From Squalus acanthias (lineage: Eukaryota), in contig CM059449.1 of NCBI GenBank assembly GCA_030390025.1, forward strand, positions 35,030,001 to 35,094,000: 64,000 nucleotides of DNA, given 5' to 3'. Below, piece by piece: positions 1 to 64,000 of this stretch. A model generated the notes under the pieces. It made no database searches and had not been told where the DNA came from. It was given only the letters and a program-made list of their open reading frames with translations. Every line of letters starts with the position of its first letter. Positions within the stretch are counted from its first letter, which is position 1. Both the position numbers and the translations under genes were made by a program.

Positions 1-280
1 TCCTCTCTGACCCAGGACTCACTGGACAGTGATCAGACTGGGACCCCGGGCTGATTGTGTTCCTCTCTGACCCAGGACTCACTGGACAGGGATCAGAATG
101 GGACCCCGGGCTGATTGTGTTCCTCTCTGACCCAATACTCACTGGACAGTGATCAGACAGGGACCCCGGGCTGATTGTGTTCCTCTCTGACCCAGGACTC
201 ACTGGACAGTGATCAGACTGGGACCCCGGGCTGATTGTGTTCCTCTCTGACACAGGGCTCATTGGGCAGTGATCAGACTG
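1..280. repeat. Minisatellite, 60-bp unit, ~4.6 copies (continues off the window)
   Basis: Unit TCCTCTCTGACCCAGGACTCACTGGACAGTGATCAGACTGGGACCCCGGGCTGATTGTGT repeats at 1, 61, 121, 181 and 241. Confidence 0.95.
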
Positions 281-284
281 GCAC

Positions 285-750
285 TCTGTAATATCTGTTC
301 ACTGTACATACTGGAGTCTGGGAATATATCTAACTGTACACTGTACCCAGTCTGTAATATCTGTTCACTGTACATATTGGAGTCCGGGAATATATCTAAC
401 TGTACACTGTATCCAGTCTGTAATATCTGTTCACTGTACATATTGGAGTCCGGGAATATATCTAACTGTACACTGTACCCAGTCTGTAATATCTGTTCAC
501 TGTACACACTGGAGTCTGGGAATATATCTAACTGTACACTGTACCCAGTCTGTAATATCTGTTCACTGTACACACTGGAGTCTGGGAATATATCTCACTG
601 TACACTGTACCCAGTCTGTAATATCTGTTCACTGTACATACTGGAGTCTGGGAATATATCTCACTGTACACTGTACCCAGTCTGTAATATCTGTTCACAG
701 AACATACTGGAGTCTGGGAATATATCTAACTGTACACTGTATCCAGTCTG
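285..750. repeat. Minisatellite, 63-bp unit, ~7 copies
   Basis: The unit TCTGTAATATCTGTTCACTGTACATACTGGAGTCTGGGAATATATCTAACTGTACACTGTACCCAG recurs and produces the 21-aa periodic ORFs in the track. Confidence 0.95.
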
Positions 751-880
751 CAGTATCCACTGATACAGAAATTATGGACTGGTTGCCGAGTCCAGTTCTG
801 CAGACATCAGATATTAACCTGTGTCCGTCCACCTCCCTCTGTCTAAAATATGTAACATGATATAATTTTTATTTTCCCAG

Positions 881-1416
881 TCCCAGCCTCACTGACCCTG
901 GACCCAAACACAGCGCATCGTGGGCTCATCCTGTCTGAGGACCGGACCAGTGTGAGACTCGGTGACAGAGGATTACTGCTTCCTGATAACCCGGAGAGAT
1001 TCGATACTTGTGGCTGTGTCCTGGGGTCACAGGGATTCACATCAGGGAAACACTACTGGGAGGTGGAGGTCGGGAACAAGACTCAGTGGGACGTGGGTGT
1101 GGCCAGAGAGTCAGCCAATAGGAAAGGACAGATAACACTGGGGCCTAAACATGGATACTGGGCTGTGTATCTGAGAAATGGGAATGAATATAGAGCTGCT
1201 GAAATCTCACGTGTCCCACTGACCCCGAGTGTGAAGCCCAGGACCATCGGAGTTTACCTGGACTATGAGGGAGGACAGGTGACCTTTTACAATGCTGATG
1301 ATCTGTCCAATCTCTACACTTTCACTGACACATTCACTGAAAAACTCTTTCCTTATTTCTATCCTGGATTGAGCGATGAGGGTAAAAATGCTGCTCCTCT
1401 TAAACTGCGTCATTAA
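881..1416 (+). CDS. Terminal exon of a TRIM/butyrophilin-type gene encoding a B30.2 (PRY-SPRY) domain
   Basis: Acceptor TTTTCCCAG ends at 880. Reads [24 protein letters not shown]...[22 protein letters not shown]...WDVGV...[16 protein letters not shown]...FTEKLFPYF, showing the LDP, WEVE and LDYE motifs. Stop TAA at 1414-1416. Upstream exons lie outside the window. Confidence 0.95.
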
Positions 1417-1719
1417 GAACTGTAGCTTCTGAAACTGATGAGTCAGAATAGGGAAAAAATGGGGGTAATTTTAACACTCATAAACGAGTGGGTTTGGGTC
1501 GAGTGGGAGGTTAAAATATTAAAAAATCTGAAACAGGATCCCAACCCGCCTCGATACCCCCACTACCGGTTTTGCCGGAGGCAGGATGAGAGGTGGGTGA
1601 CCAATCCGCTCTCACAAAAACTATCAACAAGCTTCAGATTACAAGCATCTGCAGTAGCTGGTTTAACCCATCGAGGCCGGGTTTTCTAGGCCTCAGGTAA
1701 ACCGGCAGGTAAAAGGAGT

Positions 1720-3003
1720 GATCACCGACCCCCAATCTCTCCCCCCACACTGACCCCCCCCGTGATCACCGACCCCCAATCTCTCCCCACACTGACTTCC
1801 CCGTGATCACCGACCCCCAATCTCTCCCCCACACTGACCCCCCCGTGATCACCGACCCCCAATCTCTCCCCACACTGACCCCCCCGTGATCACCAACCCC
1901 CAATCTCTCTCCCCCACACTGACCCCCCCGTGATCACGGACCCCCAATCTCTCCCCACACTGACTCCCCGTGTTCACCGACCCCCAATCTCTCTCCCCCA
2001 CACTGACCCCCCCGTGATCACCGACCCCCAATCTCTCCCCACACTGACCCCCCCGTGATCACCGACCCCCAATCTCTCCCCCACACTGACCCCTCCGTGA
2101 TCACCGACCCCCAATCTCTCCCCACACTGACCCCCCGTGATCACCGACCCCCAATCTCTCCCCCACACTGACCCCTCCGTGATCACCGACCCCCAATCTC
2201 TCCCCACACTGACCCCTCCGTGATCACCGACCCCCAATCTCTCCCCCACACTGACCCCCCGTGATCACCGACCCCCAATCTCTCCCCACACTGACCCCCC
2301 ACCCCGTGATCACCGACCCCCAATCTCTCCCCACACACTGACCCCCCCGTGATCACCGACCCCCAATCTCTCCCCACACACTTACCCCCCCCCCGTGATC
2401 ACCGACCCCCAATCTCTCCCCACACACTGACCCCCCCGTGATCACCGACCCCCAATCTCTCCCCACACTGACCCCCCGTCATCACCGACCCCCAATCTCT
2501 CTACCCACACTGACCCCCCCGTGATCACCGACCCCCAATCTCTCCCCACACACTGACCACCCGTGATCACCGACCCCCAATCTCTCCCCCCACACTGACA
2601 CCCCCGTGATCACTGACCCCCAATCTCTCCCCACGCTGACCCCCCGTGATCACCGACCCCCAATCTCTCTCCCCCACAATGACCCCCCCCCGTGATCACT
2701 GACCCCCAATCTCTCCCCACACTGACCCCCCTGTGATCACTGACCCCCAATCTCTCCCCCACACTGACTCCCCGTGATCACCGACCCCCAATCTCTCCCC
2801 ACACTGACCCCCCCGTGATCACCGACCCCCAATCTCTCTCCCCACACTGACCCCCCCCGTGATTACCGACCCCCAAACTGACCCCCTCGTGATCACCGAC
2901 CCCCAATCTCTCTCCCCACACTGACGCCACCGTGATCACCGACCCCCAATCTCTCCCAACACTGATCCCCCCGTGATCACCGACCCCCAATCTCTCCCCC
3001 ACT
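1720..3003. repeat. C-rich minisatellite, ~40-45-bp unit, ~30 copies
   Basis: Unit GTGATCACCGACCCCCAATCTCTCCCCACACTGACCCCCCC with variable C-run lengths. Confidence 0.95.
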
Positions 3004-3160
3004 GAAGATCTCCATAAACTGGCTCCAGACCAGCTGAAGATCTCCATAAACTGGCTCCAGACCAGCTGAAGATCTCCATAAACTGGCTCCAGACCAGCTG
3101 AAGATCTCCATAACCTGGCTCCAGACCAGCTGAAGATCTCCATAACCTGGCTCCAGACCA
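3002..3160. repeat. Minisatellite, 32-bp unit, ~5 copies
   Basis: CTGAAGATCTCCATAAACTGGCTCCAGACCAG repeated. Confidence 0.95.
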
Positions 3161-3875
3161 GGTGCTACACCACAACCCAGGGGCACCGAGATATTTTGAC
3201 AGTCTCGGCAAGTCTGAGCCAACCATGAGTAGACGTAAAACTTTTATTCAGGGCTTAATCTGGGATGGGGCTTTGTTTGCAGACAGGGGATCGCATTGTG
3301 GGAGTGAGCAGGTTTTCTTCGTGTCGTTAAAGCAATTCTAAATCGTGCAGCAATTGTAGATGATGTTTCATTCGTTTATGTATTTTTTCTGTTATACAAT
3401 AAATGATTATTTTCTTTATCAAGCCATGGTTTATGCCTGGAATTTCTTATTCACTAAAAGAGACATTCAGTTAATTATCAAATTTGAATCGTGTGGGGAT
3501 CAGAGGTATTTCGCCATATTGAACAATAATATTACATTGATGAAGGTGGGTGGGAGGATTCAGGAAAGAGTAAATTTAAATGCAACAAGAAAAAGGCCGA
3601 GGCTCTACAGCAGAGTAGAGTGCTGGGTAAAAATAAGCAGCGTGGGTCAGGAAGGGAGAGAGAGAGTAACAAAGGTCACAGAGCATTTTGACTAAGGTGA
3701 CATCAGGGAAAAATAGAAAAAAGTCAAAGCTGAATGCGCGAAGCATTCACAACAAAATAGATGATTTAATAACTAATCTTTCCCCCTCACTCCACTCTCT
3801 AACACGGGGGAGGTGCACCCTTACATAGTGCACAGTGATCGGAGCAGGACTTCTGACTAATCCCCCTCTCTAACC

Positions 3876-4235
3876 CAGGCCCTGGTCTGAGGGAGTCTGT
3901 AACAGTTACAGGGCTCAGTAAACCAGGGATACATTCCAGGCCCTGGTCATATGGAGTCTGTAACAGTTACAGGCTCAGTAAACCAGGGATACATTCCAGG
4001 CCCTGGTCTGAGGGAGTCTGTAACAGTTACAGGCTCAGTAAACCAGGGATACATTCCAGGCCCTGGTCTGAGGGAGTCTGTAACAGTTACAGGGCTCAGT
4101 AAACCAGGGATATATTCCAGGCCCTGGTCTGAGGGAGTCTGTAACAGTTACAGGACTCTGTAAACCAGGGACATATTCCAGGCCCTGGTCTGAGGGAGTC
4201 TGTAACAGTTACAGGGCTCAGTAAACCAGGGATAT
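3876..4235. repeat. Minisatellite, 60-61-bp unit, ~6 copies
   Basis: CCAGGCCCTGGTCTGAGGGAGTCTGTAACAGTTACAGGGCTCAGTAAACCAGGGATACATT repeated. Confidence 0.95.
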
Positions 4236-4544
4236 ATGCCACCACAAAATCTTGTGGATGCTCGAAATCTGAGCATAAACGTAAAGTGTTCGAGGTACTC
4301 AGCAAGTCAGGCAACCTGAGTGGAGATATAAATGGGAATTAAGGGACTCAGTAAACCGCTTTAATATTAGCGACGGTGAATTTATTTTGTCCACTGTTTT
4401 AATGTTTTTCTGGATTCCAGCTCTGTATACCAGTGTGGAGATTGATGCATGTTATAAAATAATCCCCTTGGTATTTATTGGAGCCCTTAAACATTTTACA
4501 ATAACCGGGTCACTGCCTCCTGTAAAATACTAGATGAAGCAATT

Positions 4545-5775
4545 TTTCCTCCCATCCAGTCTCTTCCTGTCCCCTCCCCTTCACCTACACTCCGCTCCCT
4601 CCCCACTCCTCTCTCTCTCCTTCACTCCCTCCCCTACCTTCCCTAATCTTTCCCCCTCACTCCACTCCCTCCACTTTCTCCCTCCCCTCCACTCTTTGCC
4701 TCCGCTCCCACTCTCTCCCCCTCCACACTCTCCCTCCCTGCCACTCTCTCCCTCCCCTCTGCTCCTTCTCCCTCCCGACACTCTCTCCCTCCTTCTCAAC
4801 TCTCTCCCTGTCCCCACTCCATCCACTCTGTCCCCCTCCCTCCACACAGTCCCCCTTCCACTCTCTCTCTCTCCCCTCCCCTCCACTCACTCTACCTCCC
4901 CTCCACTCCTTTCCCCTCAACACTGTCCCTCCCCTTCCACTCCCGCTCTCTCTCCCTCCACCCTCTCCCTCACCCTACTCTCTCCCTCGCTCCCAATTCT
5001 CTTCCTCCCACCACTTTCCCACCGTTCTTCGCTGCCCTCCACTGCACTCTCTTTACTCACCCTCCACTCTCTCCCTTACCTCCACTCTCCCACTCTACCT
5101 CTGCACTCTCTCCCTCCTCTCCATTTTCTCCTCCACTCCATTCTCTCCTCCACCTCTCCACTCTACACATCCCCTCTCCACTTCCCCTCCCCCTCCTCTC
5201 TCTCCCACCCTTCACTCTCCCCTTCCCTTCCACTCTCCTCCCTTGAGTCTCTACCTCCTCTCCACTCTCCCCCTCCGCCTCGCCTCTCTCTCCCTCTTTT
5301 CACTCTCACCTTCCCTTCAACTCTCTTCACCCTCCAGTCTCTCCCTCCCCTTCCTGTGAGTGAAATATTTCAGGATACTTTTCAATGAATACTAAATCAG
5401 AGGGACAACAGAGAGAGAGAGAGAGACGTGGGTACAAACACAAAGAGAGATAAAGAGCAAATGACAGAGACAAAGGGAAAGAAAATGACAGGAACAGGGA
5501 GAGAAAGAAAGAGAGAGAGGGAGGGGGAATTAAAGAGACACAGGGCTAAAGAGCGAGACAGTGACAGAGAGAGAGAAGGAGAGAGGTTGGTACAGAGGCA
5601 GAGAAAGAAAGATAAAATAACAGGGATAGACAAAGAATGAGAAAAGAGAGAGAGTGACAAAAGGAACAGAAAAGACAAGGATAGAGACAGAAGGGTAAAG
5701 AGAGAGAGATGGAGAGAGAGAGTGAAGGAATAGAGAGTGAGAGAAAGAAACAGAGACAGAGAAAGAAACATTGAC
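4545..5775. repeat. Low-complexity CT-rich tract (4545-5352) followed by a GA-rich tract (5400-5775)
   Basis: Base composition is directly visible; the ORFs here are low-complexity artefacts. Confidence 0.9.
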
Positions 5776-5799
5776 AAAGGTGGGAGAAAGGTCAGAGCT

Positions 5800-6755
5800 T
5801 AAGGAGTCAAGGGACAAGTAGAATGGATAGCAAACTGGCTACAAAACAGAACACAGTGAATAGTGATTAAAAGTAGTTAATCAGATCGGTGCTGGGACCA
5901 ATGCTGTTCAACATTTGCAGAAATGATTTGTAAAATTTCTAAACTTGCGGATGACACTAAATTGGGGTAATAGTTATTACTGAGGAAGACCATGACACAA
6001 TACAAGAAGATGTTCATAAACTTGTAGAATGGGTGTTAAATGGCAACTGCATTTCGATATAAATAAATGTGAGGTGGTGCATTTTGGTAGGAGGAATAAG
6101 GAGGCCAGATACTCTTTGGAAAATAAGAGTCTAAATGGGTAGAGGAGCAAAGGGACATAGGGGTAAAAATTCACAAATCATTAAAATGGGCAATGCATGT
6201 TAATAAGGCCATAAAAATGGAAACAAAGGACTGGGGTCAATTTCGAGAGGAGTAGAATTGAAAAACAGGGAATTTATGTTAAACTTGTACAGAACCGAGG
6301 TTAGATCACACACAGAGTTCTGCGTACACGTCTGATCTCCATATTGCAGAAAGGATATAGAGACACTGGAGAAGCTGCAAAAAAGATTGACAAGGATGAT
6401 ACCAGAACTGAGAGGTTAATTCTACCAGGACAGACTGAACAGGCTGGGGCTCTGTTCTCTGGAAAAGAGAAGACTGAGAGGTGACCTGATAGAGGTCCTT
6501 ACAATTATGAAGGGATTTGATGGGGTAGATGTAGAGAAGATGTTTCCACTTGTGGAGGATTCCAAAACTAGGGCCCATAAATATGAGATAGTCACTAGTA
6601 AATCCAGTACAGCATTCAGGAGAAACCTTTTTACCCAAAGAGTGGTCAGAATGTGGAACTTGCTGCCACGTGGAGTAGATGAGGCGAATAACATTGAAAC
6701 CTTAAAGGGGAATCTAAATAAGCACATGGACAGGACTGGAAGGATATGCTGATGG
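5800..6755 (+). mobile_element. CR1-clade LINE, decayed 3' ORF2 fragment
   Basis: Remnants of (F)ADDTKLG, KCEVVHFG, RRLRGDLIEV and FTQRVVRMWNLLP. Confidence 0.85.
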
Positions 6756-7899
6756 GGGAGATAAAGTCGCTATTTCTTTTTTCTAAGCACCTCATTAATT
6801 CTGTGTCTGTGAATTTCTGTGCACAGTGTTCCACATTCTCACAATACTTTGTGTGAAAAAGCTGTTCCTGGATTAAAATGGAACTGGTTTGATTCAAATT
6901 CTAAACCTATAAGAATCAACATGGAAATATAATTTGAATATTAGTTTATTTGGGTAAGCAAATGCAAACAGTTCAACGTTCCTGTCAAGGAAATATCGCA
7001 GTGAGGGAAAGATTTCTAGGTACAAAGTCCAACAGCCAGCACTGGTTAATCAGTGACATCATGTGGGTCCTGATAAACAAAATCAATACATTGACTGATA
7101 GCACTATACCATAAAAAGTTAAACTGATTAGTGACTGTTCAAAGTACAGTTTGCAATTAAATTTTATCGTGTTGTTTTGTAGTTTTCCAGATGCCTCCCT
7201 GTAGAATCTTATACAGAAAATGGCCATAAATTGCAATTATGAAATACAAATCCATTATTGCAGGAATAGTGAGTGTTACAATTGTTTTTTATCCCATGGT
7301 GCTCAGTTGATATCCAGTCCAAGTGAATGGGATGAAAGTCTCTTTGCTGTTGACTGCAGGAGTCCCAATTTGTGAGTAAATTGTGTTCGCCCTGTTAAGG
7401 CCTTGTTAAACACCAATTCTGCAAATTCTGCCTGAGCACATTTGAGAATAAAAGCTGGGGAAACTGCGCTTCCTATTCCTGCCCTGCTCAGGGACATAAC
7501 TGTCCTCGTCCTCCAAGTGACACAAGCAGCATTAGGCACGACGTCACGATGCGTGACCCTCAGTTCCTTTAGCTTCACCTGGCCGTGTTCAGAGAACATT
7601 ATGATCGGATATATCATCTACAACAATGGTTTTCAACTGATATAGAAAAACCCCCTCCACTCATCCAATGGTAGGGTTTGCTGGAGTATACGTAGGGTAA
7701 GGAATTGGCTCAAAAACAAACTGGCAAATTAGACAAGGCCGAGATGATGTGAGCAGCCACCTTCTGATGAAGATTGTAAGGCTAGCTGGTAGTTCGTGTA
7801 GTGAACACCCATTTTTATACAGTAGAATTGCATTTTCAGTGGATATTTTGAAATCTACGTCCAGAAATTTGCTATTCGGATACAGACTGATGGAGCATT

Positions 7900-9090
7900 T
7901 GGACTAATATGAGCTGATCAGAGAGAGCCAGCATGGATTTGTAAATGGTAAGTCATGTCTAATGAAGCTAGTTGAATTATGTGAGGAGGTAACTAACATG
8001 GTAGGTAAGGAATTGTCTATGGATGTTATTTATATGGACTTCCAGAAGGCATTCGACAAGGTTCCACAAAGGAGACTGGTAACAAAAATGAAAGTGCACA
8101 GAATTGGAGGCAACCTATTGGGTTGGATAGAGAATTGATTAGGAGGTAGGAGACAGAGGCTAGAGATATTGGGTATGTACTCAGATTGGCAGGATATGAC
8201 CAGTGGGGCCTCAGATTTTCATTATAATTCTAACTGACTTGGATGAAGGAATAGAGAGCCATATATCCAGACTTACTGACGACACCAAGTTAGGTCACAC
8301 AGTAAATAGTGAAGATTGGAGCAGAAAGTTGCAAAGGGACATTGAGAGATTAAGTTAGTGGCAAAAACTGTGGCAGGTGGACTTCAATTTGGGGAAATGT
8401 GAGGTCATCCACCTTGGACATAAGTAAGAGAGATCAGAGATCGAGAAGCTGGGAACTGTGGATGAGCAGAGAGATTTAGGGGTCCAAGTACTGAAATGAC
8501 TACAAGCTAGTGGACAGGTAAAAAGAAATATTTTAAAAGCTCATGGAATGTTGGCCTTTATCTCATCAGGGATGGAATACAAAGGGGGGAAGTTATGTTA
8601 CAGCTGTACAGAGCTCTGGTTAGACCCCATCTGGAGTATTGGGCTCACTTCTGGGCACCGCACCTCAGGGAGGATATCTTGGCCTTGGTGGGGATGCAAT
8701 GCAGATTCTCCAGAATGATAACGAAGCAACAAAGGATTACATTATGAGGGCAGGTTGCATAGGCTAGGATTGTGTTCCCTTGACCATAAAAGATTAACTG
8801 GTGATCTAACTGAGGTGTTTAAGATGATTAAATGATCTGACAGGGTAGATAGAGAGAAAGTATTTCACCTGGTGGGAGTCCAGAACAAGGTGGCATAACA
8901 TTAAAATTATAGCTGGACATTTCAGGGGCGATGTTCAGAAAGCACTTCTTCACATGAAGATTAGTGGCAATCTGGAACTCTCTCCCCAAAAATGCTGTTG
9001 AGGCTAGGGGTCAATTGAAAATGACAACACTGAGATTGATAGATTTTTGTTAGGCAAGGTTATTACAGGTTTCGGAACCAAAGCGGGTAC
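7900..9090 (+). mobile_element. CR1-clade LINE RT fragment
   Basis: QHGF..GKSCL, YMDFQKAFDKVP, DDTKLG, LVRPHLEY, HFFT..V..WNSLP with stops and frameshifts. Confidence 0.85.
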
Positions 9091-9099
9091 ATCACTGAG

Positions 9100-12000
9100 A
9101 GGGTGCAGAACATTTTGAGCGGGGAAGGGGAACAGCCAGATGTAGTGGTCCATGTGGGAACCAATGAAACATGAAAGAAAAGGGCTGAGGTGCTGCAGTC
9201 AGAGTTTCACAGCTCAGAAGAAAATTAAAGAGCAGGACCTGAAAGGTAGTTATCTCTGGATTCCTCCAGTGTCACAGTGCTAGTGAGTATAGGAATAGTA
9301 GGATAAGACAGGTTAACACATGGCGTGAAAAATGGTGCTGGAGGGAGGACTTCAGATTTCTGGGGCAGTGAAACCAGCTCTGAGGCAAGAGGAGCCTATT
9401 CAAGGTGAATGGGTTGCACCTCACAGTGCTGGGACCAATGACCTTGTGGGAAGGATAACTAGTTCTGTGGAAGAGGGTTTAAACTTAGTTGTCAGGAGGA
9501 TGGGCACCTGGGTGAAAGATTAGAGAGGAAAAACAAGGTGCACAGAGGACAGGGAGAGACTGATCGCACTAGAGTAAAGGGTAGTTCAGAAATAGGGGGG
9601 ATAAGACAGGGCAATGCGAGGCAGTCTAAGATGGGTTTGGAGTACATGTGCATAAATGGACGTAGCTTGGGAAATAAAGTTGGTGAACTGCAGGCACAAG
9701 TCACCACATTGGATTCAGGAAAGATTGGGAAGAAAAAAAGGAGGGGTGGCAGTATTGATCAAATAAACTATTGTAGCACTGGAGAGGGATGATGTAGTTG
9801 AGGGGTCAAAGACAGAATCTATTGGGTTAGCGTTAAAGAAGATGACCTATTTCACTATTGGGTGTATACTATAGGCCACCTAATAGTGGTAAGGAGATTG
9901 AGGAGCAAATCTTCAGGCAAATTACTGGAAAATGAAAGAACTGGAGTAGTGATAATGGGGGACATCAATTTTCCTAATATAGACTGGGATAGTAACACAA
10001 TAAAGGGCAAAAAGGTGGTGGGAATTACTGATATATGTACAAACGACCTTTCTTAATCAGTGTGTTTCGAGCCCAACGAGGTAGAAAGCTGGATCTAGTT
10101 CTGGGGAATGAAGTGGGGCAAGTGGAGAATCTATCAGTGGGGGAGTACTTGGGGAACAGTGATCATAATATCTTTAGCTTTAGAATAGTTATGTCAAAGG
10201 AAATGGAACAATCAAGCATTCCAATACTTAACTGGAGGAGAGCCAACTTTCAGTAAGTTGAAAAGTAATCTTGCCCAGTGGATTGAATCAAAAATTTGCA
10301 GGCAAAACTGTAATTAAACATTGGGAGGACTTCAAAGCTGGGTATAGATTAGACACATTCCATCAAGGGGTGAACGGAAGGGCTTCCAAAGCTCGAGTTC
10401 CCTGGATTACTACAGATATAGAGATTAAAATGAGACATCAAAAGGAGCCGATGACAAATGCCAGGTTCAAAATACAGTAGGGAACCAAGCTGAATGCAGA
10501 TAGTACAGAGGAGATCTAAATAAGGAATAATAAGGGCCAAGGGAGAACATGAGAATAGATTAGCAGCTAACATCAAAGGGAACCCGAAAGTATATTCAAA
10601 TCATATAAAGAGTAAAAGGATAGTCAAAGGAAGGGACAACAAAAGAGTTATTCTTGTAGAGGCAGGGACATAATTGAGATAGTAAATGATTACTTTGCAT
10701 CTGTCTTCACAGGATAGAGGATGCTGCCAATGTAGCAGTAAAGGAGGAGGCCGTAGTGTTACTGCAAAAGATAAAAAAAATAGTTATAAAGAAGAGGTAA
10801 TTAAAAGGTTGGCAGTGCTTAAAGTAGAAAAGTCACCTGGTCCAGTTGGGATGCATCCTATGTTACTGAGGGGAGTAAGGGTGGAAATTGCGGAGGCCCT
10901 GGACACAATCTTTAGATATGGGGGTGGTGCCAGAGTAGTGGAGGATTGCAAATGTTACACCCCTGTTTAAAAAGGGGGAGAAGGATAAACCTGGCAACTA
11001 AAGGCCAGTCAGCCCAACGGTGGTGGGGAAACTTTTAGAGACAATAATCCGGGACACCATTAAATGGGATTTGGAAAAGTATGGTCTAATAAATGAAAGG
11101 CTGCACGGATTTGTTAAAGGCAAATCGTGTTTGACTAACTTGATCGAGTTCTTTGAGCAAGTATCGGAGAGGGTTGACGAGGGTTGATGTTGTGTATATG
11201 GACTTTCAAAAGGTGTTTGACAAAGTAGCTCATAATACACTTGTTAGCAAATTTAAAGTACATAGGATTATAGGGACAGTGGCAGCATGGATACAAAATA
11301 GTCTAAGGGATAGAAAGCAGAATGTAGTGGTGAATGGTTGCTTTTCAGACTGGAGGGAAGTATACAGTGGTGTCCCCCAGGGGAGGGTATTAGGACCACT
11401 GTTCTTTTTGATATGTATTAATGACCAAGAATTGGGTATACAGGGCAGAATTTCAAAGTTTGCAGATGATACGAAACTCGGAAATGTAGTGAACAATGAG
11501 GAGGATAGTAACAGACTTCTGGAAGACATAGACAGACTGGTGAAATGGGCAGACACATGGCAGATTAAATTTGAAGCACAGAAGTGATACATTTTGGTCG
11601 GAAGAATGAGGAGAGGCAATAAAACTAAATGCTGCAATTTAAAGGGGCTGCAGGAACAGAGAACATGAGGTGTATGTACACACACCTTTAAAGGTGTCAG
11701 GACAAGTGGAGAATGCTGTTAAACACGATGGGATCATTGGCTTTATTAATCGAGGAAAGAGTAGAAAAGCAATGAAGTTATGCGAAAAATGTATAGAACA
11801 ATGATTAGGCCTCAGCTGAAATATTGTGTTCAATTCTGGGCACCACACTTTAGGAAATTATGTCAGGGCCTTGGAGAGGGTCCAGAAGAGATTTACTAGA
11901 ATGGTACCAGGGGTGAGGGACTTTAATTATGTGGTGAGTCTGGAGAAGATGCAGTTTTTCTCCTTAGAACAGAAAAGGTTAAGAGGAGATTTGATCGAGG

Positions 12001-12450
12001 TGTTCAAAATCATGTACGGTTTTGATAGAGTAAATCAGGAGAAACTGTTTCTAGTTGCAGTAGGGTCAGTAACCAGAGGACACAGATTTAAGGTGATTGG
12101 CAAAAGAACCAGAGTCGACATGAGGAAACACTATTTACGCAGCGAGTTGTTGTGATCTGGAATTCACTGAATGAAAGGGAGGTGGAAGCAGATTTAACAG
12201 GAACTTTGAAAATTGAATTGGACAAATACTTAGAGGGAAAACAGAAATATAGATCTGTGGGGAAAGAGTAGGTGAGTGGGAATCATTGGCTCGTTCTACC
12301 AAAGAGCAGACACAGGCACAATGGGCCGAATGGCCTCCTTCTGTGCTGTATCATTCCATGATTGGATGGAGTTAAAACACAGATCAGCCATGATCTACTT
12401 GAATGGTGGAAAAAGGCTCGAGGGACTGAATGGCCTCCTCCTGTTCCTAG
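9100..12450 (+). mobile_element. Near full-length decayed CR1 LINE (ORF1 esterase end, endonuclease, RT, 3' tail)
   Basis: VVVHVGTN (SGNH esterase-like), IMGDINFPNIDW, LDLVLGNE, SDHN, YMDFQKVFDKV, SGVPQG, FADDTKLG, and the 3' GGGCCGAATGGCCTCCTTCTG tail. Confidence 0.9.
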
Positions 12451-13430
12451 ATTAATATTGGGGATGTTGGAGGTGAAATGCTCTACATGCTGGTATAACA
12501 TTCCTTTGCCTGTTATTTTAATGGTGCAGCCTGTTTAAAACCAGTGGGATATCACCTGTGTTACAGCAGTGGACAGTAACATGTCTCACTAACATTGCCA
12601 ACAGTAATTTTAGGCAGAAAATGTACAGCGGTACAGCGAGTAATAAGAGTCAATGAACAAGTGTATTTGTATCTTGGTCTGAAATTCCTCTTTTCACTAT
12701 TTTAGCAGAGCCTCACTCTGTTCACAGCAGAGAGATTTACACCGCCACTGAAAGGGAGGAGGGTTGAATTTTCAGATTGAGTAGATTGTAAACTTTATAT
12801 CACCTTAACAAGGCGAGGCTGTATTTGCCAGTGAGGTTTGCACCTGTTCTGAGAAGGTGCAAACACAGGATTGGAGATTGCTGCTGCTTTTAACAGCCAG
12901 CTCTATAATCGCTACCGATCAGGTTCAGTGGGGTATATCCTCGCCGGTGCTTTCAATTTGTGTCCCAGTCTTCCTCCAGTTTCAAGTCTTTACCATTGAC
13001 CAGTGTGTTATTTTCTAATCCAATTCTGCCCGCAGTTCCTAATGCTGGGAATAGAGCCAGAGATTCCCTCCCCAGTGACGGGAGGTGATTTCTTTATCAT
13101 TGGATAGAATGAGTTTCACTGAACGAGATAAGCAGAATAATGTGGGAGGGGTTCGGACATCGACAAAACCTTCCCGTCTCGCTGTGCAGGGTTTTCACTG
13201 AGTGACTCCCTGAAACATGTTCCTCTTTGCTTTACTGAGACTTTACTTTTTTCAAAGGGTGGTTCCTGGTAAGTCAAATGACAGGAGTTGTGCGGCTATA
13301 TTCATTATTGCACTAGACCGCCATCGAGAACAACATATTGGGCCCGCGTTCGTCCGGGTTAGACTGACTGCCCCCGTGTTTAGTCCGGGTTACAATGACT
13401 GCCCCCGTGTTTAGTCCGGGTTACACTGAC
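12181..13430 (+). repeat. Copy 1 of a ~1.2 kb local duplication (CR1 tail, class I promoter, leader exon)
   Basis: Colinear high-identity match to 14843-16150. Copy 1 lacks the ~45-50 bp present in copy 2 at ~15465-15512. Confidence 0.92.
13217..13268 (+). CDS. Candidate MHC class I leader exon A1 (MFLFALLRLYFFQRVVP, phase 1)
   Basis: ATG at 13217, hydrophobic signal-like peptide, donor CCTG|GTAAGT; duplicate of 15927-15978. Confidence 0.65.
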
Positions 13431-13469
13431 TGCCCCACGTGTCCATGACCACATGGCGCAGGCCTTGGA

Positions 13470-13550
13470 CTGTGAGTCAGTTTCGGTGTTGCTCACGGTT
13501 CAGGGACAGCCCTGAACAATCAGTGACGTATCTTTACTGCGATTGGACGG
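13470..13550 (+). promoter_or_regulatory. Class I-like promoter module: AP-1, ISRE-like, X2/CRE and Y box
   Basis: TGAGTCA 13473-13479, AGTTTCGGTGTT from 13479, TGACGTA 13524-13530 and ATTGG 13542-13546, about 100 bp before the ATG at 13645. Confidence 0.55.
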
Positions 13551-13644
13551 TGAGCTCCCGCACTGCCCACTTGTGAGTGAAGCTGGGCTCGGATTCATTC
13601 AAGGCGCTCAGTCTTGTTCTGTCACTGGGAGAGGCGGCGGGCGG

Positions 13645-13714
13645 ATGGACGGACGGGACGGCTTGTTTCTGTCGCTTGTACTGAGTTTCTCCCGCCTACA
13701 AGCGGCCCTGTCTG
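13645..13714 (+). CDS. Candidate leader exon B (MDGRDGLFLSLVLSFSRLQAALS, phase 1)
   Basis: Kozak-like GCGGATGG, signal-peptide-like hydrophobic core, donor TCTG|GTGAGT; phase-compatible with the alpha1 exon. Confidence 0.55.
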
Positions 13715-15779
13715 GTGAGTAGCCGGTTACCGCTGCATCATCGAATGTCTCCAGGCTCACCCTCTGATCTTAGACTGTAACCGGCAGGCCTGTCGCTCAC
13801 ATCAGGTGTATCACACAGGGAAACTGGACAGTGTGTGCGGAAGTGAAGCGATGAAGCGGGATTGGAATATCCATCCTGCTTCTCAGGCTCGCTTCTCCCT
13901 TTGCTTGGATTAGATGATGTCCATTACTGTCCGGACAGCCTGATATTACCGCTCAGTTAATGTGACAGCTTCTATATTCGCTGTGATAAGCAGGAGGGAG
14001 ACGGACAGTGTGTTCCCGCTAAGCGGCTTGCGGGTACGGAAGTGTCAGTATAACTGCGAGCCCAGTCCCGACCTGACCCCCTGAGTGACCCAGAGCCCAG
14101 CGGCGAGACTCCGGCAGGAAAGCAGCTCAGTCGGTTCGGGTTCACACCTGTTTCAGTGTAACTCCAGCCGGCGGGAAGCTGCATTTTAAAAGCTTCATTC
14201 TACCTCCTGGGAACTTGGAAAAACTTTTAAAACTCCCAATAAATCGGAAAAATCATTAAAAATACAGAGGGAGGGGTTCACTTTTATCACAGGTGGAAAC
14301 GGGTTCCAGCGACCCGGGAACCTCTTTTACACTTTCCGACTCGCTTTAGAATGAAGCTTTGAGGCGATCCGTGCAGGTTCGGGTGAAGATTGAGCCCCCA
14401 GACTTAACCTCTCTGTCTCTTTCACACTGACCTGCTGCATATTTGCAACATTTGCTGTTTGTAGCGGATTCCCACCATGTGCGGTTCCATTCGGGCTCAT
14501 GTTGACTCTGTGCGATGCTGTAAAGAGGGCGAGAGCGAGTCGGCCGCCAGTTTTCCATCTTTCTCCCCGTTTCGCCCTTCTATTGAGTTCAATGGCAGTA
14601 AAAATCTGGAGAGCTGTAAAAGGAGCTGCCGACTGGCTATCGCCCGTTTTACTATCGCACAAAGTCAAGATCGAGCCCACTGACTGTTGGAATTGATCAG
14701 TGCCTGCTGCTCACAGCCTGGAGCTGTTCGGGGTGAACACCAGAGGCAGCTTTCGGCACCTGTTACAGCTAGCTGTGGAAGAAGGAGAAAAAGAAAGAAA
14801 GACTTGCCTTTCTACAGCGCCTTTCACCAACTCAGGACATCAGGTGGAAGCCGGTTTAACAGTAACTTTGAAAAAAGAATTGGACAAATACTTAAAGGCA
14901 AAACAAAAATACAGGGCTATGGAGAAAGAATAGCTGAGTGGGAATCATTGGCTCGTTATACCAAAGAGCCGACACAGGCACAATGGGCCGAATGGGCTCC
15001 TTCTGTGCTTTATCATTCCATGATTGGATGGAGTTAAAATACAGATCAGCCATGACCTAATTGAATGGCAGTAAAAGGCTCGAGGGGCTGAATGGCCTCC
15101 TCCTGTTCCTAAATTAATGTTGGTGATATTGGAGGTGAAATGATTACCATATTGGTGTAACATTGCTTTGCCTGTTAACTTAATGGTGCAGCCTGTGTAA
15201 AACAAGTGGGATATTCGCTGTGTTACAACAGTGGACAATAACATGTCTCACTAATATTGCCAACAGTAATTTTAGGCAGAACATGTACAGCGGTACAGCG
15301 AGTAATAAGAGTCAATGAAGAAGTCTATTTGTTGCTTGGTATGAAATTCCACTTTTCACTATTTTAGCAGAGCCTCAATCTGTTCACAGCAGATAGATTT
15401 ACACCGCCTCTGAAAGGGAGGAGGGTTGAATTTTTAGATTGTATAGCTTGTAAACTTTCTATCACCCAGCAGAAACACTGAAAGTGACCAGCCTGTGATT
15501 GGCCTTTCCTTGACCTTAACAAGGCGAGGCTGTATTTGTCAGTGAGGTTTGCACCTCTTCTGAGAAGGTGCAAACACAGGATTGGAGATTGCTGTTGCTT
15601 TTAACAGCCAGCTCTATAATCGCTACCGATCAGGTTCAGTGGGAAATATTCTCGCCGGTGCTTTCAATTTGTGTCCCAGTCTTCCTCCAGTTTCAAGTCT
15701 TTGTCATTGACCAGTGTGGTCTTTTCTGACCAATTCTGCCCGCAGTTCCTAATGCTGGGAATAAAGCCAGAGATTCCCT

Positions 15780-15910
15780 CCCCAGTGACGGGAGGTGATT
15801 TATTTCCCATTGGATAGAATGAGTTTCACTGAACGAGATAAGCAGAATAAAGTGGGAGGGGTTCGGACAACGACAAAACCTTCCCGTCTCGCTGTGCAGG
15901 ATTTTAACTG
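15780..15910 (+). promoter_or_regulatory. Putative class I proximal promoter (X2-like TGACG, Y-box ATTGG, ISRE-like GAGTTTCACT); also present at 13070-13200
   Basis: CCCAGTGACGGGAGG...CCCATTGGATAG..GAGTTTCACTGAAC upstream of the leader ATG at 15927. Confidence 0.5.
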
Positions 15911-15926
15911 AGCGACTCCCTGAAAC

Positions 15927-15978
15927 ATGTTCCTCTTTGCTTTACTGAGCCTTTACTTTTCTCAAAGGGTGGTTCCTG
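15927..15978 (+). CDS. MHC class I leader exon A2 (MFLFALLSLYFSQRVVP, phase 1), nearest to alpha1
   Basis: ATG at 15927, donor CCTG|GTAAGT; splices in frame to give ...VVP-E-SHSLLYYYT. Confidence 0.75.
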
Positions 15979-18004
15979 GTAAGTCAAATGACAGGAATTG
16001 TGCGGCTGTAATCATTATTGCACGACATGACCGCCATCGAGAACAACGTATTAGACCCGCGTTTAGTCCGGGTTACACTGGCTGCCCCGTGTTACGACCG
16101 GGATACAATGACTGCCCCGGTGTTTCGTCCGGGATACACCGACTGTCTCGGACATTGCGGATGCCCTGGGGGAACTCCTGCGTTAGTTGAAATGTTGAGG
16201 TGACGATAGGGGCTCGTGTGGCGTTGGATGCTTAAGAAAGGTGCCGGAGAGTTACTGCAGGACTGAAGTAATGTCCCTCAATCATGGATGGGAATTTGTG
16301 CGGTGAATCAGGCCGACGTGTTGGCAACGTTGATTGGACTCATTCCAGGAGCTTTCATCACATGACCTCCAGCCCAGTCAACCCGCCTTCTGTCCCCAGC
16401 TCCAATAATATTATAATTGTGATTGTTGTGTTATTGTTATCTTTCTCTCTAGTTTCTTGCAGCGGTGTCCAGGAGATTAATATTTAATTCCTGGAGACTG
16501 CGGGATAGTTCTGGAGGGTTGGTAAACCTATGCTCCGCCTGTCTGATAGATTAACTTGGTGGAGACAGTATAATTTCGTGATCCGGTTTCATTTACATGA
16601 AATTAGCGCCAAGGCCTTTTGATTTAAAGGCAGCCTGCAGTCCCTTAAATGGCCGCTGCACTTTTCAAGGGTGGTTAATGGAGAGCGACTTACTGGAGCA
16701 GCAGCTTTCATGACATGGTCAGGTGTCCTCCGATTCTCTGGGCAACGGTGGAAGCGCTTGTAGAGCAAGTTAGCACCGGTATTGAGGACCTCTTCTCCTC
16801 TAATAGGTAACGATATGCCCGGCAAAATAGTCAGCTGTAATGGCGAGAGGTGGATGAGCAAGCCAATGGCAGCAACATTGGGTATAAAGTGCACGGTACC
16901 CGAGAGCGGCTGATGGAGATCGACAGCCTGTTTTGGTCTATCGCCCAATTTTATTTTCCAATGACTTCAATCGAATAGAAATTCAGGCGGCGGGCAAAGC
17001 TGCCTGCTGATTCGCTATCGCCCATTCCGCGCTGCCGCCCAAGACAAATTTATATTCCATTTTCCCAAGGATCTGTCTGCATTGCAGGAAGAAACGTAAT
17101 GACCTCACCAGGACTGACAAGGTCAGACTCGGCTTCACATCTCTCTTACTGTCTGCACAGCCTCGCACCGCCTGAAGTTTGCCGCTGCACTTCTAATCCT
17201 TTCCTCCCCATTCCCATGGCTCTCCTCCAATCACAACTGACCCTTCACTACATTCCAGAGTGAAATTACCAGAAGCCCATTAACAGTTCAAAATGTTCAG
17301 CAGCCAGTACAAGCATTTTAAATGGATTAAGTAGTGAAATTCCACAAAATAATAGAAGAAAAATATCTCCCAAATATTCCAAAATTTTACTTGAGACCAA
17401 CTGAGGATTCCTTTAATATCTGCCTCCCGATTGGTTCCACTTTGTGGGCAGGATCAGGAACTAGTGGGAACAATGTGGGCAGAGAGGGAAATATTACTGA
17501 GGGCCCTGAAAACGTCCTTTAACCCCAATTTGCATATATTCAAGCTGCTTTTTCCCCTCTTTTGCTCAGTAAATCTGAGGCCAATTTTAATGTCGCTACA
17601 AGCAGCGGGCTGGGAGCAGATCACTGCGCACACACCAGGGATGGATTCTGCATGGCTTAGTACCATAATTCTGGGTGCACTTCCTCACTAATTCACCAAA
17701 GAATCCCCAGGTCAGACGTGGGACTAAAATCTTAAAGTTACGATTTACAAATGAGCTGAGCTGATGTAAATTATTTCAACCATCACATTTTTCATTTATT
17801 TCGAAAATGGAAATATTCTTGTAATTGGATAAGATTTAATATTAAGGCTCATTTTGCCTTCTCTGCAGTGGTTTAACACGGGAGCGATGGCAAAATATCC
17901 AGTGTTCTCGCATTTTTCTGAATACATTATTTTGTCCCTATTTGTTTAGCAAACTGACATTTCTGATATTTGTATGGAAATTATTTTTTTTTATTATGTC
18001 CTAG

Positions 18005-18265
18005 AGTCTCACTCTCTGTTATATTACTACACCCTGAACCATGGGAGTGTTGATCTGCCGGAGTACAGTGTTATGGGGCTTTTGGATGGCTGTGAGATAG
18101 ACTATTACGACAAAAATATGAAAATAACTGTTCCAAGACAGCAATGGATGGCAGAAGCATTTGAGAAGAGTTACTGGGACGAATACACAATAACTCAAGC
18201 TGGATTCCACGGACTCATCAAGGGACAGGTTGATAGATGGATGCAGCAGAACAACCAAACATCAA
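18005..18265 (+). CDS. MHC class I heavy chain alpha1 exon (non-classical)
   Basis: Acceptor TCCTAG, 261 nt, phase 1/1. ESHSLLYYYT...LPEYSVMGLLDG.EIDYYD...VPRQQWM...YWDEYT...NQT, with the conserved N86 glycosylation site. Donor A|GTGAGT. Confidence 0.95.
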
Positions 18266-21200
18266 GTGAGTGTATTCGTTTGAATGAATGCAGTGAACGA
18301 CAGGGGTCATTTATACTTGGGGGATTGTGTAACATGAGTGATATCAAACCGCCTGATATACATTCGCCTGATTTTCCCTTCCATTGACTTCAACAGAAAG
18401 GAACATTAGGCGAGGTGTATAATGGGCAACTAATTGAATATCACCCATTTTACACCCTCTCTGGAATGTAACATTAACCCCAATGAATGATGTTGGTGAT
18501 ACTGGGGGTGAAATTCAATGTTGGTGGGTGTAAAATGGGCAGTAGCAGCGAGGCCACCCTTTATACATGCTGCCTGATTTTCCTTTACATTCACTTCACA
18601 GTAAAATGGGCCTTGGTCTATAACAGGCGGCTTTTCCGCTTCCACCCGTTCAGCAACCCTGCTGAAGTTGAATTTCACTTTCAGCCAGATAAAATCCGGG
18701 CGCCTGTGATTCAGCTTTTGTTTTACACCTCGATCGCAAAAGAAAATGAGATGTGGTGGAAAACGGGCGAAATATGGGCGCCTGTGAATCAGCTGTCGTT
18801 TTACACCTTAATCGATTTTCTGAAAATCGGACATGATGTACTCTTTTGGTGCACACTATGAACAAATAAAGTGTAACTTAAAAAAACCATTAAAGGAAAC
18901 CAAACAACTTAAATTTATATGTTGTTACTGGTGGTGAAGATGCACTCCAGTCCCTGTGGTGCCCACCGGTCGTGGAAAATCACGAACGTGCTGGCGGACA
19001 ACGTGGGCTCCATCTCCAGGGCCACCCGGGCGCGAACGTGGCCGCAGAAGAAAGGCAGGAAGTCGGGCCGAACGAGCCCCTCGACCGCCCGCCGCCTTGA
19101 CCAGTTGATGGCCACTTTGGCCAGGTCCAGGAGCAGTCCTACGAGGAGGTCCCCAGATCTGCCGCTCCCCTCCGCACCGGGTGACCAAAGATCAGGAGCG
19201 TGGGACTGAAGTGCAGCCTAAAATCGAGGAGCAGCTTCTTCAGATAATGGAAGAAGGGCCGCAACCTCTCACATTCGATATATACCTGGAACACGGACTC
19301 CTCCAGGCTCGGAGATGGTGTAAAGTGGGCGGCCGATTCAGCATTGGTCATATTTCACCTGGTGATAACAGTTAAAAATCCGCCCCTCCCCACCACCACT
19401 AGTGTTTATTGAATGACATTTGTATTATTACATTTAATTTATGATATTTGTAATATTATATTTATTTAATTCTTTTGCTGGTATTTTACATGTAACTAAT
19501 CATATTATGTTTATTGGGGTAATTTTTTACTCTTCAGCCAAAAAGAAAAATGGCCAATATTGGACCGACCGCCCGTTCTAAACCTCGCTCAGATTCCCTT
19601 TCAATTGGGTGAGGTTTATAATAGGCCACTGACCCGATATTGTTCGCTTTACACTATGACCACAATTTAAAATTAACCTCCCATTCATGGTAATATTCCT
19701 TTTTATGAATGATATTAGTAACACATTTATTGAATGACATTGGAAATAACACATTTATTGAATCACCTTGGCAATATTGTGTTTATTAAATTATACTGGC
19801 AATATTGAATTGAAGGATTATTATTCATATCATTGCATTTGCTCAGTGATATTGGTAAGCACATATTTGATATTTAATGTAGATGTGTAAGTTTGAGGTT
19901 CCAATGCCGTCTTATATCCCGCAGGTGGCTTATCAGAAAAGCATAATGCACTGGCTGCAGTTTTCTATTCATTAGGAGTAAATTTTATAGTTGGGCAATA
20001 GTGTAAAATGAGCGATATCGAAATGACTAGCCAATATACTCCCTGTCTGATTTTCCCTTCTGTTGACCTCTATGGATATGAAAATCAGGCGGGGTGCAAA
20101 ATGGGCGGACGATCAAATATCGCCCATTTTACACTCTCAGCCAAAGTCAAAATTACCCCCATAGAGTCAAGTCCATTGTAACAAGGTTGGAGGACAGGGA
20201 ATGTCAGCCTATGCTGTGCAAACATAACTCAGTCCCCAATTTAAAGTCATACATTCTGGCATGTATTGTGACAGCATTGGCAAATATTCTGGTATGTTAT
20301 TTATCGTTAAGTAACAACATTGCTGGAAAATTGTGAAGGTGAGAAGTAGAGTTGGTTTATACACGGGAGTTTTCCAGAAGTATAGGTTGAAGAGTTGGGC
20401 AACAAAAAACTGAGGCAATACAGCGCCACCACTGGAGCGAGGGTGCAATTGCAACATGCTGACTTTACATCGGCAACTCCCATTTCAAATGTTGACATAT
20501 AGAATCATAAAATAATACAGCACAAAAAGAGGCCATTCAGCCCATCGTGCCTGTGCCGGGTCTTTGAAAGCTATCCAATTAGATCCACTCCTCTGCCCTT
20601 TCCCCAAAGCCCTGCAACGTTTCCCCTTCAAGTATTGATATCCAATTCCCTTTTGAAAGTCACTATTGAATCTGCTTCCAACACGCTCTCAGGTAATGCA
20701 TTCCAGATCACAACAACTCACGCATACAAGAAATCCTCATATCACCTCTGGTACTTTTCCCAATTACCTTAAAGCTGTGTCCTCTGGTTACCGACCTCTC
20801 CCCATATTCACTCTATCCAACTCCTTCATGATTTTGAACATGAATTCAGAGGAATTGATAATGGGAAAAGGTTGATAAAAATGTGACAAAAGGAAGTAAG
20901 AACTTAAGAACATCAGAAATAGGAGCAGGAGCAGTCCATTCGGCCCCTCGAGCCTGCTCTGCCATTTAATGAGATCATGGCTGATCCGATTTTGGCCTCA
21001 ACTCCACTTTCCTACCCGCTCCCTATAACCCTTGACTCCCCAGTTGCTCAAAAATTTGTCTATCTCAGCCTTGAATATATTCAATGACTCAGCTTCCACA
21101 GCTCTCTGAGGTAAAGATTTTCAAAGATTCACGACCCTATGAGAGAAGAAATTCCTCCTCATCTCCGTCTTAAATCGGCGACCCCTTATTCTGACACTGT

Positions 21201-22378
21201 GCCCCCTCCTTCTAGACTCCCCCACGAGGGGAAACATCCTCTCAGCATCAACCCTGTCCAACCCCCTGAAAATCTTTTATGTTACAATAAGATCACCTGA
21301 TATTCTTTTAAACTCCAATGAATACAGGCCGAACTAGCTCAACCTTTCCTCATAAGACAACCCTTCCATCCCAGGAATCAACCTAGCGAACCTTCTCTGA
21401 ACTGCCTCCAATGGAAGTATATCCCTCCTGAAAGAAGGGGACCAAAACTATATGCAGTAGGTTGTGTGGTCAGGTAGTACATAACATTTCTAATATAATA
21501 TAGCTAGATTTATAGTTAAATACCAACATTTATTCAATTTGGGAAGCAGAGAAGTAGAATTGGTTGGAGCACCGCAGTTTCTCTGGGAAATGCAAAGCTA
21601 AGTCCAACAGTGCCACCACCGGTGGGAGGGTGTAATTACAGCATGACCAGCCGACGGTGGCAGCTTCCTTATAAAGGTGGACATAGGAATTTATAAAGGG
21701 AATTCTTAACACAAATGTAATTGAAATATGACAACAGGAAGTATGCTTTTGTGGACAGGAATTACACACAGATGTAAGAGTTTTAAATTTTCTACTCAAT
21801 TTCCTGTTGTGTTGCATATGTGAGGTGTAATTCTAACTTTTGGTGACAGTGTAAAATGAGTGATATTGGATCGGCCACCCATTACACACTCCACCCAATC
21901 TTTCCTTCCATTGGGGCCATGGTGAATTGACAGCCCATTTTACATCTTTGAAATTTAATAGAAGAACAATGGGTGGAGTGTAAAACAGATGCTGATTCGC
22001 TATGAGTCCATTTCGCACTACTGGCAAAGACCAATTTCACCTCGTCTGTATTTTGCTCAATGGTCATTGAGTATAACATCAGGGACTTGATGTTGACTTA
22101 CAGAAGACATTGGTTAGGACACTGTTGGGGGTTTTCATGCAGTTCTAAGCACCTAATATAGCAGGAATATTACAGCAGACAGCTGCCGTTTAACTTTGGT
22201 GTCAATTGTTCTCTTTCTGTGCTGTAAATTCTATGTCCCTGTGTGATGAACCTTGTTTTAGCTACTAAACGCCATTTCTATCTGGAAAGAGTGACTAAAA
22301 AATAACTGAAATTCTCAGATTTGGTGTGAATAGATGAGATAATTATGTAGCTATTGATCGATTCAATTTCTGTTCTAG

Positions 22379-22654
22379 GTACTCACTACCTTCAAGGACT
22401 GTTTGGCTGTGAGCTGAATGATGCCAATCCTAGTGTAGGGATTTTGAAGTTTGCTTATGATGGAAGATACGCATTTAGTTTTGATAAAGACAAATTGGTT
22501 TGGACTGTACATGATCCAGTAGCTCAGACCTTCAAAGTGAAATGGGATAAGGAAACAAAGATGAACCTTTATTTCAAGAGCTTGTTAGAAAAGGACTGTG
22601 TGGATTTATGGAGGACATACTATTCACTTGGAAACGCATCACTAACCAGAAAAG
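22379..22654 (+). CDS. MHC class I alpha2 exon
   Basis: Acceptor TTCTAG, 276 nt. THYLQGLFGCEL...FAYDG...AQTFKVKWD...LEKDCVDLWRTYY...LTRK, with the canonical Cys pair. Donor G|GTAAGT. Confidence 0.95.
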
Positions 22655-22881
22655 GTAAGTTCAGAACAACTTGGGGGTAAATTTAAAGTTTGGCGATAGT
22701 GTAGAACTGGCGATATTGGATCAGCTTCCGTTACACACTCTCCCCATTCTCCTTTAACAGGCGGCTGATCCGATATCACTTGTTTTACATTAGTGGCAAA
22801 AGTTAAGATGACTTCATTCATTCTATTGTGAAATGTGCGACTTTTATTGAAGTTGAAAATAACTGTCGTTCTATCATGTAG

Positions 22882-23148
22882 TTTCCCCTGAGGTCTCAGT
22901 TATTGCCAGGGCTGCTGATCGTTGGTTTCTCCACTGCATTGTGACTGGATTTTACCCGCAGTCCATCAGCGTTACCTGGTTGAAGAATGGAGAAGATGCC
23001 CCTGAGACCAAATCTACTGGGTTATTGCCCAATGAAGATGGGACGTATCAACTGACGACAACCCTTGAATTTGATCCGTATGATGGGAAACAATACTCCT
23101 GTCATATTGAGCACAGCAGCTTGCCGGGTGGGAAAACAGTCTCCTGGG
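22882..23148 (+). CDS. MHC class I alpha3 (Ig C1) exon
   Basis: Acceptor TGTAG, 267 nt. VSPEVSV...LHCIVTGFYPQSISVTWLKNG...LPNEDGTYQ...YSCHIEHSSL...VSW. Donor G|GTAAG. Confidence 0.95.
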
Positions 23149-24507
23149 GTAAGGACATGAGCAGCGATACTGAACAATCCATCAATAATAGCAACAATCA
23201 CCCACACCTGTCTTGCTCTTTCTCTCTTTTTCTTTACACATCAGACAGCACTTTGGTTATCTCTGTACTTCAGGTTGTCTGTGACTGTTCCTCATTCGTT
23301 CTCTCTCTTTTAGTCCATTTCTGTTATCTTCTGACTCTTCCATAATCTGCACCCACCCCTCCGTGTGTGCTTCTCACACACTTGCTTTCTCTCTATATCT
23401 TTCCCATTGCTTCTTGCTGTCTATCTCCACTCTGTACCCACACCCCACACACACCGCACGGTCTCAGAGTTAGATAACAAATGAATCTCTGTACACAGTC
23501 TATCTGGGTTAGAGAATGGATTAATCTGCATTCACCACCCACTCGCAGACATCAGACTCTTTATTTGCCCGACTTGCTGTTGCTTCACTCTTTGTTTCTG
23601 CTTTCTCATTGTTGTTCCCTTTCACTGTGGTGATGGATCTGCTCGGTTTCTGAGCTGGAACTTTTGCTCTGTGCTGAGCTATTTCACTCTCAGCCTCAGT
23701 GTGTTTTTGCTTCTCTTGTGTCTTTGTTGAGGTGGGGAATGAGGTGACGGGTCACTTTGGGATATGAGAGGAGGAGTGGGGAAGTGTTGTGAGGAAAGGT
23801 CATTAAAATGTAGTGCAGTGGGGGGGAGGGGTGATAAAATAATGCGGCCTGGCGGCAAGGGTGGGTCTGAGGCTGGGCTCCTGAGGCGGGGATGGGCCGA
23901 AGTCCACTGGGAGCTGCAGGCAGGGAAGGTGGGGGCGGTGGGCTTTGCCCAGAAAGCAAGAATCTGCAGCAAGAATGAAGGTTGGGACAGGCGGGGCGGG
24001 TGGTGGACCCCAGGAATCAGCCTAGAAATTGCTGTTGGTGATTACCAGGGTCACCAAATGTCTCCAGGGGAACCTCCTGCTATTGGTTTAGACACAGCGG
24101 GGTAGATTTCCAACCTGCCGCCCGGGTGTAAAACCGGAGTTGCCTCCAATGGGAATGAAAAGCGGGCAGTTTGTGTGACAGGCGGCTGATCCACAGCAGA
24201 AGGCTCACACCAGAGCTGCGCGGTGAACATCTACCACAAATTGTTTAATAGATAACGGTGCTGCTCATTCAGGTCTCTCCATGGAAAGGTGCCTCCCTCA
24301 GGGGAACAGGTCGGATGATCCTTATGACCTGGAAATGTATTTCTGGTCGGTTACTGCGTTGATCCTCTGCTGAGGGCAATTTCCAGATGTTGCGGCCCAA
24401 CCTGTGCAGGTCGCAGTTGTTTATAACAATCCCTTGAATTAGAAAATCGGTTCATTAAAGTCAGTTTTATAAGCTGCATATACACAGCTTCATATAATCA
24501 GATCTGT

Positions 24508-24996
24508 NNNNNNNNNNNNNNNNNNNNNNNNNNNNNNNNNNNNNNNNNNNNNNNNNNNNNNNNNNNNNNNNNNNNNNNNNNNNNNNNNNNNNNNNNNNNN
24601 NNNNNNNNNNNNNNNNNNNNNNNNNNNNNNNNNNNNNNNNNNNNNNNNNNNNNNNNNNNNNNNNNNNNNNNNNNNNNNNNNNNNNNNNNNNNNNNNNNNN
24701 NNNNNNNNNNNNNNNNNNNNNNNNNNNNNNNNNNNNNNNNNNNNNNNNNNNNNNNNNNNNNNNNNNNNNNNNNNNNNNNNNNNNNNNNNNNNNNNNNNNN
24801 NNNNNNNNNNNNNNNNNNNNNNNNNNNNNNNNNNNNNNNNNNNNNNNCGCTCNNNNNNNNNNNNNNNNNNNNNNNNNNNNNNNNNNNNNNNNNNNNNNNN
24901 NNNNNNNNNNNNNNNNNNNNNNNNNNNNNNNNNNNNNNNNNNNNNNNNNNNNNNNNNNNNNNNNNNNNNNNNNNNNNNNNNNNNNNNNNNNNNNNN
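24508..24996. other. Assembly gap or hard-masked block, with a 5-nt island at 24848-24852
   Basis: Runs of N. Confidence 0.99.
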
Positions 24997-25977
24997 TATC
25001 TCTCTATATATTTCTCTCTCGATTTCGATCTGAATATTTTGAAAATGTTGAGTCTAGTCAAGTTTCCAAAGCTGCTGCTCCATTCCAACAACATTAGGTG
25101 ACAGATTGAAAATGATAGGGTTCCGCCTATTGTTGAACGATACCAGAAAGCTGCCTTTGCAGTATATTGAGAGCTCGAATTAAAGAAACGGAGTCTGTAT
25201 GCAGTTACAGAATCGGACCACTGAGTGTCACTGTGGAGCATTCAGGGTTTTGGAGACAGCAGTCATGTTGCTATCGTTAAGTAAAAGAAGGTAAACATTT
25301 AACTATCTGAATTAAATGTAAACTTTTATGTAGATAATTTGCTTATTTACAATTCTCATGAGCGGAAGTCTTGCACCTTGAGCTCCCTCTCATCACACGG
25401 AGCTGTGGGGACGGTCAGAAGCTCGATCCCCCAGCCCTGGGAGCTGGCACAGTGGCATCATCAATTCAACTGCCATTACTTACCCCTCATATTGCCCCTT
25501 TCACCAGTCCCGCAGACACAGGCCTCTGCTAGTTTCCTACATGGCTCCCCTTACACAGCGATCCATGGGGGGTTGCAGGAGAGGGGACAGCTGGTTTTCC
25601 CTCTGCCTCGCTGGGCACCACGACCACAACCCTTTTCCATTGTCCTCCCAGCTGCACATTCCTATCGCTGGCCCAGCCCCGATCAGTCTAGAAACCATGC
25701 TTCACTCTTCACAGCCATTGCTCCTCCCCCCACCTACCCTGACACCTTTACAGCCTGACCGCCTCTCGTTGACTATAACCTGTGTTTATTCACAAAAAGT
25801 GAACTTTGTGGTTTTAAAGAAACCTGGCTCCACCTTAGTGAAATAATACATTGTGCATTATATGGTGTGAGGATACTGTCCATAGAAAACAGCGCATCAT
25901 CCTACTTACCATGAGCAGGGCCATAGGTTTCCACTGATTATATATAAAACTGTCAATCCGCACATATAGAAAAGTAG

Positions 25978-26076
25978 AGAAAGAGAAGCATGTGGGGCTG
26001 ATTGTCGTGTGTGTACTGCTGTCGCTGGCTTTCGTTATAGTAGTTTTAATCTATATGTGGAGGAGAAAACGAAGAG
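25978..26076 (+). CDS. MHC class I transmembrane exon
   Basis: (E)KEKHVGLIVVCVLLSLAFVIVVLIYMWRRKRR: a hydrophobic span plus basic stop-transfer, donor G|GTAAGT. The 5' boundary is uncertain because the acceptor is weak. Confidence 0.85.
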
Positions 26077-26199
26077 GTAAGTCGAGAGAATATGCTGCAG
26101 GCTTGTTTGTAAAAGTATGACACAGCGGCTTTACAGAAAATCTTTTGGCCGGCCCCAAGATTATATTTTGAATTTTAAATATCTGTTATAAAGAAAAAA

Positions 26200-26485
26200 A
26201 AAGAAAATCTTGCATTTATATCGCGCGCCTTTCACGACCTCAGGACGTCCCAAAGCGCTTTACAACCAATGAAGTGCTTTCTTTATAAGTGTAGTCACTG
26301 TTGTAATGTAGGAAACGCGGCAGCCAAGTTGCGCACAGGGATCTTTTACATCCACCTGAGAGGGCAGATTGGGTCTCGATTTAACGTCCCATCTAAAGAC
26401 AGCACCTCCGACAGTGCAGCTCTCCATCAGCACCGCACTGGTGTGTCAGTCTAGATTTTACTGCTCACGTCTCTGGAGTGGGATT
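26200..26485 (-). mobile_element. SINE fragment with an L2-like tail (DeuSINE-like)
   Basis: Minus strand reads ...GCGCTTTGGGACGTCCTGAGGTCGTGAAAGGCGCGCGATATAAATGCAAG followed by a T-rich tail; a related remnant lies near 14790-14840. Confidence 0.55.
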
Positions 26486-27572
26486 AAATTGGTTAATTTG
26501 TTAACTTCTGTAAGAACAACTGGAATTTTATCGAGGGAAAGTTACTAATGGAACTCTAAGTTTAATCACACGAGGTACAGAACATAACAGCCAAGAAGTA
26601 AATATGAGACTCTATAAAACCTTAAAACCGGAGTTAGAACACTGTGTGCAGTATAGAATTTCACGCGATAGGGGGGATATTGAGCTTCAGAGAAGCTACA
26701 AGGTGGATTCACTCGGAAGCTGCCCGATAGAAGGAAACACAAATACAAGGAAAGACTTGGAAAATGCGCATTTTTATTAGAAAAATGCATATTACGGGTG
26801 ATATAATACAAGTGTTTAAAATGATGGAAGGATGGCACAGGGTAGATAGAAGCATACTGTTTCCAGTAGTTGAGGGTCAAGAATGAGGGGTTATAGATAC
26901 TAGGTTAAATGTTAGAGATTTAGAACAGAGGGCAGGAAACGATTCTTTTCACAGTGCGTTGTGAGGCTGTGGAATCCACTTCTAGTGATAGATGTTGAGG
27001 CAGAAACTATCTCAACATTTAAGATTAGATTGAGAAGGTGGACAAAGGGAAATGGGGTTGATGGGATATGAGAACAGGATGGGTAAATGTGATTAGTAAT
27101 ATTTACTGTTGTGTAGAGTAAATGCCAATACGCATTGGTTCGGCCAAAGGATCTCTTTCCATGTTGTAGCTTCTACTTTATTCGATATGCATGTGCCCCA
27201 AGTGTAGTGAAATTAAAATCCAGTTCTTTATGCACAAATTTAGGGGGTGAAATTGGGCGATAACACAAAATAGCCACTAGTGAATCGGCTGCCATTTCAT
27301 TGAAGGCAATAGAAAAGCCCATGTGGTAGGTGTGTAACTGGCTGGTGATTCGCTATCGCCATTTGGCGCCATCGCCTGAGCCCAATTTCACCTCATTAAG
27401 TTTTGTAACAGGTGGCCCACACATGAAAACTTTCCCCATGGTAACACCATCAGCATCAACATGAATTTATGTTTGATTGATATGTTAAGACGGAAGCATA
27501 CGTGCTAATAACCTTTATTACCAATACCATCGTATTATTACAAGCGTTCTCTCTGAACATGTGTCTTTTCAG

Positions 27573-27861
27573 AACAAGGCAGACATTTCAAATACTTCCT
27601 TAAGCAGCACCACCAACTCCTGCAAATCAAAAAAAAACAGGTTTAAGAAAGGAGGTCAGCATCACAGTCCATGGAAAGGCTCATTTCCTCTGGAACGTTT
27701 TAAAGGCGAACCTGAACTCCTAGTGGTGAATGAAAGGGGGCTGACAGGACACAGATCCACACTAATTGTCTCAGTGACAATGCAAGTTTAATAACCTTCC
27801 TGATTCAGTATTGTAGCGAGTACTTTATCTTCCGACAGGCCACATTCACACTGCAGCCTGA
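27573..27861 (+). CDS. Possible cytoplasmic-tail exon(s) of the class I gene
   Basis: Acceptor TCTTTTCAG ends at 27572 and a Ser/Thr-rich frame DISNTSLSSTTNS follows; a second acceptor TTCCGACAG (27838) gives GHIHTAA*. Phase is unresolved. Confidence 0.35.
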
Positions 27862-28874
27862 GGATCCCTGAGGGATGGTTTGGCTTAACGCCAGATGTTT
27901 TAGTGTAAATCCAGACTCAGGACCCCACCTGACTACCAGGTGAAGTAGAGGGAGACTGCCTCCTCCAGAATATCCCTTCGCACCAAATCTAATGTTGTGA
28001 TGTAAATGGTTTCCGAGTGGCATTAAGATAGAAGGTGGAAATATACTCAGAAGATCAAAAAGCAGACTGGAACTCCCAGGTGTTAAACACCTTCCGTCAG
28101 TTTTCATTTCCCTGAGTGCCCCATTAAGGCAAATATTGTCCGTCCCTACTGTGGTCATTGCACTTTCATAGGGGCAGGACAGGGTGGAGAGTCATTGGGT
28201 GTCATTTTCAGATTAGGAGATAGTATAAAACAGGCGTCATCGGATCAGCGACCCGTTACACAACTCTCCCAACTTTCCTTCCCATTGATCTCAAGGAAAG
28301 GACAATCGGGAGAGGTGTATAACAGATACCCGACCCGATATCGTCCATTTTACATTAACGCCAACAATTAAAATGACCTCCATTGGGGTATAAATTTGTC
28401 TTGCGCGGTAGTTCAAATCGGGAGAGAGTGCCCTGACAGCAAAATGGGAGAGAGCCACTTGGTAGCAAATTGAGCGATAGCGACTTGGCAGCAAAACAGG
28501 AGAGAGCGACTTGGCAACTAAATGGGAGAAAGCAACTTGGAGGCAAATTGGGCGACAGCGACTTGGCAGCCGGGCAGTCCGGAGGCAAACAGGTCTCTCT
28601 GGTTTCATCGCCTGTGGAACTGACTGGAACCTGCACAACATTAACGGAACGATAAGGCTACCGGCCTCCAGGCGAAGGTAGTGAGAATCGACCGCTCTTT
28701 AGGCCCGCTACTCCTGTGCACTAAACTAACTGCCTCTGAGCTACCTATAAGGGGAAGAACCATGAAAAGAGAATGAACAAGTCACTTCATTCTCTGTACT
28801 GTGCTCTGCACCTTCATCTCGGGATTGTCTAACATATGGATTTCACTCCCTAGATTACAACGGTGTTTAACCAT

Positions 28875-29312
28875 GGGCAACACGGTGGCATAGTGGTTAG
28901 CACTGGTGCCTCACAGCGCCAGGGACCCGGGTTCGAATCTGACCTCGGGTGACTGTCTGTGTGGAGTTTGCACATTCTCCCCGTGTCTGCGTGGGTTTCC
29001 TCCGGGTGCTCCGGTTTCCTCCCACAGTCCAAAAATGTGTGGGTTAGGTTGATTTGGCTATGATAAATTGACCCTTAGTGTTAGGGGGGGATTAAATATG
29101 TGGGGTTATGGGGATAGGATGGGATATGTTAGGGGGAATTAAATACGTGGGGTTACGGGGGTAGGGTGGGATATGTGTACTGTGGGGATTAAAGCAGGGA
29201 CAGGGTACTGGATTTGGATGATCAGCCATGATCGTATTGAATGGTGGAGCAGGCTCGACGGGCCGAATGGCCTACTCCTGCTCCTAGATTCTATGTTTCT
29301 ATGTTTCTATGT
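28875..29312 (+). mobile_element. tRNA-derived V-SINE (HE1-type) with a CR1-derived 3' tail
   Basis: A-box TGGCATAGTGG, B-box GGTTCGAATC, V-domain core GTGTGGAGTTTGCACATTCTCCCCGTGTCTGCGTGGGTTTCCTCCGGGTGCTCCGGTTTCCTCCC, and tail GGGCCGAATGGCCTACTCCTGCTCCT(TTCTATG)n. Confidence 0.9.
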
Positions 29313-29389
29313 TAACCAGAACCTGAGAGGGTCAAACGCGAGTCTTGCATTGGATCCAAGAACACACTGAAATAATCATCGTGAATCCT

Positions 29390-30345
29390 AGGAACATATG
29401 AACATAGGAATTGGAGGAGGCCATTTAGCCCCTGGAGCCTGCTCCGCCATTCAATGAGTTCCTGGCTGATCTGTGACCTAACTCCATATACCCACCTTTG
29501 AGCCATATCTCTTAATACCTGTGGTTAACAGAAAGCTATCAAGCTACGATTTAATATTAACAATTACTCTTGCATGAATTGCCGTTTGCGGCACAGTGTT
29601 CCAAACTTCTACCAGCCTTTGTGTGTAGAAGTGTTTACTAATTTCACTGCTGAAAGATCTGGCTCTATTTTTTATATTATGCCCCCTAGTCCTAGAATTC
29701 CCAACCAGTGGAAATAGTTTTTCTCTATATACCCTATCTGTATCACTTAATACCTTGAAAACTTCGATCAGATCATCTGTTAACCTTCTAAATTCTAGGG
29801 AATACAAACCTAATTTGTGTAATCTCTCCTCGTAACTTAACCCTTGAAGTCCGGGTATCATTCTGGTAAACCTATACTGCACTCCCTGCAAGGCCAATAA
29901 GTGGTTCCTAAGGTGTGTGGCCCAGAACTGCTCACAATACTCCAGGTGTGGTCTAACTAGGGTTTTGTATAGCTGCAGCATAACTTCTACCCCTTGTATT
30001 TTAGCCCTCTAGGTATAAAGGCCAGCAGCCCATTAGCCTTTTAGATTATTGTCTGTAACTGTTGATGACATTTTAATGATCTACGTACCTGGACGCCAAA
30101 GTCTCTTTGGACCTCCACTGTTTGTAGCATTCACTATTTAGAAAGTACCCTGATCTACCCTTTTTAGGTCAAAAGTGAATGACCTCACATTTACCTACAA
30201 TAAAATCCATTTGCCACAGTTTTGCCCGTTCACTTAATCTGTCGATATCCCTTTGTAATTTTATGCTTCCATCTACAATGCATACAATTTCACCTATCTT
30301 TGTGTCGTCGGCAAATTTGGATATATGTCTTTCTATGTATTCATC
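29390..30345 (-). mobile_element. CR1 LINE 3' fragment
   Basis: ISKFADDTKIG, LYKTLVRPHLEYC, FYTQRLVEVWN, and the 3' tail. Confidence 0.88.
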
Positions 30346-31282
30346 TAAGTGCAATTGCTTTATTACTGAAACAACTCAATTTGCATAAACATTTCACCCC
30401 TGACTTATATTTCAGTCACTTTATCAAAATATTACTAACTTGTTTAACATTGAAGGAACATTGTCAAATCACATCTACAATTGCGCAAACTGGCGCTTTA
30501 GACATTACATAACGGCGGCACGGAATAAAGGCACGCCAGGGATTTTAAAACATGTTTTGTTATTATTTATACCTTCCTAATTAGTACTATTGACTCCAAC
30601 ATTGGCCTCAGGTAGACACTCTCCACTTGTGAGTAGAAACAGTGCCTGCAAACACTGTTCAATTACTGGAAACACAGCCGAGCCCCATCCTGTCCACACA
30701 CTCACATTTCACCAGCAGCATCGCCAACACAGTGGTCCGGAGCAAATCCCGAGGCCACTTCTCCCTCTGTAACTGAAGGGAGCGAAGCCAGTGTAATACT
30801 CTGCTGCTAACCCTGTGGTTATAATGGGAATGAGAATAAGACGGTTTCTATCACCAGTGGACAATCTGCAACATCGGTTTCAGGCCCCATGGCAAGATGA
30901 AAATCTTCGCCAGAGTCAAGTTGAAATTTACAATATCACACAACTAAAAAGGGAATTAGGAAACCTTTTGCAGGGAACTCTCTACTTAGGCGTGGAGCAA
31001 AATGGGGAGAATTGGATCGCCTGTTGTCTATAAACGCCATTGACCTCGCTCCCGCCAGAGGTGAAAATTCTATCGACCGGGGGTGAAATTCACCTTCAGC
31101 AGCGGCGCAAAACAGGCGGCAGCAGGTCGGCCGCTCATTACACACCCTCCCGACTTTCCTCTCCATTAAACTATACCGAAAATAACATCGTGTTGGGCGA
31201 ATAACAGGCGGCTGATCGGCTGCTGTCCGTGTTGAATAATTAAGATGGAAGCGAGTTTGAATTCTTTGTATTCAGATCTGGT

Positions 31283-34200
31283 GGGCTGGATTTTGATTCA
31301 GGGGCGGGCTGGTGCCGTGTAATCCGCATTTCGTGTTAGCCAACCGAATCTCAATCGATGTGGGATGTTGATGCGATTTTAACATAATAGGCCAATTGAG
31401 TTCCAACGTGTGGGAACCCATGGCCAGTGAGTTTTTCCAGTCTGAAAGTCGCTTGCGATGACGTCTTCATTGCTGCAGCATGTAACGTCTGCAACAAGCC
31501 TTGCTTCCTCTGCAGACTGCCAAGCTTCTGCCTTTGCATGTTAGAGGCACCTGCAGGATGAATGGCCAGCCAGAGACGTAGGTCTGCACCTCGATTTGAT
31601 GACGTCGCCCTGCAAGCTTTAATTGAGGGAGCCAGAGCTAATAAGGAGGTGCTGTCCCCTTCTTCAGGGAGGAAGAAGCCTTCCCATCAAACAAGGCTGT
31701 GTGGATCCAGGTGGCAGAGGAGGTCAGCTCATTGTCCATAACCCGCAGAACCTGGCTTCAGTGCAGGAAGAGGTTTCATGACCTGCTGCGCACTGGAAAA
31801 GTGAGTCTGAATTTCCCATCACCCTCATTCTGATCCCCATTGCCTCTCCTCACCAGCACTCAGCTTTGACAACCTCTTCCTCCACATTCCACTTGACACT
31901 GACGTCACTGCACCCTTACCCATTCCCTCTCTCTGTATGGTCACATTCACCTAACTATTCGACTATGCAGCCCTCACACTCCCTATCGCTGTGTTGCGAT
32001 GAAAACAACTTACAACACACAGGGAGGGCCCATGATCTTGCCACCTCACTCCGAATTTGTCTCCTTCTAACCATCAATGATATAGATTCTCTACACTCAC
32101 TCCTTCATTCTCACTCAAACTCCACTTGTCTCCCTCATTGCAGGAAAAGAAAGCTCACAATAAGAGGGAAAGCGCGAGGACAGGAGGAGGGCCACCCTCA
32201 GCAGCCAAGCTCATCCCCTGGGAGGAGGTGGTTCTGGAGATCATGGAAGTGGAGGAGCATGTGCAAGTGGGGGACGGACAGACGGGTGCATCACAGCAAG
32301 CTGGTGACAGAATAGTTCATCAACTGTCTCATTGACATTTCATGAGTCACTGATAAGGATTCTGATGCTCCAGCAGACTGACTTCTGATCATCTGCATTA
32401 TGCAATGTGCATGTAACCTTGGACTCACATCTCTGACACTTTCCTTTACTCCCCCCCAGGACCATCGCGAGCACCCATCCCCACCATCCAGGAGGAAGAG
32501 CATGAGCCTCACGACTCCTCAGAGCTTCAAACTCTGAGGTCGCCGCGTCAGCAGAATTCAGCGCACCCAGCACCAGCGCAGACACTCACATCTCGGAGGG
32601 AACATCGCGAGATAGAGTCGTGTTGTCACCTGGTGTATCACAGCTCACAAGTGAGCATCAGCAGGTAGTGGAGACAGGGACAGCAGTGGAGAGTCCTAGT
32701 CGGAGGGTGCAGGACTCTCCTAGCTCGGCTCAGCTGCTTGTCGACCTCTGCCTCTGGATCCATCCATAAGATCAGCGGTGCTGGAACTCCAGGAACAGAT
32801 ACAGGAGTCTTTGGCAGGTTTTGTCTCCAGGTCGCTGCGAGTGTGGAGCGAATGGAGGAGTCCATAGCATACATGAGCAGAGATTTTGTGGTGTCATTGG
32901 CGCATGAACGCATCACCACGGAAAGGATGGCAACCTCCGTGGAAAGGATGGCTACAGTAGAGGAGAGGATGGCTACGGCTATGGAGGAGATAAGTCGCCA
33001 GAGTGGAGAAAACATGGTCATTGTTCAGAATATACTGGCATCTCTTGAGGAGCGATGGTCATCTATTGAACACAGAAACCAGACCTTCATGGAAGTCCTT
33101 CTGAGTAGGACTTCCAATGCAGATACGGGTCCCCATGGCCCCTCTGATGTGCAGCAAGGTGCTCTCAATCTACTTGCCAGCGCTTAGGTGGGGCTGACCC
33201 ATGAGAGGGATGTTGGTGGCAGACAACAAGGAAGCGGGTGCTCCTCTCCAAGCGTTCACACGACCAAGCCACTGCAAAACCCTCGGTCAGAGCCCCACCA
33301 GAGTTATCACTCAATTGAGATCGGCGTCTCAATCCCTGCACAGCCGCAGGAGCAGCAGACTGTTGCCGAGCCCTCACAGGCTCGCAACTCCAGAGGACGC
33401 CCGCCAAAGGTGTCGAGGCAGGAGCAGCAAGAAAGTGACCAGGGGGCCTTCACATCTGCTGAAGCCACAGGGGAAGCAGCACGTAGGAGCACGCGTAAAA
33501 TAAAAATAATGCACAAGTAGTCACAATGGTAGTTACTTGTGTGTAATGTTGTGTTTAATCTTGAAATGCCAGCACTTACTTGGTGTGATTAAAAATTCTG
33601 CTGGAAAACTGCTGAAGCTGTGGCGTCTCTCATTTCGCAAATGGGACTTCCACATTGAGGGCTTAGGATGACTTGCAATTGTCAGTATGGTGGTCAGAGT
33701 GATAGGAATCCGCAGGTTCCTGGCCATTGTCGATGGTCTGATAAGAAGGTGTGAGGCAAAAGTGTTTGATTGTGCAGGCTAAGCAAATCTGGTGAAGTGC
33801 GTCCCTTGCATCTCAGGCAGCAATGTGGCCGCGCGCTGGCGCCTTCTGGCCTGTGCAGCTTCAGGTGGGCGAGGAGCAGCTTGGCACGCCTGTTGATGCT
33901 GCTGCTGCTGGTGGTGCTGTTGTTCATGGTTCTGCTGCTGCCACGGCTAGTCTTCGTCCGAATCTGATGTCCAGGAGGAAAGGAAATAAATGGTTCCCAT
34001 GCTTCTGGTATATGCCACAGTTGAGGAAGCGCTCAGTCAAGGTGGCGAGAGGGGTTTCCCAGGAGGTCACACTGGAGATGGGTGTCAGGCTCCAAACTTC
34101 CACAGCTGTGGTTATGCCAGATAAAAGTTCCCCCAGACCTCAGACAACAAAGTCCTGCCAACTGCAAATGATGGCTGATAAAATCACCTATTTCATGGTT

Positions 34201-34530
34201 GAGCTGCAGCTGATAGTCAGCAATCCAAATGTGCTACCGCCAGGTTTCACATTCGTGTTCAGCACAGGCGTGCTTCACGTGGAAAAATATTTAAAATCAC
34301 AAAGCCCTTTCAAAATGGCATTAAAGAGGCAATTTAGTGCTTGTTAAGGGCCTTATCGGCCTATCCCACCTCTTGGAGGCGGGACGGAGTCGGGACCAGC
34401 AGACACGATGTAATGAAAATTGCGTGGAGGCCGGATGGAGGCGGGCTTGTGCCCGCCCATCAGTTTTCGCAATTTAAACCCCCCACACGCCTCCAAACCC
34501 GCCTCCACGGGTCAATGAAAATTCTGCGCA
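31283..34530 (+). mobile_element. Internally deleted PIF/Harbinger DNA transposon retaining its Myb/SANT gene
   Basis: Diverged termini GGGCTGGATTTTGATT...AATGAAAATTCTGCGC; contains a spliced Myb/SANT ORF on +. A Q-rich remnant on - at ~33790-33970 may be the transposase N-terminus. No DDE core was seen. Confidence 0.65.
31562..33520 (+). pseudogene. Harbinger Myb/SANT-like DNA-binding protein (NAIF1/MSANTD-like), frameshifted; exons ~31562-31800, 32144-32303, 32460-33520
   Basis: RSAPRFDDVALQALIEG...WIQVAEEVSS.SITRRTWLQCRKRFHDL | EKKAHNKRESARTGGGPP; GT/AG sites at 31801 and 32143; frameshift at ~31695; C-terminal coiled-coil (VERMAT repeats). Confidence 0.8.
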
Positions 34531-34566
34531 GACTTTTCAATTATTTCCCTACCCTAATAATTAGAG

Positions 34567-34983
34567 GTCATGATGTGGAGATGCTGGCGTTGGACTGGGG
34601 TGGACAAAAATGAGAAGTCGCACAACACCAGGTTATAGTCCAACAGATTTATTTAATTTTACAAGCTTTCGAAGCAGTTCGCTCCTTCGTCAGGTAAGTT
34701 AGCAATGAGAGAATCTCCCAGAATTCACAATTTAAACCCAGACAAAATCTATTCACATTATTCGCTACAACAAAGAGCACAGCCAAGACAATGAGATGTG
34801 TCCCAGGGTGTCCAACGTGTCAAACCACCTGCTGGCTGCATATCCTGTCAATTTGTGTTCTTGTGTTAGCCTTTTTAAAAAAAAAACAAAAAAAAAAAAA
34901 CAAAAAAAACACCTGGGAAGACCGGCCATGATGTCAAGTCACGTTCTGTATCGTGACATGAACCCGATATCGCGATTGAGGCC
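34567..34983 (-). mobile_element. Solo Penelope pLTR (ORF end, 3' UTR, hammerhead, tail) with TSD AATAATTAGAG
   Basis: Same family as 46612-49820 (GLNRDIGFMSRY; GTTGGACTATAACCTGGTGTTGTGCGAC). The direct repeat is at 34556-34566 and 34984-34994. Confidence 0.88.
34659..34697 (-). ncRNA. Minimal type I hammerhead ribozyme motif (PLE)
   Basis: UUAC-CUGACGA-A-GGAGC GAACU GCUUC-GAAA-GCUU-GUAA. Confidence 0.75.
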
Positions 34984-35439
34984 AATAATTAGAGACAAGG
35001 GATATTTAAACAGATTATTTAACTCCTCTCTGAATTTAGTCTGGGACACTGCATAAATAATGGTATTTGTGCAGAAACTCAAATGTTGCAGCATATATCC
35101 AGTTTGTTCCATGATACTGAAAGGAATACTGTACTGTAATCTGTGTGCAAAGATTGAATAACAATAATTTACACATATATATATTGAATAAAACTTACCA
35201 TCCATAACAGGATAAAACTGCTGGATTTGGTCAGCAGTAAAACGATGGATTTCCTTCGTTTGTCCATTTCTGGCTCACTGTCGCTGCTCCGGAGACCCCT
35301 CCTGATTCTACTTGTCAGTAGAATTTGCCTGATGATCAGACCATTCAATATCAGAATCAAAAGAAAATGAATTAAAGGCATTAAAACTATGTCTATCCAT
35401 AAGAATGTGACCCATACAGGCAGAGTATAGAGGGTTGAT

Positions 35440-35840
35440 TTTTTTTAATCGTGTTATGGAATGTGGGCGTCGCTGGCAAGACCAGCATTTATTGCCCATC
35501 CCTAATTGCCCTGGAGAAGGTAGTGTTGAGACGCCTTCTTGAACCGCTACGATCCGTGTGGTGAAGGAACTCCCACATTGCTGTTAGGGAGGGAGTTCCA
35601 GGATTTTGACCCAGCGACGATGAAGGATCGGAGATATACTTCTAAGTCAGGATGGTGAGTGACTTGGAGGGGAACGTAGAGGTGGTGGTGTTCCCACCCG
35701 CCTGCTGCCCTTATCCTTCTAGGTGGAAGAGGTCGCGGGTTTGGGAGGTGCTGCCGAAGAAGCCATAGCGAGTTGCTGCAGTGCATCTTATAAATGGTAC
35801 ACACTGCAGCCACGGTACGGTGGTGGAGGGAGTGAATGTT
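35440..35840 (-). mobile_element. 3' end fragment of a non-LTR retrotransposon inserted in the GPCR pseudogene
   Basis: AAVCTIYKMHC...LRQHLPNPRPLPPRR...SFIVAGSKSWNSLP, a typical LINE ORF2 C-terminus. Confidence 0.7.
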
Positions 35841-37149
35841 TACGGTGGTTCACAGAACCACGGTATATTGTCAATTATTGCGCGTGATTGTAAACTAAAG
35901 TACATTAGGAAATTGTTCAAAATGCATAGCCCCCATATCGTTGCTACAACCACTGCCGCAGTTTTTTCGGTGTAATATTGGGTTCTTATTCTTTGGCAAC
36001 AAATGGCGACAAATCGATCAAAGGTGAAAGTGACAGTTAACCAGACAGCACATTCAGGAGAAGAAAAAATCAGGAAGAAATTCAGACTGCAGACCGGAGT
36101 GTACTTCATGAATGATTTCGCGAAATAACTTGCTTTCATCTCATACAGGACCCCGCCAAATATCAGGACCAGTAAGTAGATCGTCTGCTGCCATGGCTAC
36201 CAGATAATTAGTGATGCATTTGGAGAGGCCGCGCTTTCCAAGGGATAGAATCACAATGTCACCAAGTTGGCTGCAAGTGCGAGAATGGATAAATAAATCA
36301 CGATTATGGACATCAAAAGCAATCCGATCAAAAAAAAGTGTAATCATTAATGCGGATGTTCCCTTCACTCAAATCATTCACTCTCTTTGCCACCTAGACC
36401 TGGGAATCCTGAGGATGCCGAAATATTTATCCAACCACGCCACATCCTTCATTGCCTGTGTCGCCTCAAAGGAAAATACTGGCTCCAACATTGCGATCGG
36501 TGGCGGAGCTCGGAGTACAAACTTACCTTGTGGTAGGCCCAGAACGGAAACTTGCTTTCGGCGCAGCAGAGCTGTGCGCAGCGTATGACATCACAAAGGG
36601 CAGGTGAGCAACGTACAGCCTGTGCGTAAGGGAAGACACGCCCACAAAAGGTGTAAAGACTAAGCCACGCCCACATAAACTGCTTTCTGCCTCTCCCATT
36701 GAAATTACATCTTAAAAACTTTTAGAAACTTTTCTTTTACTTAAAATGCCACTTGGACTTGTTTCGTTTATCAGCATTTTGCTGTATTTCTTCATCCAAA
36801 CTCACAATTTAGTAGTCGCTATTTATACAGCTTCCTGTTCTGATACTCAGTAAAGATCTAACACTGGTATAAGTAATGTTGTTGAACTTCAGATAGAGAT
36901 TCCCAGCCATATATTCAATGTTAACTTTCAGGCTTAAAATATATTATTCAGACCTCATTTAGACTGTGAATAGATAAATCAATGTTCTTGTTATCGATGC
37001 ATTATATTGCTTGTTATGTTGTTCATGTTTTAGCTGAAAGGACAGAATTGTCACTGAAATCTGATAGATGATCACTTTATTTCAATTTCATATTCAATTT
37101 CCAATTAATTAAAATTAAACTCGACCGACAATATATACACACATATATC

Positions 37150-38599
37150 GGGCCGTATTTTGCGACACCCACGGGTGCGAACGAGGTGTGCGCGCGCCCG
37201 TAGGGGCAGCGCAAGTGCCGGATTTAGGCATGCGGGGCACATGCGCTAAAACCCGGCACTTGCGATGTGTCAAGAATCAGATTTTCCGCGTCCTTGGGAG
37301 ATGGGACTCTGCGGGTGGAGAGTCGCGCTATTTGCCCAACTTCCACCCGCTGAAAGGCCGTGGAATTCTTACGCCTGGTATAAGCATAAGAGTTTCAAAA
37401 AATAGAAAAATAAAATGTTATCGCTCACTTATACATTAAAAACCTTGTCCAATAAGGTAAGTTTATTTTTAGCCCCGTTAAAACATATAATTTCTTTAAA
37501 AAAAATACATTTTTGTTTAAAATATTTAATTATATGGCATTTTAATTAATTTTATGTAAGTATTTTTAAAAATGTATTTCCCGTGTTCGTGTATTTTTTA
37601 AGTCATCCCCATTTATACTTATGACAGTTCAGTACGTACCGAACTGTTAGAAGTATGAATGGGGATTCCCTTCTTTCATTGGTTGGGATGGCCCACATGA
37701 TCCCAGGGGCGCTTGCTAACCGCATGAGCCCCTGGGATACGTTGGCTTCTTCGCATCTCTACCAGGAGAGGCCCAGGATCACAAGCCTCCGTATCTCCTG
37801 GACATCCAGGTAAATGCGTAGAAAAGTTGATGATCGGATGCATCCCGCGCGAAGCCTCCGATCGCAAATTCAGGCCCAACGTCTTTTAAGATGTAAAACA
37901 GACTCCTGTGCCTGCTTTCATATTCCAGAATATTTTCAGATGTAATTGCTGGGCAGTTGGTGGGCAGTAACCGGAGGTCCCGATACTTCCGCTTTTGGGC
38001 CTCTCCTCTACGAAATGCTCAGTGGCCCAGGTATCCCTGGGGCGCATGCGGTTCGTTAGCGTCCCTGGGATCACGAGGGCCATGGCGAACCAATGAAAGA
38101 AGAGAATCCCCCTTCATATTTTTCATCGGTCTCTCCGCCGAGATCTGTCAAAGGTATGAATGGGGATCACCTTAAAAAACACAATAAACATTAAATACAT
38201 TTTTTTTAAATCACATATTTAAAATTAGGTAAAGTTACATTAAATTACATTTTTTGAAAAAAATAATGACATTTTCTACTGGGCTAAAAATAAACTTAAG
38301 TTTTTTAAATTATTTTTAACTTAAAAATGAATGTTTTTTTATTGTTTTACTTTATTAAACTCTTTCGCTGGTAAAAGCAGGTCTTCTGCAGGCGTAAGAT
38401 GTTTAAAGGTTTTCAGTGGGCGGAGGTTCTGCAGAAAGCGGATTTCTCTACCCGCAGAGGCCCTTCTCCAGGCCAGGCGCAGGATCTCCAAGAGAATTCT
38501 TAACAGATCGGAAGTGACGGTTTTCAGCGCATGCGCTTCGCATGCCTGAAACCGGCACTTGCCAGGCCCCTACGGGTGTGGGGCCGGAAAATACGGCCC
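37150..38599. mobile_element. Two related ~650-730 bp Harbinger-type MITEs in inverted orientation (37150-37877 on +, ~37950-38599 on -)
   Basis: Outer ends GGGCCGTATTTT / AAAATACGGCCC; shared internal GCAAGTGCCGG..GCATGCG..CATGCGCT.AAACC motif, AT-rich core and CCCAGGG motifs. Confidence 0.7.
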
Positions 38600-40727
38600 A
38601 TTGAAACTTCTCGCAGTGTGGTATCCTTGTGCTGAGGCTTATCAGTTAAGTTTCTGAGTGAGACGTTGTTCTGGTCTAATATGATATCAAAATATTTCAA
38701 ACTGGATTGTAGGGCATCTACACATAGCCCGAGAGTCATTCCGCTCCACACCTCGGAAGCGGGATTCATGAAATGTACCAGATTTGCGCTCTATTAAATA
38801 TTGTACATTGTAATTAGTAGAAAGGTAGGTATTCCGATATGACTTGTATAATCACTTTAATCAATTTTCAGCAGTTGGTTCTCTTGCAATGCTGCTGCCA
38901 AATCTAAAAACAACCTGGGGCGATTGTTAAAAGAACCAGTGAAGAGACACGGATTGCTGGCGCTGCATCGGCGGTGCACAGGGAGTATATTACACACATA
39001 TACAGCTTCCGAGTTTGCTGCAGTGTAATGGCCCACACTGGGGAGTCATCGGCAAACTGTTTTTTCTCATCTAACCTGAAAAGAATACAAACTGCGAGCT
39101 CGGCCATACCCGTTCACGGTGGGATTCTAACACTTGGTCGAGGCACAAGGGTTCGGGTTTGACTTTCGACGCTAGTGTAAAAGGAATGATATCGGATGGG
39201 CCGCCCGTTATACACTCCTCCCGAAGCTTAATTTAATTGAGGCCAAAGATAAACTGAACCCAGGAAGCTGGGTTTTATTCTGAATTGGAGTCCCTTTTGT
39301 GCTAAAGACTCGGTAAAATGGAGCAGTAATGGGCTCCGCCTCTACTACCTCCTGTGAGGCATCTGATAGTCTTTAAATAGTGAAAGCGTGGGTGGAAACC
39401 CCGTGCATTGTGCGGTAGCTTTAACTATCGACCGCAGTGTAAATTGAGCGATATGGGATTCACCGCCCATTATACGCCAGGCCTGATTTCCCTTTCCATT
39501 CAAGTGATGGAAGTGAAAATAGGGCAGGACCTATAATTAGCGGACAGTTCGATATCACCCATTTTACATTATCATCCAAAGTTAACAGGTCTCCTGTTGT
39601 CCGCAACAATTGCCCCAAACGCGATCCTTCTTGTCACCAGCACCATATAAGGGCGATATTACCTGCAGACTGGTTCCCTGAGGCCATCCCACATTGAGCA
39701 GGCCGTTATGATTGCTGCAGCTGTAGTTTGCTGTTACTTTTGAAGCCTGTTGATTTTAGCTCCTTTGCTCATGTTGAACCAAGCCTGTAATGAAGTTTGG
39801 AACTGATTGGTCGAGGCGGAACCCAAACTGAGCATGGGTGAGCAGGTTATTGGTGAGTAAGTGCTGCTTGTTAGCACTTTTGACGAAACTTTCCATCACT
39901 TTGCTGATGATTGAGAGTAGACTGAATGGGCGGTAATTGGCCACATTGGATTGTCCTGCTTTTAGTGAATAGAACATACCCGGGCAGTTTTCCACATTGT
40001 CGGGTACATGCCAGTGATGTAGCTGTACTGGAACTGCTCGGCTAGAGGCACGGCTAGTTCCAGAGAATAGCAGGATAGCGAGATGTTGTCGGGGCCCATA
40101 GCCTTTGCTGTATTCAGTACACTCAGCTGCTTATTGATATCACGTGGAGTGAATCGAATTGGCTGAAGACTGTCTTCTTTGAAGGTGCGGATATCAATAG
40201 GAGACCGAGATGAATCTTTCACTCGACAATTCTGGCTGAAGATGGTTGCAAACGCTTCAGCCTTGTCTTTTGCACTCACGTCTTCAAAAGACAGGATTGA
40301 ATACTAAGTGTTGATTAAGATTATTACAGTATTACACGATACATTGCAATCATTGAGGATGGGGAATTCTGGGAAGCTCCTCTCCCATTATTTGTTTAAT
40401 TGCCCACCACCATTCACGACTGGATGTCGCAGGACTGCAGAGCTTTCATCTGTTCCGTTGATTGTGGGATCGGTTAGCCCTGTGTATAGCCCGCTGCTTC
40501 CGCTGTTTAGCATGCATGTAGTCTGAGTTGCAACTGCAACAATTTGGCATCTAATTTTTAGGTACGCCTAGTGCTGCTCCTGGCATGCTCTTCTGCACAC
40601 TTCACTGAAGCAGGGTTGGTCTCCTGGCTTGATGATAATTGTAGAGTGAAATATATACCTGCCCATGAGGTTACAAAAATGAGAAGTCGCACAACACCAG
40701 GTTATAGTCCAACAGATTTATTTAAAA

Positions 40728-40765
40728 TTACAAGCTTTCGGAGCTGTCGCCCCTTCCTCAGGTAA
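40728..40765 (-). ncRNA. Minimal hammerhead ribozyme motif (core intact)
   Basis: UUAC-CUGAGGA-A-GGGGC GACA GCUCC-GAAA-GCUU-GUAA. Confidence 0.75.
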
Positions 40766-41378
40766 AGTTACAACGAGTGAATCTACAATATTTCACAGTA
40801 TATAAACACAGAAACTGCAGAGATACAATCTTTCAGGGAAGGTGTCCTTACATCAAAGACACACCAAGAGCACAGCCAAGACAATGAGATGTGTCACAGG
40901 GGGTCCAACTTGTCAAATCCTGCTGTCTGCAGTTTTTTTTGTGTTTGTTTTTTTTGTGTTTTTTTTAAAAACTGGAAAGACAGACAACGATGTCGAGTCA
41001 CGTTCTGCGGGTTAGCGTTCTCCAAGGCGGCCTTCGAAACACACGACAACGCAAAATCATCGAGCAGAAACTGATAGCCAAGTTCCGCACCCATGAGGAC
41101 GGCCTCAATAGGGGTATCGGGTTCATGTCACGCTACAGTATGCGACTCGACATCGTTGTCTGCCTTTCCAGTTTAAAAAAAAAACACAAAAAAACAAACC
41201 CCCCCAAAAAACTGCAGACAGCAGGATTTGACACGTTGGACACCCTGTGACACATCTCATTGTCTTGGCTGTGCTCTTGGTGTGTCTTTGATGTAAGGAC
41301 ACCTTCCCTGAAAGATTGTATCTCTGCAGTTTCTGTGTTTATATACTGTGAAATATTGTAGATTCACTCATTGTAGCT

Positions 41379-41417
41379 TTACCTCAGGAAGGGGGCGACA
41401 GCTCCGAAAGCTTGTAA
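41379..41417 (+). ncRNA. Hammerhead motif with a core mutation (CUCAGGA), probably inactive
   Basis: TTAC-CTCAGGA-A-GGGGGCGACAGCTCC-GAAAGCTT-GTAA. Confidence 0.6.
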
Positions 41418-42360
41418 TTTTAAATAAATCTGTTGGACTATAACCTGGTGTTGTGCGACTTCTCATTTTTGTCCACCCCAGTCCAACGCCGGCATCTCCG
41501 CATGATGAGGTTACAGATTGAGGTGGAATACAATTCTGGTGCTGCAGATGGCCCACAGCGCCTCATGCATGCCCAGTTTTGAGCTGCTAGAACTGTTCTG
41601 AATCTATCCTATTTAACACGTTGGCAGTGCCACACAACACGATGGAGGGTGTCCTCAGTGTGAAGAGAGGACTTCGACTCCACAATGATTGTGCGGTGGT
41701 CACCACTACCAATACTGTCATGAACAGATGCATCTGTGACAGGTAGATTGGTGAGGACGAGGTCAAGTGGGTTTTGCCCTCGTGTTGGTTCTCTCACCAC
41801 CTGTCACAGGCCCAGCCTGGCAGTTATGGCCTTCAGGACTCGGCCAGCTCGGTCAGTAGTGGTGACACTGAGTCACTCTTGGTGATTGGCATTGAATTCC
41901 TTCACCCAAAGTACATTCTGTGTAACTTCTAGCCTCAGTGCTTCTTCCAAGTGATTTTAAACATGGAGGAGTACTGATACATCAGGTGATGGAGGGCGGG
42001 AGCTAATAATCAGCAGGAGCTTTCCTTGGCCATGATCGACCTGAAGCCATCCGACTTTGTAACAGTGAATCTCTTGAATTCAACAAAGTGGGAAGTTGAC
42101 GGACTTCAGAGTTTATGAGGCATTGTTTTATTGTCTTTATATACTTGTCCCTTCAAATAAAAGATGCTTTAATATTCCCCAGTCATCATCGAGTGTCAAG
42201 TCATGTGCATTAACATTCCAACCAGGCTGTCCTCTTCAACACACAACTGCTTACTTTTCTGCTTAATTAATTTTCAAACACGGTCTCGGACAAAGACAAA
42301 GAAAACCCCATCAAGCTTATATGATGTATAATTTTACACAGACTGATGATCTGCACAGTT

Positions 42361-43123
42361 GGCCCAAAAATTCGGCCGTTCCCGGGTGAGTACACAGTCC
42401 GTACTCACCCGTATTCATTCCCGAAGTGCCGGTTTCCTGCATGCATTGCGCATGCGCGGGAAACCGGAACTTCCGGTATGGTGAAGTGGGCGGTTCCTAG
42501 GTGAACCGCGTACGCACTAGAGGCTGCGCGCTTGCAGCACACTAAGATTTTTTTTCCGGTTTCAACGGGAGGGTAAGTATTGAAGATTCTACGCTAATAA
42601 AAAGGAGGCGTAAGACCACTTTTGAACAAGGTAAGTAGTTAATTAAGTATAATTTTAATTTTTTTTCAACAGGTTTATCTTTTTTAGATACTTTAAAGAA
42701 AGGTAAGTTTATTTTTATAACTTTTAAAAAGTATTTTAATTTTTTCAAAAATTAAAATTTTTGTTTAAAGTGGTTAATTTATTTAACTATAGTTATTTTA
42801 TAAATGTGATGGTTTAAAAAAAAATTATTTGAAGTTTAGCTGTTCTTTTGGGGCCGATTTCAATTCACAGATTTGATAGGTCTCCTGTCAAATCTATGAA
42901 TGAAAGATGGTCTGCTGCCATTGGCTCTCCATGGCCCACGTGATTCCAGGGGTCGCATCGCACTAACTGCGGCCCTGGAACACGCAAGCACTGCGCGCCG
43001 GCTCTTGGGTGAGGCCCAGGACCTGAAGTTCCTGTGGGCCCAAAACACAACAGCAGGCATGGTGGGAAAGAGCGCACGCGATCCTTACCCCCGCGGCAAG
43101 CCGGCCACGCGAATTTCTAGGCC
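42361..43123 (+). mobile_element. Harbinger-type MITE, copy 1
   Basis: Imperfect TIR GGCCCAAAAATTCG / CGAATTTCTAGGCC; colinear with 44704-45426. Confidence 0.75.
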
Positions 43124-43279
43124 AATGTCATCACTACTATGGGAATAATCGAATTGTCTTAAAGAAACTTCATGATCATGTACGAACGTATGACGAACAT
43201 TTTTTCTTCAATCCTTCCTCTATCAACGGGCAAAATCATTGCAAAATATCCGTGCTCAGTAGCAGTGAATATGACTTGC

Positions 43280-43437
43280 CTCAATCTGTTTGTTCAAATG
43301 AATGTAACTAACGCTAATCATTATGTAATGCTCATGTGTCACTTGAGGTTTCTCTCAGGTATAAATAAGAACTTATTTTGAAAGCAGAAGTTCTGCGAGT
43401 CCACAACACTAACAGACAACGTCGCTTCTCTCCGAAT
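43280..43437 (+). promoter_or_regulatory. GPCR promoter conserved with 56208-56365 on -, containing a TATA box
   Basis: AATCTGTTTGTTCAAATGA...AATCATTATGTAATG...TGTGTCAC.TGAGGTTTCTCTCAGGTATAAATA is shared by both paralogues. Confidence 0.7.
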
Positions 43438-43507
43438 ATGGGACAGCCGGTGATCATACAGATAGAGAACATTTACTATCCTATTCTTGCAATAGTTGGT
43501 CTTCCTG
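43438..43507 (+). CDS. Orphan GPR139-like exon 1 (MGQPVIIQIENIYYPILAIVGLP)
   Basis: Near-identical to exon 1 at 56138-56207, with donor CCTG|GTAAG. No + strand exon 2 was found in the window. Confidence 0.8.
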
Positions 43508-44703
43508 GTAAGCCGCTTATCATCAGTTAATGCTCATTTTTAACAGTGCTTCACTGCTGTCGGAGTAATGATATTATTTGTTTGCTTTGATGTGTTTTAT
43601 TTGCAGACAATAATTACCGGCATCAAAAAAATCACTCAAAATGGCTTCAAGTTTCTGTCATATTGTTAATGTACCAACCGGAGTGGAAGCTCTTTACTCT
43701 GACTATTTAAATTTATCAATTTAGTGAAGAACCCTTGGCCTTGACAGACAGTCTTGCAGTTCTGTATCTGGTACAAGTATTGGTATCGGATCGAGTAGCC
43801 ATACCAGCAATTCTTAAAAGGATTCACGGGGGCTGCTCAAGAAAAGGCAAAGGAGTTTTTAAATATATATTTGTGAATCCAGGAGAAATATAAGAGATCC
43901 TCCCGCACACACAAAAACGCTCTGGCGCAATATTGGCGTATTGTCGCCTCACCGGGATTGATTCCCGCCCGTTGCCAGATCAGCGCCGGCGCTGATTGAT
44001 TCCCCGCGCTTCCCAACCGGGAGCAGCTCCGGGCGCCCTTCTGGCGCATTCAGCTGGCCAGCAGCGTGTGAACAATGCTGAAAGCCGAGCCACAGGCGCT
44101 GAAATTGATCTTCCTCAGCAGCGCGAGACGGAGTTGGAGCGAATGGGTCGCTCATTTTACACCCAGTCTGATATCCGTTTACATTGAGGTCAATGGAAAG
44201 GGAAATCGGGCGCATTGTAAAGCAGACTGCCTGTGAGCTATGAGCTCATTTCAGGCGACTGGCGAAGACCAATTTTACCCCTGAATCTGGCATGTCTTAC
44301 GTGGAGAACACATTTTGGGTGCAACTCGAATTTTCCGGTGCATTTATACTATAACTATAGACTATAGTGTAGATTATGGTCTTTACCACCTGAACATTTT
44401 GAATTACTTTGGTGGAGCGCAGAGCGGTGCAGATGAAGTCAATGGAAATGTAATTTGTGCAAAATGGTCCGCCAATTCGCTATCGCCAGTTTTATACCAC
44501 CATCGAAGACCAATTTACGTCCATGGTCACTAATTTTCTGACTAGGGACTGGAGCAACGAATTTTACACTGCAACTTACTATGGAAATCCGTGGGTGTAT
44601 GTGTTGGTGCCAGGCGAGGTCATTGATCGCGGCAACTGCTCAGTAATTGCCTTTATAGTGAAACCCGAAGCGCTTGATTAATTCTGAAACTGTGCGTTAT
44701 ATT

Positions 44704-45426
44704 GGCCCAAAAATTAGTCCCGCTACGCGAGAGTACGCACTGTGTACTCTCGCGTATTCTGTCTCCAATTGCCGGTTTTCTGCATGCACTGCGCATGCGC
44801 TGAAAACCGGCACTTGGTGAATGGAAAAGGGGGCGGGTCCTAGGTGAACCGCGTGCGCGCTACAGGCTGCGCGCACGCTGTGCACTTAGTGGTTTCAATG
44901 CGCAGGTTAGGACGGAAGATTTTAGAAATGAAAAAAGGAGGAGTAAGACCCACTTTTAACAAGGTAAGTAGTGAATTAAGTATTATTTTGAATTTTTTTT
45001 AACAGGTATATCTTTTTTAGAGACTTTAAAGACAGGTAAGTTTATTTTTATAACTTTTTAAAAGATTTTAAATTTTTATTTAAAATGGTTAATTTATTGA
45101 ACTATACTTATTTTATTAATGTGATGGTTTTTTAAAAATTTAATTGAGGTTTAACGGTTCTTTTGGGGGGCTATAGTATTCATAACTTTCACAGCACTTA
45201 TGTGAAAGTTATGAATGGAAGATGGTGTGCTGCCATTGGCTCTAACTGAGTCACGTGATCCCACAGCTCGCACGAATTAACTGCGCCGGTGGGATACGCA
45301 AGCCCAGCACAGCAGCTGTCCAGAACATCAAGTTCGTGCGAGCTGGAACTGAAAAAGCCAACGCGGAGTGAGAGATCGCGGGGAGGCCTTACCCTCGCAC
45401 GAAGGCTTCCTCACGAATTTTTGGGC
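44704..45426 (+). mobile_element. Harbinger-type MITE, copy 2
   Basis: GGCCCAAAAATTAG ... CGAATTTTTGGGC; homologous to 42361-43123. Confidence 0.75.
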
Positions 45427-46698
45427 ATGTATACTTAAAAAAAATTGAGTCCGTTGGACAATATTGAACTTCAATGTGATACAAGTGTTTACAATGATGG
45501 AAGTTTGGAAAAGGATAGATATAAGCTGTATGTTTCAATAGTTGAGTGACCAAGAATGAGAGGAGTCATCGATAGAAGATTAAATGTAAGAGATTTAGAG
45601 CAAAGTGAAGCAGGAAGTTCTGTACATAATGGTTTGTAAGGCTGTGGAAATCAGTTGCAGGGTTAGTGTTTGAGGCATAAACAGTGTCAACATTCAAGTC
45701 TAAATTGTACAGGTGGATGATGAAATATCACACAATACTGATATGGTAGGTGCACAGTCTTAGTCCAGTGACAGACACGAATTGATGTTTAAGAAAATTT
45801 GAAGGTGTTTGACGTTTCCTATTAAAAGAGCAGGTACCGAGTGACACAATTGGATTGTCCAACACCATGAAGGCGATGAGCAAGTTTATTCAACCTAATT
45901 ATTCTATGTGGTGAACATTTCAAATTTCATGTTACATGTAGAAAGTTTGCAACTTGAGAGCAAAATATCAGGTCAGGCAGGAACTGTCACTGAAAGGATC
46001 AAACATCCGTGGCATAATTTGAAAGAGTCGCCAGTTGAAGGGAATCGTCAGCAGTTCAACAGATAACTACGCATGTTTTTGACGGAATGAGGAGGATCAG
46101 CGACAACCTACATATATGTTTCTGTAATTGATTTTCTTAGTTTCTGCAAAAATGTGTGTTTGATCCAATCCTATAACGCCTGTCTTATACTACAGGCAGA
46201 CGTTACTATTAACCCAATAGCAAAATACTGCGGATGCTGGAAATCTGAATCAACAACAGAAAAAGCTGGAAGCATTCAGCAGGTCAGGCAGTATAGTGGA
46301 GAGAGAAACAGATTTAACTTTTCAGGTCGATGACCCTTCGTCAGAACTGGAAAAAGAACACGGAACTAATTTTTTTCTCCCCTTGTCCAGTCTCTTCTCA
46401 CCTACATTTGCGACTCTTCTGACGTCCTCCGCCATTTAAACATTTTGCAATTTACTGGCCCCAACCGTCTCATTTTCAGTATGTACATCCAATCCCTCTA
46501 CACCTCCATCCCCCACCAGGACGGCCTGAGGGCGCTCCGCTTCTTCGTTCAATAGAGGCCCAAACAGTCCCCATCCACCACCGCCCTCCTCCGTCTGGTT
46601 GAACTTGTTCTGATGCGGAGATGCCGGTGTTGGACTGGGGTGGACAAAATTGAGAGGTCGCACAACACCAGGTTATAGTCCAACAGTTTTATTTGAAA

Positions 46699-46736
46699 TC
46701 ACAAGCTTTCGGAGCTATCGCTCCTTCCTCAGGTGA
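46699..46736 (-). ncRNA. Minimal hammerhead ribozyme motif in the left (inverted) pLTR
   Basis: Reverse complement of 49730-49767. Confidence 0.78.
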
Positions 46737-47176
46737 AGTAAATTGGATACAGAATCGCCAGAGCATATATAGATGGAAAAAAAAGCATGTGTACTTTACA
46801 ATTGCAGACCAATAAATTAAATCATCCTGACTATCTGCCGAGGTGTGATAAAGTTAATTAAGTCAGCCAGGAAGGTACCACATCAAAAGACATAGCAAGA
46901 TACAACTGAGACAATGAGGTGTAGTCGCAGGGGTTCTAACGTGTCAAAAGCTGCCGTCTGTATGTAAAACGAAAAGCTTTAAAAAAAATTTACTTTTTTA
47001 CTGGGAAAATTTTTACTTTTTTACTGGGAATCACATCTGTGAACAAGCTAACGACGACTCGAGTCCGGATCACGTCATGTATCGTGACATAAACCCAAGA
47101 TCCCGATTGAGACCGTCTTCATGAGTGCGGTACCCCCGGTACCACGGATGCAACCACAGGGAAGTCCATCGTCAAC

Positions 47177-49396
47177 TTGTCCGACCATACCCTTCAACCA
47201 GACGAAATCGAAGTTCTCGCCCTAGGGCTCAAGTTCTGCCCAACCACCAAAATGGACCCCATCGGTCTCGCGGCAGACACGGAGGAATTCATCAGGAGAA
47301 TGAGGCTCCGGGAATACTTCCACAAATCCCAAGATGTCAGCAACAAACCCAATGAGACAATCAATGATCCAGAACAGCAGACAGAGGGACTCGCAGTGCA
47401 GCAACCGAAGAAAAAAGAGTCAAACTGGACCCCTCCGGAGGGTCGCTTCCCCAAGCTTGACATGTATGCTCAAGCTGTCAGGAAATGCATCAACGCCAGA
47501 TTCATCAGCCGCACTCACAAGACAGTCCAGAATGTCACCCGAGCACAACGCAACGCCATCCACGCTCTCAAGACCAACCGCAACATTGTCATCAAACCAG
47601 CGGACAAAGGAGGAGCCATCGTCATACAGAACAGAACGGACTATTGTAAAGAAGCATACCGACAACTGGACAACCAGGAACACTACAGACAGCTACCCGC
47701 AGATCCGACCAAAGAACACACCCGCCAACTCAATAGACTGATCAAGACCTTCGATCCAGACCTTCAAAACATCCTACGCGCTCTCATCCCACGTACTCCC
47801 CGCGTGGGAGACTTCTACTGCCTCCCAAAGATACACAAAGCCAACACACCCGGACGTCCTATCGTATCAGGCAATGGAACCCTGTGTGAGAACCTCTCTG
47901 GATACGTCGAGGGCATTCTGAAACCCATCGTACAGGGAACCCCCAGCTTCTGTCGCGACACTACAGACTTCTTACAGAAACTCAGCACCCACGGACCAGT
48001 TGAACCAGGAACACTCCTTGCCACGATGGACGTATCGGCACTCTACACCAGTATCCCCCACGATGACGGCATCGCTGCAACAGCCTCAGTACTCAACATC
48101 AACAACAGCCAATCTCCAGACGCCATCCTACAACTCATCCGCTTCATCCTTGACCACAATGTCTTCACCTTCGACAACCATTTTTTTACCCAAACACACG
48201 GAACAGCCATGGGGACCAAATTCGCAACCCAATACGCCAACATCTTCATGCACAAGTTCGAGCAAGACTTCTTCGCTGCACAGGACCTCCAGCCAACGCT
48301 GTACACCAGATACATCGACGACATTTTCTTCCTTTGGACCCATGGCGAAGGATCACTGAAAAGACTACACGATAACATAAACAAGTTCCATCCCACCATC
48401 AAACTCACCATGGACTACTCCTCAGAATCGGTCTCATTCCTGGACACACGAATCTCCATCAAAGACGGACACCTCAGCACTTCACTCTACCGCAAGCCCA
48501 CGGACAACCTCACGATGCTCCACTTCTCCAGCTTCCACCCTAACCATGTTAAAGAAGCCATCCCCTATGGACAAGCCCTGCGAATACACAGGATCTGCTC
48601 AGACGAGGAGGAACGCGATGGACACCTACGGACGCTGAAAAACGCCCTCGTAAGAACGGGATATGACGCTCGACTCATCGATCGACAGTTCCGACGGGCC
48701 ACAGCGAAAAATCGCATAGACCTCCTCAGAAGGCAAACACGGGACACAACCAACAGGGTACCCTACGTCGTCCAGTACTTCCCCGGAGCGGAGAAACTAC
48801 GACATGTTCTTCGCAGCCTTCAACATGTCATCAATGACGACAAACACCTCGCTAAGGCCATCCCCACGCCTCCACTACTTGCCTTCAAACAGCCGCCTAA
48901 CCTCAGAAGTACCATCGTTCGCAGCAAATTACCCAGCTTTCAGGATAACAGCGACCACGACACCACACAACCCTGCCATGGCAAACTCTGCAAGACATGC
49001 CAGATCATCAACACAGATACCACCATCACACGTGAGGACACTACCCACCAGGTACATGGTACATACTCATGTGACTCGGCCAACGTTGTCTACCTCATAC
49101 GTTGCAGGAAAGAATGCACCGCGGCATGGTACATCGGCGAGACCATGCAGACACTGAGACAACGTATGAACGAGCACCGCGCAACAATCGCCATGCAGGA
49201 TTGTTACCTCCCAGTCGGGGAACACTTCAGCAGTCAAGGACATTCAGCCTCGGATCTGCGGGTAAGCGTTCTCCAAGGCAACCTTAGAAACACACGACAA
49301 CGCAAAATCATCGAGCAGAAACTGATAGCCAAGTTCCGCACTCATGAAGACGGTCTCAATCGGGATCTTGGGTTTATGTCACGATACATGACGTGA
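47177..49396 (+). CDS. Penelope RT + Cys-rich linker + GIY-YIG endonuclease; open frame, 5'-truncated at the inversion junction (~47130)
   Basis: VNLS, KPADKGG, FYCLPKIHK, GRPIVS, MDVSALYTSIP, GTAMG, RYIDD, FLD; PCHGKLCKTC linker; NVVYLIRC...WYIGET..LRQRMNEH...GLN. No stop over 739 codons. Confidence 0.96.
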   Translation: MSDHTLQPDEIEVLALGLKFCPTTKMDPIGLAADTEEFIRRMRLREYFHKSQDVSNKPNETINDPEQQTEGLAVQQPKKKESNWTPPEGRFPKLDMYAQAVRKCINARFISRTHKTVQNVTRAQRNAIHALKTNRNIVIKPADKGGAIVIQNRTDYCKEAYRQLDNQEHYRQLPADPTKEHTRQLNRLIKTFDPDLQNILRALIPRTPRVGDFYCLPKIHKANTPGRPIVSGNGTLCENLSGYVEGILKPIVQGTPSFCRDTTDFLQKLSTHGPVEPGTLLATMDVSALYTSIPHDDGIAATASVLNINNSQSPDAILQLIRFILDHNVFTFDNHFFTQTHGTAMGTKFATQYANIFMHKFEQDFFAAQDLQPTLYTRYIDDIFFLWTHGEGSLKRLHDNINKFHPTIKLTMDYSSESVSFLDTRISIKDGHLSTSLYRKPTDNLTMLHFSSFHPNHVKEAIPYGQALRIHRICSDEEERDGHLRTLKNALVRTGYDARLIDRQFRRATAKNRIDLLRRQTRDTTNRVPYVVQYFPGAEKLRHVLRSLQHVINDDKHLAKAIPTPPLLAFKQPPNLRSTIVRSKLPSFQDNSDHDTTQPCHGKLCKTCQIINTDTTITREDTTHQVHGTYSCDSANVVYLIRCRKECTAAWYIGETMQTLRQRMNEHRATIAMQDCYLPVGEHFSSQGHSASDLRVSVLQGNLRNTRQRKIIEQKLIAKFRTHEDGLNRDLGFMSRYMT

Positions 49397-49729
49397 TCCG
49401 GACTCGAGTCGTCGTTAGCTTGTTCACAGATGTGATTCCCAGTAAAAAAGTAAAAATTTTCCCAGTAAAAAAGTAATTTTTTTTTAAAGCTTTTCGTTTT
49501 ACATACAGACGGCAGCTTTTGACACGTTAGAACCCCTGCGACTACACCTCATTGTCTCAGTTGTATCTTGCTATGTCTTTTGATGTGGTACCTTCCTGGC
49601 TGACTTAATTAACTTTATCACACCTCGGCAGATAGTCAGGATGATTTAATTTATTGGTCTGCAATTGTAAAGTACACATGCTTTTTTTTCCATCTATATA
49701 TGCTCTGGCGATTCTGTATCCAATTTACT

Positions 49730-49767
49730 TCACCTGAGGAAGGAGCGATAGCTCCGAAAGCTTGTGA
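49730..49767 (+). ncRNA. Minimal hammerhead ribozyme motif in the 3' pLTR
   Basis: UCAC-CUGAGGA-A-GGAGC GAUA GCUCC-GAAA-GCUU-GUGA: stem I UCAC/GUGA, 5-bp stem II, palindromic AAGCUU helix III. Confidence 0.8.
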
Positions 49768-51270
49768 TTTCAAATAAAACTGTTGGACTATAACCTGGTG
49801 TTGTGCGACCTCTCAATTTTGAACTTGTTCTCACATAGAACAACTTATCCTTTGACTCCACTCAATTCCTCCAAATTAAAGTTGTTGATATGGGACCCGA
49901 ATGGGCCCTATCTATGCCTGCCCCTTCGTGGGATATGTGGAACATTATTTGTTCCAGTCCTAATCAGGTCCCCTCGCTCATCTCTTTTTCTGTTACATTG
50001 ATGACTGTATTGGTGCAGTTTCCTGCTCTCGCCCAGAATTAGAACATTTCATACAGTTTGCTACCAATTTTCACCCTTCCTTCACCTTCACATAATCCAT
50101 CTCCGAGTTCCCTGCACTTCATTGACATCTTCGTCTCCATTTCTGGGGATACGCTATCGAGAAACATCCACTATAAGCCCACTGACACCCACAACTACCT
50201 GGACTACACTTCCTCCCACCCCGCTCCCTGTAAGGAGTCCATACCGTTCTCTCAGTGTCTCCGTCTCCACCGCATCTATTCAGACGATGCCACCTTCCAC
50301 ATTAGTGCCACCGATGTGTCTTCCTTTCTCCTCAACCGAGGGTTACCCCTCTACCGTGGTTGACATGGCCCTCGACTGCGTCCATTCCATTTCACGCACT
50401 TCTGCTCTCATCCCTTCCCCTCCCTTCCAGAACGACGATAGGGTTACCCTCGTCCTCACCTTTCACCCCACCAGGCTCCACTTTGAACAGACTATCCACT
50501 TTCCCCACCCCTCCCCTTTCAGCATTCCAAAGGGACCGTTCTCTGCGCGACACCCTGGTCCACTCTTCTATCACCCCCAACACCCCTTCCCCTTACCACT
50601 GCAAATTCCCGTGCAACCGCAGGAGATGCAGAAACTGCCATTTCACCTCCTCCCTTTCCACTGTCCAGGGCCCCAAACACTCCATCCAGGTGAAACAGCG
50701 ATTTACTTATACTTCTTGCAATTTAGTACACTGTATTCGCTGCTCACGATGCGGTCTCTAAATTGATGAGAAGAAACGAAGATTGGGTGACCGCTTTGCA
50801 GAATGCCTCCATTCAGTCCATACGTGTGACCCTGAGTTTCTGGTCGCCTGTTACTTAAAATCTCCACTCCGCTCCCACTTTGACCTCTCCGTCCTCGACC
50901 TCTTACACTGTTCCAACGAAGCTCAACGTAATCTCGAGGGACAGCACCTCATCTTTCGATTAGGCATTTTCTGCTTTCTGGTCTCAACATCGATTTCAAC
51001 AATTTCAGACTATAACGTCGGCCCCCATGTTTTCTTTTCTCTCTCACATGGCAGCTGCTGACGATTCTGCCATTGTCATTTACATCTCATCAGAGTCATC
51101 TTTTGTTTCTTAACTTGTCCCATTAGCATCTTCTGTTGCCTTGCACATCATCCCTTTTGTCTTTCAATCTCCCCTGCCTTCCACCCTATCACAGACATTT
51201 CCTTTTTGTTCTTTCCTCCCCTCCTTCCTTTCCCTGCCCCACACTTGCTGAAATATCTGTTACTGTTTCC

Positions 51271-51307
51271 AGTCCTGACGAAGGGTCATCGACGTGAAAC
51301 GTTAACT
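51271..51307 (+). ncRNA. Degenerate hammerhead motif of the older PLE (inverted copy at 46312-46348)
   Basis: AGTC-CTGACGA-A-GGGTC ATC GACGT-GAAA-CGTT-AACT. Confidence 0.6.
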
Positions 51308-51510
51308 CTACTTCTCCATCCACTATGCTGCCTGACCTGCTGAATGTTTCCAGCATTTCCTGTTGTTGTTTAATATTACATACAGTCTGACATCTAATAT
51401 AGAGACCAGATTGCAGCTCCCATCGCCTTCGGAGATTTCTGTGTGTACAGGTGAAGTGAACAACTGATGTGAGGTTCGGACGGATGTAATTGCATTTTAG
51501 TTCTGTGAAG

Positions 51511-52424
51511 TCATTTAAATAATTTGATTAAATTAGTAAATATAGAAATGGGGCTCGTAATCAGATTCTTCAATTCCTCTCTGAATTTACTCTGGGACAC
51601 GGCATAAATAATCGTGTTTGTGCATGAACTCAAATTTCCAAGCATATACCCACACTGTTCCATAATGGCGAATGAGTTGTGGTAATTTGTTTCCAAAACT
51701 TGAACATCTGTAAATTGCACACATAAGTAAAATATGAAAATTACCATCCATAAAAGTATAAAATTGCCTGATATGGCGAACAGTAAAATTATGGATCTTC
51801 TTCGGTTCTCTATCTCTGTATCGTTGTGATTATCCCCACTTTTGTTACCTTGGAGTCCTGTCCTCACTCTATTGGCCAGTAGAATGTGCCTGGCGGTCAG
51901 GGCATTGAGCAGTAAAATCAAGACAAATGGTGCAAAGGGGATTAATATGTTTTCCAACCACAAATATGCTGCCCATAGGGGTGAGGTGTAGAAGCTTGAT
52001 TTCACAGAGCAGTACCATGGTACATTGTCAATTATTTCCCGAGGTTCAAATAAAAAGTAGAATGAAACATTTTGTAAACCGCTTAAGGAACACACCACTG
52101 CTATAACCACAGCCGCAGTCCTTTCGGTGCAATATTTTGTACGCAAACTTTGGCAGCAAATAGCAACAAATCGATCAAAGGTGAAAGCCACAGTTAACCA
52201 GACAGAGCAATCAATGGAAAAAAAATGCAGGGCGATATCGAGACTACAAATAGGAGTATAGTTCATGAATGAAAAAGGGAAATAAGCATCTTTAATATGT
52301 GAGAGAATTACACCAATTATCATTATCAGGAGATCAACCACTGCCATGGCCACCAGGTAACGGGTGATGCATTTGGAGAGACCGCATTTTCCACGGGAGA
52401 GAATCACAATTGTCATCAAATTAG
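51511..52424 (-). CDS. GPR139/GPR142-like class A GPCR, exon 2 (intact; 327 aa with exon 1)
   Basis: Acceptor TTGCAG| gives A-NLMTIVILSRGKCGLSKCITRYLVAMAVVDL...SVWLTVAFTFDRFVAICC...FVLILLLNALT...RRRSIILL...SCTNTIIYAVSQSKFR, a 7TM pattern. Exons total 70+914=984 nt. Confidence 0.92.
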
Positions 52425-55400
52425 CTGCAAAAAGGAGGAAATGTCATTACTACATCTCCTGATATTGAGAGGAAGATCAGTCGACAGTGCTTTGTCTGAA
52501 AATCCATGATCATTTTCTGTCACTCCACAGTGTATCCCTATCTTACTCCAACACCATCGGACAAGATTAGCAATTCTGACAGGATACATTGCTATATCGA
52601 TACACACCACAACATTATTCTGTGAGTTACTTTAAAAAAACGAAAATCTGCTGTGAAACTCGCGGGTATATTTCAGCTTTCACAGGGCCGAATCTTGCCT
52701 GGCGCCCGTAATAGCATCTGCCTGATTTTAATTTCAATTGACTTCATCAGAAAGGAATCTCAGGCTGGGTACAAGGAGGGCGACCGACTTGCTCATCCCT
52801 GACACTCCATACACATCGTCGTGGTTAAGTTTCCAACTGTCTTTCCTTCCTTAAAACCAACATTGCGGATCCACTAGTCGACAATAATAGGCGACAGAAC
52901 CGCAACGCCAGTTGTAAGCCAAACGTCATGTTGAAAATGTGCCCCAACATCTCATCAATTAAAGCCTCCTAAATAATCATGCAATAGAGGATTCACTGTG
53001 ATAACATGATTCTGACTGCAATATTCCATCGCTCTGGTTTCTGGAAGCAGGTGAACATTACTCTAAGGGGTTGATCACGTGCTTTTCTCAGGAAATAAAA
53101 AAACAAATTACGATTTCTCAGCGATACATTGATCATGTGCACCATATAGCAGCAAACATTTCATTCTGGATTGTGCCTTAACTAAGTACCCCTAGAGTCG
53201 CACACATCCCAGCAGCCGGTTAAATGGTGGAGTTACATGGGGTCCAAGCATGGGCGGAGGGAACTTTGGAGATATATCAGAGATGTGTCTGGTAAAACAA
53301 TAAAATCGCAGTTATTATTAGAAACTTGGCTGCTGGTATGGATCTGACAGGGCCATTTAGAAATGCATTTGAAATGTAGTTTTTCAATAACGTGGATGGC
53401 TATTAATATAAACGGGAGGCTCTGAATAGAAAAGCTGTTCTTTGCAAACAAGAGCTTGTTCGTATTGGGCGGTAATGCGCATGATATTCACTTTCTTAGA
53501 CCAATAGAGCCTAATATCGGGAGGGGCATCACGTACGATACAGAACAAGAATTTCTACACGTAGACAATGGTGGCTGCCTGAGTAACCTCCTTAAATCAT
53601 TGCTCAGCTATTTATCCCTTATGCATTTCAAACTGTTTCTTTTAAATCAGGTATAATTATTGACCCCGTTTGACAACATGAAAACTGTTCTTAGGCCTCC
53701 ACCCTGAGCCGAATAATATAAAATGCATTAGCTCTTGTATCAGGTCCAAATCCCTGTTAAGAGTGGATATTTAAGCTTTGGGATAGGTGGCGTTTACAAA
53801 CATGGAATTGAAAACTCCTGTAACCATAATGACAACCCATATAACAACCATATCACAATTTAACTATTCACTGTTGGGGCTTGATGTGCAACACAATATT
53901 AGTATTGCCTCTAGTTTCTGTGAAAACAGTATGTTTTAAATCTATCAACAGATGGATTAAAGTATATTATTGAGTGGTATTAATTATCTCCTGGTTTATG
54001 AGACGGGATTAAAGGACCAGTAACAAAGAAAATTATTTTCACCATAACCTCCTGGCCGAGAATCTGAAGAACGGGTGGCCTGAAGCCTGCCGCCCTTTCA
54101 TCCCACTGCTGAATCTCCCCTTCAGAGCTGTGTCTTCAGCGACACTTTTGGGGAGAATTTCTGGGAGGAATCCGCTGATCTCCTGTGGTAAGTTCAAACC
54201 TTTAAATCATTCCTCCCGGTTATTCAGGATCTTCTATCAAAGGTTTGATGGAAAATCGGGAGAAGTCCCGCGAAATTTCTATTCCTGACACTCTATTGCT
54301 ACTATGCAAATAAAACTTGGGGTAGATTGTAGTCTTAACCGCCTGGGCATTAACCATCGCCTGAATTTTTGTGGGTAGAAATTGGCCTTGGGCCGTACCC
54401 GTAAACGGAATCTATTGCATGGGGCGCCTGTTATACGCTTCGCTTTATAATCAGTTCTGTTTAAGTTAATGGAACTGAACATCGGGCGTGGAGCGAGAGG
54501 CAGACACGATACAACCGTTCTACCCCTACATGTAGAAAGGGAAATCTGACGGCTATTATTACGGGTAGTAACAGAATTCACCGGATTTTTTTTCCATTGA
54601 CAGTGATGGACGTCGATCTGCTGTTCTGTTAGGGAAGCGATAACATCCGGAGTATTTTCCTTTCCGTGCCTACCTCAGATGATGCAGAAAGTCCCGGACA
54701 TAAAGATTACAATCTATCCCATATTTTCTGGAGAAATCATCAGGTGCAGCAACTTGGCATTAGAATTACAACACCACAGCATTAGTTGGACTCGCTTTAG
54801 TATCGCTTGACTGACATCATTTGCGGAGTCACAGTAATAATTGGCTCCAGCTGAATGCAGGGCGGGTTTTCGCTCCGAGTGTCAGCCGTTCGTTAGGTTT
54901 GCAATTGGTCATAGACTTTCTGTGGGGTTTTGCACTGGAAGTTCCTGTCAGCCAATAATCAATAAAGCGCAGCGCCCTCTACATGGCCTCTGGGACCTGT
55001 GTGAACAGGACGAGCAACTGTGTATCTTTTAACCAAACAGATTGAAGAATAATTTCTGAGCAGCGCAATGTCTGAACCAGGAAGTGTGCGATAGTATTCA
55101 ATTTCAAACCAGGTACAGAAGCGAAACAAAGAAAGGGAAACAAAGATTGGATTAAGAGAGAGAGAGAGAGAGAGTCCGAAAAGAAACAGAAAGCAAAAGT
55201 TAAAAAAATCTTTACTCTCCAACAATATTTAATAGCTAAAGAAATGAGACTCCACACTTTCAAATTTAGCTTTCCGAGCCAGAGACGTTGTTTGACAGTA
55301 ATTAGGACATGCCACGCCTTTAAAGGGGCACTTACACTGGTAGGGACAAGCGGTGCCTGTTCCTGGAGAGTTTAGTCCGTATCTATGGGGCAAGTACAGT

Positions 55401-56137
55401 AACTTCGCACAGTTGAATACATTTCATTGGTGATTCAGACGGCGAGATGACGTTTTCGGTTAGCTCTTGGAGGAGCGGAGCATCTCGGACAGCAACTTCC
55501 GGATATCAGCGTTTAACTGCGCACGTGTGGTCGCCAGATTTGCTGTCCAATTTGCACACAAATAACGGGGATTGCTATTATCCTCACAATCTTTTCGCAA
55601 CAAAATACAACTCATTTTAATATATCACACAGTCTCAGAATCTGCAGGAATTCGCTATAAGCACAAATTTTGCGACTACTTTCCAGCAGGCAATGACCTA
55701 GCGCGGCATCAACATATAGCGGCCATTTATTTATCAAGTACGTACAGCATCCTCACGCCATTCAATGTATTTGAAAGGCGAGTCTCTAGGCGAGAGATTA
55801 TAATTGCGCAGCCTTTGTAGCAGCAGGGCATCATGGACAGCAACTCCCTGATTTCCGCGCTTAACTGCACACGTGTGGTCACTGGAATTTTCTGTCGGAG
55901 TTCACTATAATACGATGAGCGCTGCTAGCGTCACCATTATTACTGCCGCAAATTCCAGCCCAAGAGGAAGATGGCAGAAACTTGGAGCATTTTATTTTAT
56001 TTCTTTGATGGCAGTAATCAATGCCCGCAAAACAAGCACATCAAAACAAAGAGATGATATTATTAGATCGACTGCAGCAGCAGTGATACAGTTCAACAAT
56101 GTTAAAGATGAACACTATCTGATTATAAGCGTCTTAC

Positions 56138-56207
56138 CAGGAACACCAATCACTGCAAGAATAGGGTAATAAATGCTTTCTATCTGTATAATTACCGGCT
56201 GTCCCAT
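56138..56207 (-). CDS. GPR139-like GPCR exon 1 (MGQPVIIQIESIYYPILAVIGVP)
   Basis: ATG at 56207 and donor CCTG|GTAAG; the phase-1 join gives TM1 IGVPANL. Confidence 0.88.
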
Positions 56208-56365
56208 TTTCGGAGAGAAGCGAGCTTGTCTTTTCGTGTTATGGACACGCAGAAATTCTGTTTTCAAAACAAGGTCGTATTTATACCTGAGAGAAACCTC
56301 AGGTGACACAAGACCATTACATAATGATTGACATTAGCTGCAGTCATTTGAACAAACAGATTAAG
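56208..56365 (-). promoter_or_regulatory. GPCR promoter with TATAAATA ~75 bp upstream of the ATG
   Basis: Conserved with 43280-43437. Confidence 0.7.
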
Positions 56366-56839
56366 ACAAATTGGGTTGACTCCTATTGGCCAGGGAGTAG
56401 GACACCTTGCAATGATATTGCCCAGTGAAAGTGTAAGGAGGCCAGGATAATAATCTCATCATTCGTTCCAAACAGAATATTTCGCCATCTCCACTTCTAC
56501 ACTCATGGTACCAATCTCTTTAAATTGAGTATATTAATTTATAGCTTCATACAAGGGGATTTGAAGTTTTAAATGCACACATTTGTGGCATATTAGCTTC
56601 ATCTAGATGTTAACTCCAGCAAGATTTGTCTTGGTCTGCTTTAACTTATATTAAATCTAATTTACATTCAGGGGCTCCTGTGGTGCACGTGTGATCGAAG
56701 AACATTTACATATAAACACAAAAACTGATATAATCAGCAGCAGGCATCTAATCAGCCCCATAGATATGCAGAGAAGTTGGAATTTTGGAGGTATTAACAG
56801 ACTTTGCACAGAGGTAGAAGAAGTTATAACAGTGAGAAT

Positions 56840-58560
56840 CTTAGAATGATACAACAAGTGCCTGTGCCGGCTCTTTGATAGAGATTTCAAATTAGATTCA
56901 CTCCCCTGCTGTTTCCCCATAGCCCTGCAAAATGCTCCCTTCAATTATTTATCCAATTCACTTCTGAAAATTATTATTGCTTCTGTTTCCACCACCCCTT
57001 CAGTCAGTCTATTCCAGATCATAACAACTCGCTACGATTCCCCCCTGCCCCGCCCCCACCTCATGTCGCCTTTGCTTCTTTTGTTAATTACTGTAAATCT
57101 GTGCATCTGTTTATCGACCGAGCTGCCAGTAGAAACAATTCTATCTTATTTAGTCAAAGAAGTAAACTTTCATGATTTTTAACAGCTTTATCAAATCGCC
57201 CCTTAGGATCTCTGCTCTAAGGAGAACAACCCCGATTCTCGCGTCATCCACGTAACTGAAGTCTTTCATCTCTTAGAACAATTTTAATGAATCTCATCTG
57301 CACCATCTCTGAGACCTTGACAGCTGTACTGAAGGGTGGATCCCAGAATAGGTGACAATACTTCAACTGGGGCCTAACCAGTGTTGTCTAAAGATTCAGC
57401 ATAATTTGCTACTTTGGTGCTCTGTTCCTCTATTTAAAGAATCGTGGGGCCGGTCCGCCTTTTTAACAACCAGCTGTACTGCAAACACTTGTGTTCGTAC
57501 AGCTCCAGGTCTTGCTGTTCCTGCACCGCCTATTAAATTGTACCATTTAGTTTATATTGTCTGTCCTCATTCTTCCTACTAATATGAATCACTTCAAATT
57601 AATCTGAGTTAAATTTAATTTGCCAAGCGTCTACCTATTTCACCAGTCTATCTATGACCTCTTGAAGTCTACTACTATCCACCTCACTGCTTACAACATT
57701 TCCAAGTTTGGTGTCTCTGCAGGGTTTGGAATTATGCCCTGTATGTCCAATTCCAGCTCATAAATAAAAATCGAATCATGTAATGATCACAGCATCGAGC
57801 CTTGGGGGATGCACACGTCCCTCCAGTCGGAAAACAACCGCTTACCCAAACTCTCTGCTTTCTGTCCTTTAACCAATTTCGGATCCACGCAATCATTGTC
57901 CCTTTAATCCCATGTGCTTCATTTCTGCTAATATGCGGTACTTGATCAAAAGCCATTTAAAGTCCATATACACAACAATAACCGCGCTACCTTCATCCAC
58001 TCACTTCATTAAAGAACACAATCAAGTTAGTCAAATATGATTCGCCTTTAACAAATCCGTGCTGGCTTTCATGTATTCATCCATATTTTTCCAAGTGCAG
58101 CTTAATTTTGTCCCGGATTATTGTGTCTAAAACTCCTCTCCACTCCCTCACATCGACGTTAGGCTGACTGGTTTGTGGTTGTTGGTTAATTCCTCTCCTA
58201 TTGTATTGAGCAGGGGTATCACATTTGCCATCTTCCATATCTAAGGATGAAAGGAAGACTGTGGCCAGAGCCTCCACAAATTTCACCCTTCCTTCCCTCA
58301 ACAACCTTCGATGTAACCGATCCGGACCGGGTGACCTTTGTAGTTTGAGGGATGCCAACCTTTTATGTACCTCCTCTTTAACTATTGTTATCGTATCCAA
58401 TTTCTCTACTGCCTCCTACTTTACTGAGACACTGGCGGCATCTTGCTTACTGAAGACATCTGTAAACTAGTCATTTACTAACTCAGCAATGTCCTCTGCC
58501 TCCACAAAAAGATCTCCTTTTTCGTTCCTAATCGGCCCAGCCTTTCTTTTACTAACCTTT
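56840..58560 (-). mobile_element. Decayed CR1 LINE fragment
   Basis: RSPGPD.LH..LL.E, AFDQVPH, WIRNWLKDRKQRV, and the 3' tail. Confidence 0.85.
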
Positions 58561-59679
58561 TACGACATGGGCAGTTTGTCTGCACGAATGTCATTTGCAT
58601 ATATTTTCTAAAACACTTAACCGTACGTGATCATGGGATTTTATTGTGAGCATTCCATTATTCCCGTAGCAGTGCTGCCATCAACTCTGCAGACCTGGCA
58701 GCCTGTCTAAAAATAGATATGTAATCTGCATGGACTTTCTTTTTTTTCCCGTGACTTTGTTTGGAAATAATTTAAGCAGATAGAAAACTAGTTATGCATT
58801 GAAAAGGACAGTCTGGTTGGAATGTTAATACACATTTATTAGAAATCGTTTGATTTAATCTCTGTGAATCTGGAACAAATAAAGAACCTTTTAGGAGAAG
58901 GAGCCGGTGTCTATAAACATTAAAACATTGTCTCTCAGGCCCTGTCGGCTGTCGACCTCCCACTTTGTTGCATTCAGGGGAAACACTCTATCTTGATAAT
59001 ATTCCACTGCACACATCACGTCTCAGGCTTTACTTCGCTTCAGTTCTGACTGGAGACTGAAATCGATACAACAATTAAATATTTAATATCCACCTCCCTC
59101 GCATGTCAAAAGTCTGTGAAATAAATGACTTGAACCAAAATTGTTTTTCCATATCAAACTGTGTAAGAAATTATCCCTCGGTGGGGGGAGGGTCGGGTCG
59201 GTAAACCCCTTCTGGATGATCATAATATTATTTTAAATTTAATTACTCGGTAACTTGCTGTGTCTTCCGGTTTAAATGTATTATTCAGTCTGTAATTGAA
59301 ATCTGACCATTAGATTAGTCCTCATCTGACAACGTGCCATTTTCCCCTTGTCATCAAATTGAGAGGAATGTAATGAACATCCCACGGGATCTCCAGTTGT
59401 AATCTCATAATTGCTCATCCTGGATACACAAAATAGAGCAAGTAATGGTTCAGTCAGAGCAGAAGCGGAAAATCGCAACTCCTTCGATTTCAACTCGCAG
59501 ACGAATTGCGTTTGTTCTGGGAATGGCAGAAAACAGGCTCGGTCGATTTTAACCGCCGCACCTCATTAGCATGTCTCTCTCAGGTTTCCCAAAGTCACCG
59601 CGAAGTGTCAGGCAGGCCGTTAAAATCGGGCTGTAGGAGGCTGCCACCGGGGCCCAGCGAAACAGTCCCAGCACAAGGT

Positions 59680-62600
59680 AAGAACATAAAAACAGAAGAA
59701 ATAGGAAGTGGAGTAGGCCATTTGAGTCTTCGAGCCTGCTCCGCCATTCAACAAGATCTTCTACCTCAACTCCACTTCCCCGCACTATCCCTATATTTCT
59801 TAATTCCCTTAGTTCCCAAAAAATGTATCGACCTCTGTCTTGTATATACTCAACGACTAAGCATCCACAGCTCTCTGGGATAGAGATTTGCAAAGATTCG
59901 CAATCGCTGGAGTGAAGACATTTCTCCTCATCTCAGTCCTAAATGGCCGATCTGTTATTCTGAGACTGTGACACCGTGTTCTAGATTCCCCAGCCAGAGG
60001 AAACATTTTCTCAGCATTAACCCTGTCAAGTCCGTTAGGAATTTATATGTTTCAATTAGATCATCTCTGAATCTTCTAAACTCAAGGGAATATGGGCCTA
60101 ATCTACTCAATCACTCCTCAAAGTACAATACCCTCATCGCAGGAACCAGTCTAGTGAACTTTCGTTGCACTCCCTCTAAGGAAAGTATATAGTTCCTTCG
60201 GTAATGAGACCAGAACTGTAAATAGTACTCCAAGAGTGGCCTCACCAATGCCCTGTATAACTGTAGTAATATTTATTTACACTTATATTCTAATCCCTTT
60301 GTAACAAAAGCTAACATACCATTTGCTTTCCTAATTGCTTGCCGTACCTGCATGCTAACTTTCTGTGATTCATGTACAAGGACACCCAGGTCATTCTGAA
60401 TGCAAACATTTTCCAGTCTCTCACCATTCAAAAAAAATTCTGCTTTTTGTTTTACTTGCCAAAATGGAAAACTTCACATCCCCACATTGCACTCCATGTG
60501 CCATGTTCTTGCCCACTAAGTCAACCTGTCTATATCTCTCTGCAGCCTCTTTGTGTTCTCCTCAAAGCTTACTTTTCCACCTAACCTTGTATCATCAGCA
60601 AGCTTGGATACATTACACTCAGTCTCTTCATCTAAGTCTGTAATATTTATTGTAAATAACTGAGGCCCAAGCAATGATCCTTGCGGTACCCCACTAGTTA
60701 CAGCCTGCCAACCTAAAAAAGTCATGTTTATTCCTACTCTCTGGTTTCTGTCCATTAACCTATCCTCAATCCATGCTAATATATTATCCCCAATACCATG
60801 AGTCCTAATTTTATGTAATAACTTCTTGCGTGGCACCTTATCGAATGCTTTGTGAAAATCCAAATACACGACATCTCTGGTTCCCCCTTTTACATGCTAC
60901 TAGGTACATCATCAAAAAACTCTAACAGATTTCTGAAACACGATTTCCCTCTCATAAAAACATGTTGACTCTGCCTAATCATATTGCGATTTTCTAAGTG
61001 TCCTGTTGCCACGGCCCTTTTAATAGATTCTAGCATTTTGCGTGATACTGATGTCGAAAATTTACCGTTTTTTCTCTTCCACTTTTCTTCAATAGCTGGG
61101 TTGTGTTTGCTGCCTTCCAATCATTGGGGACTGTTGTAGAATCTAGAGAATTCTGGAAGACTAATACCAGTGCAAACATTATCTTTGCAGCTACCTCTTT
61201 TAAAACCCTAGTATCCAGTTCGTCAGGTCCAGGGGATTTGTCGCTACTTAGTCCCATTAATTTCTCCAGTACTATGGGCCGTAATGTACACGTAACACCT
61301 GATTTTACGAGCTTAAGAGTTTTAAAAAACAGAAAAATGAAATTTTGTCAAAAATGTATACATTTAAAATCTTGTTAAATAAGGTAAGTTTATTTTTAGC
61401 CCGTTTAAAACATGTGAATTTAGTTTGCAACAAATTAAATTTTTGTTTTAAATATTTAATTAAATGCAAGTTTAATTAATATTAAATATGTGTATTTTTT
61501 TAATTTATTTGATGTATAGCTGTATTTTTTGCGGTATTTATAATCATGCTTATGGGGTTTCTGTACATACGGACTCCCCATCAGTATGAATGGTGTTTCC
61601 ATTTTGTCATTCATTTTTCCAGCCCACGTAATCCCAGGGATACTCACAAAACGCCTGCACCCCTGGAATACGTGGGTACCCAGAGAGTCTCCGTGTTTCC
61701 CAAGTACCCAGTTACGTGGGCATTTTAATTGTGGATCGGAGGCATTTCCCTGCAGAAGCCTCCGACCACAAATTCAGGGCCTAATTCTTTATTGTACTGA
61801 TTTCTTTAATCACCTCGTCCTCTATAGATGCTTGGTTCCCCCATTATTTCTGGAATGTTTTTGTAACTTCTACCGTGAATAAAGAAACAATATATATTTT
61901 TTAATGTCTCTGACATTTCCTTATTGCTCATTATAATTTCTTCTAAATTCCTCAGGCTTACTAATTTTATTGGCAACATTATAAGTCTCTTCCTTTGATC
62001 TAATATTATCTTTAACTTCTCTTGTTAGCCATGGTTGGACCACTTTATCTGAAGGATTTTTGTGCCTTAAAGGAATACATATTTGTTGTAAATTATGTAT
62101 TAATTCTTTAAATGTTATCCATTGCTTGTCTACCATCATTCCTTTTAATGCAGCTTCCCAATCTGCCTTAGCCAACTCGTCCCTCATACATACGTAGTTT
62201 GCTTTGTTTAGATTTAAGACCCTTGTTTCGGACTTAACTAAGTCACTTTCAAACTCACTATAAAATTCTACAATATTATGGTCACTCTTCCCTAATGGCC
62301 CCTTAACTGTAAGCTTATTAATTAACCCTTTCTCATTGCACACTACTAGATCTAAAATAGCCTGTGCACTAGTTGGTTCCTCAACATACTGATCCAGAAA
62401 AATATCTTGTAAGCATGAACTCGTCCACCACACTATTACTGCAAATTTGGTTTGCCCAGTCTATATGTAGATTAAAGTCCCCCATGATTACTATATTACT
62501 CTTGTTACATGCACCTCTAATTTCCTGATTTATTCCCTGACCTGCATTACAACTATTGTTTGGGGGCCGAAAACAACTCCCACCTTTGTCTTCTGCACCT

Positions 62601-64000
62601 TGCCGTTTCTTAGCTTCACCCAAACTGATTCTACTTCTTGATTTTCGGATGCTAAGATCTTTTCTCACTACTGTCTGTATCCCATCCTTTATTATCAGGG
62701 CTACGCCATCCTCCTTTTCCATTTTGCCTATCTCTTCTAAAAGTTTAGTATACTGGAATATTTAGTTCCCAACCTTGGTCATTTTACAACCATGTCTCTG
62801 TAACCGCATTTAGATTAAAGTTACTCATTTTTATCTGCGCTATTAATTCATTTACAGCGCCTTTAGATTTGACTTTGTCCTAGTTTTCCCTGATGACACC
62901 TTAGTCACTGATAACCTATTACCTTTGTTACTTTCTCTGTCCCTTCCTGGCCCACTCTGCTTATTTTTACTCAAAATTCTGCTCTGCTCTTGAGGCTTTA
63001 AATTTCCATTGAGCTTTTAAATTTACACTTTCCTGAATCCTCCCACAAAACTCTCCTGCTTCATTATTTTAAAGCCCTGTCTACTGCCTTAGTAATTCGA
63101 TTCGTCAGGATTCTGCTTCCAGCCTGGTTTATTTGGAGCCCATACCAACGGAACAGCCACTTTTCCCCCCAGAACTGGTGCCAGTAGCCCAAGAAGCAAA
63201 ACCCCTGCCTCCCACCTCAATATTTCCGCAATGCATTTAACCTTCTAATCTGTTTATCCCTGTGCCTATTGGCACCTGGTTCAAGTAACAATCCAGAGAT
63301 TATTACCTTTGAGGTTCTGCTTTTTAATTTGGTCCCCAACTCCTCACCTCCCTCAGCAGTACCTCCTTTCTAGTTCTACCTATGTTGTTGGTTCCTACGT
63401 GGACCCCGGCATCTGGATCCTCCTCTTCCCACTCCAAGCTCTTCCCCAGCCACAACGAGCTGTCCTTAAACCTGGCTCTGGGCAGGCAACGCAACCGTCT
63501 GTACTCCCTGCCGTGGCTGCAGAAAAGAGTATCTATCCCCTTGACTATACAGTTCCCTACCTCTACCACATTCCTTTGAACTCCCACGAATTGAATTGCC
63601 TCCTGTACCATGGTGCCGTGGTCAGATTGCCCATCCTCCTGCAGTCTTTGTTCTAATCCGTACAGGTAGAAACTACCTCTTACCTGTTGTAAAAGGCCAA
63701 GGAATAAGGCTCCTCCTTCACTATATCCTGGGTCTCCATACCTTCCTGACACGCAGTCACAACCTCCTGCCCCTGACCATTGACTAACTCTAAAGTAATT
63801 AACCTAAGGGGTTTGAATGCTTCCTGGAACAAAGTGTCAAGTAACTTTCCTCCTCCCTGATGCATCGCAATGTCTGCAGCTCGGACTCCTGCTCAACAAC
63901 TCTGAGCCGAAGTTCCTGAAGTTGTAGGCACTTATCGCAGTTGTGCTTGCCCCTTCTCTTGCCGTCGTTCAGGTAAGCTCTGCCCATGGCCTTTTCTCAT
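59680..64000 (-). mobile_element. Near full-length decayed CR1 LINE (ORF1 Cys motif/esterase, EN, RT), interrupted by a MITE at ~61276-61781
   Basis: [71 protein letters not shown]. Confidence 0.9.

What the first reader, a model, noticed from the sequence alone, without database searches (positions are those of the whole stretch)
51511..56365. Cluster of divergent two-exon GPR139-like receptors beside MHC class I and TRIM-B30.2 genes: a candidate MHC-linked chemoreceptor family
Seen: one intact 327-aa GPCR, one pseudogene and one extra exon 1 within ~22 kb, which is a birth-and-death pattern. The N-terminus is ~12 aa, DRF replaces DRY, TM6 lacks CWxP (LLWMV), and NPxxY reads NTIIY. Established: mammalian GPR139 and GPR142 are single-copy aromatic amino-acid sensors, and mammalian extended class I regions carry TRIM-B30.2 and olfactory receptor clusters. 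Inference: this may be an expanded, uncharacterised chondrichthyan amino-acid/peptide chemosensory or immune-sensing receptor family, linked to class I in the way mammalian ORs are.
Basis: partly seen in the sequence, partly recalled or inferred. Interest (0 to 1): 0.72.

Follow-up and report, generated by a model that had tools for sequence, protein, structure and literature searches.

The report
MHC-resident branch, giant shark receptors
This intact gene belongs to a family of about two thousand cell-surface receptor copies in one shark-type genome, separate from the brain receptor GPR139 that databases name it after; its branch sits in the immune MHC region of sharks and rays, and the family likely works as an overlooked set of chemical sensors, though tissue and ligand are untested.

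Summary
Observation confirmed: an intact two-exon, 327-aa class A GPCR, a broken copy and a lone exon 1, beside a class I gene and a TRIM B30.2 exon. It is not GPR139: the genome has its own GPR139 elsewhere (24% identical) and a tree test rejects orthology (p-AU 0.0015). MHC linkage is real (1-2 Mb from an RXR/clade-B collagen pair; same interval in sawfish) but holds for one old subfamily, probably a small minority of copies. The class I gene is the non-classical UGA lineage, copied with the receptor in a recent ~48-kb cassette that excludes the TRIM. Off-MHC sets show positive selection in the predicted pocket; the MHC set shows only relaxed constraint (p=0.065). Best reading: a diversifying sensor repertoire; chemosensory versus immune use is undecided, as no expression data were available. 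I found no paper describing it. The scan has noted the family and its MHC link before, on other DNA.

The parts
56138..56207 (-). Exon 1 of the intact receptor (short N-terminus and outer half of TM1)
   Evidence: ATG and GT donor; same exon in 22 of 23 distinct paralogous exon-1 loci read
51511..52424 (-). Exon 2 of the intact receptor (TM1 inner half to stop)
52425..56137 (-). Single phase-1 GT-AG intron
56278..56324 (-). Likely core promoter: TATA box (56278-56285) and a TTATGTAA element (56317-56324)
   Evidence: TATAAA in 22 of 23 and TTATGTAA in 21 of 23 distinct copies; the copies were picked by similarity to this stretch, so conservation is biased
43298..43507 (+). Lone promoter and exon 1 (ATG 43438) of a second receptor whose exon 2 is missing here
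   Evidence: in the related block at C26:33.80 Mb a same-strand, frameshifted exon 2 follows it
34972..36272 (-). Receptor pseudogene (exon 2 only; two frame changes, ~400-nt insertion)
13645..26076 (+). Non-classical MHC class I gene of the UGA lineage: leader 13645-13714, alpha1 18005-18265, alpha2 22379-22654, alpha3 22882-23148, membrane exon 25978-26076
   Evidence: open 324 aa; alpha2 best match PDB 9ch4_A E 2e-44, next 5e-15; the alpha1 and alpha3 rows labelled nurse-shark UGA in the supplement of PMC10751288 read the same as 9ch4_A
889..1413 (+). Last (B30.2) exon of a TRIM gene; RING/B-box exon lies about 15 kb before the window
13440..62131 (.). Recently duplicated cassette (UGA, pseudogene, lone exon 1, intact receptor); excludes the TRIM
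   Evidence: 95-99.8% identical copies in 4 of 4 blocks examined, all with the same left end at 13440; two reach through the intact receptor
46611..49819 (+). Young retroelement with a 761-aa reverse-transcriptase frame and 489-bp inverted ends; absent from one cassette copy

Best explanation
This is an intact gene of the MHC-resident subfamily of a very large elasmobranch class A GPCR family, a paralogue rather than an orthologue of GPR139, that likely serves as a repertoire of sensors for outside chemicals in a sensory or barrier epithelium. Shown: gene structure, family size, separate origin, MHC position, near-fixed cytoplasmic face, variable extracellular pocket. Inferred: each receptor binds a small ligand in the helix bundle (the N-terminus is too short to bind one) and all signal through one common G protein. 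Predicted: the MHC subfamily, which keeps D3.37 (57 of 58), an acid at 5.43 (56 of 58), W6.48 (58 of 58) and Y7.39 (56 of 58) and has lost the R6.51 of GPR139, favours a cationic amine or basic peptide, not free Trp or Phe. The link to UGA is likely old neighbourhood plus passive co-duplication, not partnership.
For: Size: 2,050 exact motif matches against 2 for the reversed control; two protein searches returned non-overlapping top lists of 130 and 123 loci; 39 of 70 motif-picked loci have an open exon 2 with acceptor. Origin: own GPR139 on C18, 24% identical; family 100/100, sister to single-copy non-mammalian genes that this genome also holds; orthology rejected, p-AU 0.0015. Pocket: mean entropy at 31 preset pocket sites 1.99 bits off-MHC and 1.10 in the MHC set against 0.58 in the single-copy sister gene, which is at least as divergent overall; dN/dS pocket versus cytoplasmic 0.59/0.24, 1.24/0.27, 1.6/0.15 in three sets; positive selection in the two off-MHC sets (2dL 160 and 32), 11 of 17 sites in the pocket in the larger. 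Passenger link: cassette with one shared left end; most copies off the MHC.
Against: No expression or ligand data at all. The MHC set, to which this gene belongs, shows no significant positive selection (2dL 5.5, p 0.065, no site). In the C1 tandem set only 1 of 6 selected sites is in the preset pocket, and gene conversion can inflate such tests. A catshark top-50 list for brain plus olfactory epithelium held no GPCR (PMC11979771, passage), though that also omits known olfactory receptors. An MHC address kept in both sharks and rays fits an immune role equally well. The count rests on one motif and includes pseudogenes and possibly duplicate haplotypes on unplaced contigs.
Confidence: 0.5

Rival explanations
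1. Immune sensors: the receptors detect microbial or damage-derived peptides on leukocytes or mucosa, in the manner of formyl-peptide or Mas-related receptors, and the MHC subfamily is kept beside class Ib genes because they are used together.
For: Inside the class Ib interval in sawfish, 10 copies in tandem between B2M/class Ib and class Ib/COL11A2, three more near C4 and TRIMs; UGA and a family member on a contig of the same length in 9 of 11 species with a recorded length; 15 UGA-type copies interleaved with the C26 array; kin of peptide receptors.
Against: Most copies and the strongest selection lie off the MHC; UGA co-amplification is explained by a recent cassette; UGA and the intact receptor face each other about 25 kb apart and share no promoter.
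Confidence: 0.28
2. Genomic drift: duplication-prone, repeat-rich regions multiplied a gene whose copies are mostly redundant; number and MHC position carry little function.
For: 31 of 70 motif-picked loci are broken; pseudogene and lone exon were copied along with the intact gene; near-identical copies exist.
Against: Cytoplasmic dN/dS 0.15-0.27 in all three sets and pocket-centred excess of amino-acid change; family kept across sharks and rays.
Confidence: 0.12
3. Reproductive or self-recognition receptors (sperm or conspecific cues), the MHC copies tying cue perception to MHC haplotype as proposed for mammalian MHC-linked olfactory receptors.
For: MHC position; the idea is current for mammals (PMC11800647, start of abstract).
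Against: No direct evidence; population polymorphism and gonad expression not examined.
Confidence: 0.09
4. The gene is the shark GPR139 (or GPR142) orthologue and senses Trp/Phe in the brain.
For: Database names; GPR139 is the best PDB sequence and fold match.
Against: Separate GPR139 on C18; orthology rejected; only W6.48 and an aromatic 3.33 of the four key residues kept.
Confidence: 0.01

Closest known systems
GPR139 and GPR142 (human GPR139: PDB 7vug, 9m42)
   Same: Class A fold, nearest solved structure; both lack the Pro of NPxxY; W6.48 and an aromatic 3.33 kept.
   Different: 21-24% identity; separate clade; H187, N271 and R244 positions not kept; C3.25 and the ECL2 Cys present, P6.50 absent; thousands of loci rather than one.
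Single-copy GPR139-like genes of non-mammalian vertebrates (coelacanth XP_005988539 group; reedfish XP_028654722 group; probably among the GPR210-type sets of PMC6504862, match not checked)
   Same: True sister group (99/97); C3.25 kept and P6.50 mostly lost; this genome holds one clear copy of each (C17, C9).
   Different: They keep a conserved pocket (R6.51, D7.36 in 37 of 37 for the coelacanth group); the family is 26-32% identical to them, expanded, with a variable pocket.
Vertebrate chemoreceptor repertoires (OR, TAAR, V1R, T2R) and mammalian MHC-linked OR clusters
   Same: Works like them in design: short N-terminus, compact genes, tandem arrays, many pseudogenes, variable pocket with constant inner face, one cluster at the MHC.
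   Different: Not a member: only 7tm_1 matched in Pfam, different ancestry, one coding intron in TM1; expression in sensory neurons not shown; lies on the class Ib/extended class II side.
Elasmobranch class Ib lineage UGA (PDB 9ch4; supplement of PMC10751288)
   Same: The neighbouring class I gene is a member.
   Different: Here at least 15 copies on C26, amplified with the receptor array.

Membership tests
Class A (rhodopsin-like) GPCR | Seven-helix fold with N1.50, D2.50, R3.50, N7.49, Y7.53 | tested here: met
   Pfam 7tm_1; these five residues in 126 of 126 open exon-2 copies; model of relative P0009 pLDDT 88, TM-score 0.70 to 7vug
GPR139 orthologue | Groups with vertebrate GPR139 in a tree | tested here: not met
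   (p-AU 0.0015); own GPR139 on C18
GPR139 orthologue | F109, H187, W241, N271 needed for Trp/Phe activation (PMC5430874, abstract) | tested here: not met
   Focal gene F, E, W, Y; none of 58 MHC-set copies has H or N at the second and fourth site
GPR139 orthologue | Single copy | tested here: not met
Olfactory receptor / TAAR / V1R / V2R | Sequence membership | tested here: not met
   Only 7tm_1 at E<=0.01 in Pfam; PDB profile hits are GPR139 and peptide receptors; no OR, TAAR, V1R or V2R rows were put in the trees
Chemosensory repertoire (works like) | Large, clustered, birth-and-death family | tested here: met
Chemosensory repertoire (works like) | Diversifying selection on the ligand pocket | tested here: inconclusive
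   Met for one off-MHC set, mixed for the C1 tandem set, not significant for the MHC set
Chemosensory repertoire (works like) | Sparse expression in sensory cells and activation by outside chemicals | not testable with these tools
   No RNA holder listed; contigs uninformative
MHC-linked gene | Same chromosome and interval as MHC marker genes | tested here: met
   Clade-B fibrillar collagen C26:30.82-30.85 Mb and RXR C26:31.44 Mb, read as COL11A2/RXRB by inference from sawfish order; array at 32.5-38.6 Mb
MHC-linked gene | Linkage to PSMB8/9, TAP, class Ia and class II in this assembly | tested here: inconclusive
   0 of 28 proteasome matches on C26, several on unplaced contigs; class II search rang nowhere; TAP not searched; in sawfish PSMB8 is on the same chromosome
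UGA class Ib lineage (neighbour) | Sequence closest to nurse-shark UGA | tested here: met

The most novel reading that the evidence does not exclude
Sharks and rays, held to have tiny OR, TAAR and V1R sets, carry an unrecognised chemosensory receptor family of the order of a thousand intact genes, built from a GPR139-like paralogue, with an MHC-resident branch older than the shark-ray split: an independent parallel to mammalian MHC-linked olfactory receptors.
Probability: 0.35. Interest if true: 0.92.

Novelty: new variant of a known kind. Interest (0 to 1): 0.74.

Why it matters
Reviews of shark genomes report few GPCRs and very few olfactory receptors (PMC8455134, PMC11979771, passages). A family with some 2,000 loci in one genome, rivalling the elephant's 1,948 OR genes quoted in PMC11979771, hides under an automatic 'probable GPR139' label. 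If sensory, it would bear directly on how sharks smell with so few classical receptors; if immune, it would be a large germline-encoded sensor system in the oldest lineage with an MHC. Either is testable with existing catshark, skate and bamboo-shark tissue RNA data. The MHC-resident branch also adds an unremarked gene block to the ancestral MHC map.

Tried and rejected
Expression: no RNA holder listed; laying three guessed-RNA contig sets and one DNA-like set gave partial exon-2 cover and no exon 1-exon 2 joint among the rows shown: uninformative. The catshark expression supplement could not be read; bioRxiv supplements (the Squalomix tandem-cluster tables) are closed; two UDA/UEA papers are not held. 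These may bear on both expression and novelty. Idea that the MHC is the family's ancestral home: suggested (off-MHC copies one clade, MHC copies basal), but MHC monophyly was not rejected (p-AU 0.49) and adding a deep off-MHC member from C12 gave two sister groups (quick tree, 12 rows dropped): dropped. TRIM as part of the unit: rejected. Class I as UEA or UDA: rejected in favour of UGA. Lone exon 1 as the flipped exon of the pseudogene: unlikely, since a related block keeps its own same-strand exon 2. Class II search gave nothing, also in controls; the bromodomain on C3751 is BET-type but BRD2 could not be told from BRD3. No second motif count was made, so 2,050 rests on one motif. GPR142 was not found by the motif and not sought further. 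Holocephalan members were not examined.
Full report
1. Observation. The gene is as described. Exon 1 (56138-56207, minus strand) and exon 2 (51511-52424) join through a phase-1 GT-AG intron to a 327-aa frame matching Pfam 7tm_1. A TATA box lies 78 bases before the ATG. A broken paralogue lies at about 34972-36272 and a lone promoter plus exon 1 at 43298-43507. The class I gene is open for 324 aa and the PRY/SPRY exon ends a TRIM whose RING/B-box exon lies about 15 kb before the window.

2. It is not GPR139. A motif taken from the GPR139 alignment matched one place in the genome, on C18; that frame is 24% identical to the focal exon 2 and groups with named GPR139 proteins. In a 76-row tree the 51 family rows form one group (100/100) whose sister is a pair of single-copy GPR139-like genes of non-mammalian vertebrates (99/97), then amphioxus genes; GPR139/142 stand apart. 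Holding family and GPR139 together is rejected (p-AU 0.0015). This genome holds one clear copy of each sister gene, on C17 and C9. Of the four residues that PMC5430874 (abstract seen) finds essential for Trp/Phe, the MHC set keeps W6.48 and an aromatic 3.33 but not H187 or N271, and it has lost R244. A fold of a 71%-identical full-length relative (P0009, not the window's protein) gave seven helices with helix 1 from residue 5 and GPR139 first among near-equal peptide receptors. The profile search is not independent, as 3 of its 98 rows were GPR139/142.

3. Size. The focal exon gave 130 of 130 scored hits at 62-100% identity, 72 on C26 between 32.50 and 38.61 Mb and 58 on unplaced contigs. A relative 57% identical to it gave 123 other hits, none on C26. 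One 23-base motif over TM3 has 2,050 exact matches against 2 for the reversed control; the first 100 listed are clusters on C1 and C3-C7. The motif caught 25 of 30 loci in each of two similarity-picked sets. An open exon 2 with acceptor was found in 39 of 70 motif-picked loci (30 given by the search, 40 chosen by me from the listed 100; not random), 58 of 70 score-picked MHC-set loci (58 on C26, 12 unplaced) and 29 of 30. That suggests roughly a thousand open copies, with the caveats that exon 1 was not paired and that unplaced contigs may repeat haplotypes. In public proteins 2,670 of 3,718 candidates pass E 1e-10; all named rows of the top 120 are sharks or rays.

4. MHC link. On C26 a clade-B fibrillar collagen ends at 30.82-30.85 Mb and one of three RXR matches lies at 31.44 Mb, with another class I gene at 30.71 Mb; reading these as COL11A2 and RXRB is inference. 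PSMB8/9 were not seen on C26 (0 of 28 matches). [quoted passage not shown] The class I gene is UGA (lead from an earlier scan note; tested). Of 12 species with a UGA homologue, 11 have a recorded contig length and 9 have a family member on a contig of that length; the basking shark and cloudy catshark did not match. This is a match by length only. In the trees these members group with the C26 genes, with two exceptions (P0116, P0085). The subfamily therefore likely predates the shark-ray split (about 270 My, PMC11979771 passage). Whether it is basal or a sister group is unresolved.

5. Why UGA and the receptor travel together here. 19 of 33 class I alpha2 hits are UGA-type, 15 of them inside the C26 array. 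All four blocks I examined share with the window a segment starting at 13440, 205 bases before the UGA start, at 95-99.8% identity; two run through the intact receptor; none includes the TRIM. Recent co-amplification is thus a segmental duplication that also copied the pseudogene and lone exon.

6. Selection. With 31 pocket sites fixed beforehand from recalled generic class A positions, pairwise dN/dS (pocket versus cytoplasmic) was 0.59 vs 0.24 in 56 distinct MHC-set genes, 1.24 vs 0.27 in 25 off-MHC genes and 1.6 vs 0.15 in 13 C1 tandem genes. My own M1a/M2a code gave 2dL 160 (omega 4.05; 11 of 17 sites in the pocket, 5 in loops) and 32 (1 of 6 sites in the pocket) for the off-MHC sets but 5.5 (p 0.065, no site) for the MHC set. 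Sets were picked by similarity and gene conversion was not modelled. Pocket entropy is 1.99 off-MHC, 1.10 in the MHC set and 0.58 in 37 single-copy sister proteins of equal or greater overall divergence.

7. Mechanism. Shown: a functional-looking receptor under purifying selection on its inner face, in a family whose pocket varies. Inferred: ligand binding within the helix bundle and one shared G protein (GPR139 is Gq-coupled, PMC6367278, start of abstract). Predicted: a cationic ligand for the MHC subfamily, from its conserved acids at 3.37 and 5.43 and loss of R6.51. I put epithelial or olfactory chemosensing at 0.5, immune sensing at 0.28, drift at 0.12, reproductive cues at 0.09. No expression evidence was obtained.

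8. Novelty. Five literature searches listed no paper on this expansion; three were loose and ranked unrelated papers. Passages of PMC11979771, PMC8455134, PMC6504862, PMC12208981 and bioRxiv 2025.06.08.657570 and 2025.02.19.638963 did not mention it; PMC8455134 speaks of a paucity of GPCRs in cartilaginous fishes. Subscription papers and closed supplements were not seen. The genes are annotated in NCBI, under a misleading name. The scan itself has noted the family and the MHC link repeatedly on other DNA; those notes are not independent support. It is a new variant of a known kind of system: a sensor-type repertoire from an ancestor not known to have produced one.

Noticed in passing
P0432/P0433 (little skate gene models): The automatic model runs from the UGA membrane exon straight into the receptor's exon 1, and one isoform fuses class I alpha1-alpha2 to a whole receptor; shows close same-strand adjacency, possibly read-through or an annotation artefact.
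   Followed up: partly
window 46611-49819: Young retroelement, 761-aa RT frame with a C-terminal endonuclease-like part (Penelope-like, label recalled), 489-bp inverted ends 99.6% alike; absent from the cassette copy at C26:33.33 Mb.
   Followed up: partly
L103-L124 (C1:98.88-99.68 Mb): Tandem array of 22 near-identical copies, all on one strand, whose TM3 and ECL2 segments occur as shuffled alternative blocks, suggesting gene conversion; most lack the usual TM3 and ECL2 cysteines.
   Followed up: partly
L276 (C12:90.76-90.86 Mb): Four deep-branching family members with a shorter second extracellular loop, closer to the single-copy sister genes; useful for rooting.
   Followed up: partly
C3751, C3328, C812, C3663, C26:30.71 Mb (L212-L222): Several further class I lineages on unplaced contigs; C3751 also carries a BET bromodomain gene, C3328 and C812 also carry family receptors.
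   Followed up: partly
window 56317-56324: TTATGTAA element about 35 bases before the TATA box in 21 of 23 copies; resembles a PAR-bZIP/NFIL3 site (recalled); sampling biased.
   Followed up: no
window 1-757, 1718-3005, 3875-4241: Three tandem-repeat arrays around the TRIM last exon.
   Followed up: no
window 32669-34344: Open frames on both strands without Pfam match, GC-rich, possibly a transposon remnant.
   Followed up: no
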